Assembly: GCA_963728205.1 (NCBI GenBank)
Contig: CAVSIV010000006.1
Location: forward strand, 256,001-320,000
DNA from: an uncultured Chloroflexia bacterium
Lineage (GTDB): Bacteria; Chloroflexota; Dehalococcoidia; UBA2979
Direction of reading: 5' to 3'
Length of the DNA: 64,000 nucleotides
In this document: piece by piece, positions 1 through 64,000 of the stretch
Layout: every line of letters starts with the position of its first letter
How positions within the stretch are numbered: position 1 is the stretch's first letter
Position numbers and translations under genes: made by a program
Notes under the pieces: model-generated
The model's input: only the letters and a program-made list of their open reading frames with translations
What the model was told of the DNA's origin: nothing
Databases searched by the model: none

Positions 1-536
1 TCCACCTCCGTGCGCCGCCAGCGGAAGAGCGGCACGACGGGGCTGCGGTTGACGAGCCGCCGCAGCAGCTCGAAGGGCAGGCTGCCGGTCGCGACGATCA
101 TCGGGGTGCGCACGATCACCCAGCGCAGCCCCGACTGGCGCACGGCGAGCTCGACCGCCCACTGCGCGAGCAGGTGCTGCGACGCGGCCGCCTCGGACGC
201 GCCCACCGACGAGAGCAGGATCACGCGCTCCACGCCGGCGGCGCGCGCGGCGATCATCGCGTTCTGGACGGCCTCGAGGTCGTTCGCGATCGGGTCGCCG
301 TCGTGGTCGAGCGTGTGCACGAGGTACACGAGCGTCGCGACGCCGCGCATCGCGAGGTCGAGCCCGTGGCGGCCGATCAGGTCGCCGGTGACCGCCTCCA
401 CGCCCTGCTCGCGCAGACGCACCGCGTCGAACTCGCGGCGCACCAGCGCGCGCAGCGGCGGTGGCGCGGGGCGCGTGCGCAACGACTCGACGAGCGCGCG
501 CCCCACGCAGCCGGTCGCGCCGGCGACGAGGATCAT
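1..536 (-). CDS. NAD(P)H-binding atypical SDR/NmrA-like protein, 3' end beyond window edge
   Basis: Not in ORF track. Manual translation from ATG at 536: MILVAGATGCVGRALV (Rossmann GxxGxxG), then AARAAGVERVILLSS and SGLRWVIVR; open to position 1. Confidence 0.85.
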   Translation of the reverse strand, partial: MILVAGATGCVGRALVESLRTRPAPPPLRALVRREFDAVRLREQGVEAVTGDLIGRHGLDLAMRGVATLVYLVHTLDHDGDPIANDLEAVQNAMIAARAAGVERVILLSSVGASEAAASQHLLAQWAVELAVRQSGLRWVIVRTPMIVATGSLPFELLRRLVNRSPVVPLFRWRRTEV

Positions 537-753
537 CGGAGCGTCACCGCCGCCGCCGGTGGGCGCGCGGGGGCTGCAGGCCCGCCGTGTGCAGCGGCCG
601 CCGCTCGCGGCGAGAGCGGGCCACCTCCGGCGGCAGGAGGAACGCGCGATCACGGCAGGCTCGGACGCCCGCCGCGCGCCGGGAGGCGCGCCCGCCGCGC
701 GGGATCATCGGAGTCTCATCGCGCCGCCTCGTTCGCCCTGCGCCGGCACGCTC

Positions 754-2427
754 CTAGCCGGTGACCGCGCCCTGCTCGGCGCCGGAGACGAGCTTCGCGT
801 ACTTCGCGAAGACGCCGCTCGTGTAGTTCGGCTTGCGCGGCTGCCATGCGGCGCGCCGCCTGGCCAGCTCCTCCTCCGGCACCTCGAGATTGAGCTCCCG
901 GTTCGGGATGTCGAACGAGATCGTGTCGCCCTCCTGCACGAGCGCGATCGGGCCGCCGGCGGCGGCCTCGGGCGCAACGTGGCCGGCCATCAGCCCGTGC
1001 GTGGCGCCGGAGAAGCGGCCGTCGGTGAGCAGGGCGACGGTGGTGTCGAGCCCCTCGCCGGAGAGCGCGGCCGTCACGCCGAGCATCTCGCGCATGCCGG
1101 GGCCGCCCTTCGGTCCCTCGTTGCGGATCACCACGATGTCGTCGTGCTGGATCTTCCCGGCGAGCACGGCCTGCATCGCGTCCTCCTCGCGCTCGAAGAC
1201 CCGCGCGGGGCCGCGGTGCGTGAGGCGCTCGTGGCCGGCGACCTTGATCACGCACCCGCTCGGCGCGAGCGACCCCTTGAGGATGACGAGCCCGCCCGTG
1301 GGCTTCAGCGGCTGGTCGAGCGGACGGATCACGTCCTGGCCCGGCGTCTCGACCGCCGCCGACGCCTCCTCGGCGAGCGTCCGTCCGGTCACGGTCATCA
1401 CGTCGCCGTGGAGCTTGCCGGCCTCGAGCAGGCGCTGCGCGAGCAGCGGCGTGCCGCCGGCGCGGTCCCAGTCGAGCGCGACGTAGCGGCCGCCCGGCCG
1501 CAGGTCGCCGATCAGCGGGGTCTGCTCGCTGATGCGATCGAAGTCGTCGATGTCGAGGTCGACGTCGGCCTCCTTCGCGATCGCCATCAGGTGCAGGACG
1601 ACGTTCGTCGAGCCGCCGGTGGCGGCCGCGCACATGATGCCGTTCTCGAGCGACTGCTTCGTGATCAGGTCGCGCGCGACCTGGCCGCGCTGGACCAGAT
1701 CCATCACGAGCGTGCCCGCGTGGCGGCCGACGCCGTCCTTGCGGGGGTCGGTCGCGCCGACGGTCGCGCTGCCCATCGGCGAGAGACCGACGAACTCGAG
1801 CACGGTCGCCATCGTGTTCGCGGTGTACTGGGCGCCGCAGGCGCCGGCGCCGGGGCAGGCCGCGGCCTCGAGCGCGGCGAGGCGCTCGTCGGAGAGCTTG
1901 CCGGCTGCGTGCTGGCCGACGCCCTCGAAGACGTCCTGGATCGTGACGTCGCGGCCCTCCCACACGCCCGGCGCGATGGAGCCGCTGTAGAGCACGAGGC
2001 CGGGCAGGCCGAGCCGCGCCAGCGCCATGGCGCCGGCGGGGATGGTCTTGTCGCAGCCGACGATGATCACGGCGGCGTCGAAGGAGTAGCCGACGCCGCA
2101 CAGCTCGATCGAGTCCGCGATCACCTCGCGGCTGATCAGGCTCGCCTTCATGCCCTCGGTGCCCATCGACTCGCCGTCGCTGATGGAGATGGTGTTCACC
2201 TCCATCGGCGTGCCGCCGGCGTCGCGGATGCCCTGCATCACCTGCTGCGCGAGCGCGCGCTGGCTGTAGTTGCAGGGCATGGTGCCAATCCACTCGTGGG
2301 CGACCATCACCAGCGGCTTCTTCAGGTCGTCGGCGTCGTAGCCCACGGAATAGAAGTAGGAGCGCGCGGCGGCGCGGTCCGGGCCGTCCACGAGCGTGCG
2401 GCTGTGCTGGCGGGGATCGGGAGACAT
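754..2427 (-). CDS. ilvD: Dihydroxy-acid dehydratase
   Basis: Motifs PCN, SLISREVIADSIE, GCDKTIP, CPGAGACG, GGSTN, EGPKGGPGMREM, TDGRFSG. Start placed at MSPDPRQHSR. Confidence 0.97.
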   Translation of the reverse strand: MSPDPRQHSRTLVDGPDRAAARSYFYSVGYDADDLKKPLVMVAHEWIGTMPCNYSQRALAQQVMQGIRDAGGTPMEVNTISISDGESMGTEGMKASLISREVIADSIELCGVGYSFDAAVIIVGCDKTIPAGAMALARLGLPGLVLYSGSIAPGVWEGRDVTIQDVFEGVGQHAAGKLSDERLAALEAAACPGAGACGAQYTANTMATVLEFVGLSPMGSATVGATDPRKDGVGRHAGTLVMDLVQRGQVARDLITKQSLENGIMCAAATGGSTNVVLHLMAIAKEADVDLDIDDFDRISEQTPLIGDLRPGGRYVALDWDRAGGTPLLAQRLLEAGKLHGDVMTVTGRTLAEEASAAVETPGQDVIRPLDQPLKPTGGLVILKGSLAPSGCVIKVAGHERLTHRGPARVFEREEDAMQAVLAGKIQHDDIVVIRNEGPKGGPGMREMLGVTAALSGEGLDTTVALLTDGRFSGATHGLMAGHVAPEAAAGGPIALVQEGDTISFDIPNRELNLEVPEEELARRRAAWQPRKPNYTSGVFAKYAKLVSGAEQGAVTG

Positions 2428-2671
2428 GGGCTCGCTCTCTTCAGTCGCGGTCGCGGCGGGCCGGAGGGCGCCCGCGCGACGATCCGGGCGGGTGGCGGGC
2501 AGGGCGGCATCGTAGCAGGCGCTCCCGGGGGAGGGCGCCGTGTACGCTCGACGACGCGCGTGCCCGTAGGATGAAAGCGTGCGCACGCGCTCCGGGCAAC
2601 GCCCGTCGCGCCCGCCGAGACCGGTCGCGACGCCCGTCGTGCCGCGTGCAGCCAGCCCGAAGGAGCCCCGC

Positions 2672-3163
2672 ATGTACCGCAAGATCCTGCTTCCGCTCGA
2701 CGGCTCGGAGCTCGCCCACCGCGCGATGCGCCACGCCGTCGAGATTGGCCGCCTCGCCGGCGCCGAGGTCGTCCTGCTCCAGGTCGTCGACTCGGAGGCG
2801 CAGGTCATCGCGCAGACCACGCCCGCCACGATCGAGCCGATCCCCGGCACCGGCTCGGTCTCGGCCGAGGTGGTCCACGAGGCGGTGGCCGAGCAGCGCC
2901 GCATCGCGGCCGCGAACCTGGAGGCGTCGGCGAAGACGATCCGCGACGCCGGCGTGGGGAGCGTCTCGACCGAGCTGGTCGAGGGCGCGCCGGGCGAGGC
3001 GATCGTGGAGGCGGCGAAGCGGCTCGGCTGCGACCTGGTGGTGATGGCGACGCACGGGCGGTCGGGGCTGAAGCGCGCGCTGCTGGGCTCGGTGGCCGAT
3101 CACGTGGCGCGGAACACGCCGGGGATCCCGGTGCTGCTCGTGCACCCCGAAGAGGAAGCGTAG
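2672..3163 (+). CDS. Universal stress protein (UspA family)
   Basis: MYRKILLPLDGS ... DLVVMATHGRSGLKRALLGSVADHV; AGGAG RBS upstream. Confidence 0.95.
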   Translation: MYRKILLPLDGSELAHRAMRHAVEIGRLAGAEVVLLQVVDSEAQVIAQTTPATIEPIPGTGSVSAEVVHEAVAEQRRIAAANLEASAKTIRDAGVGSVSTELVEGAPGEAIVEAAKRLGCDLVVMATHGRSGLKRALLGSVADHVARNTPGIPVLLVHPEEEA

Positions 3164-3203
3164 GCCGGCGCCGGCGGCGAACGGCGCCGCGTCAGGGGGC
3201 AGA

Positions 3204-3797
3204 TCAGTCGAGGTCGTCCTCGTCCTCTTCTTCGTCCTCTTCTTCGTCCTCATCCTCGTCGTCGACCTCTTCGTCGATCGGCGGGATCTCGAGATCCTTC
3301 GAGTGGCCGTTCGTCGGCGGGCAGAAGTGCGGACGGGTCGGGTCGTCCAGCGGCTGCTTGCACAGCGGGCACACCGGCCGGCCGGCGGCGACGACGGACT
3401 CGATCTGGTGGATCAGCGGCACGGCCTGCCCGCGGTTGATCTCCATGCGGAACGCCGGCGTGTCGCCCCGCTCGAGGGCGGCGCCGTCGTCGGCGAGGAT
3501 GATCAGGTGCTCTTGCTGCTGGTCGAAGTCGAGCCCCAGGCGCGCGATGCGGAAGTCGACATCGGCGTGCTGCGGGAAGTTGCCAACCGTCTCGGGCGCG
3601 TCGACGCGACGGCCGCGCTGGCGCGAACGCTCCGCGAGCAGCTGCGAGAACGTGCGCCCGAGGGCGAGCAGCTGCTCCTTCTCCATCCACAGTGCCGCGT
3701 AGCTGTCGCCAACGCGCGCGCGCAGCCGAAACGTCCGCTGGCCCGGGGGGCCGATGGCCTCGGCGTCGACGGCGTCCACGAGACCGAAGTCAATCAT
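3204..3797 (-). CDS. DUF3090-family protein with C-terminal CPLC...HFCP metal motif and acidic tail
   Basis: AIGPPGQRTFRL, LWMEKEQL and VAAGRPVCPLCKQPLD..HFCP match the family pattern as recalled. Confidence 0.8.
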   Translation of the reverse strand: MIDFGLVDAVDAEAIGPPGQRTFRLRARVGDSYAALWMEKEQLLALGRTFSQLLAERSRQRGRRVDAPETVGNFPQHADVDFRIARLGLDFDQQQEHLIILADDGAALERGDTPAFRMEINRGQAVPLIHQIESVVAAGRPVCPLCKQPLDDPTRPHFCPPTNGHSKDLEIPPIDEEVDDEDEDEEEDEEEDEDDLD

Positions 3798-3895
3798 GGG
3801 ACCTCCAGAGGGATGGACGGGAGCGTAGGCAGGCGCCGAACGGGGGTCAAACCTCTAGAATCACCGCCGAGCACAACGCGACGAGGGAGCGAGCG

Positions 3896-5311
3896 ATGAA
3901 CGACGGCGAGTCCGCGGCCGACCTGGCGTACCTGTCGATCGCGGAGGCAGGCCGGCGCTTCGCGGACGGCTCGCTGGCGCCCACGACGCTCGCGGAGGCG
4001 CTGCTCGAGCGCATCACGCTCACCGACAACGCCCTCCACAGCTACGTGCGGCTCATGCGAGAGTCGGCGCTCGCGGAGGCCGACGCCGCGACGGCCCGCG
4101 CCCGCGACGGCCGCCGGCTCGGCCCGCTCGACGGCATCCCGATCGCCGTGAAGGACCTCTACGACACGGCCGGCGTCGTCACGGCCGGCGGCACCGGCGC
4201 CTTCCGCGAGCGCGTGCCGCCGGAGGACGCCACGGCGGTGCGACGCCTGCGCGAGGCCGGCGCGGTAATGCTCGGCAAGACGAACACGCACGAGCTGGCG
4301 CTGGGCGGCACGACGAACAACGCGCACTACGGGCCGACGCACAACCCGTGGCGGCTCACGCACGTCCCGGGCGGGTCGTCGGGCGGCTCCGGCGCCGCGC
4401 TCGCCGGCGGGCAGGCACTCGGCGCGCTCGGCACCGACACCGGCGGCTCGATCCGCATCCCCGCCGCGTTCTGCGGCGTCACCGGCCACAAGCCGACCTA
4501 CGGCCTGGTCGGCCGCGGCGGCGTGATCCCGCTGTCGCTCACGCTCGACCACGCCGGCCCGATGGCCCGCTCCGTCGAGGACTGCGCGCTGATGCTGAAC
4601 GCGCTCGCCGGGCCCGACCCGCGCGACCACGACTCCGCGCTGCGCGAGGGCGAGGACTACACCGCGCAGCTCGACGCCGGCGTCGACGGGCTCCGGCTCG
4701 CCGTGGTCCCGTCGCTGGTGGAAGGCTGCAGCGACGACGTCGCGTCGGCGTTCGAGCGCGCGCTCGACACGCTGCGCGGGCTGGGCGCGACCATCGACCG
4801 CGTCGAGCCGATGGCCGGCGTGGACGACTGGCGGTTCGTCTCGGCGTCGATCATCGTGGTCGAGGGCGCGAGCTACATCGAGCACATCCTGCGCGGCTGG
4901 CCACAGTCGATCGGCGAGGGCGTGCGGACGCGGATGGCGCACGGGCTCGACGTGCCGGCGACGGCCTACGCGCGGTCGCTGGAGATGCGGAAGCTGATCG
5001 AGTCGCGATACGAGCGGGGGCTGGCCGACGGCGGCTACGACGGGTACGTGCTGCCGACGTCGCCCGACACCGCCGAGCCGATCGGCGAGGACCCGCACAC
5101 GGAGGCGCCGCCGCCGACGAAGTTCCGCAACACCTCGGTGTTCGACAACACGCACCAGCCGTCGGTGAGCGTGCCGTGCGGCTTCGACCACGACGGGCTG
5201 CCGATCGGGCTGATGGTGAGCACGGCGAAGTTCCGCGACGCGCACGCGCTCCGCATCGCGAACGCGTTCCAGCGCGCCACGGACTACCACCTGCAGCGAC
5301 CGGAGTTCTAA
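3896..5311 (+). CDS. Amidase signature family enzyme
   Basis: PIAVKDL, GGSSGGS, GTDTGGSIRIPA (Ser-cisSer-Lys triad). Confidence 0.93.
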   Translation: MNDGESAADLAYLSIAEAGRRFADGSLAPTTLAEALLERITLTDNALHSYVRLMRESALAEADAATARARDGRRLGPLDGIPIAVKDLYDTAGVVTAGGTGAFRERVPPEDATAVRRLREAGAVMLGKTNTHELALGGTTNNAHYGPTHNPWRLTHVPGGSSGGSGAALAGGQALGALGTDTGGSIRIPAAFCGVTGHKPTYGLVGRGGVIPLSLTLDHAGPMARSVEDCALMLNALAGPDPRDHDSALREGEDYTAQLDAGVDGLRLAVVPSLVEGCSDDVASAFERALDTLRGLGATIDRVEPMAGVDDWRFVSASIIVVEGASYIEHILRGWPQSIGEGVRTRMAHGLDVPATAYARSLEMRKLIESRYERGLADGGYDGYVLPTSPDTAEPIGEDPHTEAPPPTKFRNTSVFDNTHQPSVSVPCGFDHDGLPIGLMVSTAKFRDAHALRIANAFQRATDYHLQRPEF

Positions 5312-5395
5312 GCGGCGGCAGACATGCCGCCGACACGAACCGGACGGAAGTCCGGAGGCCGGCGCCGCCGTTGTCGGCGGCGTGTGTGCCGCCGA
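5310..5395. repeat. REP-like family A palindromes, inverted pair (5310-5333 and 5374-5395)
   Basis: AAGCGGCGGCAGACATGCCGCCGA and a reverse-oriented variant. The first copy overlaps the amidase TAA. Confidence 0.8.
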
Positions 5396-5424
5396 CAACG
5401 GCGGACCACGTCTACCATGGCGCC

Positions 5425-6357
5425 ATGACCCGCTCGCTCCCCGCCGCCCCCGCCGCCCTCGGGCTCGTGCGCGACGAGCCCCTGGCGCGGCACACCTACA
5501 TGCGGATCGGCGGGCCCGCCGCGTACTTCGGCACGCCGGCCGACATCGACACGCTCGTCGCGATCGCGGCCTGGGCGCGCGACGCCGGGCTGCCGCTGCG
5601 CGTGATCGGCGGCGGCTCGAACGTGCTCGTCTCCGACGACGGCGTGCGTGCCGTCGTCGTATCGCTGCGCGCGGCGTGCGGCGCCGTCGCGTTCGACGGC
5701 GCGCGCGTGACCGCCGGCGCGGCGGTGATGCTGCCGCGGCTCGCGCACGAGGCCGCCGCGCGCGACCTCGGCGGGCTGGAGTTCGCGGTGGGCATCCCCG
5801 GCGCGATCGGCGGCGCGCTGCAGACGAACGCCGGCATCGGCGACGGGCGGTGCATCGGCCCGCTCGTGGAGTCCGTCGCGGTGCTGCGCCCTCCGGCGGC
5901 GGAGCGCCTCGTCCTCGCGCACGACGACATCGGATGGGAGTACCGCGAGACGAGCCTGCGCGGCTCGGGGGACATCGTGCTCGACGCCACGCTCGGGCTG
6001 GTGCCACGCCCGCGCGCCGAGGCGGAAGCCGAGATGCGCCGGCTGCTCGAGGCGCGCCAGCGCTCGCAGCCGACCGCCTCGCCGAACGCCGGCTCGACGT
6101 TCCGCAACCCGCCGGGCGACGCCGCCGGCCGCGTGATCGACGCCGCCGGCTGCAAGGGCCTCGCGGTGGGCGGAGCCCGCGTGAGCGAGCTGCACGCGAA
6201 CTTCGTCGTGCACGACGGCACGGCCCGCGCGGCGGACGTGGCGATGCTGATGGCGCAGGTGCAGCGGCGCGTGCGCGAGGCCACCGGCGTGCGGCTGGTC
6301 CCGGAGATCGAGTGGTGGGGCGACGGTACGCCGCCGGAGGCGTTCGCGGCCGGATGA
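5425..6357 (+). CDS. murB: UDP-N-acetylenolpyruvoylglucosamine reductase
   Basis: HTYMRIGGPA, GGGSNVLV, GIPGAIGGAL, YRETS, NAGSTFRNP, SELHANF. Confidence 0.92.
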   Translation: MTRSLPAAPAALGLVRDEPLARHTYMRIGGPAAYFGTPADIDTLVAIAAWARDAGLPLRVIGGGSNVLVSDDGVRAVVVSLRAACGAVAFDGARVTAGAAVMLPRLAHEAAARDLGGLEFAVGIPGAIGGALQTNAGIGDGRCIGPLVESVAVLRPPAAERLVLAHDDIGWEYRETSLRGSGDIVLDATLGLVPRPRAEAEAEMRRLLEARQRSQPTASPNAGSTFRNPPGDAAGRVIDAAGCKGLAVGGARVSELHANFVVHDGTARAADVAMLMAQVQRRVREATGVRLVPEIEWWGDGTPPEAFAAG

Positions 6358-7169
6358 ACGCGGAACACGCGTCGGCGCCGGTCGTGACGCTGACCACCGA
6401 CTTCGGCACGCGCAATCCGTACGTGGCCGCGATGAAGGGCGTGGTGCTCGCGCGCTGTCCGGGCGCGCGCGTCGTCGACCTCTCGCACGAGATCGCGCCG
6501 CAGGACGTGCTGGAGGGCGCGCTCTTCCTCGCGGCGGCGGTGCCCCACTTCCCGCCCGGGACCGTGCACGTCGCGGTGATCGACCCCGGCGTCGGCACCG
6601 CGCGGCGCGCGATCGCCGCCCGACTCGGCGCGCAGACGCTCGTGTGCCCCGACAACGGCCTGCCGACGCTGCTCGAGCGCGCGCTGCCGCCGACGGCCGC
6701 TCACGCGATCACGTCGCGCGACTTCATGCGCGACGACGTCAGCGCGACGTTCCATGGCCGCGACGTGTTCGCGCCGGCGGGCGCACGACTGGCCGCCGGC
6801 GCGCCGCTCGCGAGCGCCGGCCCGGCCGTGCCGCTCGCCGACCTCGTGCGGCTCGACGTGCCGACGCCGCACCTCGACGCGCGGGGCGGAGCTGCCGGCG
6901 TCGTGATCCACGTGGACCGCTTCGGCAACGCGATCACGAACCTGCGCGCGACGGATCTGCCGGCGCTCCCGGATGCCTGTGTCGCCGGCGGAACACGCGT
7001 GCGGGTCGTTCGCACCTACGGCGACGTCCCCGCGGGCGCGCCGCTCGCGCTGATCGGCAGCAGTGGGCTGCTGGAGGTCGCGGTGAACCGGGGCAGCGCC
7101 GCGAAGACGCTGGGGCTCCGGCGGGGTGACGCGGTGAGCGTCGACGCCGGGTCGCGCGCGGGCGGCTAG
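6354..7169 (+). CDS. DUF62 SAM hydroxide adenosyltransferase (SAM-dependent halogenase superfamily)
   Basis: [47 protein letters not shown] overlap with murB stop. Confidence 0.92.
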
Positions 7170-7849
7170 GTCGCGGCCGCCGGGAGGCCGGCGAGTGTGC
7201 GCGCACGGGCGAAGATCGCGTCGAACATCGGCTCGGTGAGCACGCCCGTGAACGTGTTCTGCTGGCTCGGATGGTAGGAGCAGAGGATCGTGCGCTCGCC
7301 GGGCAGCGCAACCTCCACGCCGTGCCCGAAGCGCGGCCGCGGGCGCAGGCCGGCGTGCCGGGCGAGCAGCCCGTAGGCGAACGAGCCGAGCGGGACGAAG
7401 ACGCGGGCCCCGTCCAGCAGCGCGAGCTCGCGGACGAGGAAGGGCGCGCACGCGTCGCGCTCGCCCGGCGTGGGCTTGTTCGCGGGCGGCGCGCAGCGCA
7501 CGCCGGCGGAGATCCAGGCGTCGCGCAGGCGGAGGCCGTCGCCGCGATGCGTGCTGGTCGCCTGGTTCGCGAGGCCGGCGCGGTGCAGCGCGCGGAAGAG
7601 CCAGTCGCCCGACCGGTCGCCGGTGAAGATGCGCCCGGTGCGATTCGCGCCGTGCGCCGCCGGCGCGAGCCCGACGATCACGATGCGCGCGCGCGGATCG
7701 CCGAAGCCGGGGACGGGGCGCGCCCAGTAGTCGTCGTCGGCGAACGCGGCGCGCTTCTCGCGCCCGACGCGCTCGCGCCACTCGACCAGGCGCGGGCACG
7801 CGCGGCAGGCGACGACGTCGTCGTGCACGCGATCCAGGGAATCCGGCAT
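7166..7849 (-). CDS. Uracil-DNA glycosylase family 5 (UdgB-type, 4Fe-4S)
   Basis: [45 protein letters not shown]. Confidence 0.93.
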
Positions 7850-7932
7850 GGCCGCAGCCTACCCGGTCGGCCGCGGACGGGTCAGTTGCCGCGCACATCG
7901 GGAGAATTGCGCGAATTTTCTGCCGGGACCCC

Positions 7933-7959
7933 TCAAGTCGGCCCTCCGCCGGCCGAACA
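7933..7959 (+). promoter_or_regulatory. Putative sigma28 (FliA/WhiG)-type promoter
   Basis: TCAAGTCG-N11-GCCGAACA versus consensus TAAAGTTT-N11-GCCGATAA; lies about 45 nt upstream of the riboswitch. Confidence 0.55.
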
Positions 7960-8003
7960 TCTCGATGAGGGACGGGTACGCACCGAGTGCGGACTGGTTC
8001 TGA

Positions 8004-8096
8004 CTCGAACGAACAGGCAAACCCGTCGAGAGGCGGGGGCGCAAAGGTACAGGCCTTCACCTGCCGCGGGGCGGGACAGGCGGCTGACCTGCCGAG
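8004..8096 (+). ncRNA. c-di-GMP-I (GEMM) riboswitch
   Basis: P1 CTCG/CGAG; GGCAAACCCGTC-GAGA-GGCGGGGGCGCAAAG (P2 with GNRA tetraloop); P3 ending CTGCCGA. Matches the Vc2 pattern GGCAAACC..GAAA..GGGACGCAAAG...TACCGA. Confidence 0.9.
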
Positions 8097-8106
8097 GCGA
8101 GCGAAG

Positions 8107-9645
8107 ATGCGCAACCGTGTTTCCTCCGTCCTGCTGCTCGCGGTGATCTTCATGGTCGCTGCGCCCTTTGCGACCGTGCCGCTGCGGGCACACGCCGCGG
8201 CGATGCCGACGGTGGGGAGCGCGCTCCCGCTGGCTCCGGCCGGGAACGGCAACTCCAACGGCAACGGCAACGCCGGCGACACCGGGAACGGCAACGGGAA
8301 CAGCGGCAATGGAAACGGGAACGGCGGCAGTACCGACGCGCCCGCCGCTGCGCCGGTGACGCCGGCTGTGACCGCCCTCGCACCGGCACCCGCCGCGCCG
8401 GCGCCCGCCGCGCCCGCGCCCGCGCCCGCTGCCGCGCCCGCAACCACCGCCGCACCCGCCGGGCCGGCACCCACCGCCGCACCGGCCCCGGCCACCGCGT
8501 CCTCGACCGTTGCTCCCGCCTCGGCGCCGGCGTCCGCGCCGCCATCGCGGGCGCCCGCCGTCACGAGGACAACGGCGGCCCCGACCGCGGCGGTCACGAC
8601 GTCCGCACCGGCCGCCGCCACCGCGCCCGGCAACAGCGGCGACCACCGCAACGCCGCCGCGAATACGCCGGTGGTCGCGGCGCCCGACGTCGCCGCGACG
8701 ACCGACGCCGCCACGGCGCCGGGCAACAGCGCCGACCACCGCAACGACACGCACGCGAACGCGTCCCCGGCCCCGGCCTCGGCCGCCGGCGCAACGGCGC
8801 GGACGCCGATCACGCCGCTGCCGGCTCCCTCCGCGACCCCTGCGACGGCCATCGCGGCGCCGGGCAACAGTGCCGACCACCGCGACGACGCCCACGCGAG
8901 CACCCCGGCCGCCTCGGTGCCGCACACCGCCGCCGCGATCACGCGGGACGTAGCGGGCGGCGATGACGCGACCAGGCCCGCGACGACCGCCGCGGCCGCG
9001 ACGCGCGTGCGGGCGGCGACGTTCTCCGACGAGGCCGTGCCGCCGCCGTTCGTCGCGCACCCGGCTGCGGCGGCATTCCCGGCCGGGGCGCCCGGCCCGT
9101 TCCTCGCGTTCCCCGGCACCGGCTTCGCCGCCGTGCCCGCGTCCGGCTCCGCCGGCTTCGCCGGGCCCGCGGCGACCGCGACCGCGACGACCTTCGCGCC
9201 GACGATCGCGACGGTGACGGCCCGCTTCGCGACGCCGCCGGCAATCGCGACGCCGGCTGCGGACTTCGCCGGTCTGGCGACGTCGAGCTTCGCGGCGACC
9301 GCCGTCGCAGCCCGATTCGTCTCCACCTCGACCACGCTCGACGCGCCGCGCCGGGTCGTGATGCCCGCCGGCGGCTTCCTCGGCGCCGGCGCCCCGGCGC
9401 CCGTCGCCGCAGCGCCGAACGCTGCGACGGAGCCCGCGAGCGGGTTCCTCGGCACCAGCGTCGTTCCGACCGAGCACCCCGCGGCGCAGACGGATGCGTC
9501 CGGGCGCGTGGCGAGTGCGGGCGCCGGCGTCTCGCTCCGGGGCAACGCGTTCCTCGGCACGGCCGCGGCCGCGCCGGCCGCCACCGCCGTGGTGTCGCGC
9601 TGGGTGCCCATCGCCACCTCGGGCTTCCTCGGCGTCACGCACTAG
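8107..9645 (+). CDS. Secreted Ala/Pro/Thr-rich low-complexity protein with GN tract, 3x APGNS(A/G)DHR repeats and 4x FLG motifs
   Basis: Signal peptide MRNRVSSVLLLAVIFMVAAPF...AHA; GC3-biased codons; immediately follows the riboswitch. Confidence 0.8.
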   Translation: MRNRVSSVLLLAVIFMVAAPFATVPLRAHAAAMPTVGSALPLAPAGNGNSNGNGNAGDTGNGNGNSGNGNGNGGSTDAPAAAPVTPAVTALAPAPAAPAPAAPAPAPAAAPATTAAPAGPAPTAAPAPATASSTVAPASAPASAPPSRAPAVTRTTAAPTAAVTTSAPAAATAPGNSGDHRNAAANTPVVAAPDVAATTDAATAPGNSADHRNDTHANASPAPASAAGATARTPITPLPAPSATPATAIAAPGNSADHRDDAHASTPAASVPHTAAAITRDVAGGDDATRPATTAAAATRVRAATFSDEAVPPPFVAHPAAAAFPAGAPGPFLAFPGTGFAAVPASGSAGFAGPAATATATTFAPTIATVTARFATPPAIATPAADFAGLATSSFAATAVAARFVSTSTTLDAPRRVVMPAGGFLGAGAPAPVAAAPNAATEPASGFLGTSVVPTEHPAAQTDASGRVASAGAGVSLRGNAFLGTAAAAPAATAVVSRWVPIATSGFLGVTH

Positions 9646-9791
9646 CGCAGTCTTGCCACGGCCCCTCCGGGGGCCGCCGTCCGCCGCCGCGCCACCGCAA
9701 GTGCATCCCTGATGACGGGGCCGCCCGCAGCCGATGATCACGCCAAGGACCCGCGCCGACCGCGGACGAGGGTCACACCGCTGGAGGTCTC

Positions 9792-12419
9792 GTGCGGGGC
9801 CGGAACCCCATCCCGATCGGTCTCGTCGCCGCGGTGCTGGCAGCGCTCGCTCCAGTGATCGCCGGCGTCGCGCTGCTCCATGGCGCCGCCACCGCGAGCG
9901 GCGGCGGCGCCGCGCTCGTCGACGCGTCGAACCTGCGGGCGGCGCTGCTCAACGTCGCAGTCGCCGCCGACCAGGCGCGCGCCGAGCGCGATCCCTCGAT
10001 CGTCACGACCGCCGTCTCCGCCATCACGAGCGACCGCGCGACCCTGGCCGCCGACCTCCCGCCGGGTGTCCTGACCGGCACCGTGGTGCGAGCGCTCGCG
10101 GAGCTCGATCGCGCGACCTCGGCGCTCATCGCTGCGGCCCAGCAATACGCGACGGGCGCGCAGTCGACGGGCGCCGGCGGCGCCGCGTACACCGACGCCA
10201 ACCATGCGCTCGACACGCTCCTGTCCGACCTCGCGGCCGCGATCGACGGGACGTCGGCGGCGCACACGACGACCGAGACGCGGGCGCTCGCGCTGATCGT
10301 GCTCGGCGCGCTGCTCGGCATCGCCGGTGGCGCGAGCGGCTGGTGGCAGCGACGGCGCCTGCGCGCGACGGCGGGCCGGCTGAACCGCACGCTGCAGGCC
10401 GCCGCGCTCGCGATCCCCGACGTCGTGTTCCACGCGGACGGCGCCGGCCGCTTCACGACGGTGAGTCCCGCGATCCGGGCGCTGCTGGGCTGGGAGCCGC
10501 GCGAGTTGCTCGGACGGCCGCTCGCCGACTTCTGCGTGCTGGGCGACGGGCCCGGGGAGAGCACCGACGGGGTGCGGATGTACCAGGCCACGTGGCGCCA
10601 CCGCGACGGCCACGAGCTCACCGTCGCCACGCGCATCGTCTCGCGGGACGACGACGACGCGGACGGCACGCCGCTCGACGGCATGGTGGGGGTGATCCAG
10701 GACCCGCGGCCCGTCGAAGGGGCGGCGCGGGCGCTGCGCGAGAGCGAGGAGCGCTTCCGACACACGCTCGACACCGCGCAGAACGGGATGATGATCGTCG
10801 CGCCCGATGGGCGCGTGATCCTGCACAACGCGGCGCTGCGCAAGCTCGTCGGCTATTCGAACGAGGAGCTGTCGGGCCTGGCGATCGGCCAGCTGGTCCC
10901 GGCGGCCGACCTCGACCGCGTGATGGCGCTGTTCGCCGTGCGCATGTGGTCGGACGCGGCGCCGAGCCAGGACGAGTTGCGGCTCGTGCGGCGCGACGGC
11001 GAGACGCTGGAGGCGGAGCTGTCGGTGACGGCGTTCCGCCGGGGCGGGCGGAACGAGGGCGTGCTGGTCGAGGTGCGCGACGTCACGGAGCGCCGACGCG
11101 CGAGCGAGACGATCCGCCGCCTCGCGGACTACGACACGCTCACGGGGCTCGCGAACCGCGCGCTGTTCGACCGCCAGCTGCAGATCGCGCTGATGGAGGC
11201 GCGCGACGCCGGGCGCGCGGCCGGCGTGCTGCTGCTCGACCTCGACCGCTTCAAGCTGATCAACGACACGCTGGGGCATGCCGGTGGCGACCGCATCCTG
11301 CAGACCGTCGCGAAGCGGCTGCAGGAGACGCTGCCGCGCCGCTACACCATTGCGCGGTTCGGCGGCGACGAGTTCCTGGTGCTCGCGCCGCGGCTCGACC
11401 GCGCGGAGGCGATCCAGCACGTGGCGGCGCAGATCGCGGCGGCGCTCGAGGCGCCCGTCGAGCAGGACGGCAAGATGCTGCGCGTGAGCGGCAGCGTCGG
11501 CGGCGCGGTCTTCCCGGAGCATGGCGAGGACGGGGACGCGCTGGTGCGCGCGGCGGGCGCGGCGATGTACGAGGTGAAGGAGCGCGGCGGCAACGGGTTC
11601 CGGCTGTTCGACCCGGATCACTTCGGGTCGGCGTCGGACCGCCTGACGCTCGAGGCCGAGCTGCAGCGCGCGCTCGAGCGCGACGAGTTCCGCCTGCACT
11701 ACCAGCCGGTGGTCGACATCGCGTCGGGGCGCATCGTCGGCGCCGAGGCGCTGATCCGGTGGGAGCACCCCGAGCGCGGGCTGCTGGCCGCGACGGAGTT
11801 CGTGGAGGCGCTCGAGGAGACGGGGCTGATCATCCCGATCGGCGAGTGGGTGCTGCAGACGGCGTGCGAGCAGGTGCAGCGGTGGCGCTCGCAGGGCCTG
11901 CCCGACGTACGCATCGCGGTCAACCTCTCGGCGCGGCAGTTCCTCGCGCCGGAGCTGGACATGCTCGTGCGACGCGTGCTGCAGCACACGGGGCTGCTGC
12001 CGTCGCAGCTCGAGCTCGAGGTCACCGAGACCACAGCGATGCTGAACATGGAGGACGCGCGCCGCGTGCTGGAGACGCTGCGCGGGATCGGCGTGACCGC
12101 CGCGATCGACGACTTCGGCATCGGGCACTCGTCGCTGGCGCGCCTGCGCGAGTTCCCGGTGACGACGCTCAAGGTCGACCGCTCGTTCGTGATGCACCTC
12201 GACGGCTCCAACCAGGACCCCGCGATCGTGCGCGGCGTGGTGGCGCTGGGCCATGCGCTGGGGCTGTCCGTGGTGGCCGAGGGCATCGAGACGCCGGAGC
12301 AGCTCGAGATCCTCAAGGAGATGGGCTGCGATCTCGGCCAGGGCTACCTCTACGCGAAGCCCGCGAGCGCCGAGGAGTTCGAGGCGATGCTGACCCGCGA
12401 GGACCGTGCCGCCGCCTAG
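9792..12419 (+). CDS. Membrane-anchored PAS-PAS-GGDEF-EAL diguanylate cyclase/phosphodiesterase
   Basis: Two TM segments; YDTLTGLANR, RFGGDEF, AEALIRW, DDFGIG, LKVDRSF, EGIET, QGYLY. GGAGG RBS before GTG. Confidence 0.95.
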   Translation: MRGRNPIPIGLVAAVLAALAPVIAGVALLHGAATASGGGAALVDASNLRAALLNVAVAADQARAERDPSIVTTAVSAITSDRATLAADLPPGVLTGTVVRALAELDRATSALIAAAQQYATGAQSTGAGGAAYTDANHALDTLLSDLAAAIDGTSAAHTTTETRALALIVLGALLGIAGGASGWWQRRRLRATAGRLNRTLQAAALAIPDVVFHADGAGRFTTVSPAIRALLGWEPRELLGRPLADFCVLGDGPGESTDGVRMYQATWRHRDGHELTVATRIVSRDDDDADGTPLDGMVGVIQDPRPVEGAARALRESEERFRHTLDTAQNGMMIVAPDGRVILHNAALRKLVGYSNEELSGLAIGQLVPAADLDRVMALFAVRMWSDAAPSQDELRLVRRDGETLEAELSVTAFRRGGRNEGVLVEVRDVTERRRASETIRRLADYDTLTGLANRALFDRQLQIALMEARDAGRAAGVLLLDLDRFKLINDTLGHAGGDRILQTVAKRLQETLPRRYTIARFGGDEFLVLAPRLDRAEAIQHVAAQIAAALEAPVEQDGKMLRVSGSVGGAVFPEHGEDGDALVRAAGAAMYEVKERGGNGFRLFDPDHFGSASDRLTLEAELQRALERDEFRLHYQPVVDIASGRIVGAEALIRWEHPERGLLAATEFVEALEETGLIIPIGEWVLQTACEQVQRWRSQGLPDVRIAVNLSARQFLAPELDMLVRRVLQHTGLLPSQLELEVTETTAMLNMEDARRVLETLRGIGVTAAIDDFGIGHSSLARLREFPVTTLKVDRSFVMHLDGSNQDPAIVRGVVALGHALGLSVVAEGIETPEQLEILKEMGCDLGQGYLYAKPASAEEFEAMLTREDRAAA

Positions 12420-12633
12420 CCGGCGGCACGCGCGGAACCCCGTCCGCGGCCGGCTTCGCTCCGCTCGGCCGCCCGGCGGCGAGCTCCCGGCAGCGTCCGG
12501 TGGCCCGGGGGCCGGCATGTGGCTCGATGCATCGACGAAACCGGCCGCCCGGGAATACGGGCGGCTGGCACGTCGTCGCCGCGCTTCCTCGCCGTCGCAC
12601 GCTAGGCTTGCGCGCGGGAAGTGAGGGCGCGCC

Positions 12634-13743
12634 ATGCCACATCGTTCGCTGTTCCGGGACGACGACGGCACCGTGCGGCGTGACCTCGGGGAGGCGGAGA
12701 TCGCCGGCGTCGTCGCGGAGGGCCGCGGCACGCTCTGGGTCCACATCTCGCGCACCGGCACGGAGGACGTCGCGCTGATGGAGCGCGCGTTCCCGTTTCA
12801 CGCCCTCGCAATCCAGGACTGCCTGAACGACCGGTATCAGCGTCCGAAGGCCGACGCATACGGCGACCACGTCTTCGTCATGCTGCACGGCATCGATCAC
12901 GACGAGAGCGCGGAGCTCGTCGTCACCGAGGAGCTCGACACCTTCATCGGACCGAACTACCTGGTGACGGCGTCGTTGACGTCGCTCGCCGCCGTCGATC
13001 ACGTGTTCGGCATGGCTGCAGAGGACGGACACGCGCTCGACCGCTCGCCGGCCATGCTCGCGTATGCGGTGTTCGACGCGCTCGTCGACGGGATGATCCC
13101 CACGGTCGACGTGATGGGCGCGTTCGCCGACGGCGTCGAGGAGGAAGCGCTCACCGCCTCCGGCAACGAACTGCTCCCGGACATCCTGCGACTGAAGCGG
13201 TCGGCGCTGCGCGTGCACCGCGTGGTGATCCCGCAGCGCGACGTGCTGAACCGGCTCGCGCGCGGCGAGCACGCCGCGATCGGCCCGGACGCGGTCCCGT
13301 ACTTCCGTTATGTCTACGATCAGCTCATGCGCACCGAGGACCTCGTGCAGACGATCCGCGAGCGCGCGGAGAGCGCGTTGACGACGCACCTCTCGGCGGT
13401 GGGCATCCGGCAGAACGAGACGATGCGGGTGCTGTCGATCGTGGCGTCGATCTTCCTGCCGCTGACGCTGCTCACCGGCATCTTCGGGATGAACTTCGAC
13501 TACATGCCGGGGCTGGGCTGGCGATACGGGTACTTCACGGTGCTGGCGATCATGGTGGTCGTCAGCGGCGCCGTGATCTGGACGTTCTGGGCGAAGCGCT
13601 GGTTCGGCGCCGGCGGTCGCCGCGTGGTGCGGGTGCTGAGCTTCCGCGTCGATCCGACGCGGCTGGTCGCGACGTTCCAGGAGGCGTCGCGCATCCGCGA
13701 TCGCGCGCTGGACCCGAGGCGAATCGGGCGTCGCGAGCGCTGA
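12634..13743 (+). CDS. corA: CorA-family Mg2+/Co2+ transporter
   Basis: FHALAIQD, QRPKAD, FLPLTLLTGIFGMNF..MPGL (GMN motif). Confidence 0.93.
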   Translation: MPHRSLFRDDDGTVRRDLGEAEIAGVVAEGRGTLWVHISRTGTEDVALMERAFPFHALAIQDCLNDRYQRPKADAYGDHVFVMLHGIDHDESAELVVTEELDTFIGPNYLVTASLTSLAAVDHVFGMAAEDGHALDRSPAMLAYAVFDALVDGMIPTVDVMGAFADGVEEEALTASGNELLPDILRLKRSALRVHRVVIPQRDVLNRLARGEHAAIGPDAVPYFRYVYDQLMRTEDLVQTIRERAESALTTHLSAVGIRQNETMRVLSIVASIFLPLTLLTGIFGMNFDYMPGLGWRYGYFTVLAIMVVVSGAVIWTFWAKRWFGAGGRRVVRVLSFRVDPTRLVATFQEASRIRDRALDPRRIGRRER

Positions 13744-13820
13744 CCGCCGAGACGGCGGCGTCGTCTCGGCGAAGCCGGTCATGGACGGCGCGACTGGGTC
13801 GGCGCGCGCCGCCGGCACGA

Positions 13821-13850
13821 GAAGGGGACGGGCGCCGGCCCGTCCCCTTC
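13821..13850. terminator. Perfect 13-bp hairpin between convergent genes
   Basis: GAAGGGGACGGGC-GCCG-GCCCGTCCCCTTC. Confidence 0.6.
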
Positions 13851-13889
13851 GGCGCGTCTCGCCCCGAGATCGGCAGTGGGGCGAGCCGG

Positions 13890-14609
13890 CTAGCGCGCGC
13901 CCGTGCCGCCGGGCTGCCCGGTGATGAACTGCGCGGACGCCGCGATGTCGCGGATGTGCGCGACATCGGCGTCGATCTGCAGGTAGTGGTACGTGCCGGT
14001 GTCGAGCACGATCGGCGACGGCGGCGCGACGATCACGGACGCGGCATTCTTCATCTCCGGAGCCTGGTCGGCGGACGGCAGGATGAGCCGGCCCTCGACG
14101 CCGTCGACGGTGATCGGCTCGATTGTCGGATGCGAACCGTAGGGCTGCAGGTGGTGCGAGGCGATGAGCTCGGCCGCCTGCTGCACGGTCATCCCGCTTC
14201 CATCGAAGGCGAGCACCTGGACGAAGCCGTCGGGCCCGGACCAGCGCTGGTCGTAGCCGGCCTCGACGGTCCAGGTCGGCGGGTAGCGGAACTCGACGCG
14301 GAAGAGCGAGTTCGCGTAGACGCCACGGGCGAGCATGCCGCCGGTCGCTCCGCCGGTGGCGGGCGTCGGCGTGGACGGGGCCGCCGTCGGCGCCGGCGTG
14401 CGCGCGGGCGTGGGCGCGCTCGCGGTCGGTGCGACGGCGGTCGGCGTAGCGGCGGTCGGCGTGGTGGTCGCGGAGGGCGCGACCGTCGGGGTCGCGCTCG
14501 GCGAGGCGGTGGCCGGGCTCGAGCCGGAACAGGCGGCGAGCGAGCCGGCGACCAGAAAGAGTGCAAGCGCGGCACGCAATCTACCGGGCGCAATGGGGCG
14601 GAAGGTCAT
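13890..14609 (-). CDS. Lipoprotein with Pro/Thr linker and PsbP-like C-terminal domain
   Basis: Lipobox LAAC; TPT repeats; YANSLFRVEFRYPPTW. Confidence 0.75.
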   Translation of the reverse strand: MTFRPIAPGRLRAALALFLVAGSLAACSGSSPATASPSATPTVAPSATTTPTAATPTAVAPTASAPTPARTPAPTAAPSTPTPATGGATGGMLARGVYANSLFRVEFRYPPTWTVEAGYDQRWSGPDGFVQVLAFDGSGMTVQQAAELIASHHLQPYGSHPTIEPITVDGVEGRLILPSADQAPEMKNAASVIVAPPSPIVLDTGTYHYLQIDADVAHIRDIAASAQFITGQPGGTGAR

Positions 14610-14706
14610 CTAGCCTGCCTCTCGACGGTGGCGGGGGGTGTGGTGTGGTGCATGACGACGGCGGCGCGTGGGCGGTTCCAGCCGGGCAACGCCGCAATAC
14701 ATCGTG

Positions 14707-14728
14707 TATACTGCTTGATATCAGCAGT
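14707..14728 (+). promoter_or_regulatory. -10 box (TATACT) overlapped by palindromic operator upstream of TA operon
   Basis: TATACT at 14707-14712; near-perfect palindrome ACTGCT-TGATATC-AGCAGT at 14710-14728. Confidence 0.6.
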
Positions 14729-14746
14729 GATACTGGCGGTTGCGCG

Positions 14747-15112
14747 ATGACCAACCAGCAAACACCCACGGGCGATCGGACGTTCGGGGAGCGCGTGCAG
14801 GCGCGCCGGGCGGCGCTGGGCCTCTCGCAAGCCGCGCTCGCGGCGCGGCTGAGCGGGCTGCTTCCGGCGGACCAGCGTGTCGGGCAGACGTACATCTCGC
14901 AGATCGAGCGTGCGCGGATCTGGACCGGGCCGGAGAAGCTGCGAGCGCTGACCTCGGCCCTCGACACCACCATCGCCTACCTGATGGGAGAGAGGAGCGA
15001 TCCCATGCGTCCGCGTCCCCGCCCTGCCAGCCTCGGACTCGGTGAATCCGGCCACGCGGACACGGCGCGGCGCGCCGGCGAGGTGCGCGCGGAGCCCCGC
15101 GCGTGGCGCTGA
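14747..15112 (+). CDS. XRE-family HTH protein, probable antitoxin with VapB-like C-terminal tail
   Basis: FGERVQARRAALGLSQAALA...QTYISQIER; C-terminal RPRPASLGLGESGHADTARR; overlaps the PIN gene. Confidence 0.8.
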   Translation: MTNQQTPTGDRTFGERVQARRAALGLSQAALAARLSGLLPADQRVGQTYISQIERARIWTGPEKLRALTSALDTTIAYLMGERSDPMRPRPRPASLGLGESGHADTARRAGEVRAEPRAWR

Positions 15113-15519
15113 TCCTCGACACGGGCCCGCTCTACGCATCCCTTGACCGGTCGGACGCGGACCACGCCGTGTGCCGCCGGCTGATCGAAGAGTGCAGTGA
15201 GCCGCTGGTGATCCCCGCGCCGGTGCTCGTCGAAGTCGATTACTGGATCGGTGAGCGGCTCCAACCCGGGGTGCTCACCGCGCTGCTCGGCGACGTCGTG
15301 TCCGGCGCCTATGACGTCGCCGCTCTGCTACCAGAGGACTACCGCCGCATCGGCGAGCTGTGCGCGCGCTATGCGGATTCGGACATCGGCTTCGTGGACG
15401 CCGCGGTGCTCGCGATCACCGAGCGGCTCGGTGAGACCAGGCTCGCGACGCTCGACCGCCGGCACTTCGGGCTGCTCCGCCCGCGGCACGTGCCGGCGCT
15501 CGCGCTGGTGCCGGCCTGA
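15103..15519 (+). CDS. vapC: PIN-domain VapC-type toxin
   Basis: ILDTGPL, VLVEVDY, IGFVDAAVLAITE, ATLDRRHF (acidic PIN residues). Confidence 0.92.
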   Translation: MALILDTGPLYASLDRSDADHAVCRRLIEECSEPLVIPAPVLVEVDYWIGERLQPGVLTALLGDVVSGAYDVAALLPEDYRRIGELCARYADSDIGFVDAAVLAITERLGETRLATLDRRHFGLLRPRHVPALALVPA

Positions 15520-15540
15520 CCATCGCGTTCCACCGAGCGG

Positions 15541-17412
15541 CTACGCGGAGCCCGGCCCGCGGTCGTCGACGAGCGCCCCCGCTACCAGATCGTCGAAGCG
15601 ATTGAGCGCCGCGTCCGACTGGTTCGCGATGCCGCGCAGCGGGTCCGGCGCGCCCAGGTAGCGCTCGGCGAACAGCTGCGCGACGATCGCCTTGCGCTCG
15701 CCACCCTCGACGCGGTGCTCCCAGTCCGCCTGCTCGACCAGCAACGCACCCGCGTACACGTCGCCCATGAACTGCGTTAGCGGAAAGAGGCGCGCCTCGG
15801 CGGTCTCGCGCGGCAGCGACTTCCACGCGTCGATCGCCCGCTCGAGGTCGTCGGCGCGCTCCGCGACCAGCGCGGCGACGGGGGTTTCGCCACCGTGGTC
15901 GACGGCCTCGCGGATGCGCGCGAGCAGCGGCTCATCCGCCTGCTCGCGCTCGACGCCGCGGCGCACGTCGAGGCAGAGGATGTTGTCCGCGCCCTCCCAG
16001 ATCGTGTTGACGTGCGCGTCGCGCAGGATGCGCGCGACGGGCCAGTTCTCGATGTAGCCGTTACCGCCGTGCACCTCGATGGCATCGCTGGCCGCGGTGA
16101 TGCCGAGGCGCGCAGCCTTCAGTTTCACGATGGGAGCGCCGAGCCGCAGCCGCTCGCGGCCGTCGTGATCCTGCTGGTGGTTGGGCATGCCGTAGCCGTC
16201 GAAGACGAGCGCCTGGGTGGCCTCGACATCGACGATCAGCTCCGCGAGCTTGCGCCGCATCAGCGGCTGGTCGATGAGCCGCGCGCCGAAGGCGGACCGC
16301 GCCCGCGCGTAGCAGAGCGACTCCACGAGCGCGCGGCGCGCGCAGCCGAGCCCCATCATCGCGACGCCGAGCCGCGAGCCGTTGGTCATCGCCATCATCC
16401 GGGTGAGCCCGCGCCCGTCGCCGCCCGACGGCTCGCTCGCGGCGCCCGCGTCCCGCGGGTCGCCCGAGAGCAGGAAGGCCTCGGCGTCGATGAACTCGAC
16501 CTCCGCCGACGCCACCGACTTCGTGCCGAGCTTGTCCTTCAGCCGCCGGATGCGGATGCCGTTGCGTCGCCCGTCGCGGCGCTCCTTGAGCACGAGGAAC
16601 GTACAGACGCCCCGCACGCTGTCCGGGGCGCCCTCGGGCTTCGCCAGCACGACGAACGCCTCGCCGTCGACGTTCGAGACGAACCACTTGAACCCGTTGA
16701 TGCGCCACGACTCGCCATCCGCGTCCGGCGACGCGGTCGTCTCGAGATGGCCGAGGTCGGAGCCGCCGGTGCGCTCGGTGAGGAGCTGCGCGGCCGAGCC
16801 CTCCCACTCCGGCGAGAGGAGCTTCGGCATGACCCAGTCGCGCACGGCCGGCGGCGCGTAGCGGCCGACCAGGTTCTGGATCATCCCCATGCCCGTGCCA
16901 ATCGCGCAGGCGAGGCCGATGTCGGCCTGGTCGAGGAGGTACGAGAACGCCTCGCCCGGGAAGTCGAGCCGCACACCGTGCCGCTGCGCGTCCTGGCGGA
17001 TGGCCGGGTTGCTGAAGCGGTGCTTGAAGATCAGCTGCTTCGCCTCGATGACCGAGGGCGGCAGGATCACGCGGCCGATCTCGTGACCCCAGCGGTCGTA
17101 CTGCTCGAGGCGCGGCGGGTTCTTGTCGGTCTCCTCCGCGAGCACCGCGACCCGGCCGCCCATCATCGCGCCCAGCCCGTCGAGGTGCGGCTCCGCCCAG
17201 GCGAGCTCCTCCGGCGTGAGGTAGTAGCGCGCGAGGAACTGCAGCGTCGGGTCGGCCGCGTACCAGTTCAGGCCCACGGCGCCCGGGTAGCGCTCGGTGC
17301 GGTAGCGGTCGGCCTTCTCGTCGCCGCCGAACGGCAGGTGATCGACGTGCTCGTCGCGATACGGGAGGGGCGCCGCGGTGGCGCCAGCCGGTCGGTCGTA
17401 GGTCGAGGCCAT
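15541..17412 (-). CDS. Acyl-CoA dehydrogenase (AidB-like clade)
   Basis: LTERTGGSD, GFKWFVSN, RLKDKLGTKS, EVHGGNGY, NTIWEG. Confidence 0.92.
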   Translation of the reverse strand: MASTYDRPAGATAAPLPYRDEHVDHLPFGGDEKADRYRTERYPGAVGLNWYAADPTLQFLARYYLTPEELAWAEPHLDGLGAMMGGRVAVLAEETDKNPPRLEQYDRWGHEIGRVILPPSVIEAKQLIFKHRFSNPAIRQDAQRHGVRLDFPGEAFSYLLDQADIGLACAIGTGMGMIQNLVGRYAPPAVRDWVMPKLLSPEWEGSAAQLLTERTGGSDLGHLETTASPDADGESWRINGFKWFVSNVDGEAFVVLAKPEGAPDSVRGVCTFLVLKERRDGRRNGIRIRRLKDKLGTKSVASAEVEFIDAEAFLLSGDPRDAGAASEPSGGDGRGLTRMMAMTNGSRLGVAMMGLGCARRALVESLCYARARSAFGARLIDQPLMRRKLAELIVDVEATQALVFDGYGMPNHQQDHDGRERLRLGAPIVKLKAARLGITAASDAIEVHGGNGYIENWPVARILRDAHVNTIWEGADNILCLDVRRGVEREQADEPLLARIREAVDHGGETPVAALVAERADDLERAIDAWKSLPRETAEARLFPLTQFMGDVYAGALLVEQADWEHRVEGGERKAIVAQLFAERYLGAPDPLRGIANQSDAALNRFDDLVAGALVDDRGPGSA

Positions 17413-17496
17413 CGTGCTCCCCCGGGGTGCGCCGGCATCACAGGACGGATGCAGGCTACACCCCGCCGCGGGAGGGCTGGGCCGGGCCGTCGCGCG

Positions 17497-18291
17497 CTAC
17501 GGCAGGAGCCGGCCGTGCCGGCGCGCGACCCACAGCGCTCCTCCGACGAGCGCGAGCGACGCCACGACGAGCCCCGCGACGTTGAACGCCGTCGGGGCTC
17601 CGCCGCCCGGCGCGCTCTCGGCCGTAAGGGTCCGCGCATCGCCCAGCGGGTCGATGTTCCACGTGAGCTCGTTGCCGTGCTGCTCGTCGGCGTTCGTCTG
17701 GGTGACGTGACCGGGGAGGGCGAGGTGCACGGTGAACGACGCGTCCTTGAACAGCGTCTTCACCGTCGCCGGGTCGATCCCGCTGTCGGCGGCGGGGATC
17801 TGCGACGGCACGGTCGCCTGGAAGCGCCAGCCGCCGTTGCTCTGCCTGCGCAGCGTGAAGTCCTGCAGCGGGCTCGTCCCCGGCTGCTGGAACGAGTCCG
17901 ACGGGCCCGGCGTCGGCGCGGGAGAGACGTCCGCCGCCGCGCTCGCGGCGACGTCCGCGAAGGTCTGATCGAGCGTCGTCGCCACGTCGTCACCGGCCGC
18001 GAACGGGAAGGTCAGCCGCGCGCCGACGAAGCCGTCCTGCTGGTACGGCTCGACCTTCGCGCCGGGCGGGAGCTGCGACGGCGGCGTCTGCTCCAGCTGG
18101 TCGAACGGGTTCGCCGCCGCCTGGCCCGATTGCTGCGTCAGCGCCAGCAGCTGCTGGTCGATCGCCATGAGCATCGAGAGCGTACCCGAGCCGTCGTCGT
18201 GCACCGCAATCGCGAGGTCGACGCGGACGCATCCCGTCGCGAGCACGACGAGCGCGAGGAGCGGGGCGAGTCGCAGCAGCAGCTTCCGCAC
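17497..18291 (-). CDS. LppM/DUF3153-like lipoprotein with C-terminal TM anchor
   Basis: LATGCVRVDLAIAVHDDGSGT; LPGHVTQTNAD..GNELTW; C-terminal TM followed by RR. Confidence 0.75.
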   Translation of the reverse strand: MRKLLLRLAPLLALVVLATGCVRVDLAIAVHDDGSGTLSMLMAIDQQLLALTQQSGQAAANPFDQLEQTPPSQLPPGAKVEPYQQDGFVGARLTFPFAAGDDVATTLDQTFADVAASAAADVSPAPTPGPSDSFQQPGTSPLQDFTLRRQSNGGWRFQATVPSQIPAADSGIDPATVKTLFKDASFTVHLALPGHVTQTNADEQHGNELTWNIDPLGDARTLTAESAPGGGAPTAFNVAGLVVASLALVGGALWVARRHGRLLP

Positions 18292-18378
18292 GCGAGGACC
18301 TCCGGTGACGGGGAGCGCGAAGGCGCGAACAGCGTATGGCGGCGGGACGACGCGATCACGACGGGCGCGGCCGCGCCG

Positions 18379-18846
18379 TCAGCGGGAGCGGACGACGCGG
18401 GCGAGCGCGGGCAGGCGCGCCGCGCCGCGCGGGGGATCGACCACGGCCGCGCCGCGGTGCACGCTCGCCGCGGGCGCCGCGGGCGCCGCCGGCGAGGCGG
18501 CGGCGCCGCGCAGCAGCAGCCCCGCGATGATCGGCGGCGCGAACGCCGCCACCCCCGTGGCGATGGCGACCGCCGGCGGCAATGCGATCGTCGCGAGGAA
18601 CGCGGTGCACCCCGCGGCGCCGCCCATCACCAGCACCGTGCCCATCGCACGCGGGAAGCGCCACGCCAGCAGCAGCACCGGGATGAACGAGAGGCCATGG
18701 AGGATGTGGCTCGCGCCGTGCGGATCGCCGCCGGCGAGGACATCCCCGGCCCCCACGAGCAGCAGCACCGCGAGCGGCAGCGCCAGCAGGTCCAGCGCGG
18801 CCTCCTTGAGACGCGCGCCGCCGGGCACACCAGAAGGGTCGCGCAT
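18379..18846 (-). CDS. Hypothetical small membrane protein
   Basis: About four hydrophobic segments; GGAGG upstream of ATG at 18846. Confidence 0.6.
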   Translation of the reverse strand: MRDPSGVPGGARLKEAALDLLALPLAVLLLVGAGDVLAGGDPHGASHILHGLSFIPVLLLAWRFPRAMGTVLVMGGAAGCTAFLATIALPPAVAIATGVAAFAPPIIAGLLLRGAAASPAAPAAPAASVHRGAAVVDPPRGAARLPALARVVRSR

Positions 18847-18991
18847 ACCGGGCGCCTCCCACGGGGCACCATGAGCATCGCGCCGCGCGGCGCCCGTGCA
18901 CACGGCCGAACGGACCGCGTTCCGCGGGTACTTGGTCAGGCGGCGGACATCCAGTCGTGATGGGTGCCGCGTCGGCGCGCCGGGCGCCGCG

Positions 18992-21748
18992 TCAGGCGGC
19001 GAGCGCGCGGTCCAGCCCCGACGTCAGCAAGGGCTCGATCTCCCGCGCCGGGTACGGCCGTGAGAAGAGGAACCCCTGGCCCAGCATGCACCCGAGCGAG
19101 CGCAGGTGCTCGACCTGCAACGGCTGCTCGATGCCCTCCGCGACGATCGACAGCCGCAGCCGCTTCGCAAGGTCGATCACCGCGCCGACCAGCGTCTCGG
19201 CATCCGCCGCCGTCCCGAGCCGGCTGATGAACGAGCGGTCGATCTTCAACGAGTCCACGGGGAAGGTGCCGAGGTAGCCCAGCGACGAGTAGCCCGTTCC
19301 GAAATCGTCGATCGCCACCGCCACGCCGAGCCGCTTCAGCCGCGCGAGCGCGGCCGCGATCGTGTCCTGCTGCTCGGCGAGCGTCGCCTCCGTGATCTCG
19401 AGCACGATCGAGGTGCCCGGCACGCCGAACTCCGCGAGTGTCGCGGCGACGTCGTCGGGGAATCCGGCGTCGAGCAACTGGAGCGTGGAGACGTTGATCG
19501 CCATGCGCAGCGACGCGAGCTCCGGCAAGCGGCTGCGCCAGTCGGCGAGTTGTCGGCAGGAGTCGCGCAGGACGAGCCGGCCGAGCGGCACGATCAGCGC
19601 GGTCTCCTCGGCGAGCGGGATGAAGTCGCCCGGCGGGACGAGGCCGCGCACGGGATGACGCCAGCGCACGAGCGACTCCACGCCCTCGATCGCCCCGGTG
19701 TCGAGCGCCACTACCGGCTGGAAGTGCAGCTCGAACTCCTCGCGCGCGACCGCCAGGCGGAGGTCGCGCTCCAGCTCGTGCCGCGCGAGGAGCGCGGCCT
19801 CCATGGCCGCGTCGAACACGGCCGCCCGCCGCTTGCCCGCGCCCTTCGCCGCGTACATCGCGATATCCGCGCGGCGCAGCAGCTCGTCGGCGTCCTGCGC
19901 ACCGCCGCGCCCGATCGCGATGCCGATGCTCGCGCCGACGTGCACCTCCGCCTCGCCGGCACAAAGCGGCGGCTCGAGGGCGGCAAGCAGGCGCGCGGCG
20001 AGCTGCTCGGCGGCGACGGCCGACGGCACGCCCTCCACCACCGCCGTGAACTCGTCGCCCCCGAACCGCGCGAGCGCAACGTCGGGCGGCAGCACACGCC
20101 GGAAGCGCCGGCCGATCTCCACCAGCAGGGTGTCTCCGATCGGGTGGCCGAAGAGGTCGTTCAACGCCTTGAAGTCGTCGAGGTCGACGAAGAGCACCGC
20201 GACGAGCGCCCCCGTGGAGGCGGCCGCCGCGCGCGCGAGGGCGTCGGCGAGGCGGTCGTGCAGCTGCGCGCGGTTCGGGAGTTGCGTCAGCTCGTCGTGG
20301 CGCGCCTGGTGGCCGAGTTGCTCGACGAGTCGGTGGCGCTCGGTGACGTCGCGGCCGTTGAGGACCACGCCGCCGACGGCGGGGTCGTCGCGCAGGTCGG
20401 TGAGGCGCGCATCGATCCGTCGCCACGCGCCGGTGGCGTCGCGCAGCCGCACCTCCATCGTCCCGGGCGCGGCCGGCCCCCGCAGGCGCAGCACCTCGGC
20501 CAGCGGCGCGAAGTCGTCGGGGTGCACGAGCGCGTCGAGCGGTCGGCCGAGCAGCGTCGACGGCGCGCGACCGAGGACGTGCCGCGCCGAGTCGCTCTGG
20601 TAGGTGATGATGCCGGCGGCGTCGATCACGGTGATCAGGTCGGAGGCGTTCTGCACGAGCGAGCGCAGGCGCCGCTCGCTGCGCTCGAGCTCGTCGGCGT
20701 GGGCGGCGTGTTCCAGGGCGCGGGCGGCGCGCGACGCGAGCAGGTCGAGCGCCTCGCGATCGGCCTCGCCGAGCCGCTCGCCTCGCGCGGAGCCCGCGAG
20801 CAGCACGGCCGGCTGCCCGCCGGCCGCGCGGACCGGGACGGCGATGCGACACGCGAGCGGCACCTCCGCACCCGCCGCCGCGGCCCCCGCGACCGGCGGC
20901 GGTCCGCCGTCGACGCGCACGGTCACGCCGCCGCGCGCCGAGGGCCTCGCGCCGCCGGCGGGCCACCAGGAGTCGCCCGGCGGCATCGCGCCCCGCGCCT
21001 GCACCACGGTGAACGCGGCCTCGCCGGGCGCCTGCACCGCGATGCCGCCGGCGTCGAAGCCGAGCGCGAGCACCGCGTCGGCGACCGCCTGCAGCACCTC
21101 GGCGGTGGAGCGCGACTGCAGCTCGCGCGCCGCGGACGCGACCACCGCGAGCTGCGCCGCCCGGCGCTCGGCGTCGGCCCGCGCGCGCGCGTGCTGGCGC
21201 GCCTGCTCCCCCATCTCGCGCGCCAGGAAGCTCGCCATGGAGAAGACGGCCGCCGTCGCGACGAAGCGGAAGAAGAGCACGTCGACCGCAACCGGCGGGC
21301 CGGCGCGCAGCACGGCGACGTAGGCGCCGAGCGCGACGATCGACAGGACGAACTGGCTGCGCACGGGATACGAGGCGGCGTAGAAGACGACGATGGGGAT
21401 GTAGAGCAGGAACAGCTCCGAGCGCTCGAAGCCGGTCATCGCCACCACGGACGTGACCAGAACGATGTCCATCACGGACCACCCGTAGAGACACCACATG
21501 CCCCAGCGCTGCTCGAGGATCCAGGCCCAGGGCGCCGTCGCCACCGCGCCGACGCCGACGAAGCCGACGATCACCGCGATCGCGTACGGCCCGCCGTCGA
21601 CGGTGACCTCGCCGGGCAGCATCGGGTAGAGCGTCATCGCCGCGAGGACGACGACGCTGGCGATCACGCCGATGCGGATCGCGCGCAGCTGGTAGGGGCG
21701 CGAGAGGTCGGGCCGTGCGGCCGTCGATCCCGCGCTGCCTGCGCTCAC
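18992..21748 (-). CDS. Multi-TM, GAF-like, PAS, GGDEF-EAL protein
   Basis: N-terminal TM bundle; LVQNASDLI PAS; HDELTQLPNR, RFGGDEF, VESLVRW, DDFGTGYSS, QGFLF. GTG start with AGGGAGGGAG RBS. Confidence 0.93.
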   Translation of the reverse strand: MSAGSAGSTAARPDLSRPYQLRAIRIGVIASVVVLAAMTLYPMLPGEVTVDGGPYAIAVIVGFVGVGAVATAPWAWILEQRWGMWCLYGWSVMDIVLVTSVVAMTGFERSELFLLYIPIVVFYAASYPVRSQFVLSIVALGAYVAVLRAGPPVAVDVLFFRFVATAAVFSMASFLAREMGEQARQHARARADAERRAAQLAVVASAARELQSRSTAEVLQAVADAVLALGFDAGGIAVQAPGEAAFTVVQARGAMPPGDSWWPAGGARPSARGGVTVRVDGGPPPVAGAAAAGAEVPLACRIAVPVRAAGGQPAVLLAGSARGERLGEADREALDLLASRAARALEHAAHADELERSERRLRSLVQNASDLITVIDAAGIITYQSDSARHVLGRAPSTLLGRPLDALVHPDDFAPLAEVLRLRGPAAPGTMEVRLRDATGAWRRIDARLTDLRDDPAVGGVVLNGRDVTERHRLVEQLGHQARHDELTQLPNRAQLHDRLADALARAAAASTGALVAVLFVDLDDFKALNDLFGHPIGDTLLVEIGRRFRRVLPPDVALARFGGDEFTAVVEGVPSAVAAEQLAARLLAALEPPLCAGEAEVHVGASIGIAIGRGGAQDADELLRRADIAMYAAKGAGKRRAAVFDAAMEAALLARHELERDLRLAVAREEFELHFQPVVALDTGAIEGVESLVRWRHPVRGLVPPGDFIPLAEETALIVPLGRLVLRDSCRQLADWRSRLPELASLRMAINVSTLQLLDAGFPDDVAATLAEFGVPGTSIVLEITEATLAEQQDTIAAALARLKRLGVAVAIDDFGTGYSSLGYLGTFPVDSLKIDRSFISRLGTAADAETLVGAVIDLAKRLRLSIVAEGIEQPLQVEHLRSLGCMLGQGFLFSRPYPAREIEPLLTSGLDRALAA

Positions 21749-21979
21749 GCCGCGGCTCCCTCCCTGCGCGCCGCCGGGCGGGCGCATCCTGCCGGCCGCG
21801 CGGGCGGCCGGGCATCGCATCCGTGCTCTTCCCGGATCGTCGGCAGATACGCGTAGCGCAGACAGGGCCGCGTCGCGGGTCCGGGCTCGGACCGACGGCG
21901 GTGGGCGGCGCGTATCATGCGTGGCGCTCGCCCGGCCGGGTACCGGCCGGCGCCGGGCGGAGGCGCGAAGGGGGTACGC

Positions 21980-22819
21980 ATGGCCACCCAGGCAACCGTC
22001 GTCGACGAGGTCGTCACCCTCAACGGGCTGCGATTCCACTACCGCGACTGGCCGAGCGCGCGGCCCGACGCGCAGGATCTCGTGCTGCTGCACGGCTTCA
22101 CCGGGCACGCGCGGAGCTGGGACTCGTTCGCCGCGGCGATGAGCCGCGACTACCGCGTGCTGGCGCTGGATCAGCGCGGGCACGGCGAGACGGAGTGGGC
22201 CGCGCCCGACCAGTACGGCGTCTTCTACCAGGTGTCGGATCTCGAGGCGTTCGTCGCGGAGCTCGGGCTCGACGGCTTCGCGCTGCTCGGCCTCTCGATG
22301 GGCGGCCGCAACGCGTTCCACTACGCCGGCGCGCGCCCGGCGGCGCTGGAGCGGCTCGTGATCGTGGACATCGGCCCCGAGGTGGCGGCGGCGGGCGCCA
22401 CGCGCATCAACGCCGGCGTGCAGGCGAACGACGTCTTCGACTCGATCGAGGACGCGGTGGCGCAGGCCGGCCGCGCGAACCCGAACGCGGACGAGCACGA
22501 GCAGCGACACCGCGTGACGGAGAACCTGATGCCGACCGCCGACGGCCGGTTCACGTACCGCTACGACCGCGCGCTGCGCGACCCGAACAACCCGCGCCCG
22601 CGGCCCGCCCCCGAGGAGGGCTGGCGGCTGCTCGCGAACATCGCGGTGCCGACGCTGCTCGTGCGCGGCGAGATCAGCGACGTGCTCTCGCGCGAGATGG
22701 CGGAGCGGATGCTGGAGACGATCCCGGACTGCCGCTTCGCGGAGGTGCCGGGTTCGGGGCACTCGGTTCCGCTGGAGCGGCCACGCGAGTTCCTCGCCGC
22801 GGTACGAACGTTCCTGTAA
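21980..22819 (+). CDS. Alpha/beta-fold hydrolase
   Basis: LLHGF, DQRGHG, GLSMGG nucleophile elbow, GSGHSV. Confidence 0.93.
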   Translation: MATQATVVDEVVTLNGLRFHYRDWPSARPDAQDLVLLHGFTGHARSWDSFAAAMSRDYRVLALDQRGHGETEWAAPDQYGVFYQVSDLEAFVAELGLDGFALLGLSMGGRNAFHYAGARPAALERLVIVDIGPEVAAAGATRINAGVQANDVFDSIEDAVAQAGRANPNADEHEQRHRVTENLMPTADGRFTYRYDRALRDPNNPRPRPAPEEGWRLLANIAVPTLLVRGEISDVLSREMAERMLETIPDCRFAEVPGSGHSVPLERPREFLAAVRTFL

Positions 22820-22830
22820 CGGCGCCGTCG

Positions 22831-22908
22831 GCGAGCGGCAGCCGTGAGCGCTGCCGTGCGGCGAGTGGCGACAACAGCCCCACGGCAGCGCCGACGGCTG
22901 CCGCTCGC
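22831..22908. repeat. REP-like family B inverted pair
   Basis: GCGAGCGGCAGCCGTGAGCGCTGCCGTG (22831-22858) and its near reverse complement (22881-22908). Confidence 0.75.
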
Positions 22909-22985
22909 TGAGAGGGGCGCCTCCACAGGAGGCTGAAGCGTGCTGCGCGGCGCCGAGCGGTCGCGGCCTGGAGGCCGCGTTGATA

Positions 22986-23009
22986 TCGGCGGCGTATCTG
23001 CCGCCGCTT
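22986..23009 (-). repeat. REP-like family A single copy
   Basis: TCGGCGGCGTATCTGCCGCCGCTT. Confidence 0.75.
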
Positions 23010-23068
23010 GCGGCGGACAATCACCCAACGCGCGTTATCATCCGGCCCTCGAGACAGGGGGACGTGCG

Positions 23069-25531
23069 ATGCGTGACCTCGATGGCGTGCGGGTCGTCGA
23101 TTTGAGCGAGGACGTGGCGGGAGCATTCGCGGCAAAGCTGCTGGCCGCCGCCGGCGCGGATGTCGTGAAGGTGGAGGCGCCCGGCGGCGATCCGACCCGC
23201 CACACCGGGCCGCGCGTGGGCGACGCACCCGACGGCAGCGTCCTCTTCGCCTACCTCAACACCGGCAAGCGCGGCGTCGTGCTCGACGCCGCCGACGCCG
23301 CGGACCGCGACGCGCTGTGGCGGCTGCTCCTCCGCGCCGACCTCGTGATCGAGAGCGGCGCGCCCGGCGCGTGGCGCGCCCGTGGCGTGGACTTCGACGT
23401 GCTGCAGGAGGCGCGCCCGGCAACCGTCGTCTGCTCGATCACGCCGTTCGGCCAGGACGGCCCGCGCGCCGGCTGGCGCGCGACGGCGCTCACGGCGGCG
23501 GCGGCCGGGGGTCAGATGGCGCTATGCGGCGAGTCGGACCAGCCGCCGCTGAAGAGCGCCGGCCACCAGGCCTTCTACCAGGCCGGGCTCCACGGCTTCG
23601 CCGCGAGCGTCACCGCGCTGTTCGCGGCGCGGCGCAGCGGCCTCGGCGACCACCTCGACCTCTCGATCCAGGAGGTGCAGGCGGCGAGCCTCGAGGGCTT
23701 CGGCCCGAACGCGCTCGTGCGCGGCACGGACGCCGAGCGCACCGGCAACCAGGCGCGCGCGGTCTGGGGGATCTATCCCTGCGCCGACGGGTTCGTCGGT
23801 GTGGCATCGATGGCGCGCCAGACCGGATCGGTCTATCGCTGCATCGGCCGGCCGGAGATGGCCGACGACCCCGCCTTCGCAAACCTGCTGGCGCACCCGG
23901 AGGCGAACGACGTCGCGGCCGCGCTCATCGCCGAGTGGACGACGGCGCACACCGCGCGCGAGATCTTCGACGAGTCGCAGCGGCACCGCGCGCCGTTCTC
24001 GCTGATCCCGACGCCGCGCGACCTGCTCGAGTGGGAGCCGCTGCGGCTGACCGGCTTCTGGCACGAGATCGACCACCCGGTGCTCGGACGGCACGCGCTG
24101 CCGGATCTGCCGTTCGCCATCGACGGCGCGCGCGGCACGTGGCGCCGCGCACCGCTAATCGGCGAGCACACCGCAGAGGTGCGCGCGGAGCTCGCCGCCG
24201 GCGCGAGCGCGCCCGCGATCGCGGGCGGCAGCGCGACGACGCCGGCGGGCGCGCCGCCGGCGATGCCGCTCGCGGGGCTGCGGGTGCTCGACGCGACGCA
24301 GGTGTGGGCCGGCCCGTACGCCGCGCGCTTCCTCGCCGACATGGGCGCCGATGTCATTCACGTCGAGGGCCCGACCTTCCCGGACGCGGTGCGCGGCATC
24401 GGCCGCGGCGACGACCCACGCTCGTTCAACAAGGCGCCGTACTTCAACGAGTACAACCGCAACAAGCGCGGGCTCGCGCTCGACCTGCAGCGACCCGAGG
24501 GCGTCGCGATCGCGAAGCGGCTCATCGCGCACGCCGACGTCGTGATCGAGAACTGGAGCGTGGGCGTGGCCGAGCGGCTCGGGCTCGGCTGGGAGCAGCT
24601 GCACGCGATCAACCCGCGGCTCGTGATGGTGCAGATGCCGGGGTTCAGCCAGTCGCCGCCGGAGTCGGAGCGCGTCGGCTTCGGGCCGACCATCGAGCAG
24701 ATGGGCGGGCTCGTCGCGCTGCAGGGATACGCGGGCGGGCCGCCGCACAAGAGCGGCATCTCGTATGGCGACCCGACCGCGGGCATCGTCGCGGCCGGCG
24801 CGACCGCGCTGGCGCTGCTGCGTCGCGAGCGCACCGGCGAAGGCAGCCACGTGGTGGTTGCGCAGCGCGACAACATCATCGGCATGGTCGGCGAGTTCAT
24901 GCTCGCGGAGTCGATCGGCGCGGGGTACCCCGTGCGGATCGGCAACCGCGACGCGGACTGCGCACCGCACGGCGTGTATCGCGCGCGCGACGACGCCGGG
25001 CGCATCCAGGCCGACGTCCTCGGCAACCCGCTGCGCGAGTTCAACGAGACGTGGCTCGCGATCGCGGTCGACTCCGACGACGCCTGGCGCGCGCTGCGGT
25101 CGGTGGTGGGCGACGCGCGGCTGGACGACCCGCGCTACGAGGGCGCCGAGGGGCGGCGGGCCGACGAGGACGCAATCGACGCCGTGCTCGGCGAGTGGGC
25201 TCGCGGGCTCGACGCCGACGAGGCGGCGGCGCGGCTGCAGGCTGCCGGGGTGAGCGCGATGCCGGTGCTCACGCCGCTGATGGTGACGCGCGACGCGCAC
25301 CTCGCGGCGCGCGGGGCATTCCCCAGCTACGACCACCCGGAAGCCGGGGTGCAGCGGACGATGCGCCCGGTGTGGCGGCTGCGCCGCCGGCCCCAGCCGC
25401 CGATCCGGCCCGCACCCTGCTTCGGCGAGCACAACGACACGATCCTGCGCGAGCTCGGCGGCTGCGACGACGCGGAGATCGCGCGGCTCGCCGAGGCACA
25501 GGTCATCACGGACGTGCCGCTGACGACGTAG
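23069..25531 (+). CDS. Two-domain family III (CaiB/BaiF) CoA-transferase fusion
   Basis: Two repeats: LDGVRVVDL..GADVVKVE..NTGKRG and LAGLRVLD..GADVIHVE..NRNKRG. Confidence 0.93.
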   Translation: MRDLDGVRVVDLSEDVAGAFAAKLLAAAGADVVKVEAPGGDPTRHTGPRVGDAPDGSVLFAYLNTGKRGVVLDAADAADRDALWRLLLRADLVIESGAPGAWRARGVDFDVLQEARPATVVCSITPFGQDGPRAGWRATALTAAAAGGQMALCGESDQPPLKSAGHQAFYQAGLHGFAASVTALFAARRSGLGDHLDLSIQEVQAASLEGFGPNALVRGTDAERTGNQARAVWGIYPCADGFVGVASMARQTGSVYRCIGRPEMADDPAFANLLAHPEANDVAAALIAEWTTAHTAREIFDESQRHRAPFSLIPTPRDLLEWEPLRLTGFWHEIDHPVLGRHALPDLPFAIDGARGTWRRAPLIGEHTAEVRAELAAGASAPAIAGGSATTPAGAPPAMPLAGLRVLDATQVWAGPYAARFLADMGADVIHVEGPTFPDAVRGIGRGDDPRSFNKAPYFNEYNRNKRGLALDLQRPEGVAIAKRLIAHADVVIENWSVGVAERLGLGWEQLHAINPRLVMVQMPGFSQSPPESERVGFGPTIEQMGGLVALQGYAGGPPHKSGISYGDPTAGIVAAGATALALLRRERTGEGSHVVVAQRDNIIGMVGEFMLAESIGAGYPVRIGNRDADCAPHGVYRARDDAGRIQADVLGNPLREFNETWLAIAVDSDDAWRALRSVVGDARLDDPRYEGAEGRRADEDAIDAVLGEWARGLDADEAAARLQAAGVSAMPVLTPLMVTRDAHLAARGAFPSYDHPEAGVQRTMRPVWRLRRRPQPPIRPAPCFGEHNDTILRELGGCDDAEIARLAEAQVITDVPLTT

Positions 25532-25744
25532 CCGCGCCGCGTCGAGCGCCCGCGCGTCGAACGGCCGAACGGAACGCCCGCGCGTCGAGCGGCATCCCGG
25601 GAGGGTGCCGATCCCCCCGGGCGGCGCGGAAGCGGGGGACCCTCGCGGGGCGAGCGCCGATCGTGTGCATTGCCGCTCGGCGAGCCCGCGCGCGGGCCGT
25701 CCGCGGCACCGCGGGGTGCGCGCCGTGCGGGAGGGATTGGCAGC

Positions 25745-26176
25745 CTACCGGCTGCCGCTCGACGGGCTGCCGCTCGAGGCGCCGCCGAGGCGCCGCATGT
25801 CCCAGGCCCAGCCGAGCGCGAGCAACGCGATGTAGGCCGCCGTCGCCATCAGACCGGCGATGAAGTACCCGGGGCGGCCGCCGGGTCCGACGTGGTCGAG
25901 CAGCGCCACCAGCCCGATCGCGCCGATCGGGACCGCGTTGAACACGACGGCCCGGCGCGTGCGCAGCGGCCGCACGTCCTGCATCTCCGAGAAGAAGAGG
26001 ATGCCGATCAGGAAGTAGCCGCCGAGCGCCCCGGCAACCAGCGCCACGACCTCGCCGACCCCGGGCTTTCCGAGGAAGCGGAACGTCAGCTCGGCCGAAC
26101 CCCAGAGCGTGAGCGTGTACCCGAACGGCATGTCGATGCTCGTCGTGACGCGCGCGAGCGCTTTGCGGTAGGGCAT
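25745..26176 (-). CDS. Hypothetical four-TM membrane protein
   Basis: PFGYTLTLWGS plus hydrophobic helices. Confidence 0.7.
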   Translation of the reverse strand: MPYRKALARVTTSIDMPFGYTLTLWGSAELTFRFLGKPGVGEVVALVAGALGGYFLIGILFFSEMQDVRPLRTRRAVVFNAVPIGAIGLVALLDHVGPGGRPGYFIAGLMATAAYIALLALGWAWDMRRLGGASSGSPSSGSR

Positions 26177-26233
26177 GTGTTCAGGTTAGGAACCCGGGCA
26201 ATCACCAACGGCCGGGCGCGACCGCGGCGACGG

Positions 26234-26503
26234 TCAGCGCGACCCGCGCTCGCGCTCGAGCCGCCCATAGATGCGCCAGAAGAGCGCGCCGTCGACGTCG
26301 ATGCAGAACCGCACGCGCCCGTGCGGCACGTCCGCCCCGGACCCCGGGAGCAGTTCGACGAAACCGTAGTCGCCGCCCTCGTGGAGGTAGTGCGCGAGCG
26401 TCGACGCGACGCGGACATGGTGACGCCGATCGGCGTCGGCCTTCGCCTCCGCCTGGCCGCGAGCCAGCTCATCCCGTCGCACCGCATCACGGTAACAGAA
26501 CAT
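26234..26503 (-). CDS. Hypothetical protein (89 aa)
   Basis: ORF with GC3-biased codons; no recognised motif. Confidence 0.45.
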   Translation of the reverse strand: MFCYRDAVRRDELARGQAEAKADADRRHHVRVASTLAHYLHEGGDYGFVELLPGSGADVPHGRVRFCIDVDGALFWRIYGRLERERGSR

Positions 26504-26658
26504 GCGTTCGATACCAAGCGAACCGTCTCACCCCCAGCCGCCCTTCAGATAACCGCGAATAGATGTGCGCGGTTCATCAATCCGCTAGGGTGCGCGCGCC
26601 GGGCGGGGCGTCACCACAGGATTCCCTGCAAACGCATCGGTCAGTGGGAGGGATCCTG

Positions 26659-28914
26659 ATGGGTATCGCTCATCTCAGACACCGCGCACGCTTCTTCGTG
26701 CTCGGCTTTGTGCTCGTGATCGCGTTCGGTCTGGTCGGAACGGCGCTCGCCGCCGCGTCGGGCAGTGCCACGCTGACGAGCCCGCAGGACATCACGGGGA
26801 GCGGCACCGCGTCGGTGCAGCTCCAGGTCTCGGCGCAGTCCGTGACGGTCGCGACGCCTACCGACGTCGTCTTCGTCATGGACCAGTCCGGGAGCATCGA
26901 CAGCAGCGAGTTCGCGCAGATGGGAACGTTCGCCAGCAACGTCGCCACGTCGCTCGTGAACGCCGGGCTGTTGACGAACGGCGGCCGCATCGCGGTCGTG
27001 CCGTTCGCGACGCAGGCCACCGTCCTGGTGCCGCTGACGAACAACCTCGGGGCGATCAACAACGCGCTGACCGTGCGCCACTACCCCGGAGGCGCAACCT
27101 ACCTGGGCGCCGCGATGACGCTCGCCAACCAGCAGCTGGGCGTGCAGCCGGCGGGGCACGCGCGCGTGATGCTGATCATGACCGACGGCGTCGCGACCGA
27201 TTCGACGGCCATCCCGGTCTCCCAGGCGAACGCGCTCCAGATCGAGCGCTTCGCCGTCGGCATCGGCAACGGCATCGACCTCAACGAGCTGAACTCGGTG
27301 TCGTCGCCGCCGCCGGGATCGCACGTATTCACCGCGGCCGACTTCGGCAGCCTGCAGTCGATCCTCGAGAGCCTGGTTGCCGCGGTGACGCAGCCGGGTG
27401 CGACCAACGTCTCGGTGACCGCCGCGGTGGCGTCGCGCTTCGGGCCCGCCACGAACGTGAGCGCCGACCTGGGGTCGGTGTCGGTCAGCGGCCAGGACGT
27501 CACGTGGACGATCCCGGCCCTCGGCACGGCGGATAACCCCGACCAGACGGCCACGCTCACGTACGACATCGCCGTGTCGTGTGACCAGGGTCCCGGCGGC
27601 ACGCTGCCGCTGCACGACGCCATCACCTACCACGACGACCAGGGCACCGCGGTGTCCTTCGACCTGCTGAGCGTGAACCTGCACGGCTGCCCGGCCGCCA
27701 TCGACCTGCAGCCGGCCAGCCAGCAGGCCACGCTGGGCACGACGCAGACCGTCACCGCGACGGTGACCGACGACTTCGGCGACCCGATCGCGAACGCGCC
27801 GGTGCAGTTCGACGTGACGGCCGGTCCCGACGCGGGCGCCACCGGTACGGCGAACACCGACGCGAGCGGCCAGGCGACCTTTGACGTGACGGGCGCCGCG
27901 ACGGGGACCGACACGGTCAGCGCCTCCACGGGGAGCCTCACGTCGCCCGACGCGACGATCGAGTGGGTCAACCAGCCGCCGGTGGCGATCGCCAACGGCC
28001 CCTACCAGGTCGACGAGGGCAGCAGCGTCACGCTGGACAGCGCTGGGTCGCTCGACCCGGACGGCCAGGCGCTGACGATTGCGTGGGACCTCGACAACAA
28101 CGGGACATATGAGACCCCGGGCGCCACGGCCGCGTTCGCCGCGGCCGACGGCCCGGCAACCGCGACCGTCGGCCTCCAGGTGTGTGATCCGTTCGGCGCC
28201 TGCGACCAGACGGCCGCGACGGTGAACATCGCGAACGTGGCGCCGACGCCCGACGCCGGCGCCGCCCAGACGGTCTACCGCAACGACGTCGTGCAACTCA
28301 CCGGGACGTGGACCGACCCGGCCGGCGCGCTCGACGCGCCGTATGCCTGGACGTGGGACCTCAACGGCGACGGCGTCTCCGACGCGTCAGGCAACGCCTC
28401 GGTCGGCGACACCGTCGCTCCGACGGCGTCGTTTGCGACCGCGGGGACGTACACGCTGACGTTCACGGTCACCGACAAGGACGGCGGCGCCGGCACGGCC
28501 ACGGTCGTGATCACCGTGCTCGATCGCGCGCCGGTGTGTGACGCCGCCGCGCCGAGCATCGCAACGCTGTGGTCGCCGAACGGCAAGCTGGTGTCGGTGA
28601 CGATCCTCGGCGTGAGCGACCCCGAGGGTGATCCGGTCACGATCCGGATCACGAGCATCACGCAGGACGAGCCCGTCGTGGAGCCCGGTGACCACCACGT
28701 CGCTCCCGACGGGTTCGGCATCGGCACCGACACCGCACAGGTGCGGGCCGAGCGCGCCGGGACCGGGAACGGCCGCGTGTACCACATCGGCTTCACGGCC
28801 GACGACGGCCATGGCGGGACCTGCACCGGCAGCGTTTCGGTGAGCGTGCCGCACGACCAGAGCGGACCGCCCGCCATCGATGACGGTGCGAACTACGACT
28901 CCACGGTGAGCTAA
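26659..28914 (+). CDS. Secreted VWA-domain surface protein/adhesin with Ig-like (Big_1) and PKD repeats
   Basis: Signal peptide; MIDAS DQSGS, T, TDG; TNTDASGQATF; WDLDNNG and WDLNGDG; VTDKDGG. Confidence 0.9.
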   Translation: MGIAHLRHRARFFVLGFVLVIAFGLVGTALAAASGSATLTSPQDITGSGTASVQLQVSAQSVTVATPTDVVFVMDQSGSIDSSEFAQMGTFASNVATSLVNAGLLTNGGRIAVVPFATQATVLVPLTNNLGAINNALTVRHYPGGATYLGAAMTLANQQLGVQPAGHARVMLIMTDGVATDSTAIPVSQANALQIERFAVGIGNGIDLNELNSVSSPPPGSHVFTAADFGSLQSILESLVAAVTQPGATNVSVTAAVASRFGPATNVSADLGSVSVSGQDVTWTIPALGTADNPDQTATLTYDIAVSCDQGPGGTLPLHDAITYHDDQGTAVSFDLLSVNLHGCPAAIDLQPASQQATLGTTQTVTATVTDDFGDPIANAPVQFDVTAGPDAGATGTANTDASGQATFDVTGAATGTDTVSASTGSLTSPDATIEWVNQPPVAIANGPYQVDEGSSVTLDSAGSLDPDGQALTIAWDLDNNGTYETPGATAAFAAADGPATATVGLQVCDPFGACDQTAATVNIANVAPTPDAGAAQTVYRNDVVQLTGTWTDPAGALDAPYAWTWDLNGDGVSDASGNASVGDTVAPTASFATAGTYTLTFTVTDKDGGAGTATVVITVLDRAPVCDAAAPSIATLWSPNGKLVSVTILGVSDPEGDPVTIRITSITQDEPVVEPGDHHVAPDGFGIGTDTAQVRAERAGTGNGRVYHIGFTADDGHGGTCTGSVSVSVPHDQSGPPAIDDGANYDSTVS

Positions 28915-28938
28915 CCGCTCGCCGCCGGATCGCGAGCG

Positions 28939-28967
28939 CAGGGGGTGGCCGTCGCGGCCACCCCCTG
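28939..28967. terminator. Hairpin between convergent VWA gene and mscL
   Basis: CAGGGGGTGGCCG-TCG-CGGCCACCCCCTG. Confidence 0.65.
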
Positions 28968-28993
28968 TTGCGTCTCCGGGCGGCGGTGCTGCG

Positions 28994-29401
28994 TCAGGCC
29001 GCAGTCGCAACCTCCGAGGTGCAGAACGCACAGCGCGTCGCGGCGATCGGGATCTCGCTGAGGCAGAGCGGGCACTTGCGCGTGGTCGGGTCGGGGCTCG
29101 GGCGCGTGCGGTAGTGCTCGTTGAGCGCGTTGATCGGTCGCACGACCGCGAAGAACAGCACGAGCGCGACGAGCAGGAACGCGATCAGCGCGTTGATGAA
29201 CAAGCCATAGCGGAACACGCTGCCGTGCAGCGTGAAGGTGAGCGCCGCGAAGTCGCGCTGCCCGCCGATGGCGGCGATCAGCGGCGTCAGCAGATCCTTC
29301 ACGAACGACGTGACCACGGCGCCGAACGCGCCGCCGATGATCACGGCCACCGCGAGGTCGATCACGTTCCCGCGCAGCAGGAACTTGCGGAACTCGGTCA
29401 T
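28994..29401 (-). CDS. mscL: Large-conductance mechanosensitive channel with C-terminal zinc ribbon
   Basis: EFRKFLLRGNVIDLAVAVIIGGAF; YGLFINALI; CPLC..CAFCTS. Confidence 0.95.
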   Translation of the reverse strand: MTEFRKFLLRGNVIDLAVAVIIGGAFGAVVTSFVKDLLTPLIAAIGGQRDFAALTFTLHGSVFRYGLFINALIAFLLVALVLFFAVVRPINALNEHYRTRPSPDPTTRKCPLCLSEIPIAATRCAFCTSEVATAA

Positions 29402-29489
29402 CGCCACGGTCCTCCCCGGCGGCCGGCACAGCGCGAACGCGCGCGGCGCCCCGGTCGCCCGGCGCCCGCGGCGGCGATGGTAGCGGCGG

Positions 29490-29630
29490 TCAGTGGAGCC
29501 TGCGTAGCCGCGGTGCGAGCAGCAGCAGGAGCGCCGCTCCGCCCACGAGCAGCGTCGCCATGCCGGCGAGCGCAGAGGCTCGGAGGTACCAGCGGAAGCC
29601 GCGATTCGAGAGGGAGTCGAACGTGCGCAC
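29490..29630 (-). pseudogene. Internally deleted MFS transporter remnant (46 aa)
   Basis: MRTFDSLSNRGFRWY (MFS N-terminus style) joined directly to GMATLLV...APRLRRLH (MFS C-terminus style). Confidence 0.5.
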
Positions 29631-29782
29631 GCAGCTGACGCGCCGCCGGGCGCGGACGTGGCCAGCGAGCGGCGCTCGCGGGGCGAGGGCCGGCGCGTCG
29701 CCGGCGGCGGCGAGCGGGTCACGCAGCCCGCGTCGGCAGCGGACCGTGGCGGCGCCGGCACGCTCGAGGCGCGGGCGATGGC

Positions 29783-30217
29783 TCAGTCCGCGGCGGCGGG
29801 CGAGGGCGCGCCGGGCAACTCGACGCGCAGCATCAGCAACGCCGTCACCACCGCGTGCAGGACAGAGATGACCGTCAGCGTCCACGCGATGCGCGCGACC
29901 GACTGGCCGGCGCGGAAGTCGCTCACGAGCACGAGGAAGTAGATCACCACCGCCACGCCGACCAGGCGCGCGCCCAGCGTGCGCCAGTCCGGGTTCAGGT
30001 CGCGGAACCGCACCCGGTAGACGTACGCAACGAGGACGACGAGGTGCAGGGCCAGCAGGAAGCCCACGTAGAGCAGGGAGGGAATGCGGGCCTTCTCGGA
30101 GATCAGCGGCAGCAGCGCGAAGGCCGCGACGAACTCGGTGAGCACCTTCGCGCCGAGCAGGCCCGGGTTGTCGACGCCGAAGCGAAGACCCCGCTCACCG
30201 AATCGAATGCTGGTCAT
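29783..30217 (-). CDS. Hypothetical four-TM membrane protein
   Basis: Four hydrophobic helices; GAGG RBS. Confidence 0.7.
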   Translation of the reverse strand: MTSIRFGERGLRFGVDNPGLLGAKVLTEFVAAFALLPLISEKARIPSLLYVGFLLALHLVVLVAYVYRVRFRDLNPDWRTLGARLVGVAVVIYFLVLVSDFRAGQSVARIAWTLTVISVLHAVVTALLMLRVELPGAPSPAAAD

Positions 30218-30359
30218 GCGCGACCTCGCAGCCTCGCGGCAGGCGCCGCGTGCTGGCTCACGCTAGCGTCGACGGCTGCAGTTTGGAAGCGGCGGCGGCG
30301 GCGCCACGCGTACGATTCGCGGACCCCGCGCCCGACGCGCGGTCGGGCAGGAGGCGTAC

Positions 30360-31433
30360 GTGACGTGGTGGTCGGCGATCGAGATCGTCGCCGGGCTGGC
30401 GATCCTCTTCGTCGTGCTGCAGGACGCGTTTCGCGTCGTCGTGATGCCGCGGCCGCACTACGGGTTTGGCGTGGGCAAGGTGCTGCTGCTGATCGCGTGG
30501 CGCGTGTGGCGCCCGCTGGGCACGCGACTGCGATCGGTCGGCCGGCGCGAGAGCATGCTGGGGGCCTTCGCGCCGCTGGCACTGCTCGTGCTGCTGACGT
30601 TCTGGGTGGTCGGGCTCGTCCTCGGCTACGGGCTGCTCGTGCACGCGCTGCGCGACGAGCTGCGACCGGTGCCGGCCGACTTCGGCACGGCGCTCTACGT
30701 GACCGGGACGTCGCTGCTCACGCTGGGCTTCGGGGACATCGTGCCGACCGGCTTCGCGGCGCGCGTCGTGATCCTGGTCACCGCGGCGTCGGGGCCGGCG
30801 CTCGTCGGGCTCGTGCTGTCGCTGCTGTTCTCGCTGTACGCGTCGTACCAGCGTCGCGAGGCGCTGATCACGACGCTCGACGCGCGCGCCGGCGCGCCGC
30901 CGTCGGGCGTGCGGCTGCTGGAGACCTACGCGGCGCTCGACATGGTGGGCGACCTGCCGGCGCTGTTCGCCGAGTGGGAGCGCTGGACGGCCGAGGTGCT
31001 CGACAGCCACCTCGCCTACCCGCCGCTCGCGTTCTTCCGCTCCAGCCACGACAGCGAGTCGTGGATCAGCGCGCTCGGCGCCGTGCTCGACGCCGCCACG
31101 CTCGTGCTCTCGTCGGTCGAACGGGTGCCCGGAGGCGCGGCGCAGCTGCTCTACGACATCGGCGTGCACGCGGTCGAGGACCTCACGCACTACTTCCGGC
31201 TCACGCACGAGCACGAGATCGCCGTGGAGCCGGCGGAGTTCGCCGACGCGATCGCGGGGCTGGCGGCCGCGGGCTACGCGCTGCGCGCGCCGGACGAGGC
31301 GTGGCGCGCCTTCAGCGAGCTGCGGTCACGGTACGCGGGGCCGCTGAACACGCTCGCGCGCGAGTGGGCGACCCCGCCGGCGATGTGGATCGGCGACCGC
31401 CTGCAGCTGCGCGACCGCGAGCAGCACGCCTAG
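30360..31433 (+). CDS. Potassium-channel family protein
   Basis: Pore signature TSLLTLGFGDIVP; HLAYPPLAFFRS; SWISALGAVLD. Confidence 0.88.
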   Translation: MTWWSAIEIVAGLAILFVVLQDAFRVVVMPRPHYGFGVGKVLLLIAWRVWRPLGTRLRSVGRRESMLGAFAPLALLVLLTFWVVGLVLGYGLLVHALRDELRPVPADFGTALYVTGTSLLTLGFGDIVPTGFAARVVILVTAASGPALVGLVLSLLFSLYASYQRREALITTLDARAGAPPSGVRLLETYAALDMVGDLPALFAEWERWTAEVLDSHLAYPPLAFFRSSHDSESWISALGAVLDAATLVLSSVERVPGGAAQLLYDIGVHAVEDLTHYFRLTHEHEIAVEPAEFADAIAGLAAAGYALRAPDEAWRAFSELRSRYAGPLNTLAREWATPPAMWIGDRLQLRDREQHA

Positions 31434-31720
31434 GGAGCGGCGACGCGGGCATCCGACACGCGGGGCGCGGCGGCCCCGTGGGCGATGGCGGGCGCGGCGC
31501 GCGCGACGGCGTCGCGGAAGAGCTCGAGCGCGCCCTCGTGGCAGAGCCCGTTGACGCGGCCGGCGACGTAGTCGCCCGCGGCGAGCGCCAGCAGGCGCGC
31601 GGCCGCAGCGTCGGCATCGGGCGCGCCGGCGGCGAGCGCCGCCGCGTGAGCAGCGGCCACGACGTCTCGACGGTCGTCGGGCGGCAGGTCGGCGAGGAGG
31701 GCGGCGGTCTCGGGATCCAT
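31430..31720 (-). CDS. Small helical hypothetical protein
   Basis: Contains GLCHEGALE motif; stop overlaps the channel stop. Confidence 0.5.
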   Translation of the reverse strand: MDPETAALLADLPPDDRRDVVAAAHAAALAAGAPDADAAAARLLALAAGDYVAGRVNGLCHEGALELFRDAVARAAPAIAHGAAAPRVSDARVAAP

Positions 31721-31775
31721 GTGGCGATGGTACGCCGCGGGAGCCCGCATCGCGTCTCGTCCGAAATACTTGATA

Positions 31776-31804
31776 TTGTCTACTGACTTAGTTGTGTATA
31801 GACT
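31776..31804 (+). promoter_or_regulatory. Sigma70-type promoter in AT-rich patch
   Basis: TTGTCT-N17-TAGACT, with GTCTA/TAGAC inverted repeat. Confidence 0.6.
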
Positions 31805-31859
31805 GAGCGACATCGTCGGGGCCCGCCTCGGGCTCCCGCGCACGCACGGGAGGACAGCC

Positions 31860-32003
31860 ATGATGGACACGCTTCCGCGCCCGCTCGTCCGCCGTGCCGA
31901 GGTGGCGCGCAGCCAGTGGCGCCCCTGGATCACCGCCTTTCTCGCCTCGCTGATGCTGGTCGGCGGCGGCTGGATCGCGTCGGTCTGGCCCCGGCCGTTC
32001 TAG
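31860..32003 (+). CDS. Small single-TM protein (47 aa)
   Basis: GGGAGGA RBS; MMDTLPRP...WITAFLASLMLVGGGWIASVW. Confidence 0.6.
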   Translation: MMDTLPRPLVRRAEVARSQWRPWITAFLASLMLVGGGWIASVWPRPF

Positions 32004-32097
32004 CTCGAGCCGCCACCGGGCTCGGGCAGCGGGCTGCATCATTTGGGCCGGGCGACCGATGGTTGAAGCGAGCGGGACGTGCCGAAGAGGGCCGTGG

Positions 32098-32487
32098 ATG
32101 ACTCGAGACCGGCGAGCCGTGCAGCGTGTGAACGTCGCCATCCGGCCGTGGCGCGTCGACCTGCTCGGTGAGCCCGCCGCGCCCGGTTCGCTCGGCGGCG
32201 TCGTGGAGATCCTCGACCTCAGCAGCACGGGCGCGCGCCTGAGCATCGCGGGCGACGTGCACGTCGACGACCGCCTCGCGCTCGACTTCCAGTACCGCAA
32301 TCGCCGCTTCACGGTCCCGGGGCGCGTCGTGTGGGCGCGCGCCGAGGAGGACGAGCCCGAGGAGCGCGAGGTCGGCCTCGTCTTCGAGGATGTGCCCGCG
32401 TTGACGCAGGCACGGCTCGAGAGCGTGCTCGGGCGGCAGGCCGCGCTCAACCGGTCGCTGCCCGGTGCGGGTGCCGCCGCGTCCTGA
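32098..32487 (+). CDS. Stand-alone PilZ-domain protein
   Basis: RRAVQR (RxxxR) and DLSSTG (DxSxxG); GRVVW; VGLVF. Confidence 0.88.
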   Translation: MTRDRRAVQRVNVAIRPWRVDLLGEPAAPGSLGGVVEILDLSSTGARLSIAGDVHVDDRLALDFQYRNRRFTVPGRVVWARAEEDEPEEREVGLVFEDVPALTQARLESVLGRQAALNRSLPGAGAAAS

Positions 32488-32577
32488 GCGTCGTCGCCGC
32501 GCGCCTCAGGACGCCGCGCTCCGACCGCATCGCGGCGTCCTGAGGCGTCGCCAATCGCCGCGCCGGGGGCCCGCCCC

Positions 32578-32686
32578 GGAACCGCCCTGCAACCCCCACG
32601 TAGCCCCACCGCAGGGGACGCGAAGTGCGCCGGTAGCGTGCTCGCAATCCGCCGTTCACGGTGCCGACATGCCCGCTGCCTAGCCT
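32578..32686 (+). promoter_or_regulatory. GlnR-like 11-bp periodic box array plus -10 (promoter 1)
   Basis: Pentamers GGAAC, GCAAC, GTAGC, GCAGG, GAAGT, GTAGC, GCAAT, TTCAC, GACAT at exact 11-nt spacing from 32578; TAGCCT at 32681. Confidence 0.7.
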
Positions 32687-32721
32687 CGATGCTCAGCCCC
32701 GCAGAGCGAAGGAGAGGCACC

Positions 32722-34425
32722 ATGCCCGCACCCGAGAAGCCGCGGATCGCCGTGTTCTCCGGCCCAACCGCGACCATCCAGAACAGCCCGCCGCTGGTCA
32801 CGAGCAACAAGGCGCGCGCAGCGCACGCCCTGCCGCTCCTCGCCGATCCGGACGGCGCACCGTCGCGCTTCGACACGCTGCGCGCGCAGCGCCTCGCCGC
32901 GCCGGTCACCGTCTACGTCGACGCGCTCAGCGCCCACCCGCTCGAGCGCGACGCCCCCGAGCTCTGCGCCGCTGCGGACGGCTACCTCGACGCCGCCGGC
33001 GCGTTTCACGAGGAGCCGACGAGCCCGGCCGACCGCGCGGTGTACCGGGTGACGCTCGACCCGACAGACGGCCTGTACCTGCTCCCCTACATGGCGCGCC
33101 AGGCGAACGGCGAGGCGTGGGACGACGCGACCGCGTTCCCCTTCGCGCCCCAGGAGCAGTCGCGCCAGACGTTCTATCCCGACGCCCACCGCATCTACGA
33201 GGAGATCGACCGCTTCGGCCTGGACGGCGCGGGACGCAACTGCATGCTGTCGTCGGTCGCCACGTTCGACTTCTACCGGCCGGCGCCTTCGGGCGGCTAC
33301 AAGCACGGCCTGTCCGCGGCCGCGCGCACCGACACCGGCGAGGGCGACCTCGCGCCGGAGGCGCTCGGCGAGGACTTTTTCATCTACTACCCGCGACACC
33401 TTCGCGCGGAACCGCACATGGCGTCGCTGGCGCGCGCGACCAACGTGGTGCAGCGCGCCATGGCCACCGGCAGGTACGCCGGCGCGCAGTGGCTCGAAGG
33501 CAGCCCGACCACCGAGGAGTCGATGTACTGGCTGAACCTGCTGGTCGACACGCAGGTGCCGCTGGTCGGCCACTCGGCGCAGCGACCGCACCAGACGCTG
33601 AGCGCCGACGGCGATCGCAACATCGCCGACGGCGTGAAGTACATCCTCTCGGGCATCTGGCGAAACGGCGGCGCGGCCGACGTCGTGGGCGGCGTGATGA
33701 TCGTCGACGAGGTCGTGTTCGCGGCGCGCGAGGTGACGAAGACCGACGCGCGTCCCGGCAACTACCAGGCCACCGGTGGCCACGGCGGCATCGTCGCGCT
33801 GATGGGCGGCCACGGCGACCCGCAACTCACCTATCTCCCGACGAAGCGCCACACCGCCTCGTCCGAGGTGAACCTCGCGCGCATCCCGGCGGCGGTGCCC
33901 GGCGTGCGGGCGACCGACGCCGGGATCCAGTCGTTTGCCGTCGCGGTGAAGGACGCCGACGGCGGGCTCGTGCCGGACGCGATGCCGAAAGTGACGATCG
34001 CGAAGTACGCGCGCTACCAGTCGGACGGCTCGGACGCGAACCCCGAGCGCGAGGTCGAGATCATGTCGCGGATCGCGAGCAACCTGGCCGAGTCGCCGCT
34101 GGCCGGGTTCGTCGGCGAGGGCGCGTCGCCGTACGGCTCGATGAACCGCGGCACGGACAACGCGCTGCAGCGGGCGGCGTTCAGCGGGATGCCGGTCGTG
34201 CGCTGCGGCCGCGGGTCGACGGGCGGCCTCGCGAGCAAGACGGACGGCGTGACGATCGCGGGGAGCAACCTGACGTCGACGAAGGCGCGCATGCTGCTGA
34301 TGGCCTCGCTGCTGCGCTTCGGCGCGCTGCCGCCGGCGCGCGACCCGTCGGCGCCGACGCCGGACGAGGTCGCGGCCACGATTGCGAAGGTCGCGGAGTA
34401 CCAGGCCGTGTTCGATACGCACTAA
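32722..34425 (+). CDS. Atypical asparaginase-fold protein
   Basis: IAVFSGPTATI, EGSPTTEESMYWL, SAQRP..ADGDRNI, AREVTKTD, NLTSTKARMLL. Confidence 0.8.
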   Translation: MPAPEKPRIAVFSGPTATIQNSPPLVTSNKARAAHALPLLADPDGAPSRFDTLRAQRLAAPVTVYVDALSAHPLERDAPELCAAADGYLDAAGAFHEEPTSPADRAVYRVTLDPTDGLYLLPYMARQANGEAWDDATAFPFAPQEQSRQTFYPDAHRIYEEIDRFGLDGAGRNCMLSSVATFDFYRPAPSGGYKHGLSAAARTDTGEGDLAPEALGEDFFIYYPRHLRAEPHMASLARATNVVQRAMATGRYAGAQWLEGSPTTEESMYWLNLLVDTQVPLVGHSAQRPHQTLSADGDRNIADGVKYILSGIWRNGGAADVVGGVMIVDEVVFAAREVTKTDARPGNYQATGGHGGIVALMGGHGDPQLTYLPTKRHTASSEVNLARIPAAVPGVRATDAGIQSFAVAVKDADGGLVPDAMPKVTIAKYARYQSDGSDANPEREVEIMSRIASNLAESPLAGFVGEGASPYGSMNRGTDNALQRAAFSGMPVVRCGRGSTGGLASKTDGVTIAGSNLTSTKARMLLMASLLRFGALPPARDPSAPTPDEVAATIAKVAEYQAVFDTH

Positions 34426-34450
34426 CGGACCACGACCGGTGTGGGTGGAG

Positions 34451-34474
34451 GGAGGGGGCCGCGGGGCCCCCTCC
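34451..34474. terminator. Hairpin between convergent genes
   Basis: GGAGGGGGCC-GCGG-GGCCCCCTCC. Confidence 0.6.
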
Positions 34475-34476
34475 TG

Positions 34477-34610
34477 GCGAGCGGCAGGCGTAGGTCCTGC
34501 CGTGCGGCCGGGTTGCCGAGCAGGACGCCGCGGCCGCGCGCAGCTCGCGCGGCGATCCGATGCGGGGCTCGCCGGCGCCGCACACGGCAGGACTGACGCC
34601 TGCCGCTCGC
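34477..34610. repeat. REP-like family B inverted pair
   Basis: GCGAGCGGCAGGCGTAGGTCCTGCCGTG (34477-34504) and inverted copy (34583-34610). Confidence 0.75.
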
Positions 34611-34713
34611 GGGGGCCGCGCGCGCGACCGGACCGGCCCGCCGGCACGCGCACGGACCGGCCGGGGAGTGACCGCCCGGCCGGTCCGTGCGCGTGGTGCC
34701 GGGACGCCGCGCG

Positions 34714-36129
34714 CTACGACGCGGCGGCGACCGCCTCCGCGATCGGCGGCACCTCGAGGTGCCACGCCGTCGCCTGCTGGTACGCGTACCCCGCGCGCAG
34801 CACCGTCGCCTCCGCGAACGGGGCGCCGACGATCTGCGCCGAGAGCGGCAGGCCATCGGCCGAGAAGCCCGTTGGCACCGCCAGCGCGGGGTAGCCGAGC
34901 AGGTTGAACGGGCCGGTGTAGCTCGGCTGCAGCAGCCGCTTCGCCATGTCCATGTCGGACGCGACCTGCGCCGGCTGCGTATTCGTCGGCGTGACCAGCA
35001 CGTCGACGCCGGCCATCACCTTCGCCGCCTCGCGCGCGAACCACGAGCGGAAGCGCTGCGCCTGCACGTAGTCGGCGGCGGTGTAGAAGGCGCCGCGGCC
35101 GATGATCATGCGCGTGCCTGACCCGTAGTGCGTCCACTTCGGGCCGGCCATGTCGACGCGGTGGTAGGCGAACGCCTCCGACACCATCGTGATGGTGTTC
35201 GCGTCCTTGGCCAGCGCCGCGTGCGGCAGGTTCACCGCGACGATCTCGGCGCCGCCGGCGCGCAGCACGTCGATCACCTGCTCGGCGCCCGCCTTCGTCT
35301 CCGGCTCGAGCGCAGGGTGGTCGAAGAAGTACTCGGTCGGCACGCCGACGCGCAGGCCGGCGACGCCGCCCTCGATGCCGGCGAGGTAGTCGTCGACCGG
35401 CGCGGTGCCGGCGGAGGGGTCGCGCGGGTCATGGCCGGCCATCGCCTGCAGGATCGCGGCGCAGTCCCACGCGGAGCGCGCCATCGGGCCGATGGAGTCG
35501 AGCGAGTAGCCGAGCGGCACGCACCCCCACTTCGGCACGCGGCCGTAGGTGACCTTCAGGCCGGTGTGGCCGCAGGCGGCGGCCGGGAAGCGGACCGAAC
35601 CGCCGGTGTCGGTGCCGAGGCCGCCGAGCACCATGCCGGTCGCCACCGCGATGCCGGTGCCGGACGACGAGCCGCCCGGCGTGCGCTCGAGGTTCCACGG
35701 GTTGCGCGGAATCGGGAAGCCCTTCGTGGGGTCCGGCGGGCCGAGCGCGAACTCCGAGAGCACGAGCTTGCCCATCAGGATCGCGCCGGTGGCGCGGATG
35801 CGCTCCGAGGCGACGGAGTCGTAGCCGCGGCCCCAGGCGCGGTCGAGCACCAGGCTGTTCGCGGTGCTGTCGACGTCCTTCGTCGCGAGGACGTCCTTCA
35901 GCGCGAAGGGGATGCCCTGCAGCGGGCCGCGGTCGACGCCGGCCGCGAGGTCGGCGTCGGCCTGCGCGGCGGACGCCAGCGCGGACTCGTCGGTGACGGT
36001 GATGAACGCGCCGACCCGATCGTTGAGGCGCAGGATGCGCTCGAGCGACGTGCGGGTGAGCTCGGCGCTGGTGACGGTTCCGGCGCGCAGAGCGGCGGCG
36101 GCCTCGCGGATCGTGAGCGGGGATGACAT
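34714..36129 (-). CDS. Amidase signature family enzyme (AtzE-like context)
   Basis: PFALKDV, GGSSSG, GTDTGGSVRFPA. Confidence 0.93.
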   Translation of the reverse strand: MSSPLTIREAAAALRAGTVTSAELTRTSLERILRLNDRVGAFITVTDESALASAAQADADLAAGVDRGPLQGIPFALKDVLATKDVDSTANSLVLDRAWGRGYDSVASERIRATGAILMGKLVLSEFALGPPDPTKGFPIPRNPWNLERTPGGSSSGTGIAVATGMVLGGLGTDTGGSVRFPAAACGHTGLKVTYGRVPKWGCVPLGYSLDSIGPMARSAWDCAAILQAMAGHDPRDPSAGTAPVDDYLAGIEGGVAGLRVGVPTEYFFDHPALEPETKAGAEQVIDVLRAGGAEIVAVNLPHAALAKDANTITMVSEAFAYHRVDMAGPKWTHYGSGTRMIIGRGAFYTAADYVQAQRFRSWFAREAAKVMAGVDVLVTPTNTQPAQVASDMDMAKRLLQPSYTGPFNLLGYPALAVPTGFSADGLPLSAQIVGAPFAEATVLRAGYAYQQATAWHLEVPPIAEAVAAAS

Positions 36130-36191
36130 CGGGGCTCCTTCTCGGACGCGCGGGTGGGCCCGCGGGAGTGGGACGCGCGGCGGCGCCAGCG

Positions 36192-36398
36192 CTACGCGGC
36201 CTCCGGCGGCGGGGCGACCGGCGTGAAGATCAGCGCGGGCTCCTCGTAGCGGACCTCGGGGATGTCGAGGCTGTCCGCGCCGGCGCGGAGCGTCGGGTAC
36301 ATCGTCACGAACGACTCGAACTCCTCGTCGCTGACCGGCAGGCCGGCTGACTCGACGAGGCCGCGGACCGCCGCGCGCACATCGCTCGGCTCGGGCAT
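36192..36398 (-). CDS. Small amidase partner protein (AtzG/GatC-like)
   Basis: 68 aa directly upstream of the amidase; AGLPVSDEE ... EPALIF; AAAGGAG RBS. Confidence 0.75.
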   Translation of the reverse strand: MPEPSDVRAAVRGLVESAGLPVSDEEFESFVTMYPTLRAGADSLDIPEVRYEEPALIFTPVAPPPEAA

Positions 36399-36429
36399 GG
36401 GTGGGCTCCTTTCGCGATGAACCGGGTGG

Positions 36430-37539
36430 CTAGGCGATGGGTGGGTCCAGCACGGGGAGCGGCTGGGCGGGAGCGCTCGCGCGTTCCGCGCGCCCGGAGG
36501 ACGGCGCGTAGAGGTGGCACGCGACCTGGTGGCCGGGCTCGGGCTCGGTGACCGGCGGGCGGACCGCGGCGCAGACGTCCATCGCGGCGGGGCAGCGGGT
36601 GCGGAAGCGGCAGCCCGACGGCGGGTTGAGCGGGCTCGGGAGCTCGCCCCCCAGCGGCTGCGCCGCGCGCGCGGGCTCGTCGTCGTGCAGGCGCGGGATC
36701 GAGGCGAGCAGCGCCTGGCTGTAGGGGTGCAGCGGCTTCGCGTAGAGCTGGTCGGAGTCGCACACCTCGACCGCCTGGCCGAGATACATGACGCAAACCT
36801 GGTCGCTCACGTACTCGACGACGTTGAGGTCGTGACTGATGAAGACGTAGGTGAGGTCGAGCTCCTCCTGCAGATCCTTCAACAAGTTGAGCACCTGCGC
36901 CTGCACCGACTTGTCGAGCGCCGACACCGCCTCGTCGCACACCACGAGCTTCGGCCGCAGCGCGAGCGCCCGCGCGATGTTCACGCGCTGCCGCTGGCCG
37001 CCGCTGAGCTGGTGCGGGTAGTGCGACGCGTGGTTGGGGTGCAGGCCGACCTGGCGCAGGAGCAGCTCGGTGCGCTCGCGGCGCTCCCCGGCCGGCACGC
37101 CGTGCACCCGCATCGGGAACGCGATGATCTCGCCGATCGCGGCGCGCGGGTTGAGCGACGAGTGCGGGTCCTGGAACACCATCTGCATGTTGCGGCGCAA
37201 CGTCTTGCGGACCCGGCCGAACTGCAGCGTGCGGCGATGCGTGAACGCCCGGCCGACGTCGGTCCCGTCGAAGACGACCTGTCCGGCGTCGAACGGGATC
37301 AGCCCGAGGATCAGCCGCGCGGCCGTCGACTTCCCGCAGCCGGACTCGCCGACGATGCCCATCGTCGTGCCGCGCTTCACCCGGAACGAGAGCGCGTCGA
37401 CCGCGGACACCGCGCCGCGCTCGAAGAGCCCGAGGCGGACCGGGAACTGCTTGCTGATGGCGCGCACGTCGAGCAGCGTGTCGTCCTCGCGGGACGGCGG
37501 GGTCGCGGCGCGTGCGAGCGGGGCGGTCGTCGTGGTCAT
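36430..37539 (-). CDS. Oligopeptide/dipeptide ABC ATPase (DppF/OppF-like)
   Basis: GESGCGKST, LSGGQRQR, CDEAVSALD, HPYSQALL, CRFRTRC. Confidence 0.93.
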   Translation of the reverse strand: MTTTTAPLARAATPPSREDDTLLDVRAISKQFPVRLGLFERGAVSAVDALSFRVKRGTTMGIVGESGCGKSTAARLILGLIPFDAGQVVFDGTDVGRAFTHRRTLQFGRVRKTLRRNMQMVFQDPHSSLNPRAAIGEIIAFPMRVHGVPAGERRERTELLLRQVGLHPNHASHYPHQLSGGQRQRVNIARALALRPKLVVCDEAVSALDKSVQAQVLNLLKDLQEELDLTYVFISHDLNVVEYVSDQVCVMYLGQAVEVCDSDQLYAKPLHPYSQALLASIPRLHDDEPARAAQPLGGELPSPLNPPSGCRFRTRCPAAMDVCAAVRPPVTEPEPGHQVACHLYAPSSGRAERASAPAQPLPVLDPPIA

Positions 37540-37603
37540 GGCGCGCTCCTGTCGGTGCGCCCGCCGCGTGGGTCCGCGGCGGGCGTGTGGCACGGCTCGT
37601 CGG

Positions 37604-38515
37604 CTAGTCCTTCACGTCGAGCGCGTCGCGGATCGCGTCCGCGAGCACGTTGAACGCGGTGGAGGTGACAAAGATGAAGAGGCCGGGCAGCGCGGCGACC
37701 CAGGGGTTCACGTAGATGGTCCCGCGCAGGCTGTTGAGCATGTAGCCCCACTCGGGCGCGGGCGGCTTCACGCCGAGGCCGAGGAAGGACAGGCTCGCGG
37801 CGATCACGATCGAGAGGCCGACCAGCCCGGAGGCGTAGACGAAGATCGGGCTGAAGATGTTGGCCAGGACCTGGGTGACCAGGATCTTCGGCATCGAGGC
37901 GCCGGTGAGCCGCGCCGCCTCGATGAACTCCGCGACCACGACCTTGCGCGTGGCGGCCTCTGCGACGCGGGCGATCGGCGAGATGTAGATCACGGACATC
38001 GAGATGATCACGTTGACGATCCCCGGGCCGAGCGACGCGGAGATCGCGATCGCGAGCAGCACCGCGGGGAACGCGTAAAACATGTCCATCAGGCGCATGA
38101 TCAGCGCGGCCACCCAGCCGCCGACGAACCCGGCCAGCGCGCCGAGCGCCGTCCCGATCACGGTCGCGAAGAGCACGGGCGCGAGCCCCGCGAGCAGCGA
38201 CAGCCGGCCGCCGTAGAGCAGCCGCGTGAGCATGTCGCGACCGAGCTCGTCGGTGCCGAGGACGTGGCCGGGGGCGCCGATCGGCATCAGGCGGTCGAGC
38301 GCGACGCCGACGTTCGGGTCCGCGCTCGTGAGCAGCGGCGCGCACACCGCGCCCAGCACCAGCGCCAGCAGCACGGCGAGCGCGCCCGTCCCCATCCAGT
38401 TGCGCACGAACCGCCGGCGCCCCGCCTGCAGGTACGACTCCGGCGCGGCCGGGACGTCGTCCCGCGCCCACTCGGCCGCAAGCGACGTGTCGAAGGTCGG
38501 GTCGAAGGTCGTCAT
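37604..38515 (-). CDS. ABC permease (DppC/OppC-like)
   Basis: LGTDELGRD, EFIEAARLTGAS, LSFLGLG..PPAPEWG. Confidence 0.93.
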   Translation of the reverse strand: MTTFDPTFDTSLAAEWARDDVPAAPESYLQAGRRRFVRNWMGTGALAVLLALVLGAVCAPLLTSADPNVGVALDRLMPIGAPGHVLGTDELGRDMLTRLLYGGRLSLLAGLAPVLFATVIGTALGALAGFVGGWVAALIMRLMDMFYAFPAVLLAIAISASLGPGIVNVIISMSVIYISPIARVAEAATRKVVVAEFIEAARLTGASMPKILVTQVLANIFSPIFVYASGLVGLSIVIAASLSFLGLGVKPPAPEWGYMLNSLRGTIYVNPWVAALPGLFIFVTSTAFNVLADAIRDALDVKD

Positions 38516-38545
38516 CGGGCGATCCCTTTCCCTGTCCGGCGGCCG

Positions 38546-39490
38546 CTATGCCGCACGCTTCTGGCGCGGGTCGAAGGTGACCTGGAAGACGTCGACGGCG
38601 AGGTTGAGCAGCACGAACGTCACGGCGATCACGAGCGTCGTCGCCTGCACGACGAGCAGGTCGCGCGCGGTGATCGCGTTGAAGACGAGCTGCCCGAGGC
38701 CCGGCCACGAGAAGATGGTCTCGATCAGCACCGAGCCGCCGAGCAGGTAGCCGACCTGCAGGCCGGACGTGGTGAGCACCGGCGAGATCGCGTTCTTGCC
38801 GACGTGCCAGAGCACCTGCCACTCGCGCAGGCCCTTGGCCCGCAGCATGTCGACGAACTCCGCCTGGTAGGTCTCGACGATGGCGGCGCGGGTCACGCGC
38901 GCGGTGATCGCGATCGTGATCAGCGATCCCGAGAGCACCGGCATGACCAGGTGCCGGACGTACTCGGTAACGCCGCCGCCGAGGTCGCCGATCCCGCCCG
39001 CCGGCAACACCTTGAGCTGCGCCGAGAACACGATCAGCAGCACGATCGCGACCCAGAACGACGGCACGCTCAACCCCACGATCGAGAGGAGCGTGACGCC
39101 GCGATCGATCGGCGACCCGCGATAGACCCCCGCGAGACTGCCCGCGAGGATGCCCAGCGTGAGCCCGAAGACCGCCGAGACGCCGGCGAGGACGGCCGTG
39201 TTCTTCCACGCCGACGCGATCAGGTCGGAGACGTCGCGGCGGCGGTACGGCGAGTAGCCGAAGTTGCCGTGCGCCACGTCGCCGAGCCAGATCACGTAGC
39301 GGATGGGCAGCGGGCGGTTCAGCCCGAGACTCTCCGCGAGCGCCGCCCGATCGGCGGGAGTGGCGTCCGCGGGCAGCAGCGTCGCGATCGGGTCGCCGGG
39401 CAGGATCGAGAGCAGCAGCCAGATCAGGATCGAGACCCCGAGCAGCGTCGGGATCGCCATGCCGAGCCGGCGGGCGATGATCATCAGCAT
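38546..39490 (-). CDS. ABC permease (DppB/OppB-like)
   Basis: PGDP, GNFGYS, SVPSFW, RAKGL, IETIFSWPGLG. Confidence 0.93.
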   Translation of the reverse strand: MLMIIARRLGMAIPTLLGVSILIWLLLSILPGDPIATLLPADATPADRAALAESLGLNRPLPIRYVIWLGDVAHGNFGYSPYRRRDVSDLIASAWKNTAVLAGVSAVFGLTLGILAGSLAGVYRGSPIDRGVTLLSIVGLSVPSFWVAIVLLIVFSAQLKVLPAGGIGDLGGGVTEYVRHLVMPVLSGSLITIAITARVTRAAIVETYQAEFVDMLRAKGLREWQVLWHVGKNAISPVLTTSGLQVGYLLGGSVLIETIFSWPGLGQLVFNAITARDLLVVQATTLVIAVTFVLLNLAVDVFQVTFDPRQKRAA

Positions 39491-40563
39491 CAGGCGGCAC
39501 CCTTCACGGCGTCGATGCGCAGGCAGCGGGCGTCGTGCGTCGCGCTGAGCGCGCGCAGCGCGGGCAGGCCCGCCCAGCAGGCGTCCTCGGCGAGCGCGCA
39601 GCGCGGCGCGAAGGCGCAGCCGGGCGGGAGCTTCGCGAGATTGGGCGGCGAGCCGGGGATCGCCGCGGGGCGCTCGTGCTGGCCGGGCCGCACGTTCGCC
39701 TCGAGCAAGCCGCGCGTGTACGGGTGCCGCGGCGAGCGCACGATCTCCGCGACCGTCCCGCGCTCGACGATGCGCCCCGCGTACATCACGGCGACGTCGT
39801 CGGCGACCTGCGCCGCGACGGCGAGGTCGTGCGTGACGAAGATGATCCCCATGCCGAGCGCGGCGCGGAGGTCGCGCAGCAGCTCGAGCACGCGCGCCTG
39901 CACCGTGACGTCGAGCGCGGTCGTCGGCTCGTCGGCCAGCAGCAGGCTCGGGTTCGACACGAGCGCCATCGCGATCACGACGCGCTGGCGCATGCCGCCG
40001 GAGAGCTCGAACGGGTAGGCCTTGAGCCGGCGCGCGGGCGACGGGATCTGCACCAGCTCGAGCGCCTCGAGCGCGCGCTGCGCCGCGTCGGCCTTCGAGA
40101 CCCGGTGGTGCCGGCGGATCGTCTCGACCAGCTGCTGCTCGACCGTGAACACCGGGTCGAGCGCCGTCATCGGGTCCTGGAACACCATCGAGATCCGCGA
40201 GCCGCGGACGCCCTCGCGCTCGCGCGGGCTCATCGCGATCAGGTCGCGGCCCTGCAGCACCGCGCGGCCGGAGATGCGCGCGGAGTGCGGTTGGATGCCG
40301 AGCAGCGTGCGCAGCATCGCGCTCTTGCCGGAGCCGGACTCGCCGAGGACCGCCAGCACGCGCCCGGCCGGCAGCGTGAAGGAGACGTCGTTCACGGCCG
40401 TGAGCCAGCCCTGCTTCGTGCGGAACGCGGTGCGCAGGTCGGTGACCGCGAGCAGGGGCGTCGTGCCGTCCGGCACCGTGCTCCCGTCGGCACCGCTCGC
40501 GGGACGGGGCGATCGCGTCGTGCGCTGCGTGTCCTGCAGTGCGTCGTTCAGCGCCAGCGCCAC
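39490..40563 (-). CDS. Oligopeptide/dipeptide ABC ATPase (DppD/OppD-like)
   Basis: GESGSGKS, LSGGMRQR, ADEPTTALD, HPYTRGLL. Confidence 0.93.
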   Translation of the reverse strand: MALALNDALQDTQRTTRSPRPASGADGSTVPDGTTPLLAVTDLRTAFRTKQGWLTAVNDVSFTLPAGRVLAVLGESGSGKSAMLRTLLGIQPHSARISGRAVLQGRDLIAMSPREREGVRGSRISMVFQDPMTALDPVFTVEQQLVETIRRHHRVSKADAAQRALEALELVQIPSPARRLKAYPFELSGGMRQRVVIAMALVSNPSLLLADEPTTALDVTVQARVLELLRDLRAALGMGIIFVTHDLAVAAQVADDVAVMYAGRIVERGTVAEIVRSPRHPYTRGLLEANVRPGQHERPAAIPGSPPNLAKLPPGCAFAPRCALAEDACWAGLPALRALSATHDARCLRIDAVKGAA

Positions 40564-40628
40564 GGCTGCCTCCTCACTGGTGCGCGTCGGCTCCGGCGGC
40601 CGCGCGTGGGGTTCGAGTGGTGCCGGTC

Positions 40629-40726
40629 ACGCTAGGCAGCTCGAATGTCGCCGCCGTGAATCGACCGTGAAGGTTGGATGACGCCGCGGCTGCGCCGTCG
40701 TTTCAGCGCGACTGCGTGGGCGTTGC
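40629..40726 (-). promoter_or_regulatory. GlnR-like 11-bp periodic box array plus -10 (promoter 2, dppD operon)
   Basis: Minus-strand pentamers GCAAC(40726), GCAGT, GAAAC, GCAGC, GTCAT, TTCAC, TTCAC, GACAT(40649); TAGCGT starting at 40634. Confidence 0.75.
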
Positions 40727-40740
40727 GCGGGGCCCCGCGC

Positions 40741-40838
40741 GAAACCGGGTCGAGAGCGGCCGGTAACGCGGCGGAGACGGAGCCGTCACGCGCACTTCAC
40801 GGGCGCGACACGTCGCGGCAAATCCCGCTGCCTAGTGT
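40741..40838 (+). promoter_or_regulatory. GlnR-like 11-bp periodic box array plus -10 (promoter 3, dppA)
   Basis: GAAAC, GAGAG, GTAAC, GAGAC, GTCAC, TTCAC, GACAC, GCAAA at 11-nt spacing from 40741; TAGTGT at 40833. Confidence 0.8.
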
Positions 40839-40890
40839 TCGCGACTCAACCAGACAGCCCGCACGCGCGGGCCCGGACGGAGGGTTACTG

Positions 40891-42570
40891 GTGACGAGAA
40901 CGAGGTGGCAACGTCCGCTCGCCGCGCTGGCCGGAGTGCTCGTCGCGCTCGCGCTGGTCGCGTGCGGGTCGGGCACGGCGACGACCGGCGGGAGCGCGAC
41001 CGCCGGCGCCGCGAGCGGCGCGACCGGCGCCGCGTCGTCCGCCACGCCCGACACGAGCGGGTCGGGCGGCACGCTCCGCATCGGCATGACGGCCGGCAAC
41101 ATCCCGATCCCGAACACGCCGCCGGACCAGGGCTACGAGGGTCGCCGCTTCGTCGGCAACCAGATCTACGACGCCCTCTTCAACTGGGACGACGGCCAGG
41201 GCGATCACGTCCCGACCGCGATCCCCGGCCTCGCCGAGTCGTACACGATGTCCGACGACCAGTTGACGTGGACCTTCAAGCTCCGCCCGAACGTGAAGTT
41301 CCACGACGGCACGCCGTTCAACGCCGACGCCGTCGTCTTCGAGTACCAGCGGCTGACCGACAAGAGCTTCCAGTACTACGACGCCACGAACGCTGCGCAG
41401 AACAGCAGCAGCTTCGCGTTCATCGACTCGATCGCCAAGGTCGACGACATGACGGTCGCGGTGCAGACGAAGACGGTCTACGCGTTCCTGCCCTACGACC
41501 TCGCCTTCCTCTACATCCCGAGCCCCACGGCGATCCAGAAGTACGGCAACAAGGACTACGCCGCGCACGCGACCGGCACCGGCCCGTTCGTGATGTCGAA
41601 GTACGTCGACGGGCAGGTGATGGAGTTGACGGCGAACCCCGACTACTGGGGCGGCAGGCCGAAGCTGGACAAGGTGGTGCTATACCCGATGCCCGAGCCG
41701 GCGACGCGGCTCGCCGCGCTGCAGTCGGGTGACATCGACTGGGCCGAGCTGCCGCCGCCCGACTCGGTGGAGCAGCTGAAGGCCGCGGGCGACCAGGTGT
41801 TCCTGAAGGAATACCCGCACACGATCATCTACGTGCTGAACACTCAGAACGGGCCGCTGAAGGACGTGCGCGTCCGCCAGGCGCTCGAGTACGCGGCCGA
41901 CCGCCAGGGCGCGGCGACGCTGATCAACAACGTCGGCTATCCGGCGACCCAGTACATGTACAAGGGCAACCCCTGGTACGACGACGCGTGGGCGGGCTAC
42001 ACGTACGACCCGGCGAAGGCGAAGCAGCTGCTCGCCGAGGCCGGCTACCCGAACGGCGGCATCCACCTGAAGATGGCGTACCCGACGGGCGGCTCCGGCA
42101 ACATGTTCCCGGATCCGATGAACGCGAAGCTCAAGCAGGACCTCGCGGCCGTCGGCGTCACCGTCGACCTCGTGCCGATGGAGTGGAACAACATCATCTC
42201 GGGCTACCGCGCCGGCCTGAACGACCCCGCGTGGAAGCAGTACGACATGATGTACTTCTCGGTCGCGCCGGTCTCACCGACGACGTGGAAGGGCTTCACC
42301 AGCGCCGGCCTGCCGCCCACCGGCTGCTGCAACCCCGCGGACTACCAGAACGACCAGGTCGACAAGCTGTACGCCGAGGCGATGCAGACCTTCGACGTGG
42401 CCAAGCAGAACGAGCTGTTGAAGGAGCTGCAGACGACGGCGATGAAGGACGCGCCGGTGCTGGTCACGATCCACGACCTCAACCTGCGCGTGCTGTCGCC
42501 GAAGGTGCAGGGCTTCGTGCAGCCGCAATCGTGGTTCGTGGACCTGACGCAGGTGTGGATGAAGAGGTAG
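40891..42570 (+). CDS. ABC substrate-binding lipoprotein (family 5, DppA-like)
   Basis: Lipobox LVAC; PGLAESY, FKLRPNVKFHDGTPFNA, GTGPF, YDPAKAKQLLAEAG. Confidence 0.95.
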   Translation: MTRTRWQRPLAALAGVLVALALVACGSGTATTGGSATAGAASGATGAASSATPDTSGSGGTLRIGMTAGNIPIPNTPPDQGYEGRRFVGNQIYDALFNWDDGQGDHVPTAIPGLAESYTMSDDQLTWTFKLRPNVKFHDGTPFNADAVVFEYQRLTDKSFQYYDATNAAQNSSSFAFIDSIAKVDDMTVAVQTKTVYAFLPYDLAFLYIPSPTAIQKYGNKDYAAHATGTGPFVMSKYVDGQVMELTANPDYWGGRPKLDKVVLYPMPEPATRLAALQSGDIDWAELPPPDSVEQLKAAGDQVFLKEYPHTIIYVLNTQNGPLKDVRVRQALEYAADRQGAATLINNVGYPATQYMYKGNPWYDDAWAGYTYDPAKAKQLLAEAGYPNGGIHLKMAYPTGGSGNMFPDPMNAKLKQDLAAVGVTVDLVPMEWNNIISGYRAGLNDPAWKQYDMMYFSVAPVSPTTWKGFTSAGLPPTGCCNPADYQNDQVDKLYAEAMQTFDVAKQNELLKELQTTAMKDAPVLVTIHDLNLRVLSPKVQGFVQPQSWFVDLTQVWMKR

Positions 42571-42653
42571 AGCCGGCGCGCAGCGCCGACCGCCGGCGAA
42601 CCGCCGGGATAGCCCCGGCGGCTCGCCGTCCTGACCAAGTGCCGGGCAGGTCC

Positions 42654-42740
42654 GTGGTTCGACTGCGCTCACCACGAACGGGTACGACTGGCCGCGAGTA
42701 GCTGCCGCCGGATCCGTTCGTGGCGAGCGCAGTCGACCAC
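42654..42740. repeat. Family C long inverted repeat (MITE/REP-like)
   Basis: GTGGTTCGACTGCGCTCACCACGAACGG (42654-42681) paired with CCGTTCGTGGCGAGCGCAGTCGACCAC (42714-42740). Confidence 0.75.
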
Positions 42741-42814
42741 ACGCCCCCGGGGCGAGCCGCGCGGGTAAGCCGGGCGGCTCGCCGGGGCCCGACGAGCCGC
42801 TCATACTGGGCGCG

Positions 42815-43747
42815 ATGACGCTGCCACTCACACGGGACGACGCTCCCCTCCTCGAGGCCGATGCGCTGGTGAAGCGCTACGGCTCGACAATCGCCCTCGA
42901 CGGCGTGTCGTTCGTCGTCCCCGACGGGGTGACCGGGCTGCTCGGCGCGAACGGGGCCGGCAAGAGCACGTCGCTCAAGATCTTCCTCGGGCTGCTCGGT
43001 CCGACCAGCGGGCAGGCGCGCTTCCGCGGCATCGACGTCGCGTCGACGCCGCGCGTGCGCGAGCGCATCGGCTACATGCCCGAGCACGACTGCCTGCCCG
43101 ACCATGTGAACGCCGCCGACTTCCTCGCCTACCTCGCGCAGGTGAGCGGACTGCCGCCGGCCGAGTCGCGCACGCGCGCCGCCGACATGCTGCGGCACGT
43201 CGGGCTCGACGAGGAGCGCTACCGCCCGATCGGCACGTACTCCACCGGCATGAAGCAGCGCGTGAAGCTCGCGCAGGCGCTCGTGCACGACCCCCTGCTC
43301 GCGCTGCTCGACGAGCCGACCGCCGGCCTCGACCCGATGGGCCGGCAGGAAATGCTCGAGCTGGTGCGGCGCACGGCACAGGCGTTTTCGATCTCGATGG
43401 TGATCTCGTCGCACCTGATGGGGGACATCGAGCGGACGTGCGAGCGCGTGATCGTGCTCGAGGGCGGCCGGCTGCTGCGCACCGGCACCGTCGCGTCGCT
43501 GACCACGGACACGGAGACGCTCGAGGTGCGAGTGACCGAGGGCCAGGACGCGCTCGTGGCGGAGCTGCTCCGGCGCGGACTCGAGCCGCGCACCGACGAC
43601 GGTGCGCTCGTGATCGACCGCCTGACGCCGGAGGGTTACGACGCGCTGCGCGACGCGCTGGTCGCGTCGAACGCGCTGCTGTACTCGATGGCGCCGCGTC
43701 AGCACTCGCTGACCGAGATGTTCCGGCGGCCGGAGGGGGTCGCGTGA
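42815..43747 (+). CDS. ABC-2 type exporter ATP-binding protein
   Basis: GANGAGKST, YSTGMKQR, LDEPTAGLD. Confidence 0.93.
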   Translation: MTLPLTRDDAPLLEADALVKRYGSTIALDGVSFVVPDGVTGLLGANGAGKSTSLKIFLGLLGPTSGQARFRGIDVASTPRVRERIGYMPEHDCLPDHVNAADFLAYLAQVSGLPPAESRTRAADMLRHVGLDEERYRPIGTYSTGMKQRVKLAQALVHDPLLALLDEPTAGLDPMGRQEMLELVRRTAQAFSISMVISSHLMGDIERTCERVIVLEGGRLLRTGTVASLTTDTETLEVRVTEGQDALVAELLRRGLEPRTDDGALVIDRLTPEGYDALRDALVASNALLYSMAPRQHSLTEMFRRPEGVA

Positions 43748-43766
43748 TCCGCCTGCGCCGCGTGGC

Positions 43767-43918
43767 AAGCGGCGGCAGACACGCCGCCGATATCGCGGGC
43801 GGCGAAGCCGCCCGGAGCGCTCGCGGCACCCGCGCGCGGGGCGCCGGTGCCGCGAGCGCGGCCCGGCTGAGCGGCGCCGCCGCCGCCGGTCGCATCGGCG
43901 GCGTGCCTGCCGCCGCTT
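43767..43918. repeat. REP-like family A inverted pair inside the exporter operon
   Basis: Copies at 43767-43790 (+) and 43895-43918 (-). Confidence 0.8.
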
Positions 43919-43943
43919 GCCTCGGGGCCACGGGGTGCGCGCG

Positions 43944-44843
43944 GTGACCACCGAGCCCGCCGCCCGCCAGGGCGAGGTCTACGACCTCGGCTACCAGCGC
44001 TACCTCGGCCAGCGCGAGGGGGCCGCGCGCGCGCGCCGCGCCATGGCGCGCGACGCCGCGCGGAGCGCTCTCGGGCTGGGGCGCAGCACCGCGGCGAAGA
44101 TCCTCCCGTTCGCGATCGTGGCGATCACTCTCTTCCCCGCCGTGATCGTGATGGTGATCGCCGGCTTCGTCGCGTCGTTCGGCGGCGACGTCCAGCAGTT
44201 CGCCGACAGCATCTCGGGCCTGAGCAACCGCGAGTACTACTCGTTCGCGTTCGTCGGCGTGATGCTGTTCGCCGCCACGCTCGGGCCGGAGATGCTTTGC
44301 CCGGACCGGCGCAGCGGCGTGCTCGTGCTCTACCTCGTGCGGCCGATCACCGCGCTCGACTACGTCGGCGCGCGCGCCGCGGGTTTCTTCGCGGTGATGA
44401 CGGGCATCCTGTGGCTGCCGCAGCTGCTCGTGTTCGGGACGCTCGTGCTCGTCGCCGCGTCGCCCTTCGACTACGCGCGGCACCATCTCGACGTGTTGCC
44501 GCGCGCCGGCGCGTCGGGCCTGGTGATCGCGGCGTTCTTCACGGCGCTGGCGTTCGCGGTGTCGTCGCTCACCGAGCGGCGCGCGTACGCGGCGGCGAGC
44601 ATCCTCGGCGTGCTGCTGATCACGTCGGCGGTGTCCGGGATCGCGTCCAACCTCGTCGGCGGGCGCGTCGGCGACGCGATCGTGCTGCTCGACGTCGCCA
44701 ACGGGCTGCTGCGCGTCAACGACGCGATCTTCGGCGCGCTCGACGCGCCGCTGTCGTGGGCGGCCTATGCCGGCGCCGAGGCCGTCGCGTTCACGCTCCT
44801 CGTCACCGTCACGTGGTGGCGCTACCGGAGCCCGTCGCTATGA
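43944..44843 (+). CDS. ABC-2 permease
   Basis: VYDLGYQRY, DRRSGVLVLYLVRPI; multi-TM. Confidence 0.88.
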   Translation: MTTEPAARQGEVYDLGYQRYLGQREGAARARRAMARDAARSALGLGRSTAAKILPFAIVAITLFPAVIVMVIAGFVASFGGDVQQFADSISGLSNREYYSFAFVGVMLFAATLGPEMLCPDRRSGVLVLYLVRPITALDYVGARAAGFFAVMTGILWLPQLLVFGTLVLVAASPFDYARHHLDVLPRAGASGLVIAAFFTALAFAVSSLTERRAYAAASILGVLLITSAVSGIASNLVGGRVGDAIVLLDVANGLLRVNDAIFGALDAPLSWAAYAGAEAVAFTLLVTVTWWRYRSPSL

Positions 44844-45826
44844 GCGCGCCGACCGGGATCGGCCCGGGCATGGGCGCGGACGCCGAGGGCGGCCGGACCG
44901 CCGGCGCGACGCCGACGATCGTCGTCGAGCACGTCTCGCGCTGGTTCGGCAGCGTCGTGGCGGTGAACGACGTCTCGTTCGAGATCGCGCCCGGCGTGAC
45001 CGGGCTGCTCGGCCCGAACGGCGCCGGCAAGACGACGCTCCTGCGCATGGTCGCGGGCCTGTCGCGGCCGTCCGAGGGCGTGATCCGCGTGCTGGACCAG
45101 CCCGTGCGCAGCAACCCGGGGCTCTATCGCGATGTCGGCGTGATGCCCGAGCACGAAGGCGTCTACCAGCCGCTCACCGGCCGCCAGTTCGTGGAGCTCA
45201 ACGCGCGCCTGCAGCGGCTGCCCGACGTGCGCGGCGCCGCGCAGCGCGCGATCGACCAGGTCGGCATGGGCGCCGCCGCCGACCGCGCGCTCGGCGGCTA
45301 CTCGCGCGGCATGCGGCAGCGCATGCGCCTCGCCGCCACGCTCGTCCACGACCCCCAGGTGCTGCTGCTCGACGAGCCGCTGTCGGGCACCGACCCTCGC
45401 CAGCGCCTCGAGTTCATGGACCTCGTCGCGGAGCTCGCCGCCGCCGGGCGCACGATCGTGCTGTCGTCGCACATCCTCGAGGAGGTGGAGGCGATGGCGA
45501 GCCGCGTGCTGCTGATGGTCGGCGGCAAGCTCGCCGCGTCGGGCGACTTCCGCGCCATCCGCGCGCTGCTCAACGAGCGGCCGTACCTCGTGCGCATCGA
45601 CTGCTCCGACGCGCGCGCGCTCGCCGCCGGGCTCGTCGCCGAGCCCGAGGTGCAGTCGATCGCGGTGGAGGGCACCGCGACGCTGCGCGTGCTCTCCGGC
45701 GACGTCCGCGCGCTCCAGCGCGCCGTCCCGCGCGCGGCACAGAAGCAGGGCGTGCGGCTGACGCGCGTGCAGCCGCTCGACGACACGCTCGAGAGCGTGT
45801 TCGAGTACCTCGCGGAGCGCCGCTGA
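44840..45826 (+). CDS. ABC-2 type exporter ATP-binding protein
   Basis: GPNGAGKTT, YSRGMRQR, LDEPLSGTDP; ATGA overlap. Confidence 0.93.
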   Translation: MSAPTGIGPGMGADAEGGRTAGATPTIVVEHVSRWFGSVVAVNDVSFEIAPGVTGLLGPNGAGKTTLLRMVAGLSRPSEGVIRVLDQPVRSNPGLYRDVGVMPEHEGVYQPLTGRQFVELNARLQRLPDVRGAAQRAIDQVGMGAAADRALGGYSRGMRQRMRLAATLVHDPQVLLLDEPLSGTDPRQRLEFMDLVAELAAAGRTIVLSSHILEEVEAMASRVLLMVGGKLAASGDFRAIRALLNERPYLVRIDCSDARALAAGLVAEPEVQSIAVEGTATLRVLSGDVRALQRAVPRAAQKQGVRLTRVQPLDDTLESVFEYLAERR

Positions 45827-46542
45827 TGGGCGCGATCTTCGGGCTGTCGCTGCGCATGCTGATCCGGAGGCGGCGGTTCCTCGCGGTCGTCGCGCTGGCG
45901 GCGGTGCCGCTGGTGCTCGCGCTCGTCTTCGTCCTCTCGCGCGACCCCGGCAAGCCGTCGGCGCTCGAGTTCCTCGACAGCGTGACGTCGCTCACGATCA
46001 CGATCGTGCTGCCGCTTGCGGTGCTGCTGCTGGCGACCGCGGCGTTCGGCGACGAGGTCGACGACCGCACGCTCGTGTACCTCGTGCTGAAGCCGATCCC
46101 GCGCTGGACCATCGCGGCGCCGAAGTTCGCGGCGGCGTTCCTGGTGTCGGGGGCGCTGGTCGGCGGGACGGCGGTGGTCAGCGCCGTGGCGATCGCGCAC
46201 GACGCCGGCGAGGCCGCTGCGCTGCTCGCCGGCGTGCTGGTGGGAGCAGCCGGCTATGCGGCGCTGTTCACCTGGGGCGGGCTGGCGATCCGCAACGCGC
46301 TCGCGGTCGGGCTCGTCTACGTCTTCCTGTGGGAGGCGTCGCTGAGCGGGCTGTTCTCGGGCATCCGCTTCCTCTCGATCCGGCAGTACGCGCTGGGCAC
46401 GGTGCACGGCATCGACGCGTCGCAGCTGGCGCGGTCGAACATCGAGCTGGGGCTGTCGCAGGCCCTCGTCGGGCTGGTCGTCGTGCTCGCGCTGTTCGGC
46501 TGGCTCACCGTGCGCCGGCTGCGGCTGATGGACGTGCCCTAA
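45826..46542 (+). CDS. ABC-2 permease
   Basis: FGDEVDDRTLVYLVLKPIPR; multi-TM; TGATG coupling. Confidence 0.88.
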   Translation: MGAIFGLSLRMLIRRRRFLAVVALAAVPLVLALVFVLSRDPGKPSALEFLDSVTSLTITIVLPLAVLLLATAAFGDEVDDRTLVYLVLKPIPRWTIAAPKFAAAFLVSGALVGGTAVVSAVAIAHDAGEAAALLAGVLVGAAGYAALFTWGGLAIRNALAVGLVYVFLWEASLSGLFSGIRFLSIRQYALGTVHGIDASQLARSNIELGLSQALVGLVVVLALFGWLTVRRLRLMDVP

Positions 46543-46906
46543 GCGGCGGCAGAGATGCCGCCGACGGTGCGGTGGCACCAGCCGCCGATCCCGAGCGCGC
46601 GGCGGGCTTCAGGCCCGCCGTGGATCGCGGCCACCTGCGGGCGCGTGAGGCGGCCACCTCCGAGCGCGAGAGGCGGCCACTGCACACGGCGGTCGCCATG
46701 TCCCGGGGGCGCCCTGCGTTCATGAACGTCAAAGCGGCGGCAGACATGCCGCCGACAGAAGCGCGGCGCCAGCCGCGGACTGCGTCCGCGTCCCGTCGGC
46801 GGCATGTCTGCCGCCGCTTTGACGTTCGACGAGGTCTGAGACCTGCCGCGCGCCGGTCGGCGGCTGGAGCCGCCGGGTCACATCGGCGGCGTGCCTGCCG
46901 CCGCTT
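46541..46906. repeat. Cluster of four REP-like family A copies, including a perfect 33-bp inverted repeat
   Basis: Copies at 46541-46564 (+), 46732-46755 (+), 46796-46819 (-), 46883-46906 (-); IR 46724-46756 / 46795-46827. Confidence 0.85.
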
Positions 46907-46929
46907 GCGCCGGGGAGTCGACCCGTTGG

Positions 46930-48132
46930 CTACCCGAACACCTCCGCGGCGGCGAGCTCGGCAATCTCGCCCTCGGTGAAGCCGTAGTCGGTCAGCGCCG
47001 CGTGCGTGTGCTCGCCGACCGCGGGCGCCACGCCCCGCGCACGGACGTCGGCGCCCTGGATGCGGAACGGCGCGGCAATCACCGTGTACGACTCGCCGCC
47101 CAGCCGCGCGACCCGCTCGAAGAAGCCCTGCTCGCGCAGGTCCGGGTCGCGCGCGACCTCGAACGGGGTCGCGATCGGCGCCCAGATACAGCCGGCGGCG
47201 TCGAGCCGCTCGTGCCAGTGCGCGAGGTCGTGCGCGCGGAACAGCTCCTCGATCTCGGGCTGGAGCGCGGGGCCGTGCTCGCGCATCGCGGCCGTCGTCG
47301 TGTAACGCGCGTCGTCCGCCCACTCGGGGCGCTCGAGCGCCGCGCACAGCCGCGACCAGTAGCGCTCGGGCAGCGGCATCGTGAGCTGCAGCCAGCGGCC
47401 GTCGCGCGTCTCGTACGAGTTGCGCGTGAGCAGCCAGTGCGTCGGGCGGTGCTGGCGCTCGAAGTCCCACTCGTCGCGGTTGAGCGCCTGCTGCATGTCG
47501 GCGGCGATCGCCCACACGCCCGTGCGCATCAGCGAGACGTCGACGAGCTGCGGCGCGCCGTCGCGGTCGCGCAGGCGCATCGCCGCGAGCACGGCGGCGA
47601 GCAGGTTGAGCGCGGCGAGGTGATCGCCCTGCCCGGGCCGCGACTGCACCGGCGGGCCGGTCCGTTCACCGAGCAGCGACATCGCGCCGGTGCGCGCGAA
47701 GAAGGCGGTGCTGTCGAAGCCGGGCCGGTCGGCGTCGACGCCGTCGGGCCCGTAGCCGGTGAGCATGCCCATCACGATGCGCGGCGCCGCGGCGGCGACC
47801 GCGTCGAACGTGAGGCCGAAGCGCTGCAGGCGGCCGGGCGTGAGGTTCGTCAGCAGCACGTCGGCCTGCGCGCACATGCGCAGGAGGACGTCGCGCGCGC
47901 CCGGGCGATCGAGGTCGAGCGTCATCGAGCGCTTGCCGCGGTTGTCGACGGCGAAGGCGTAGCTGATGGGATCGCCCTCGCGCACGGTGCGGTGGCCGCG
48001 GTAGACGTCGCCGTCGGGCGGCTCGACCTTGAGGACGTCGGCGCCCATGTCGGCCATCAGCGCCGCGCACGCCGGGGCGGCGAGGAAGTTCGCGAGCTCG
48101 ATCACGCGCACGCCTGCGAGCGGTCCGGCCAT
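46930..48132 (-). CDS. Family III (CaiB/BaiF) CoA-transferase
   Basis: GPLAGVRVIEL, GADVLKVEPP, NRGKRS, GQGDH (catalytic Asp), GEHT. Confidence 0.93.
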   Translation of the reverse strand: MAGPLAGVRVIELANFLAAPACAALMADMGADVLKVEPPDGDVYRGHRTVREGDPISYAFAVDNRGKRSMTLDLDRPGARDVLLRMCAQADVLLTNLTPGRLQRFGLTFDAVAAAAPRIVMGMLTGYGPDGVDADRPGFDSTAFFARTGAMSLLGERTGPPVQSRPGQGDHLAALNLLAAVLAAMRLRDRDGAPQLVDVSLMRTGVWAIAADMQQALNRDEWDFERQHRPTHWLLTRNSYETRDGRWLQLTMPLPERYWSRLCAALERPEWADDARYTTTAAMREHGPALQPEIEELFRAHDLAHWHERLDAAGCIWAPIATPFEVARDPDLREQGFFERVARLGGESYTVIAAPFRIQGADVRARGVAPAVGEHTHAALTDYGFTEGEIAELAAAEVFG

Positions 48133-48204
48133 GGGGCACCTCCCGGAACGAATGCGGCCGATGGTAGCGGGCCACGCCGGACGTGACGGAATCCGCAATC
48201 GCCT

Positions 48205-48550
48205 CGTCAAGCGGCGGCAGCATGCCGCCGATGCCGACGCGGCCGCCGGGCCGCGAGCCGGGTCGTCGCGAGCCGCATCGCGAGCCGCATCGCGGCCACA
48301 TCGCGAGCCGCATCGCGAGCCGCATCGCGGCCACATCGCGAGCCGCGTCGTCGCGAGCCGCATCGCGCGCCGCACCGCGCGCCGCATCGCGGCCCGCATC
48401 GCGGCCCGCATCGCGAGCCGCGTCGCGAGCCGCACCGCGAGCCGCATCGCGAGCCGGGTCGTCGCGAACCGCATCGCGAGCCGCATCACGAGCCGGGTCG
48501 TCGCGCGCCGCATCGCGGCCACATCGGCGGCATGCTGCCGCCGCCTGACG
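48205..48550. repeat. 29-bp terminal IRs (family A REP) enclosing about 22 tandem 11-15 bp units, consensus CATCGCGAGCCG
   Basis: IRs 48205-48233 / 48522-48550 with one mismatch; array 48249-48521. Confidence 0.9.
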
Positions 48551-48606
48551 GGGCGGTGGACGGCGTGACGGGCGCGGCCCCGCGGAAGCGTCCTATCATC
48601 CGCGCC

Positions 48607-49224
48607 ATGAAGGTCCGCGACGCCTGGCCCGGCAAGCTCCGCATCGACAGCACGCGCATCGCCGTGGTGGCGGACACGCACGTCGACGAGGACGGCTGGG
48701 GCTCGCCGCCCGAGCTGCTCGAGGCGCTGCGCGGCGTCGAGCTGATCCTGCACTGCGGCGACCTCGACGTGCTCGGCGTGCTCGACCACCTGGAGACCGT
48801 GGCGCCGGTGCTGGCCGTGCGCGGCTACCCCGACCCGCGCGAGGACGGCGACCGACTCGCGGAGGAGGCGCGCGTCGTCGAAGTGGACGGCGTGCGCATC
48901 GGCATGCTGCACGACCCGCGCTGGCTCGGCCCCGAGGTGCGGTGGACGCACACGCTCGAGTTCCCGCCCGGCTGGTCGGTCGACGACCTGCTCGAGCGGC
49001 GGTTCGGCCAGCGCGTCGACGTCGTCTGCTTCGGCGACACGCATGACGAGTTCATCGGCACCTACCAGGGCGTGCTGTTCGTGAACCCCGGCAGCACGAC
49101 GCGCCCGAACACGCGCCACACGCGCGACGACCTCGGCACGTTCGCGCTGCTGGACGTGAAGCGCGGCGTGGTGTCGGCAGAGATCCGGAAGCTGCGGCGG
49201 GCCACCGGCGAGCAGCGGGCATAG
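48607..49224 (+). CDS. Metallophosphoesterase (YfcE/MJ0936-like)
   Basis: ADTH, HCGD, VRGYPD, LH, FGDTH, NPGS. Confidence 0.88.
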   Translation: MKVRDAWPGKLRIDSTRIAVVADTHVDEDGWGSPPELLEALRGVELILHCGDLDVLGVLDHLETVAPVLAVRGYPDPREDGDRLAEEARVVEVDGVRIGMLHDPRWLGPEVRWTHTLEFPPGWSVDDLLERRFGQRVDVVCFGDTHDEFIGTYQGVLFVNPGSTTRPNTRHTRDDLGTFALLDVKRGVVSAEIRKLRRATGEQRA

Positions 49225-49249
49225 ACGCCCGCCGCGTCCCGGCGAGCGG

Positions 49250-50650
49250 CTACTCCCCGCCGGGGTCGCCCGCGCGCAGAGGGTTCGTGAACGCGCGACC
49301 CATGTCGCGCAGGTCGGCGCCGAGCGCGTCGCCCGCAGGGTGGCGGCCGTCGACCACCCAGCCCACGAGGTCGTTCCACGCGGAGGTGAGCTCCGGGGCG
49401 CTGAACTGGCAGTGGCCGGCGGCGCGGATCGCGCGCTGCACCAGCAGGTCGCCGCGACCGGCGGCGTCGACGGCCGCGCGGTAGGCGACCTCCTGCGCAA
49501 TCGGCACGTAGAGGTCGCCCGTGTCGTGCAGCGTCAGCAGCGGCACGGTGATGCGGCCCGTCGTCGGCGAGAGCTCCGGGTGAGCGGCCGGATCGCGCAG
49601 CGAGAGGTCGGCGGCAAGGCGCTCGATCCCGGCGTTCACCTCGGCGTCGGTGTAGCCCAGGCCGGGGTCGACGGCGTAGCGCACGGCGTCGTTCGTCGCG
49701 GCGCGGCCGGCGAGCGTCGTGCGGTCGGGGTCGAACAGCAGCAGCCCGAAGTTCGGCAGGTACTGGCGCCGGAAGCCCTCGTCGAAGAACGGGCGCGGGC
49801 CGCCGGTGAGGTTGCGGATCATGCTCTCGAACGCGAGCGCGGCGGGCGTCGTGCCGGGGTCGCCGAGCGCGGGGAACAGGCGCGTCGTGAGGGCATCGGC
49901 GACGCTCGCGCCCCCGTCGCCGATCGGCAGCGGCACGCCCGCGAAGTACGCGGCGCCGAACCACCACGACAGCAGGTAGTCGATCTCGGTCTCGTTGCCG
50001 AGCGCGCCGCAGGCCGACAGCGCCCCGGCGTAGGCGCCGGGGTAGCGCTCGAGCGACAGCGCGACGACGGCCCCGCCCATCGACTCGCCGGCGATGTAGG
50101 TGCGCGACGGCGTGCCGAAGCGCTGCGCGAAGTACGCCTTCAGCGCGAGGGTGTCGTCGGCGCCCATGCCCGGCACCCAGCCGTTGGCGCGGTAGCTGCT
50201 CGCGGCCCAGGCGTAGCCCTCGTCGATGAAGGCCTGGCGCAGGGCGGCGGGCGGGTTGGAGACGGTGAGCTGAGTGCTGAAGCCCGAGAAGCCGTGCGCC
50301 CAGAGCACGAGCTCGCCGTTCCAGTGAGCCGGGATCTCGACGCGATAGTGGGCGCCGTCCAGCCGGCCGGCATAGGACGCGGCGCCGGGCAGCGGCTCGA
50401 ACTCGGTGGGCGACGGCGATGCGGCGGTGCCGAGGTCGTCCGTGGGCGCGCCGGCGTCGGGCGAGGCGGCCGGCGTGGCGACGACGGCGATGGCGCGCGC
50501 GGCCGGCGCGGTCGCGGTGCCGCCGGCCGTCGCGGCCACGATGCTGGCGCTCGCGCGCGGAGGCGTCGCCGCCGGGGACTGCGAGGCGCCGCACGCCGCG
50601 AGCAGCAGCGCGCAGCCGAGCGCGAAGACCGCGAACGGCTTCGAGATCAA
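49250..50650 (-). CDS. Lipoprotein alpha/beta hydrolase (tannase-like fold), start uncertain
   Basis: Lipobox LAAC; WNGELVLWAHG, GESMGG, GDLYVP, GHCQF; TTG start assumed. Confidence 0.8.
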   Translation of the reverse strand: MISKPFAVFALGCALLLAACGASQSPAATPPRASASIVAATAGGTATAPAARAIAVVATPAASPDAGAPTDDLGTAASPSPTEFEPLPGAASYAGRLDGAHYRVEIPAHWNGELVLWAHGFSGFSTQLTVSNPPAALRQAFIDEGYAWAASSYRANGWVPGMGADDTLALKAYFAQRFGTPSRTYIAGESMGGAVVALSLERYPGAYAGALSACGALGNETEIDYLLSWWFGAAYFAGVPLPIGDGGASVADALTTRLFPALGDPGTTPAALAFESMIRNLTGGPRPFFDEGFRRQYLPNFGLLLFDPDRTTLAGRAATNDAVRYAVDPGLGYTDAEVNAGIERLAADLSLRDPAAHPELSPTTGRITVPLLTLHDTGDLYVPIAQEVAYRAAVDAAGRGDLLVQRAIRAAGHCQFSAPELTSAWNDLVGWVVDGRHPAGDALGADLRDMGRAFTNPLRAGDPGGE

Positions 50651-50842
50651 CGCACGCCTGCCGTGGCCATCATCCGCCTCCCCGCACCGCGGGACGACGC
50701 ATCCGACCGTCACAGGCCAGCGCGGGCACCCGCCGCGGCGAGCCCGGCGGGGCCGTCTGTGCGAGGGGTTCGGAGGGAGCGGGGGTGTGTCCCCCACTGT
50801 GCGGCGGATCATAGAGCGGCGCCGCCGTGCAGGCGAGCGGCA

Positions 50843-50929
50843 GGCACACGGCAGGCGCACCGCTGGCACACGGCAGGCGCACCGCTGGCACACGGCAGGC
50901 GCACGGCGGGCGTAACGCCTGCCGCTCCC
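50843..50929. repeat. 22-bp tandem repeat (about 2.8 copies) abutting a family B copy
   Basis: GGCACACGGCAGGCGCACCGCT repeated; family B copy at 50902-50929 (-). Confidence 0.75.
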
Positions 50930-51018
50930 GGCGGCCCCCGCAGTTGCGCGGGCCAGGGTGACCCCGCGGGCCGCGCGAGCAGCGCGCGTATGCGCGCCGC
51001 TCGCCGTCGCGCGCGCCG

Positions 51019-52108
51019 TCAGCGCTGCGCCAGCTCCACCCGCCGGCCCTCGCGCGCGGAGGCGCGGATTGCGTCCAGCACCACCTGGCCGCGCGCACCG
51101 TCGGCGAAGCTCGGCGCGGGGGAGGTGCCCGCGCGGATGCCGCGCGCGAACTCGCGCACCAGCAGCCGGAACGCGCCGAGGCGCTGGTCGCGGTCGTCCG
51201 CGATGGGGCGGAACCGCTCGGGCATCGGCAGCTCCGCGAGCGCGCGGTCGGCGGCGGCGGCCGCGAGCACCACGCCGTCGGGCTCGGGGTTGGGCCCGCG
51301 CTGCGTCGCGACCATCGCGCCGTCGCTCCCCGTCACGACGATGCGCGCGCCCTGGCCGGGCGACACCGCCGACGACGCCACCATCGTCGCAATCACGCCG
51401 CTCGCGAAGGTGAGGGTGAACTGGAAGGTGTCGTCGGCGTCGGCGCGCACGGGCGCGAGCGTCTCCGGGTCGCGCCGCTCCGGCCGCAGCGTCGCGAGCG
51501 TGCCCTGCGCCGACGCGACCTCGCCGAACCAGTGGCGGAAGGCGTCGACGTAATGCGAGCCGAGCGCCCCGAGCAGCCCGCCGCCTTCGGCGGCCCACGC
51601 CGACCACGACGCCACGGGCGGCTCCGTCGGCGCCGGCCGGCCGAGGAAGAGCTCGGCCGACGCCAGCTGCGGCATGCCGATGGCGCCGGCGTCGAGCCGC
51701 TCCTTAATCTGCGCGCGCTGCGGCGCGAAGCGGAACTCGTGCGCGACCATCGCGGTCAACCCGCGCCGCTCCGCCTCGGCCCGCATCTCCTCCGCCTCGG
51801 CGGCGCTCAGCGCGAACGGCTTCTCGCAGAGCACGTGCTTGCCGGCCGCCAGCGCCGCGAGCGCGAATCTCGTGGTGCGCCGCCGGCGGCGTCGCGATCG
51901 CGACCGCGTCGAGGTCGTCGCGCGCGACCAGCTCGCGCCAGTCGGTGTGCACGTCGCCGACGCCGAGCCCCGCGGCGGCGCTGCGCGCGCGCTCCTCGTG
52001 GCGGCTCCACAGCGCGCGCACCTCCCAGCCCTCCGAGAGAAACCCGGGGATGTGCACCGCCGCGCCGAACCCGACGCCGATCACGCCGACGCGCAGCGGC
52101 TCCGTCAT
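51019..52108 (-). pseudogene. Gfo/Idh/MocA oxidoreductase with +1 frameshift (or sequencing error)
   Basis: MTEPLRVGVIGVGFG...ATPPAAHHEI in one frame and ALAAGKHVLCEKP in another; extra base at 51866-51867. Confidence 0.85.
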
Positions 52109-53094
52109 GCGATCTCCCCCATCACCGGCGCATGCGACCCGCCGGCCCGCAACGCGCGCCGCCACGCCGCGGGCGGCTCGCCCGCGTGCCGGCGGAACGC
52201 CCGGTTGAACGCGGCCTCGGACTCGTAGCCGACCGCGGACGCGATCGCCGCAATCGACTCGCGCGACTCGATCAGCTGCTGCGCCGCCATCTCCATCCGC
52301 CACGCCGCGAGATATCGCATCGGCGGCATCCGCACGACTTCCGTGAAGCGCTGGTTCAGCATCGACCGCGACGCGCCCACCGCGTTCGCCAGCTCGGCGG
52401 TCGACCAGCGGCGGTCGGGGCTTGCGTGCAGCAGCGCCAGTGCGCGCCCGACGACCGGGTCGTCGAGCGCCCCCAGCCAGCCGCCGACCGCGTGCTCCTC
52501 GACGTAGCGCTGGATGACGTCGATGAAGAGCAGCTCCGTCAGCCGCTCGACCAGCGCCGCGCCGCCCGGCCGGTGCTCCAGCGTCTCGGTGAAGGTCCGC
52601 TCGAGCGTGAGCGTGAGCCAGTCGCTGCGGTCGGCGTCGTGCCGGACGACGACCACCTCAGGGAGTGCGTCGATCAGCGGGTTGAAGATGCGGCCGTCGC
52701 AGTGAAAGAAGCCGCAGAGTGCGGCGGACGGCGGGCCGTTGCCACCCCAGCGCAGCGTGGGGGGCATGCCGGCGATCGCGTGCTGGAGGCTGCCGACCGG
52801 CACCGCGGACCGGCCGGGCGTATCGGTGAGCGTGTGCACCGCGCCGTGCGGGAGCACAACAACGTCCCCCGTCCGCAGCTGGACGGGTTCCCCGCCGAGG
52901 ACGTCGAACCAGATCTCGCCGCGCGTGACGAGGTGGAACGGCATGAGGTGCAGGGCGCCGGGCGCGTACGACGCGATGATGTCCTCGACACCGAGCGCAG
53001 TCACCGCGTAGGGCGCGCGCAACTCGACGCGGAAGAACATCCCGCCCGAGAGCCGGACGGCGCCGAGGACGGCGGACAGCGTGTCTGCGGGCAT
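52105..53094 (-). CDS. AraC-family regulator with cupin N-terminal domain
   Basis: DTLSAVLGAVRL, FHLVTRG, GDVVVLPHG, VGYESEAAFNRAFRR. Confidence 0.93.
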   Translation of the reverse strand: MPADTLSAVLGAVRLSGGMFFRVELRAPYAVTALGVEDIIASYAPGALHLMPFHLVTRGEIWFDVLGGEPVQLRTGDVVVLPHGAVHTLTDTPGRSAVPVGSLQHAIAGMPPTLRWGGNGPPSAALCGFFHCDGRIFNPLIDALPEVVVVRHDADRSDWLTLTLERTFTETLEHRPGGAALVERLTELLFIDVIQRYVEEHAVGGWLGALDDPVVGRALALLHASPDRRWSTAELANAVGASRSMLNQRFTEVVRMPPMRYLAAWRMEMAAQQLIESRESIAAIASAVGYESEAAFNRAFRRHAGEPPAAWRRALRAGGSHAPVMGEIA

Positions 53095-53097
53095 CTC

Positions 53098-53132
53098 GGA
53101 CGCTCGGTCAATCACCCCGGACGGACGGTCAA
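53098..53132 (+). promoter_or_regulatory. AraC-type direct repeat operator
   Basis: GGACGCTCGGTCAA and GGACGGACGGTCAA at 21-nt offset between the divergent araC and ACAD genes. Confidence 0.65.
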
Positions 53133-53197
53133 GGCCGCGCCTGCGGCGTCCGCCATCCTAGCGCATGCCACGAGGGGCACCCGGGAGGGAGCGTGCG

Positions 53198-54355
53198 ATG
53201 GGTGACATGGACTGGATGCGGATCATCGAGACGATCGGCCCGCGCTTCGCCGAGGGTGCGGAGGCGCGCGACGCCGACGACACGTTCATCGCGGCGCACT
53301 ACGACGCGTTCCGGGATCACGGCCTGCTCGCGATGATGATCCCCGCGGCGCTCGGCGGAGGCGGCGCGCCGCACTCGGTCGTGTGCGCGGCGCTGCGGCG
53401 GCTCGCCACCTTCGACGCCTCGGCGGCGCTCGCGCTGTCGATGCACCAGCACCTGGTGGCCGCGCAGGTCTTCAACCACCTGCAGGGCAAGCCTGCACCG
53501 ATCCTCGAGCGGGTCGCGCGGGACGGGGTCGTGCTGGTGAGCACGGGCGCGCGCGACTGGCTCGAGTCGAACGGCGAGACGCGGCGCGTCGACGGCGGCT
53601 TCCGCGTCAGCGCCCGCAAGGCGTTCGCGTCGGGCAGCCCGGCCGGCGGCGTCGCCGTCACGAGCGCCCCGTACCTGGACCCCGACGCGGGGTGGCAGGT
53701 GCTGCACTTCGCGGTGCCGATGAGCGCCGAGGGCGTGAGCCTGCTCGACGACTGGCAGGTGCACGGGATGCGCGCCACGGGGTCGCGCACGCTCGTCTTC
53801 GACGACGTCTTCGTCCCCGACGCCGCCGTGAGCCTGCGGCGCCCGCGCGGCGAGTTCCACGGGGTGTGGAACGTCGTGCTGACGGTCGCGATGCCGCTGA
53901 TCGCGGGCGTCTACGTCGGCGTGGCGGAGCGCGCGGCCGAGATCGGGCTGCGCTGCGCGGCCGGCCACGCGCAGGACGCGACCGTGCAGTGGGCGGTGGG
54001 CGAGATGCGGAGCGCGCTGGTCGTCGCGCACACCTGCCACGACCGGATGGTCGCGCTGGCGGCGGATCTCGCGTTCGAGCCGACGCTCGACCGGTCGGAC
54101 GAGATCCTCGTGCTGAAGACGCAGGCGGTGGAGTCCGCGCGCGGTGCGGTGGAGCGGGCGATGGAGGCCGCCGGCGGCGCCGGGTTCTACCGGCGCACCG
54201 GGCTCGAGCGACTGCTGCGCGACGTGCGCGCCGGCCACTATCACCCGCTGCCGGCGAAGCAGCAGGCGTCGTTCACGGGCCGGCACGCGCTCGGGCTGGC
54301 GCCGGTTGAGTGGGAGGCGCCGCGGGCGGAGGCGGAGCTCGTCGGCGCGCAGTGA
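53198..54355 (+). CDS. Acyl-CoA dehydrogenase-fold flavoprotein
   Basis: IPAALGGGG, RKAFASG, GMRATGS, LERLLRD. Confidence 0.9.
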   Translation: MGDMDWMRIIETIGPRFAEGAEARDADDTFIAAHYDAFRDHGLLAMMIPAALGGGGAPHSVVCAALRRLATFDASAALALSMHQHLVAAQVFNHLQGKPAPILERVARDGVVLVSTGARDWLESNGETRRVDGGFRVSARKAFASGSPAGGVAVTSAPYLDPDAGWQVLHFAVPMSAEGVSLLDDWQVHGMRATGSRTLVFDDVFVPDAAVSLRRPRGEFHGVWNVVLTVAMPLIAGVYVGVAERAAEIGLRCAAGHAQDATVQWAVGEMRSALVVAHTCHDRMVALAADLAFEPTLDRSDEILVLKTQAVESARGAVERAMEAAGGAGFYRRTGLERLLRDVRAGHYHPLPAKQQASFTGRHALGLAPVEWEAPRAEAELVGAQ

Positions 54356-54477
54356 GGAGCCGGGGGCGGCAGGGCGAAGGCGCTACCTGCGCAAGGGCGC
54401 CCGTCCGACCTCTGCGGTGCGGCGCGGCGGCACGGCGCGACGTGGACGCGCCGGGGGGCGCTCCGTACTCTGGCTAC

Positions 54478-54519
54478 GGGCCCGTAGCTCAGCGGTAGAG
54501 CAGTGGACTTTTAATCCAT
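54478..54519 (+). tRNA. 5' half of tRNA-Lys(UUU); T-arm and 3' acceptor strand absent (att junction or pseudo-tRNA)
   Basis: GGGCCCG-TA-GCTCAGCGGTAGAGC-A-GTGGA-CTTTTAA-TCCAT, then unrelated sequence with no GTTCGA. Confidence 0.85.
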
Positions 54520-54618
54520 CGTCACCCCGCCACGCAGTCGCACGGCGAGCCACTTTCCAGGTGTGATCAGGTGTGGATCGACGGACCGGCGCCACCACAG
54601 AGCACTGCGAACGCCCGG

Positions 54619-54890
54619 ATGGCACTCGCTCTTGTCGGGGAATTGTCGGGGAGATTCTCGAAGCAGGCCGTCGCGGCCACTGCGTGGTGCCGGTCGGGTT
54701 GGTATCAGCAACTGCTCGGGGCGGTTGAGCGGGCTCGGGCCACGGCGCCGGTCGCAGAATCGACTCCCGAGGAAGCAGAGGAATGCTTACGGCGACAGAT
54801 CGCGCCGACGTTCGCTGCACTCGCTCGGCTCGAGATGCTGGATATCGCGTCGGTGCTACACGAGGGCAGGCGGCGAGATTCTCGGTATTC
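54619..54890 (+). pseudogene. Possible C-terminal remnant of a Rep_trans/MOB_T (replication initiator/relaxase) gene
   Basis: WYQQLLGAVERAR...TPEEAEECLRRQIAPTFAAL resembles the recalled C-terminal 'W..RQVAPTL' segment. Boundaries approximate. Confidence 0.35.
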
Positions 54891-54995
54891 GCCCGTTGGT
54901 CGCACGGCTTCGGGGCTAGCGCCGCTCACCGCTCGTGGTACCGGCCCACCCCAAGCCCCAGCGCTCACGGAGGCAAGAACGGGCGGCGGGCGAGC

Positions 54996-55619
54996 CTACT
55001 TCTCAGCCTCGCGACGTGCAGCGAGCGCTCGTGCTGTCATGTCCTGCATTTCGGCTTGGGTGACCTTGATGCTCTTGAGAAGGCGGCTCGTTTCCTTGTC
55101 GACTACGGCCCTCTGTTGCGTGCACATCGACAAGGCTGCTGCAACGCGCCCGCGGTCGAATGCAATGCCGTCCTTTCTCGAATAGACGGCGCGCCGTTGT
55201 TCGCCTGCCCACATTCGATACAACTCTAAGGAAGTCGTGCTCAGACCGTTCAGCGCCGTGGCTTCATCCGGTACGTCGAGCGCGGTCTGCTGCGCGACCA
55301 ACGCCCCGGCCTCCACCGCCAGGGTGTCGGCTGCCACAGCGAGAGCCGCTAACGATGATGGGCCCTCTCCTGCGCGCGTGAGGGCGATGATGGCCGCGTC
55401 CCAGTGGTCGGCGGTCAAGTCTTGCCGAGCGAGAACCTCGTTCTCGCTGTTGATGTAGTCGAGAATCGACTGGCGACGTTCTCCGCTTATCCGGCTTCCG
55501 AAGAGTGGCACGCTGTCCCCCGTAATCCCGGCTAAGTCTACCGCCCGCCCGTTGCTGCCGAGACCGAGTGGGCCACGCCGCTCCTTGGTCAGTTCGGCGA
55601 GAACTCTTCGATCCCTCAT
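54996..55619 (-). CDS. Hypothetical helical protein
   Basis: Island ORF; TGATG overlap with the upstream ORF. Confidence 0.65.
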   Translation of the reverse strand: MRDRRVLAELTKERRGPLGLGSNGRAVDLAGITGDSVPLFGSRISGERRQSILDYINSENEVLARQDLTADHWDAAIIALTRAGEGPSSLAALAVAADTLAVEAGALVAQQTALDVPDEATALNGLSTTSLELYRMWAGEQRRAVYSRKDGIAFDRGRVAAALSMCTQQRAVVDKETSRLLKSIKVTQAEMQDMTARALAARREAEK

Positions 55620-56272
55620 CAATCAGTGAAGAAGCGCGCGGGCATCCCCATCATCCCCCCGGCGAAGCGCCTCTGAAAATCGAAATCGGTCATGGGCGGC
55701 AGGCCGATGGATGCCCGAACCGTGTTGAACGCTGCACAGTTCACTTGAAGCCATGCCTCCCGCTTCATCCCTACCTTCGCGATCAGTTCATTCAGGCTCG
55801 CCGCGCTTTGGTTGAGAGCCGCGTTCTCCGCTGAGTCGAGGCGAGTCATTTCGTCGCCCACATCGAGCGCCGGGTCGTTACTCCACGCGACGAAGCCCTG
55901 ATGCTGGAGCGCGGTGCGCTGTTGAAGGACGCTAATCAACGAGGTGCACTCGTCGTACACCCGAGCCGACAAGGTCTCAGTCGGCCTCGCGGCCGCCCGA
56001 TGCTGTCCCTCCATCAGGCCAAATATCCCCACCTTCTCTTCAAGCGCCGGCAGCACGTAAGCGATCACCGAAGTGGGATCAGCGACATCCGCTTGTGGTC
56101 GGTATAACCCTTCGTTGGTCGGTGTCCCCGCCCCGGTCGCGAACGCTAGGGCATCGTTGTACCTCTCCATAGCGAGTTGCTGGTACGCGAACATTGTTTG
56201 GCAGTGACGAATCAAGGCAACAGCGATCGCCTTGTCCGATCCAGACAGTCCAGACCCAAATGGCCATGGCAT
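55619..56272 (-). CDS. Hypothetical helical protein
   Basis: MPWPFGSGLSG start with AAGAAGG RBS. Confidence 0.7.
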   Translation of the reverse strand: MPWPFGSGLSGSDKAIAVALIRHCQTMFAYQQLAMERYNDALAFATGAGTPTNEGLYRPQADVADPTSVIAYVLPALEEKVGIFGLMEGQHRAAARPTETLSARVYDECTSLISVLQQRTALQHQGFVAWSNDPALDVGDEMTRLDSAENAALNQSAASLNELIAKVGMKREAWLQVNCAAFNTVRASIGLPPMTDFDFQRRFAGGMMGMPARFFTD

Positions 56273-56386
56273 CGACGCGCCTTCTTTCTGCTCCAGGGGC
56301 GCCCTACGACACTTCACTCGCCCGACCCTACACCGCCTCACCGCCGCCGAGGCCGAGCACGCCACGGGGGGGGGCGCCGGGCAAGA

Positions 56387-56737
56387 CTACGGCCGTGGCG
56401 TGTCGCCCTCCCACTCAACCGCCACCAACTTCACGCGCCCGCGCTCTAGCAGTTCGTCCAGCACGACCGGGTACTCGCCGAGCATGCCGCGCGACCCCAG
56501 CGCCGAGCCCGGCGGCCCCGACATGGGCTCGACGTGCAGGCCGCCGGTGCCGATCAGCCAGAGGTAGGGCACGCTGCGCGCTACGCGCCCACTGGCGCGG
56601 CGCTGGCGCAGCATGGTGTCCATCTGGCGGCTGAGCTTGGGGTAGTCGCGCCAGAGGTGCAGGAAGAAGCCGGTGCTGTTGAGCGCGCCCGACGTGGGCT
56701 TGCCTTGGACGATCCGCTCGGCCTTGTCCCCGACCAT
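56387..56737 (-). CDS. Hypothetical protein (116 aa)
   Basis: GC3-biased ORF starting MVGDKAERIVQG. Confidence 0.55.
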   Translation of the reverse strand: MVGDKAERIVQGKPTSGALNSTGFFLHLWRDYPKLSRQMDTMLRQRRASGRVARSVPYLWLIGTGGLHVEPMSGPPGSALGSRGMLGEYPVVLDELLERGRVKLVAVEWEGDTPRP

Positions 56738-56884
56738 CGGCGTGCCCCCGGCGGGAGGGTAGCAGCGCCAGAACGCGCGTTCTATAGTCGAAGGGCACCG
56801 GGTGCGGGTGTTCGCCAGACGGCTGCGCCCATTGCGCACCGCATGCAGCGCGGTTCCGAGCAACCGCAGGGACCAGGCGGCGGG

Positions 56885-57963
56885 ATGACCAACGACGAAA
56901 TCAGCTCCCGTAGCGCGGAGGCCCGCGAGCTCCGGGCGCGTCAGCTTCGGCGAAGCGGTGGTATTACACGAGACGAGTCGCACGCGCGTGGTGCTCGTCC
57001 CTTTCTTCATTCCGCACAGCGACCGAACTGAACTAGCCGTCAAGCTGATTACCTACCGTCGCGGTCAGCCTCCGTTCGAGTGGATGCAGGCTGAGGACAA
57101 ATCGCTATCGCTGGACGGCGCGGCGACCGGGCGGCTGCTCCGCGCGGTGCGGGATCATCTGTCTGTAGTTACCGAGAACCGCGACGGTGACTTTCTCGTG
57201 GTTCAAGTCACCGAGGGGACGGCGAGCGTCGCAGCACATGACCCGGCCCTCGTAGCAACAGCACTCACGAAAGTGCTCAGCCTCACCCGACATCGTCGGG
57301 CACATCAGCGGCGTCGATCTCAGTGATGAGCTTGTACGCGCGCTACGCGGCGCGATCCGACTGTCGGAGATGCGCAACGCCGTCGCAACCCTGCGTGACC
57401 TGCTCGATCGCGGCGAGACGGCTGAACAGATCTATCAGGCGTGGTGCGAGGCGCACCCGTGGGCGTTCGGTAACTCCTATCTCCCAGCCGATCGCGTCCG
57501 GGCCATTAGTGCCGGCGACAAGCTCGATCTCTTGTTGCCAACGGTGATCTCCGGGTACCGCGATATCGTGGAGTTGAAGCGGCCCGACATGGACGTGATG
57601 CAGTACGACTCCGGCCACCGCAACTTCTATTTCTCGGCGGATGCGTCAAAGGCAATCGGTCAGTGCCATAGGTACCTCGACGTGCTCACTGAGGCTGCCG
57701 CTCATGGCTTGCAAGATCACCCGGAGATAGTTGCGTACCATCCACGCGCCACGATCGTGATCGGGCGCACGACGAAATGGAACGATGACGGGTCGCGGGC
57801 CCTGCACGGCCTGAATCGCCGGTTGGTGGACATCACCGTCATGACCTACGACCACCTACTCGCGCAGGGCGAGCGCATCGTCGAGATGCTGAGCACGGCA
57901 CCACCTGACGACGACGTGGAACTCGACCTAGAACATCTCGACCCAGACGAGGTGCCGTTCTAG
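56885..57963 (+). pseudogene. sduA: Shedu anti-phage nuclease SduA (DUF4263) with two apparent +1 frameshifts
   Basis: C-terminal EQIYQ..HPWAFG, DLLL, IVELKRP, AIGQCHRY, IVIGR, TYDHLL. Frame breaks near 56900-56910 and 57280-57286. Confidence 0.8.
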
Positions 57964-57984
57964 AGCAGCCGCAATCGGGGGCGC

Positions 57985-58702
57985 GAGCGGCAGGCGCAGT
58001 CCGTCCGGTCCGAGCGTGTCCACTGGGTTGGTCGGCGCGCCGTCGGGCGCGTGTACCCGTTGTCGCGCCGGGCGCATTGCTTCGCGTGCGGTGCCCGCGT
58101 CGCCGGTGACACCGGCGGGCAGTTGAACCGCCGACGGATGCGCCACGCGCGCTGGCACGTGCGACGGCTGGCGCTCGCACCACGCCCACGTGCTAGAGGC
58201 GCAACTGGGTACCTTCCTTGGGGCCCGTGTGTCGCTGCCGGACGATTGCCAGGCCGCCGTGCTGGCGCTCGCTGGGCGGCCTGTGGAAGCCAGCACCGAG
58301 CACACGCAGCGCCGAACGGCGATCACCCGCGCGATGGAAGCGTTACGCAAGCAACACACGTGGGGCGACCTGACCGACGAGGCGTACCGCGTGCAGCGGC
58401 AGCAGTTGCAGCGCGACCTCGACGATGTGCCCCGTGACCAAGCGGCACCGCTCGCGCTGCCCGACTACGCGCGCTCGGCCGCGTTCCTCCGCGATTTCGG
58501 CAGGCTGTGGGACGCCCAGTCCGACGAGAACCGCAAGGCGTTCATCGACGAGGTGTTCGAGGAAGTCCAGATCGATGAAGTCGGCATCCGCGCGGTCAAA
58601 CCCGCCGAGGGCTACATGCCGCTGTTCGCCGTCGCAACGTGGGGGGATAGCCAACGGGAGAGCCCGGTCTCCCGCTCCAGATCTCTCATTTCTCGCCGCT
58701 GA
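57985..58702 (+). pseudogene. C-terminal remnant of a large serine recombinase (zinc ribbon plus coiled coil)
   Basis: YPLSRRAHCFACG, frameshift near 58150, then coiled coil GDLTDEAY and NRKAFIDEVFEEVQID. No catalytic N-domain. Confidence 0.7.
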
Positions 58703-58915
58703 GAGATCCCCGTACAGATTCAGCAATCTCCAAATCCTGCACGCCCGCGCGCACGGCGGCGGCGTCGCCAGGCCGGCTCAGAGCCGGCAAGCGACCCACT
58801 GCCTGCCCCGCTACCGAGATCACGCCGGGGTCACGCTCGGTTCACGACCGCTTCACACAGAGGTCACGGCGAGATCACGCGAAGTTGATCCGCCGGGCCG
58901 GAGCGGAGCACGGTC

Positions 58916-59923
58916 ATGGCGAAAGGCGAGAGCCGGACGGCGCAGCGCTGGAGGCGAGGGATGGAGCAGCTGACGCTCGCCGACCTCATCGGCTACTGGG
59001 CGTTCCACAACCGGACCGAGGGCAAGTCGGCCAACACGGTCGCCTGGTACGACGCGCAGCTCGGGACGTTCGAGCGCTTCCTCGCCGCCCGGGAAGCGTC
59101 GACGCTCATCGCCGACGTCGCCGAGCCGGAGGTGCGCGCGTACATCGAGTACCTCCAGCAGAAGCGCAAGTGGGACGACACCGACCGCTGCCCGACGTCG
59201 GATGCGGGGCTCTCGCCCGGCGGCATCCAGAACCGCGTGCGCGCGCTCAAGCCGTTCTTCAACTGGCTCCACCGCGAGGGCTACACGAAGACCTACCGCC
59301 TCGAACACCTCGCGAACTACAAGATCCCGAGCCGTGTCGTGGACGTGCTCTCCGAGGCGGAGATCCGCCGCGTGCTGCGCGTCTGCGACCCGAAGACGGC
59401 CTGGGGCGCCCGCGCCAACGCGATCCTCACGCTGATGCTGGACGCCGGGCTGCGCATCAGCGAGGTCACCGGGCTGCGCACGGCGGACCTGAACCTCGAG
59501 GCCGGCCGGCTCAAGGTGCTGGGCAAGGGCAGCAAGGAGCGCATCGTGCCCATCGGGGCGGCCGCGCAGCGCGCGCTCTGGCGTTACGCGCACCACCACC
59601 GGCCCGAGCCGCTCGGACCCGACGTGTACTTCTTCCTGACCATGGACGGGCGGCCGCTGGGCCGCAGCGGCCTCACCTCGACCATCAAGCGCGTGGCGCA
59701 GAGCTCAGGGGTCGTGCGACTGCACCCGCGCCTCTGCCGGCACACCTTCGCGACGCGCTACCTGATGAACGGCGGCGACGTGTTCAGCCTGCAACAGATC
59801 CTCGGGCACACGACGCTCGAGATGGTGCGGCGTTATGTGAACCTCGCGTCGGCGCATGTGGCGGTACAGCACCGCAAGTTCTCGCCGATGGATCAGATCG
59901 CCGGCGGCGTCAGGGGCACGTGA
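58916..59923 (+). CDS. Tyrosine recombinase/integrase
   Basis: GKSANTVAWY, DAGLRISE, GKGSKERIVP, HPRLCRHTFAT, ILGH, RRYV. Confidence 0.95.
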   Translation: MAKGESRTAQRWRRGMEQLTLADLIGYWAFHNRTEGKSANTVAWYDAQLGTFERFLAAREASTLIADVAEPEVRAYIEYLQQKRKWDDTDRCPTSDAGLSPGGIQNRVRALKPFFNWLHREGYTKTYRLEHLANYKIPSRVVDVLSEAEIRRVLRVCDPKTAWGARANAILTLMLDAGLRISEVTGLRTADLNLEAGRLKVLGKGSKERIVPIGAAAQRALWRYAHHHRPEPLGPDVYFFLTMDGRPLGRSGLTSTIKRVAQSSGVVRLHPRLCRHTFATRYLMNGGDVFSLQQILGHTTLEMVRRYVNLASAHVAVQHRKFSPMDQIAGGVRGT

Positions 59924-60177
59924 GCCCACGCCCGAACGGCGAGTTCGCTGCGAGGAGCGCGCGAAGCAACGAGTCCTGCTCAGCCTGGTTGGCTCGCCGA
60001 CGTATCCTCACGCGCGCGGCCCAGGACAACCGCACTCGGACCTCGCGGATGCGAGCACAAACGCCCACCGTGGGGCTCGGACAGGGTCAGCAGCGCCTGT
60101 CGACCCCCGCGCTGGGCGGCGCGCTTCAGGATTTGGCTATCGGGGCGGGACACGTTGCGGCGGGAGGAGCGTCAGAA

Positions 60178-60967
60178 GTGCTCTTCGCTGAGATCGAGGA
60201 GAGGCGCAACTACGGAGCGCGGCAGAGTTCGCACGGCCAGACTCCGTTCTTCCGCGTCAGGGTGCTCGAGAAGGTCCGCCGACCGGGCGGCAATCACGTC
60301 AAGGTGCGTCACCTGGATGAACCGCATCCGGACTCGAGGAGTACCTCAAACCCGCTCAGATCGTTGCGCCGTGGGCGGACGTTCCAGCGATCGTGCGGGA
60401 CGAGCAGCGCCTGCAGCGACTGTCAGAGTCGATCAGCAAGCTCCCCAGACCGGACCGTTCAGCGGGCAGTCGAGACGATCTTCGAGGCCGCCGGCGACCA
60501 GTCGGTCTGGTGCCGCCCCAGCGGGATCGTCGAGTGCAATCCAGACTCTCTGCAGCACATCGCCGATCGTGCCAGGGTCGACGAAGGTGTCACGCGTCTC
60601 GCGCCGCATGCGTTCGTGGATCGACGGGGCAAGCTGCATCTCCCGTTCGCGGCCGTCGAGCAGCTGGCGCGACTGTTCGCGGCCGCCGAGCCAGAGACCG
60701 TTGGGCTGTACATCGACGGATGCGAGGAATCCTCGTTCGCGCGGGCGGGCGCGGTCCACGCGGACTTCGACCGCGACTGGTATCTGACCGAGGAGAAGCC
60801 CGGCTGGGAACTGGCAAGGCAGTGGACCGGCTCGAAGCAACAGGTCTCCGCACTCGAACGGGAGAACCGACGGCTCCGTGGTCTCGTCGAGCTTGCGCGT
60901 GCGTCTGCTCCTTGAAGCGGGCGCCGACCTCAAGGCTGCGCAGCTCCAGCGCGCCCTCTACGGTTGA
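60178..60967 (+). pseudogene. Hypothetical mobile-element protein with about three frameshifts
   Basis: GTG with GGGAGGAG RBS. Protein-like reading switches frame near 60330 (LEEYLKPAQIVAPW), 60447 and 60897 (AAQLQRALYG*). Confidence 0.55.
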
Positions 60968-61396
60968 CGGGAGTCGAACCTACCCGGGACTACGACGTAG
61001 TCCCGCAACGGTTTTGAAGATGGCCGAAGGGGTGATCGCGCGTGATCTCGCGTGCGGTCCAGTGCCCTGCCGAACCTGTTGGAGGGTCTCGCTGTCCCGC
61101 CCGGTCTCGTGCCGTGATCGCCGATCTCGCGGCGTTCGGCGGCAAAATGGCGGCAATTGTTCAGGCTCGGGGGCGCTGTCCCTACTTTTCGAGATCCGGC
61201 GCGGTCGAGGCCACCGCTCAGCGTCCCGCGTGCGGCGGATGCGGGTCTGTCGAGGATCGTCCTGCTTCATCGCCGCCTGCCTCACCACGGCCCGCCACGT
61301 CCCGCCCCGTGCGCTCCCGTCCCTATCGGTAATCCTTCGTCGCGACAGCCCGGCAAGCGCTGGACTTGTAGTCCACCGCCAGGTGGCCACGGGTCA

Positions 61397-61678
61397 TCAC
61401 GAAGACGCTCGGACGCTCACACGTGCCGCGAGGTGACGCTGCTGAACGGCGCGTTCGAAGAGTGCGAGCGCGGGGCCGGACGAACCCGAAATCACCAACG
61501 TGTCGAATCTGGCGAGGGCCTCGTCCAGCAACGCGTCGGCGAACGCCGGGCCGACCGCGATCACCCCGCTGAGGTCCAGTTCCAGCAACTCGCCGCTCTC
61601 GAGGCCGCGGACGATCGCTGCCGCTCGCTCGCGCGTCGCGAACGAGCTTCCGTGCTCCGACATGCGCAGGTTCGTCAT
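61397..61678 (-). CDS. STAS-like (DUF4325) protein
   Basis: FATRERAAAI, LDLSGVIAVGPAFADALL. Confidence 0.75.
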   Translation of the reverse strand: MTNLRMSEHGSSFATRERAAAIVRGLESGELLELDLSGVIAVGPAFADALLDEALARFDTLVISGSSGPALALFERAVQQRHLAARVSVRASS

Positions 61679-61999
61679 CGGGCTGTCGGTCTCCGCGCCC
61701 TCGCCCGGCCGCCACCGCGAGGACGATATGGACGGCCCGTTACGAAGGTGCAACGGCTGGGCGGCCGTGCGTTGCGAAGCTCTTACGCGTCACGGTCGTG
61801 CGCGATCGGACCACACCAACCCGAACTCGTTGACCGTTACCTGCGCGGGCGCACGTGCGACTGCGCCGATCATGATCGGTCGGCTGATCAGTGACCGGAG
61901 CGGGCGGTGAGTCGCACGACCGGGGTTCCGGGACTAGCCTGTGCGTCAGCGACTCCTCCAGCACTCTGCCGGGCCGGCGGCTGGAAGCGGAACCGCCTC

Positions 62000-63296
62000 T
62001 TGCTCCCCGGACATGAACCGCCCTTGCGGGTGCTCGTCGTCGAAGATTCGCCCGAGTTGCGGGACATCCTCGCGCTGGCGCTGACCTTCGAGGACTTCCA
62101 CGCGGTCCCCGCCGCCACGGCCGAGGACGCCCTGCGGGTGCTGCAGGCGGCGCGGTTCGATTTCGCCGTGATCGACGAGCACCTGCCGCTCATGCAGGGC
62201 CATGAGCTCGTGCAGACGATCCGCGCGGCGCCGCAGTGGCGCGCGATGGGCCTCATCGCGCTCACCGGAGACGGCGCCCCGCAGACGGCACTCGACCTGC
62301 TCCTGGCTGGGTGCGACGCGTTCATCACCAAGCCCGCCCCGCTGGACGACCTCCGCTCCGTCCTCCGAAGCCTGGCCCTGGGCCGTACCGCGGAGCCGAC
62401 TCACACAACGGACACCGAGCGAACATCGGAGGCAGGGGAAGTGGCCCCGGAGCTGAACCGGATCGTCCACGAGGTGGTGACCGCGCACCCGGCGCTCGGC
62501 CGTCTGCCGGAGGTCCTGGCGATCCACGGGGACGCGCCGGATGCCGACGGCCAACTGGAGCGCTACCTCCTGTCGGCGGATCGCGGGCTCGTGGTGCGCC
62601 TCTACCGCGCCTTCGGCATGCCGCTCCCGCCGCCGCCCGTCTCGCTGGGCCGCGCCATTCAGGAGATCGGATGGCGTCCGGTGCACTCTGCCGCGGTCGC
62701 GACGGCGGTCGCGCGCGAGCTCGGGCGCGATCCGCTGCACGTCCTCAACGGCCCCGCGTTCTGGCGGAACGCCGCGGCGGTCGGCGTGCTCGCGGTGCTG
62801 ACCGCCACCGCCGACGGAACCTTCCATGACGAGGCGTTCGCCGCCGGCTTCCTCCACCGGCTCGGCCTGCTGCTGCTCGACCAGCACGCCCCGAAGACGC
62901 TCGCCGGCGCCATCGAACGGGCGCGCCGCGACCGCCTCCCGCTCGAGCGCGCCGTCGCGGACGAGGCGGGGTTCTCGCTCGCCGAGCTCCGCCGGCGCCA
63001 CCGCGCTTCGTTGGCGACTGCCAGACTGGCTCGTGGACGCGTGCGCCTATCCTGCGTCGATGGACGACGCCCAGCAGGCGCCGCGGGCGCTGCCGAGCCT
63101 CGTGGTGCGCTCGCGTCTCGCCGCCGCGACGCGCGGGTTCGCGGAGGAGGTCGACCCAGGCGAGCCGCTCGAGTCGAACCTCACGTGGATCGTGGAGCGC
63201 CCGCTGCTGGCGTTGGACCGCGTGGGCGGCGAAGCCTGGTTGGAACGGCGCGTGGACGCCGTGCTCTCCGTCTCGATCTTCGATCATGGTCGCTGA
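62000..63296 (+). pseudogene. Receiver plus HDOD-domain protein with +1 frameshift near 62990; start uncertain
   Basis: VLVVED, VIDEHLP, ALTG, FITKP; HDOD-like DRGLVVRL, FWRNA, AFAAGFLHRLG, then WRLPDWLVDA in the shifted frame. Confidence 0.75.
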
Positions 63297-63369
63297 CGCC
63301 CTCGCCGATGACCTGCGGGACGACCACGGAGCTCAGGTACCCCGGGCGGAGCCCAGCCGCGGTCGCAGG

Positions 63370-63514
63370 CGTCCCTGCGGTCTTCTCCGTGCTGATGGTT
63401 GCTGTGTTTGGCGGAGCGGTGGCCGCGTTGACGCTGGCGTTCGTGAGCCGCCGTGGCGGCGCGATCCCCTACGGGCCGTTCTTCGCGGCCGGCGCGCTGC
63501 TCGCTATGTGGTGA
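63370..63514 (+). pseudogene. C-terminal fragment of type IV prepilin peptidase (PilD-like)
   Basis: AVFGGAVAAL...AIPYGPFFAAGALL. Confidence 0.55.
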
Positions 63515-63706
63515 GGGTTCAGGAGCGGGAGTGACGCTGTCTGCTGGAGCCACCTAACAGCATGTCTGTTTGTTCGTGCGCAGCGAGGCGCTCGACCTCG
63601 CGATCTAGGGCATCTACGCCTTGCCGGACCCTAGAGTTGAGCGTCGCGAGAGGCGGTCTTCGAGTAAAATTCGAAACCCGAGGAACGCGAACTGGCGTCA
63701 GATTGA

Positions 63707-64000
63707 TCGAGTGCTGAATCTCCGCTCTGGAAGGTCGAGCTGGAGGCGACCCTCGACGGCGGGACCGCGTGGAGCACGACGGCGCTCCCCACGGACCTGC
63801 CGCGTATCGACGCGTGGTCGTTCATCAGCCCCACGGACGGGTGGATGCTCGTCGGCGACAACGCTTCGGGTGATGCCCTGCGGCTCATCCACACCGGGGA
63901 CGGCGGCCGGCACTGGGTGACCGCGACGGCGTCCGCCCCGCCACGCGACGGAGAGACGGGCCGCATGTACGTGGGCGACATGGTCTTCGCAAGTGCGCGA
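63707..64000 (+). pseudogene. BNR/Asp-box beta-propeller protein fragment, running off the window
   Basis: TLDGGTAW, FISPTDGW, HTGDGGRHW; in-frame stop at 63704 and no evident start. Confidence 0.55.

Follow-up and report, generated by a model that had tools for sequence, protein, structure and literature searches.

Phased GlnR-box-type operators at three promoters of a putative nitrogen-scavenging gene cluster in Chloroflexota

Three promoters (P1, P2, and P3) in a 64-kb window of Chloroflexota DNA, the whole stretch analysed, carry ladders of 5-nt units whose sequences support their assignment to one common cis-regulatory module of the GlnR-box type, with A at unit position 4 and C or T at position 5. 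P1 lies upstream of a gene for an asparaginase-fold protein (asnL), P2 upstream of an importer-amidase operon, and P3 upstream of dppA. The gene order of the original prediction was correct, with dppD-B-C-F followed by a 68-aa partner and the amidase, dppA divergent, and the asparaginase-fold gene convergent. The host, expected to be non-actinobacterial, belongs to the Chloroflexota; all 16 organism-named rows among the 120 IlvD matches listed were Chloroflexi, Chloroflexota, or Dehalococcoidia, and the closest cluster loci were Chloroflexota MAGs rather than actinomycetes.

At all three promoters the units recur every 11 nt without deviation, and the start of the last one is 15 nt 5' of a TAGnnT hexamer, with GCTGCC in between, bearing out the spacing, register, and coordinates originally proposed. 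The P1 ladder (+ strand) runs from 32578 to a final GACAT (32666-32670) followed by TAGCCT. Its distal units GGAAC, GCAAC, GTAGC, GCAGG, and GAAGT (32578..32632) are degenerate, with the phased G kept across orthologs, while its core operator is made of GTAGC, GCAAT, TTCAC, and GACAT at 11-nt period (32633..32670; PWM score 39.4) and contains three strict units only. The putative -10 hexamer TAGCCT (32681..32686), with GCTGCC just 5', marks a start region predicted from sequence. P2 (- strand) descends from 40726 to GACAT (40649-40645) and then TAGCGT, comprising distal units GCAAC, GCAGT, GAAAC, and GCAGC (40683..40726), the core GTCAT, TTCAC, TTCAC, and GACAT (40645..40682; PWM 55.8), and the candidate -10 hexamer TAGCGT (40634-40629) directly preceded by GCTGCC. 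P3 (+ strand) extends from 40741 to GCAAA (40818-40822) and then TAGTGT; its distal units are GAAAC, GAGAG, GTAAC, and GAGAC (40741..40784), its core is GTCAC, TTCAC, GACAC, and GCAAA (40785..40822; PWM 47.9), and its likely -10 hexamer, again with GCTGCC just 5', is TAGTGT (40833..40838).

The eight to nine pentamers described earlier are present as phased units, but they are not equivalent. The conserved core consists of the four promoter-proximal units, GTCAC-n6-TTCAY-n6-GTCAC-n6-G[AC][AC]A[CTA]-n10-TA[GC]nGT, whereas the distal units are degenerate extensions in which it is chiefly the phased G and the A-richness of positions 2-4 that persist. If the -10 hexamer is taken to lie at -12..-7, the core of four sites extends from about -60 to -23. 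A search of 32000-42800 found no sigma-70-type promoter, and no -35 element was recognised there. Nor are the ladders "identical", as had been claimed; pairwise identity is 26, 18, and 25 of 40 unit positions and 20, 21, and 22 of 48 spacer positions.

The ladder pattern greatly exceeds chance expectation. A regex made up of three units, n10, and TAnnnT matched P1, P2, and P3 in the window and nothing in each of 30 shuffled windows. The 54-nt PWM, which peaked at 7.4 in shuffled windows (n=20), gave no score of at least 12 in the 64-kb window besides P1-P3. By the same PWM, a second amidase gene in the window (3692-5311) has no ladder site. The string GCTGCCTAGnnT occurs exactly three times in the window, at P1, P2, and P3, against an expectation of 0.09, and three occurrences were reached in 0 of 100 shuffles. 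Lag-11 self-identity of the ladders was 0.44, 0.43, and 0.48 (shuffle means 0.28-0.30), values reached in 4, 7, and 0 of 2000 shuffles, respectively. Two more lag-11 peaks were observed in the window.

The module recurs in eight loci from Chloroflexota MAGs, where it occupies the orthologous promoters of syntenic clusters; cluster synteny was seen in L003, L005-L008, and L033 at 59-80% amino-acid identity. The regex found 19 sites in nine Chloroflexota loci (155,504 bases) and none in each of 20 shuffles, and the PWM recovered sites outside its training set (P1 of L003, L007, and L008, and L005 9870(-)). Sites orthologous to the P1 core were detected by regex and PWM in L002-L008 and L033, and the P3 core in orthologs reads GTCAC-TTCAT-GTCAC-GCAAA. 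The 22-26 promoters collected amount to about six or seven independent lineages, owing to the close pairs L002/L003, L004/L033, and L006/L007, and the collecting regex fixed in advance all but one of the four core units, together with the initial TA and the final T of the -10 hexamer. The unit at -48..-44, left free in the regex, showed G21 T14 C21 A21 C15/T7 over 22 promoters; core unit 2 was TTCAY in 16 of 22 (T at -37 and -36), and phased G occurred at -59, -70, -81, and -92 in 19, 18, 19, and 16 of 22, with spacer columns near background. At least four consecutive strict units, each with a chance of 0.037 by base composition, were present in 23 of 26 promoters and at least six in 9 of 26; ladders reach 12 units in L008 and 8 in this genome. 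The last unit stood exactly 10 nt from TAnnnT in 26 of 26 promoters, a register that was part of the search pattern. The GCTGCC noted before each -10 hexamer holds for P1-P3 but is otherwise specific to this genome, apart from P3 of L008; orthologs keep T at -4 (15/22) and C at -2 (21/22).

All sites found in the 64-kb window and the nine Chloroflexota loci (155.5 kb) lie at this cluster or an adjoining urease operon, a distribution that speaks for cluster-centred DNA alone since possession of asnL was the basis on which the loci were selected. Neither the window nor the loci contain glnA, amtB-glnK, or other core nitrogen-assimilation genes. Urease operons stand behind the module in four loci, as ureAB-ureC in L004 and L033 and as amidase-ureAB-ureC in L006 and L007, and a receiver-only gene is under it in L005. 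Actinobacterial relatives of the cluster (Nonomuraea L011 and L022; Blastococcus L020 and L021) have GlnR-box-like triplets at the same n10 spacing, with only 4 regex matches compared with 0-2 in shuffles.

The asparaginase-fold protein, AsnL (32722..34425, + strand; about 565-567 aa), matched the Pfam Asparaginase N-terminal domain with 35.3 bits over residues 236-344 (cutoff 22.5) and the C-terminal domain with 28.1, below its cutoff of 34.6. Residues 1-235 matched no Pfam family, and the score against the type II L-asparaginase model TIGR00520 was 58.9, below the cutoff of 314.3. With 4434 relatives, AsnL belongs to a large uncharacterised family. The importer is formed by dppF-, dppC-, dppB-, and dppD-like genes (36430-37593, 37604-38515, 38546-39490, and 39490-40563, - strand), every NCBIfam score of which fell below the equivalog cutoff, and by a dppA-like substrate-binding lipoprotein of SBP_bac_5 type (40891..42570, + strand), with a GTG start after GGAGGG and a lipobox-like N-terminus.

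The amidase-signature enzyme (34714..36129, - strand; 471 aa; Pfam Amidase 2e-100) is GatA/AtzE-like. Its best NCBIfam scores were against GatA and AtzE models, both below cutoff (AtzE models NF006631, 287.5 against 461, and TIGR02715, 265.9 against 425.75), and its PDB matches included GatA (3.7e-85) and 6c62 (8.3e-53). Immediately 5' lies the ORF of the 68-aa partner, which has an RBS of its own (36192..36398, - strand) and is conserved in six loci at 64-72% identity and with 98 relatives, each named hypothetical; it had no match in Pfam, NCBIfam, or PDB and no detectable likeness to any solved chain. The placement of a small ORF directly before an amidase scoring best against GatA/AtzE models recalls GatC-GatA and AtzE-AtzG, the latter being 1-carboxybiuret amidohydrolase and its small non-catalytic partner, with which it forms an obligate complex. 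The atzG-atzE-atzH clusters reported in PMC6219798 share a nitrogen-compound catabolic context, ABC transporters, and further amidases with the present cluster. In contrast, the amidase here is below the AtzE and GatA cutoffs, its partner is unlike any solved chain, no atzH-like gene was seen, and the partnership is predicted from gene placement.

Comparison with the GlnR boxes of amtB, glnA, and ureA in Streptomyces and Mycobacterium disclosed the same 5-nt sites, 6-nt spacers, and direct-repeat layout. The reported consensus takes the form GTnAC-n6-GTnAC or gTnAc-n6-GaAAc, with tandem four-site arrangements, in vivo sites including GTCAC, TTCAC, TTCAT, GACAC, and GCAAC, and ureA among the targets (PMC3087709, PMC3662644, PMC10704036); in its core, AC/T-n9-AC, the A is described as essential (PMC3662644, PMC3087709). 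GTnAC/GaAAC-type units are common to both, and here, at the unit left free in the regex, A occupies position 4 in 21 and C/T position 5 in all of the 22 promoters. On a -64..+13 scaffold, four GlnR protomers are reported to line up head-to-tail about a -35 of non-optimal sequence (PMC10235972), and two tandem 22-bp boxes around a poor -35 also fit the present promoters, with position judged from the -10 hexamer. Further upstream boxes at some promoters, service of divergent genes, and targets including urease and nitrogen-scavenging genes are likewise shared. In contrast, the host here is not an actinomycete, GTCAC/TTCAY predominates over GAAAC among the proximal units, and these accounts describe a maximum of six GlnR sites, against ladders of 8 units in this genome and 12 at L008. 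A resemblance by gene type exists with M. smegmatis MSMEG_1084-1094, which as reported encodes a peptide/opine/nickel ABC importer belonging to the same superfamily together with an amidase and ureC (PMC3662644). Under nitrogen limitation, expression of its importer, amidase, and urease genes in the wild type exceeded that in the glnR mutant 10-12.5-fold, 3.3-fold, and 2.6-fold (Table S1 of that study); they are absent from its direct-regulon Table S2, and neither table has an asparaginase entry.

On balance, we lean towards P1 (asnL), P2 (dppDBCF-partner-amidase), and P3 (dppA) being activator-dependent promoters without a usable -35, on which an OmpR/PhoB-type regulator, acting through the four-site core in response to nitrogen limitation, would drive a scavenging regulon. 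The core operator, four direct-repeat 5-nt sites at 11-bp period, would correspond to two 22-bp boxes ending 10 nt before TAnnnT, with two to eight weaker phased sites upstream. We infer that a single trans-acting winged-helix (Trans_reg_C) regulator would occupy the core sites as head-to-tail protomers and contact RNA polymerase around -35, like the four GlnR protomers at actinobacterial amtB, and that the distal sites could aid cooperative loading. The signal, judging solely from gene content, is probably nitrogen limitation; the PepT/Dpp-type importer may bring in an amide- or ureido-containing compound from which AsnL and the amidase with its partner would release ammonia. Urease may be part of the same regulon in sister genomes, where its operons are headed by the module, which lends support to a nitrogen role. 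We know of no GlnR-type regulator in this Chloroflexota genome. The anticipated lack of a local regulator held, as no Trans_reg_C domain was found in the 57 window ORF translations scanned, nor in 54 of 114 ORFs (crude ORF calls) from six Chloroflexota loci.

Because the sites are confined to the cluster or the adjoining urease operon in the window and nine Chloroflexota loci, a pathway-specific activator of the OmpR family or SARP type, answering to the compound taken up, or to something formed in its breakdown, rather than to global nitrogen status, would fit them equally well, and the second window amidase (3692-5311) lacks the ladder. The genes of pathway-specific regulators, however, mostly neighbour those they control, and none was found in the window or the six loci scanned; that urease and the receiver-only gene of L005 have come under the module also suggests a wider nitrogen role. 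We consider a pathway-specific activator rather unlikely. It is quite unlikely that the ladder is a repressor operator blocking a promoter that needs the -10 element alone. In many high-GC promoters no -35 can be recognised, and its absence is no proof of activator dependence, and a protein bound over about -60 to -23 could occlude polymerase too. MtrA and PhoP, which offer a precedent at actinobacterial nitrogen genes, are reported to compete at GlnR boxes (PMC10704036). The fixed register in 26 of 26 promoters, though part of the search pattern, is nevertheless that of OmpR/PhoB-type activation (PMC10235972), and a fixed phase to the -10 hexamer would be needless for repression.

Binding of a PhoB/PhoP-type phosphate regulator to the TTCAC/GTCAY repeats, in place of a -35, appears very unlikely in spite of similarities. 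Pho boxes are direct repeats of 11-bp period that replace the -35 and are built from core and extension units, TTCAC-like in general and GTTCACC-like at 11-nt period for Streptomyces PhoP; in E. coli, 10 bp separate the end of the pho box from the -10 hexamer. The ladders share this layout, and their TTCAC and GTCAT units, including the prevalent TTCAY at core unit 2 (16/22), resemble Pho-type units. In contrast, the genes driven are nitrogen-related (amidohydrolases, peptide-type importer, and urease) and, in the cluster-centred DNA covered, no phosphate gene (pst, pho) lies behind any site or was seen in any of the loci. GCAAA, GAAAC, and GACAC units do not fit a Pho box, and GTCAC, GCAAA, and GAAAC are closer to the GlnR sites listed in Table 3 of PMC3087709; competition between PhoP and GlnR has been described (PMC3561978, PMC10704036). 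Periodicity arising by chance, from base composition, or from sequence-independent DNA curvature caused by phased A-rich pentamers is hardly credible. The distal units are degenerate, unit positions in the window are barely more alike than spacers, and the two further lag-11 peaks would suit such an origin, but the regex, PWM, and GCTGCCTAGnnT values were reached in no shuffle and the lag-11 values in 0-7 of 2000. Specific pentamers kept across diverged genomes while spacers drift likewise argue against chance periodicity.

The original interpretation is, overall, partly supported. A broader proposal, which we put forward tentatively, is that in Chloroflexota a global GlnR-type regulator, an orphan of the OmpR/PhoB family binding as a tetramer and spreading over further phased sites, drives an uncharacterised nitrogen-scavenging route. 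If true, the GlnR system would be common to Chloroflexota and Actinomycetota rather than special to the latter, and the route would lead into urease by way of a peptide-type importer, a hydrolase of asparaginase fold, and an amidase bound by a new partner of 68 aa.

The asnL gene, encoding a 567-aa asparaginase-fold protein (AsnL), lies at 32722-34425 (+). The minus strand carries, convergent with asnL, dppD (40563-39490), dppB (39490-38546), dppC (38515-37604), dppF (37593-36430), a 68-aa ORF (36398-36192), and an amidase-signature amidase (36129-34714); dppA, a family-5 substrate-binding lipoprotein gene (40891-42570, +), diverges from dppD. Inspection of the promoters of asnL (P1, +), the dppD-B-C-F/68-aa ORF/amidase operon (P2, -), and dppA (P3, +) bore out the original prediction that all three carry ladders of 8-9 5-nt units in an 11-nt register anchored on TAGnnT, the putative -10 hexamer. 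As also predicted, the last unit starts 15 nt before the hexamer, which is preceded by GCTGCC at P1, P2, and P3. The ladders had further been described as identical, which they are not; pairwise agreement between promoters is 26, 18, and 25 of 40 unit positions and 20, 21, and 22 of 48 spacer positions.

The window has a G+C content of 72.8%, and the ladders were compared with shuffled controls. GCTGCCTAGnnT occurs in three copies in the 64 kb, all at P1-P3, where 0.09 would be expected, and 0 of 100 shuffles reached three. Self-identity at lag 11 is 0.44, 0.43, and 0.48 for the three ladders, compared with shuffle means of 0.28-0.30; of 2000 dinucleotide shuffles, 4, 7, and 0 did as well. Self-identity at lag 22 equals or exceeds that at lag 11, which suggests a 22-bp unit made of two sites. 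Among 25 units, G occupies position 1 in 21, A position 4 in 19, and C position 5 in 16. Tandem Repeats Finder detects only 32571-32594 of all the ladders, since the units are too degenerate. A lag-11 sliding scan of the whole window placed the P1 region at rank 2 and the P2/P3 region at rank 5, ranks 1 and 3 being repeats other than these ladders. At lag 11, the top signal in the window comes from a 22-nt tandem repeat at 50829-50917 (3.8 copies, 90% matches), situated inside long ORFs that overlap one another and match hydrolases weakly. Another tandem repeat, with a 12-nt unit and about 21 copies (48266-48526), falls in the ORF upstream of a CoA-transferase domain (46930-49533, -).

Two further candidates were set aside. 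The pattern GWCAY-n10-TASnnT has a third match in the window at 56404-56384 (-), which we attribute to chance; it has no phased upstream unit, and an ORF uses its TAG as stop codon. The gap between the P2 and P3 ladders (40727-40740) is filled exactly by a perfect G+C palindrome of 14 nt, CGCGGGGCCCCGCG, which was not seen at the orthologous promoters between the divergent genes; we left it out of the module.

Among 80 asnL-bearing loci fetched from other genomes, nine are Chloroflexota (L001-L008 and L033), and six of these (L003, L005, L006, L007, L008, and L033) contain the same cluster. Identity to the window is 70-74% for asnL, 72-75% for the amidase, 66-74% for the 68-aa ORF, 66-80% for dppF, C, B, and D, and 59-63% for the divergent dppA; in five of the six, an extra amidase gene separates asnL from the amidase. 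A loose pattern of three [GT]N[CA]A[CTA] units with 6-nt spacers, followed by n10 and TAnnnT, gave 26 matches in the window and all 80 loci. The three in the window are P1-P3, and each of 30 shuffles gave none. The nine Chloroflexota loci (155,504 bases) yielded 19 matches, compared with 0 in each of 20 shuffles, and these correspond to the orthologous P1, P2, and P3 and to four additional promoters.

Alignment of 22 promoters on the hexamer, without gaps, revealed conservation beyond the search pattern. A unit at -48..-44, outside that pattern, reads G in 21, T in 14, C in 21, A in 21, and C or T in 15 and 7, respectively, and phased G residues continue upstream at -59 (19/22), -70 (18/22), -81 (19/22), and -92 (16/22). 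Spacer columns are close to background composition, and of GCTGCC only T at -4 (15/22) and C at -2 (21/22) are kept. The resulting core consensus of four promoter-proximal units is GTCAC-n6-TTCAY-n6-GTCAC-n6-G[AC][AC]A[CTA]-n10-TA[GC]nGT. Strict units form an unbroken run from the promoter of at least four in 23 of 26 promoters, of exactly four in 14, and of at least six in 9; window P1 has three. The longest ladder, at the dppA promoter of L008 (19150-19320, +), has twelve phased units, including six consecutive GGAAC. The promoter set represents approximately six or seven independent lineages, with L002/L003, L004/L033, and L006/L007 as close pairs.

A 54-nt PWM trained on the 22 aligned promoters scored P2 at 55.8, P3 at 47.9, and P1 at 39.4; the maximum in 20 shuffled windows was 7.4, and no other window site reached 12. 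The PWM also found sites outside its training set, namely P1 of L003 (24.7), L007 (35.5), and L008 (26.4), and L005 9870(-) (35.0). A four-unit PWM lacking the hexamer was far less specific, with shuffle maxima up to 18.6. The P1 equivalent in L001 matched neither the loose pattern nor the PWM; its sequence, as read by eye, is GCAAC three times, TTCAT, GATAC, n10, and TACATT. The P2 and P3 ladders look independent, because their core-to-core distance varies among genomes (91, 92, 103, 113, 125, and 216 nt).

A second, cleaner 11-nt ladder occurs at 58819-58888 (+), with seven units (ATCAC, GTCAC, TTCAC, TTCAC, GTCAC, ATCAC, TTGAT), a four-unit PWM score of 21.2 compared with the shuffle maximum of 18.6, and no TAnnnT spaced by n10. 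A tyrosine-integrase gene (58916-59923) follows shortly downstream, and the ladder could consist of arm-type sites, sites for an element-encoded protein, or a decoy for the P1-P3 regulator. The surrounding island (about 54400-62000) has a lower G+C content (62-70%, compared with 73-78% in 1-kb windows at 50-54 kb) and houses the integrase gene; Rep_trans is matched weakly at 54571-55185, and a defence gene of the Shedu SduA_C type lies at 57370-57963. No convincing att-type direct repeats were found flanking it. At its edge, a weak Rfam tRNA match (54478-54594, +; 30.8 bits, 117 nt), in which ARAGORN finds no tRNA, may be a tRNA remnant or integration site.

The host was expected to be non-actinobacterial, and both asnL and the housekeeping gene for IlvD place it in the Chloroflexota. 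The closest asnL loci in GTDB species genomes are the nine Dehalococcoidia/Chloroflexota MAGs (71-79% identity), followed by Acidimicrobiales, Nonomuraea, Blastococcus, Streptomyces, and others. Among the 120 matches listed for IlvD (754-2427, -), 16 rows name an organism, in every case Chloroflexi, Chloroflexota, or Dehalococcoidia (79-84% identity). DUF3090 and LppM, families frequent in actinobacteria, occur in the window; their presence does not outweigh this placement. The DUF3090 gene (3204-3854, -) adjoins a second amidase-signature gene (3692-5311, +) that has no ladder promoter.

A search of 32000-42800 for a sigma-70-type promoter with a -35 element found none. The four core sites occupy the -35 place, spanning about -60 to -23 if the hexamer is at -12..-7. 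Winged-helix proteins of the OmpR/PhoB family bind and activate via 5-7-nt direct repeats spaced by one helical turn and phased to the -10 element. Each promoter would therefore be a four-site activator operator, a reading suggested by the fit of this geometry to OmpR/PhoB binding and to GlnR, the closest described case to the P1-P3 architecture; weaker phased extensions upstream would aid cooperative loading. Activation, protein family, and signal are all points that we infer. GlnR sites are described as gTnAc-n6-GaAAc or GTnAC-n6-GTnAC, frequently in a tandem of four, with an AC/T-n9-AC core in which A is essential (PMC10704036; PMC3087709; PMC3662644). In vivo GlnR sites of Streptomyces venezuelae include GTCAC, TTCAC, TTCAT, GACAC, and GCAAC (PMC3087709), pentamers also present in the Chloroflexota ladders. 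A cryo-EM study places four head-to-tail GlnR protomers around a non-optimal -35 element (scaffold -64..+13), the downstream two contacting sigma region 4 and the beta flap and the upstream ones the alpha subunit (PMC10235972).

The signal is suggested by further genes under the module. In L004 and L033, a fused ureAB gene and ureC lie behind a site that diverges from asnL, and in L006 and L007 one site heads a third amidase, then ureAB and ureC. Urease is a classic operon under nitrogen control, and in Streptomyces it is a GlnR target (PMC3087709). Nitrogen is the most likely signal for the module, because the module heads urease operons in sister loci; these promoters are its chief support. 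In L033, ureC is followed by two receiver-only response-regulator genes (5959-6815, -), which are co-transcribed with urease; L005 lacks urease, and a receiver-only gene (9153-9551, -) takes its place behind the equivalent site. These receivers have no DNA-binding domain, and their closest relative in the window is the receiver of an HDOD protein (61907-63514), at 30-38% identity. The predicted lack of a local regulator was upheld, Trans_reg_C being found in none of 57 window ORF translations scanned, nor in the 54 scanned of 114 ORFs of six Chloroflexota loci (simple ORF caller). The window contains an AraC-type gene (52105-53157) and the receiver-HDOD gene, both distant from the cluster. Genes for c-di-GMP are plentiful in the window (GGDEF-EAL, 9738-12419 and 18992-23020; PilZ, 32059-32487), and a c-di-GMP-I riboswitch (8006-8096, +; 59.6 bits) precedes an ORF region rich in repeats. 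The nitrogen-starvation regulon originally proposed is partly supported: in this genome of the Chloroflexota, the three promoters have in common one conserved operator that resembles GlnR boxes and most likely responds to nitrogen.

The fetched flanks include an amidase-signature gene at 22 of the 80 loci, a dppA-like gene at 14, and both at 12 (six Chloroflexota, six Actinomycetota), so the asnL-amidase-importer link is real but partial. The 71 loci outside the Chloroflexota (1.18 Mb) gave 4 matches to the loose pattern, compared with 0-2 in 10 shuffles. Sites were read before a dppA-like gene in Nonomuraea L011 and L022 (GAAAC-GCAAT-GACAT, n10, TAGCTT), before an amidase in Blastococcus L020 and L021 (GCAAA-GGAAC-GAAAC, n10, TACGGT), and before asnL in the Acidimicrobiales contig L015 (GTAAC-GTCAT-GTTGC-TTAAC, n10, TAGCCT). 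They resemble ordinary GlnR boxes and keep the same register, the small excess over shuffles being weak evidence. In Mycobacterium smegmatis under nitrogen limitation, a peptide/opine/nickel importer (MSMEG_1084-1087) is 10-12.5-fold higher in wild type than in a glnR mutant, amidase MSMEG_1090 3.3-fold, and ureC MSMEG_1094 2.6-fold; all are missing from the direct-regulon table (PMC3662644). By annotation, this gene set resembles the Chloroflexota cluster.

AsnL has 4434 relatives with E <= 0.001 among 8000 scored, the best being metagenomic and 85% identical. Its match to the asparaginase N-domain is confined to residues 236-344, with solved asparaginases at 1e-14 only, and residues 1-235 had no match in the family search. 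T16 and K340, read by eye as invariant in 21 aligned sequences, we take to be the N-terminal Thr motif and the Lys of the VTKT motif of type II asparaginase. The best solved relatives of the amidase are GatA (4wj3, 3.7e-85) and an AtzE entry (6c62, 8.3e-53), and its best NCBIfam models fall short of their cutoffs, AtzE scoring 287.5 bits against 461 and GatA 283 bits against 481. The 68-aa ORF has its own ribosome-binding site and 28 invariant positions in 7 sequences; it had no match in Pfam, NCBIfam, or PDB. Its 98 relatives are all annotated hypothetical, and the five with named organisms are Dehalococcoidia (two), Chloroflexota (one), Chloroflexi (one), and the unclassified 'bacterium SCGC AG-212-C10' (one). 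In place and size it recalls AtzG, a non-catalytic partner without which AtzE is insoluble (PMC6219798). The best importer models, all sub-cutoff, are nickel, glutathione, and dipeptide systems; the substrate may be nickel, given that urease adjoins the cluster in relatives.

A full-text literature search found no paper on nitrogen control or GlnR-type control in Chloroflexota, a large, mostly uncultured phylum common in soils, sediments, and groundwater. The module joins three unstudied proteins in one apparently co-regulated pathway, which narrows the search for their substrate: an asparaginase-fold protein from a family of 4,400 members, an amidase resembling AtzE and GatA, and the putative 68-aa partner of that amidase. 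The operator is conserved and readily scanned; searching MAGs with the PWM would delimit the regulon, and motif co-occurrence with candidate regulators could name the regulator. Such a survey would also show whether GlnR-type control arose earlier, or has been exchanged more widely, than assumed so far.
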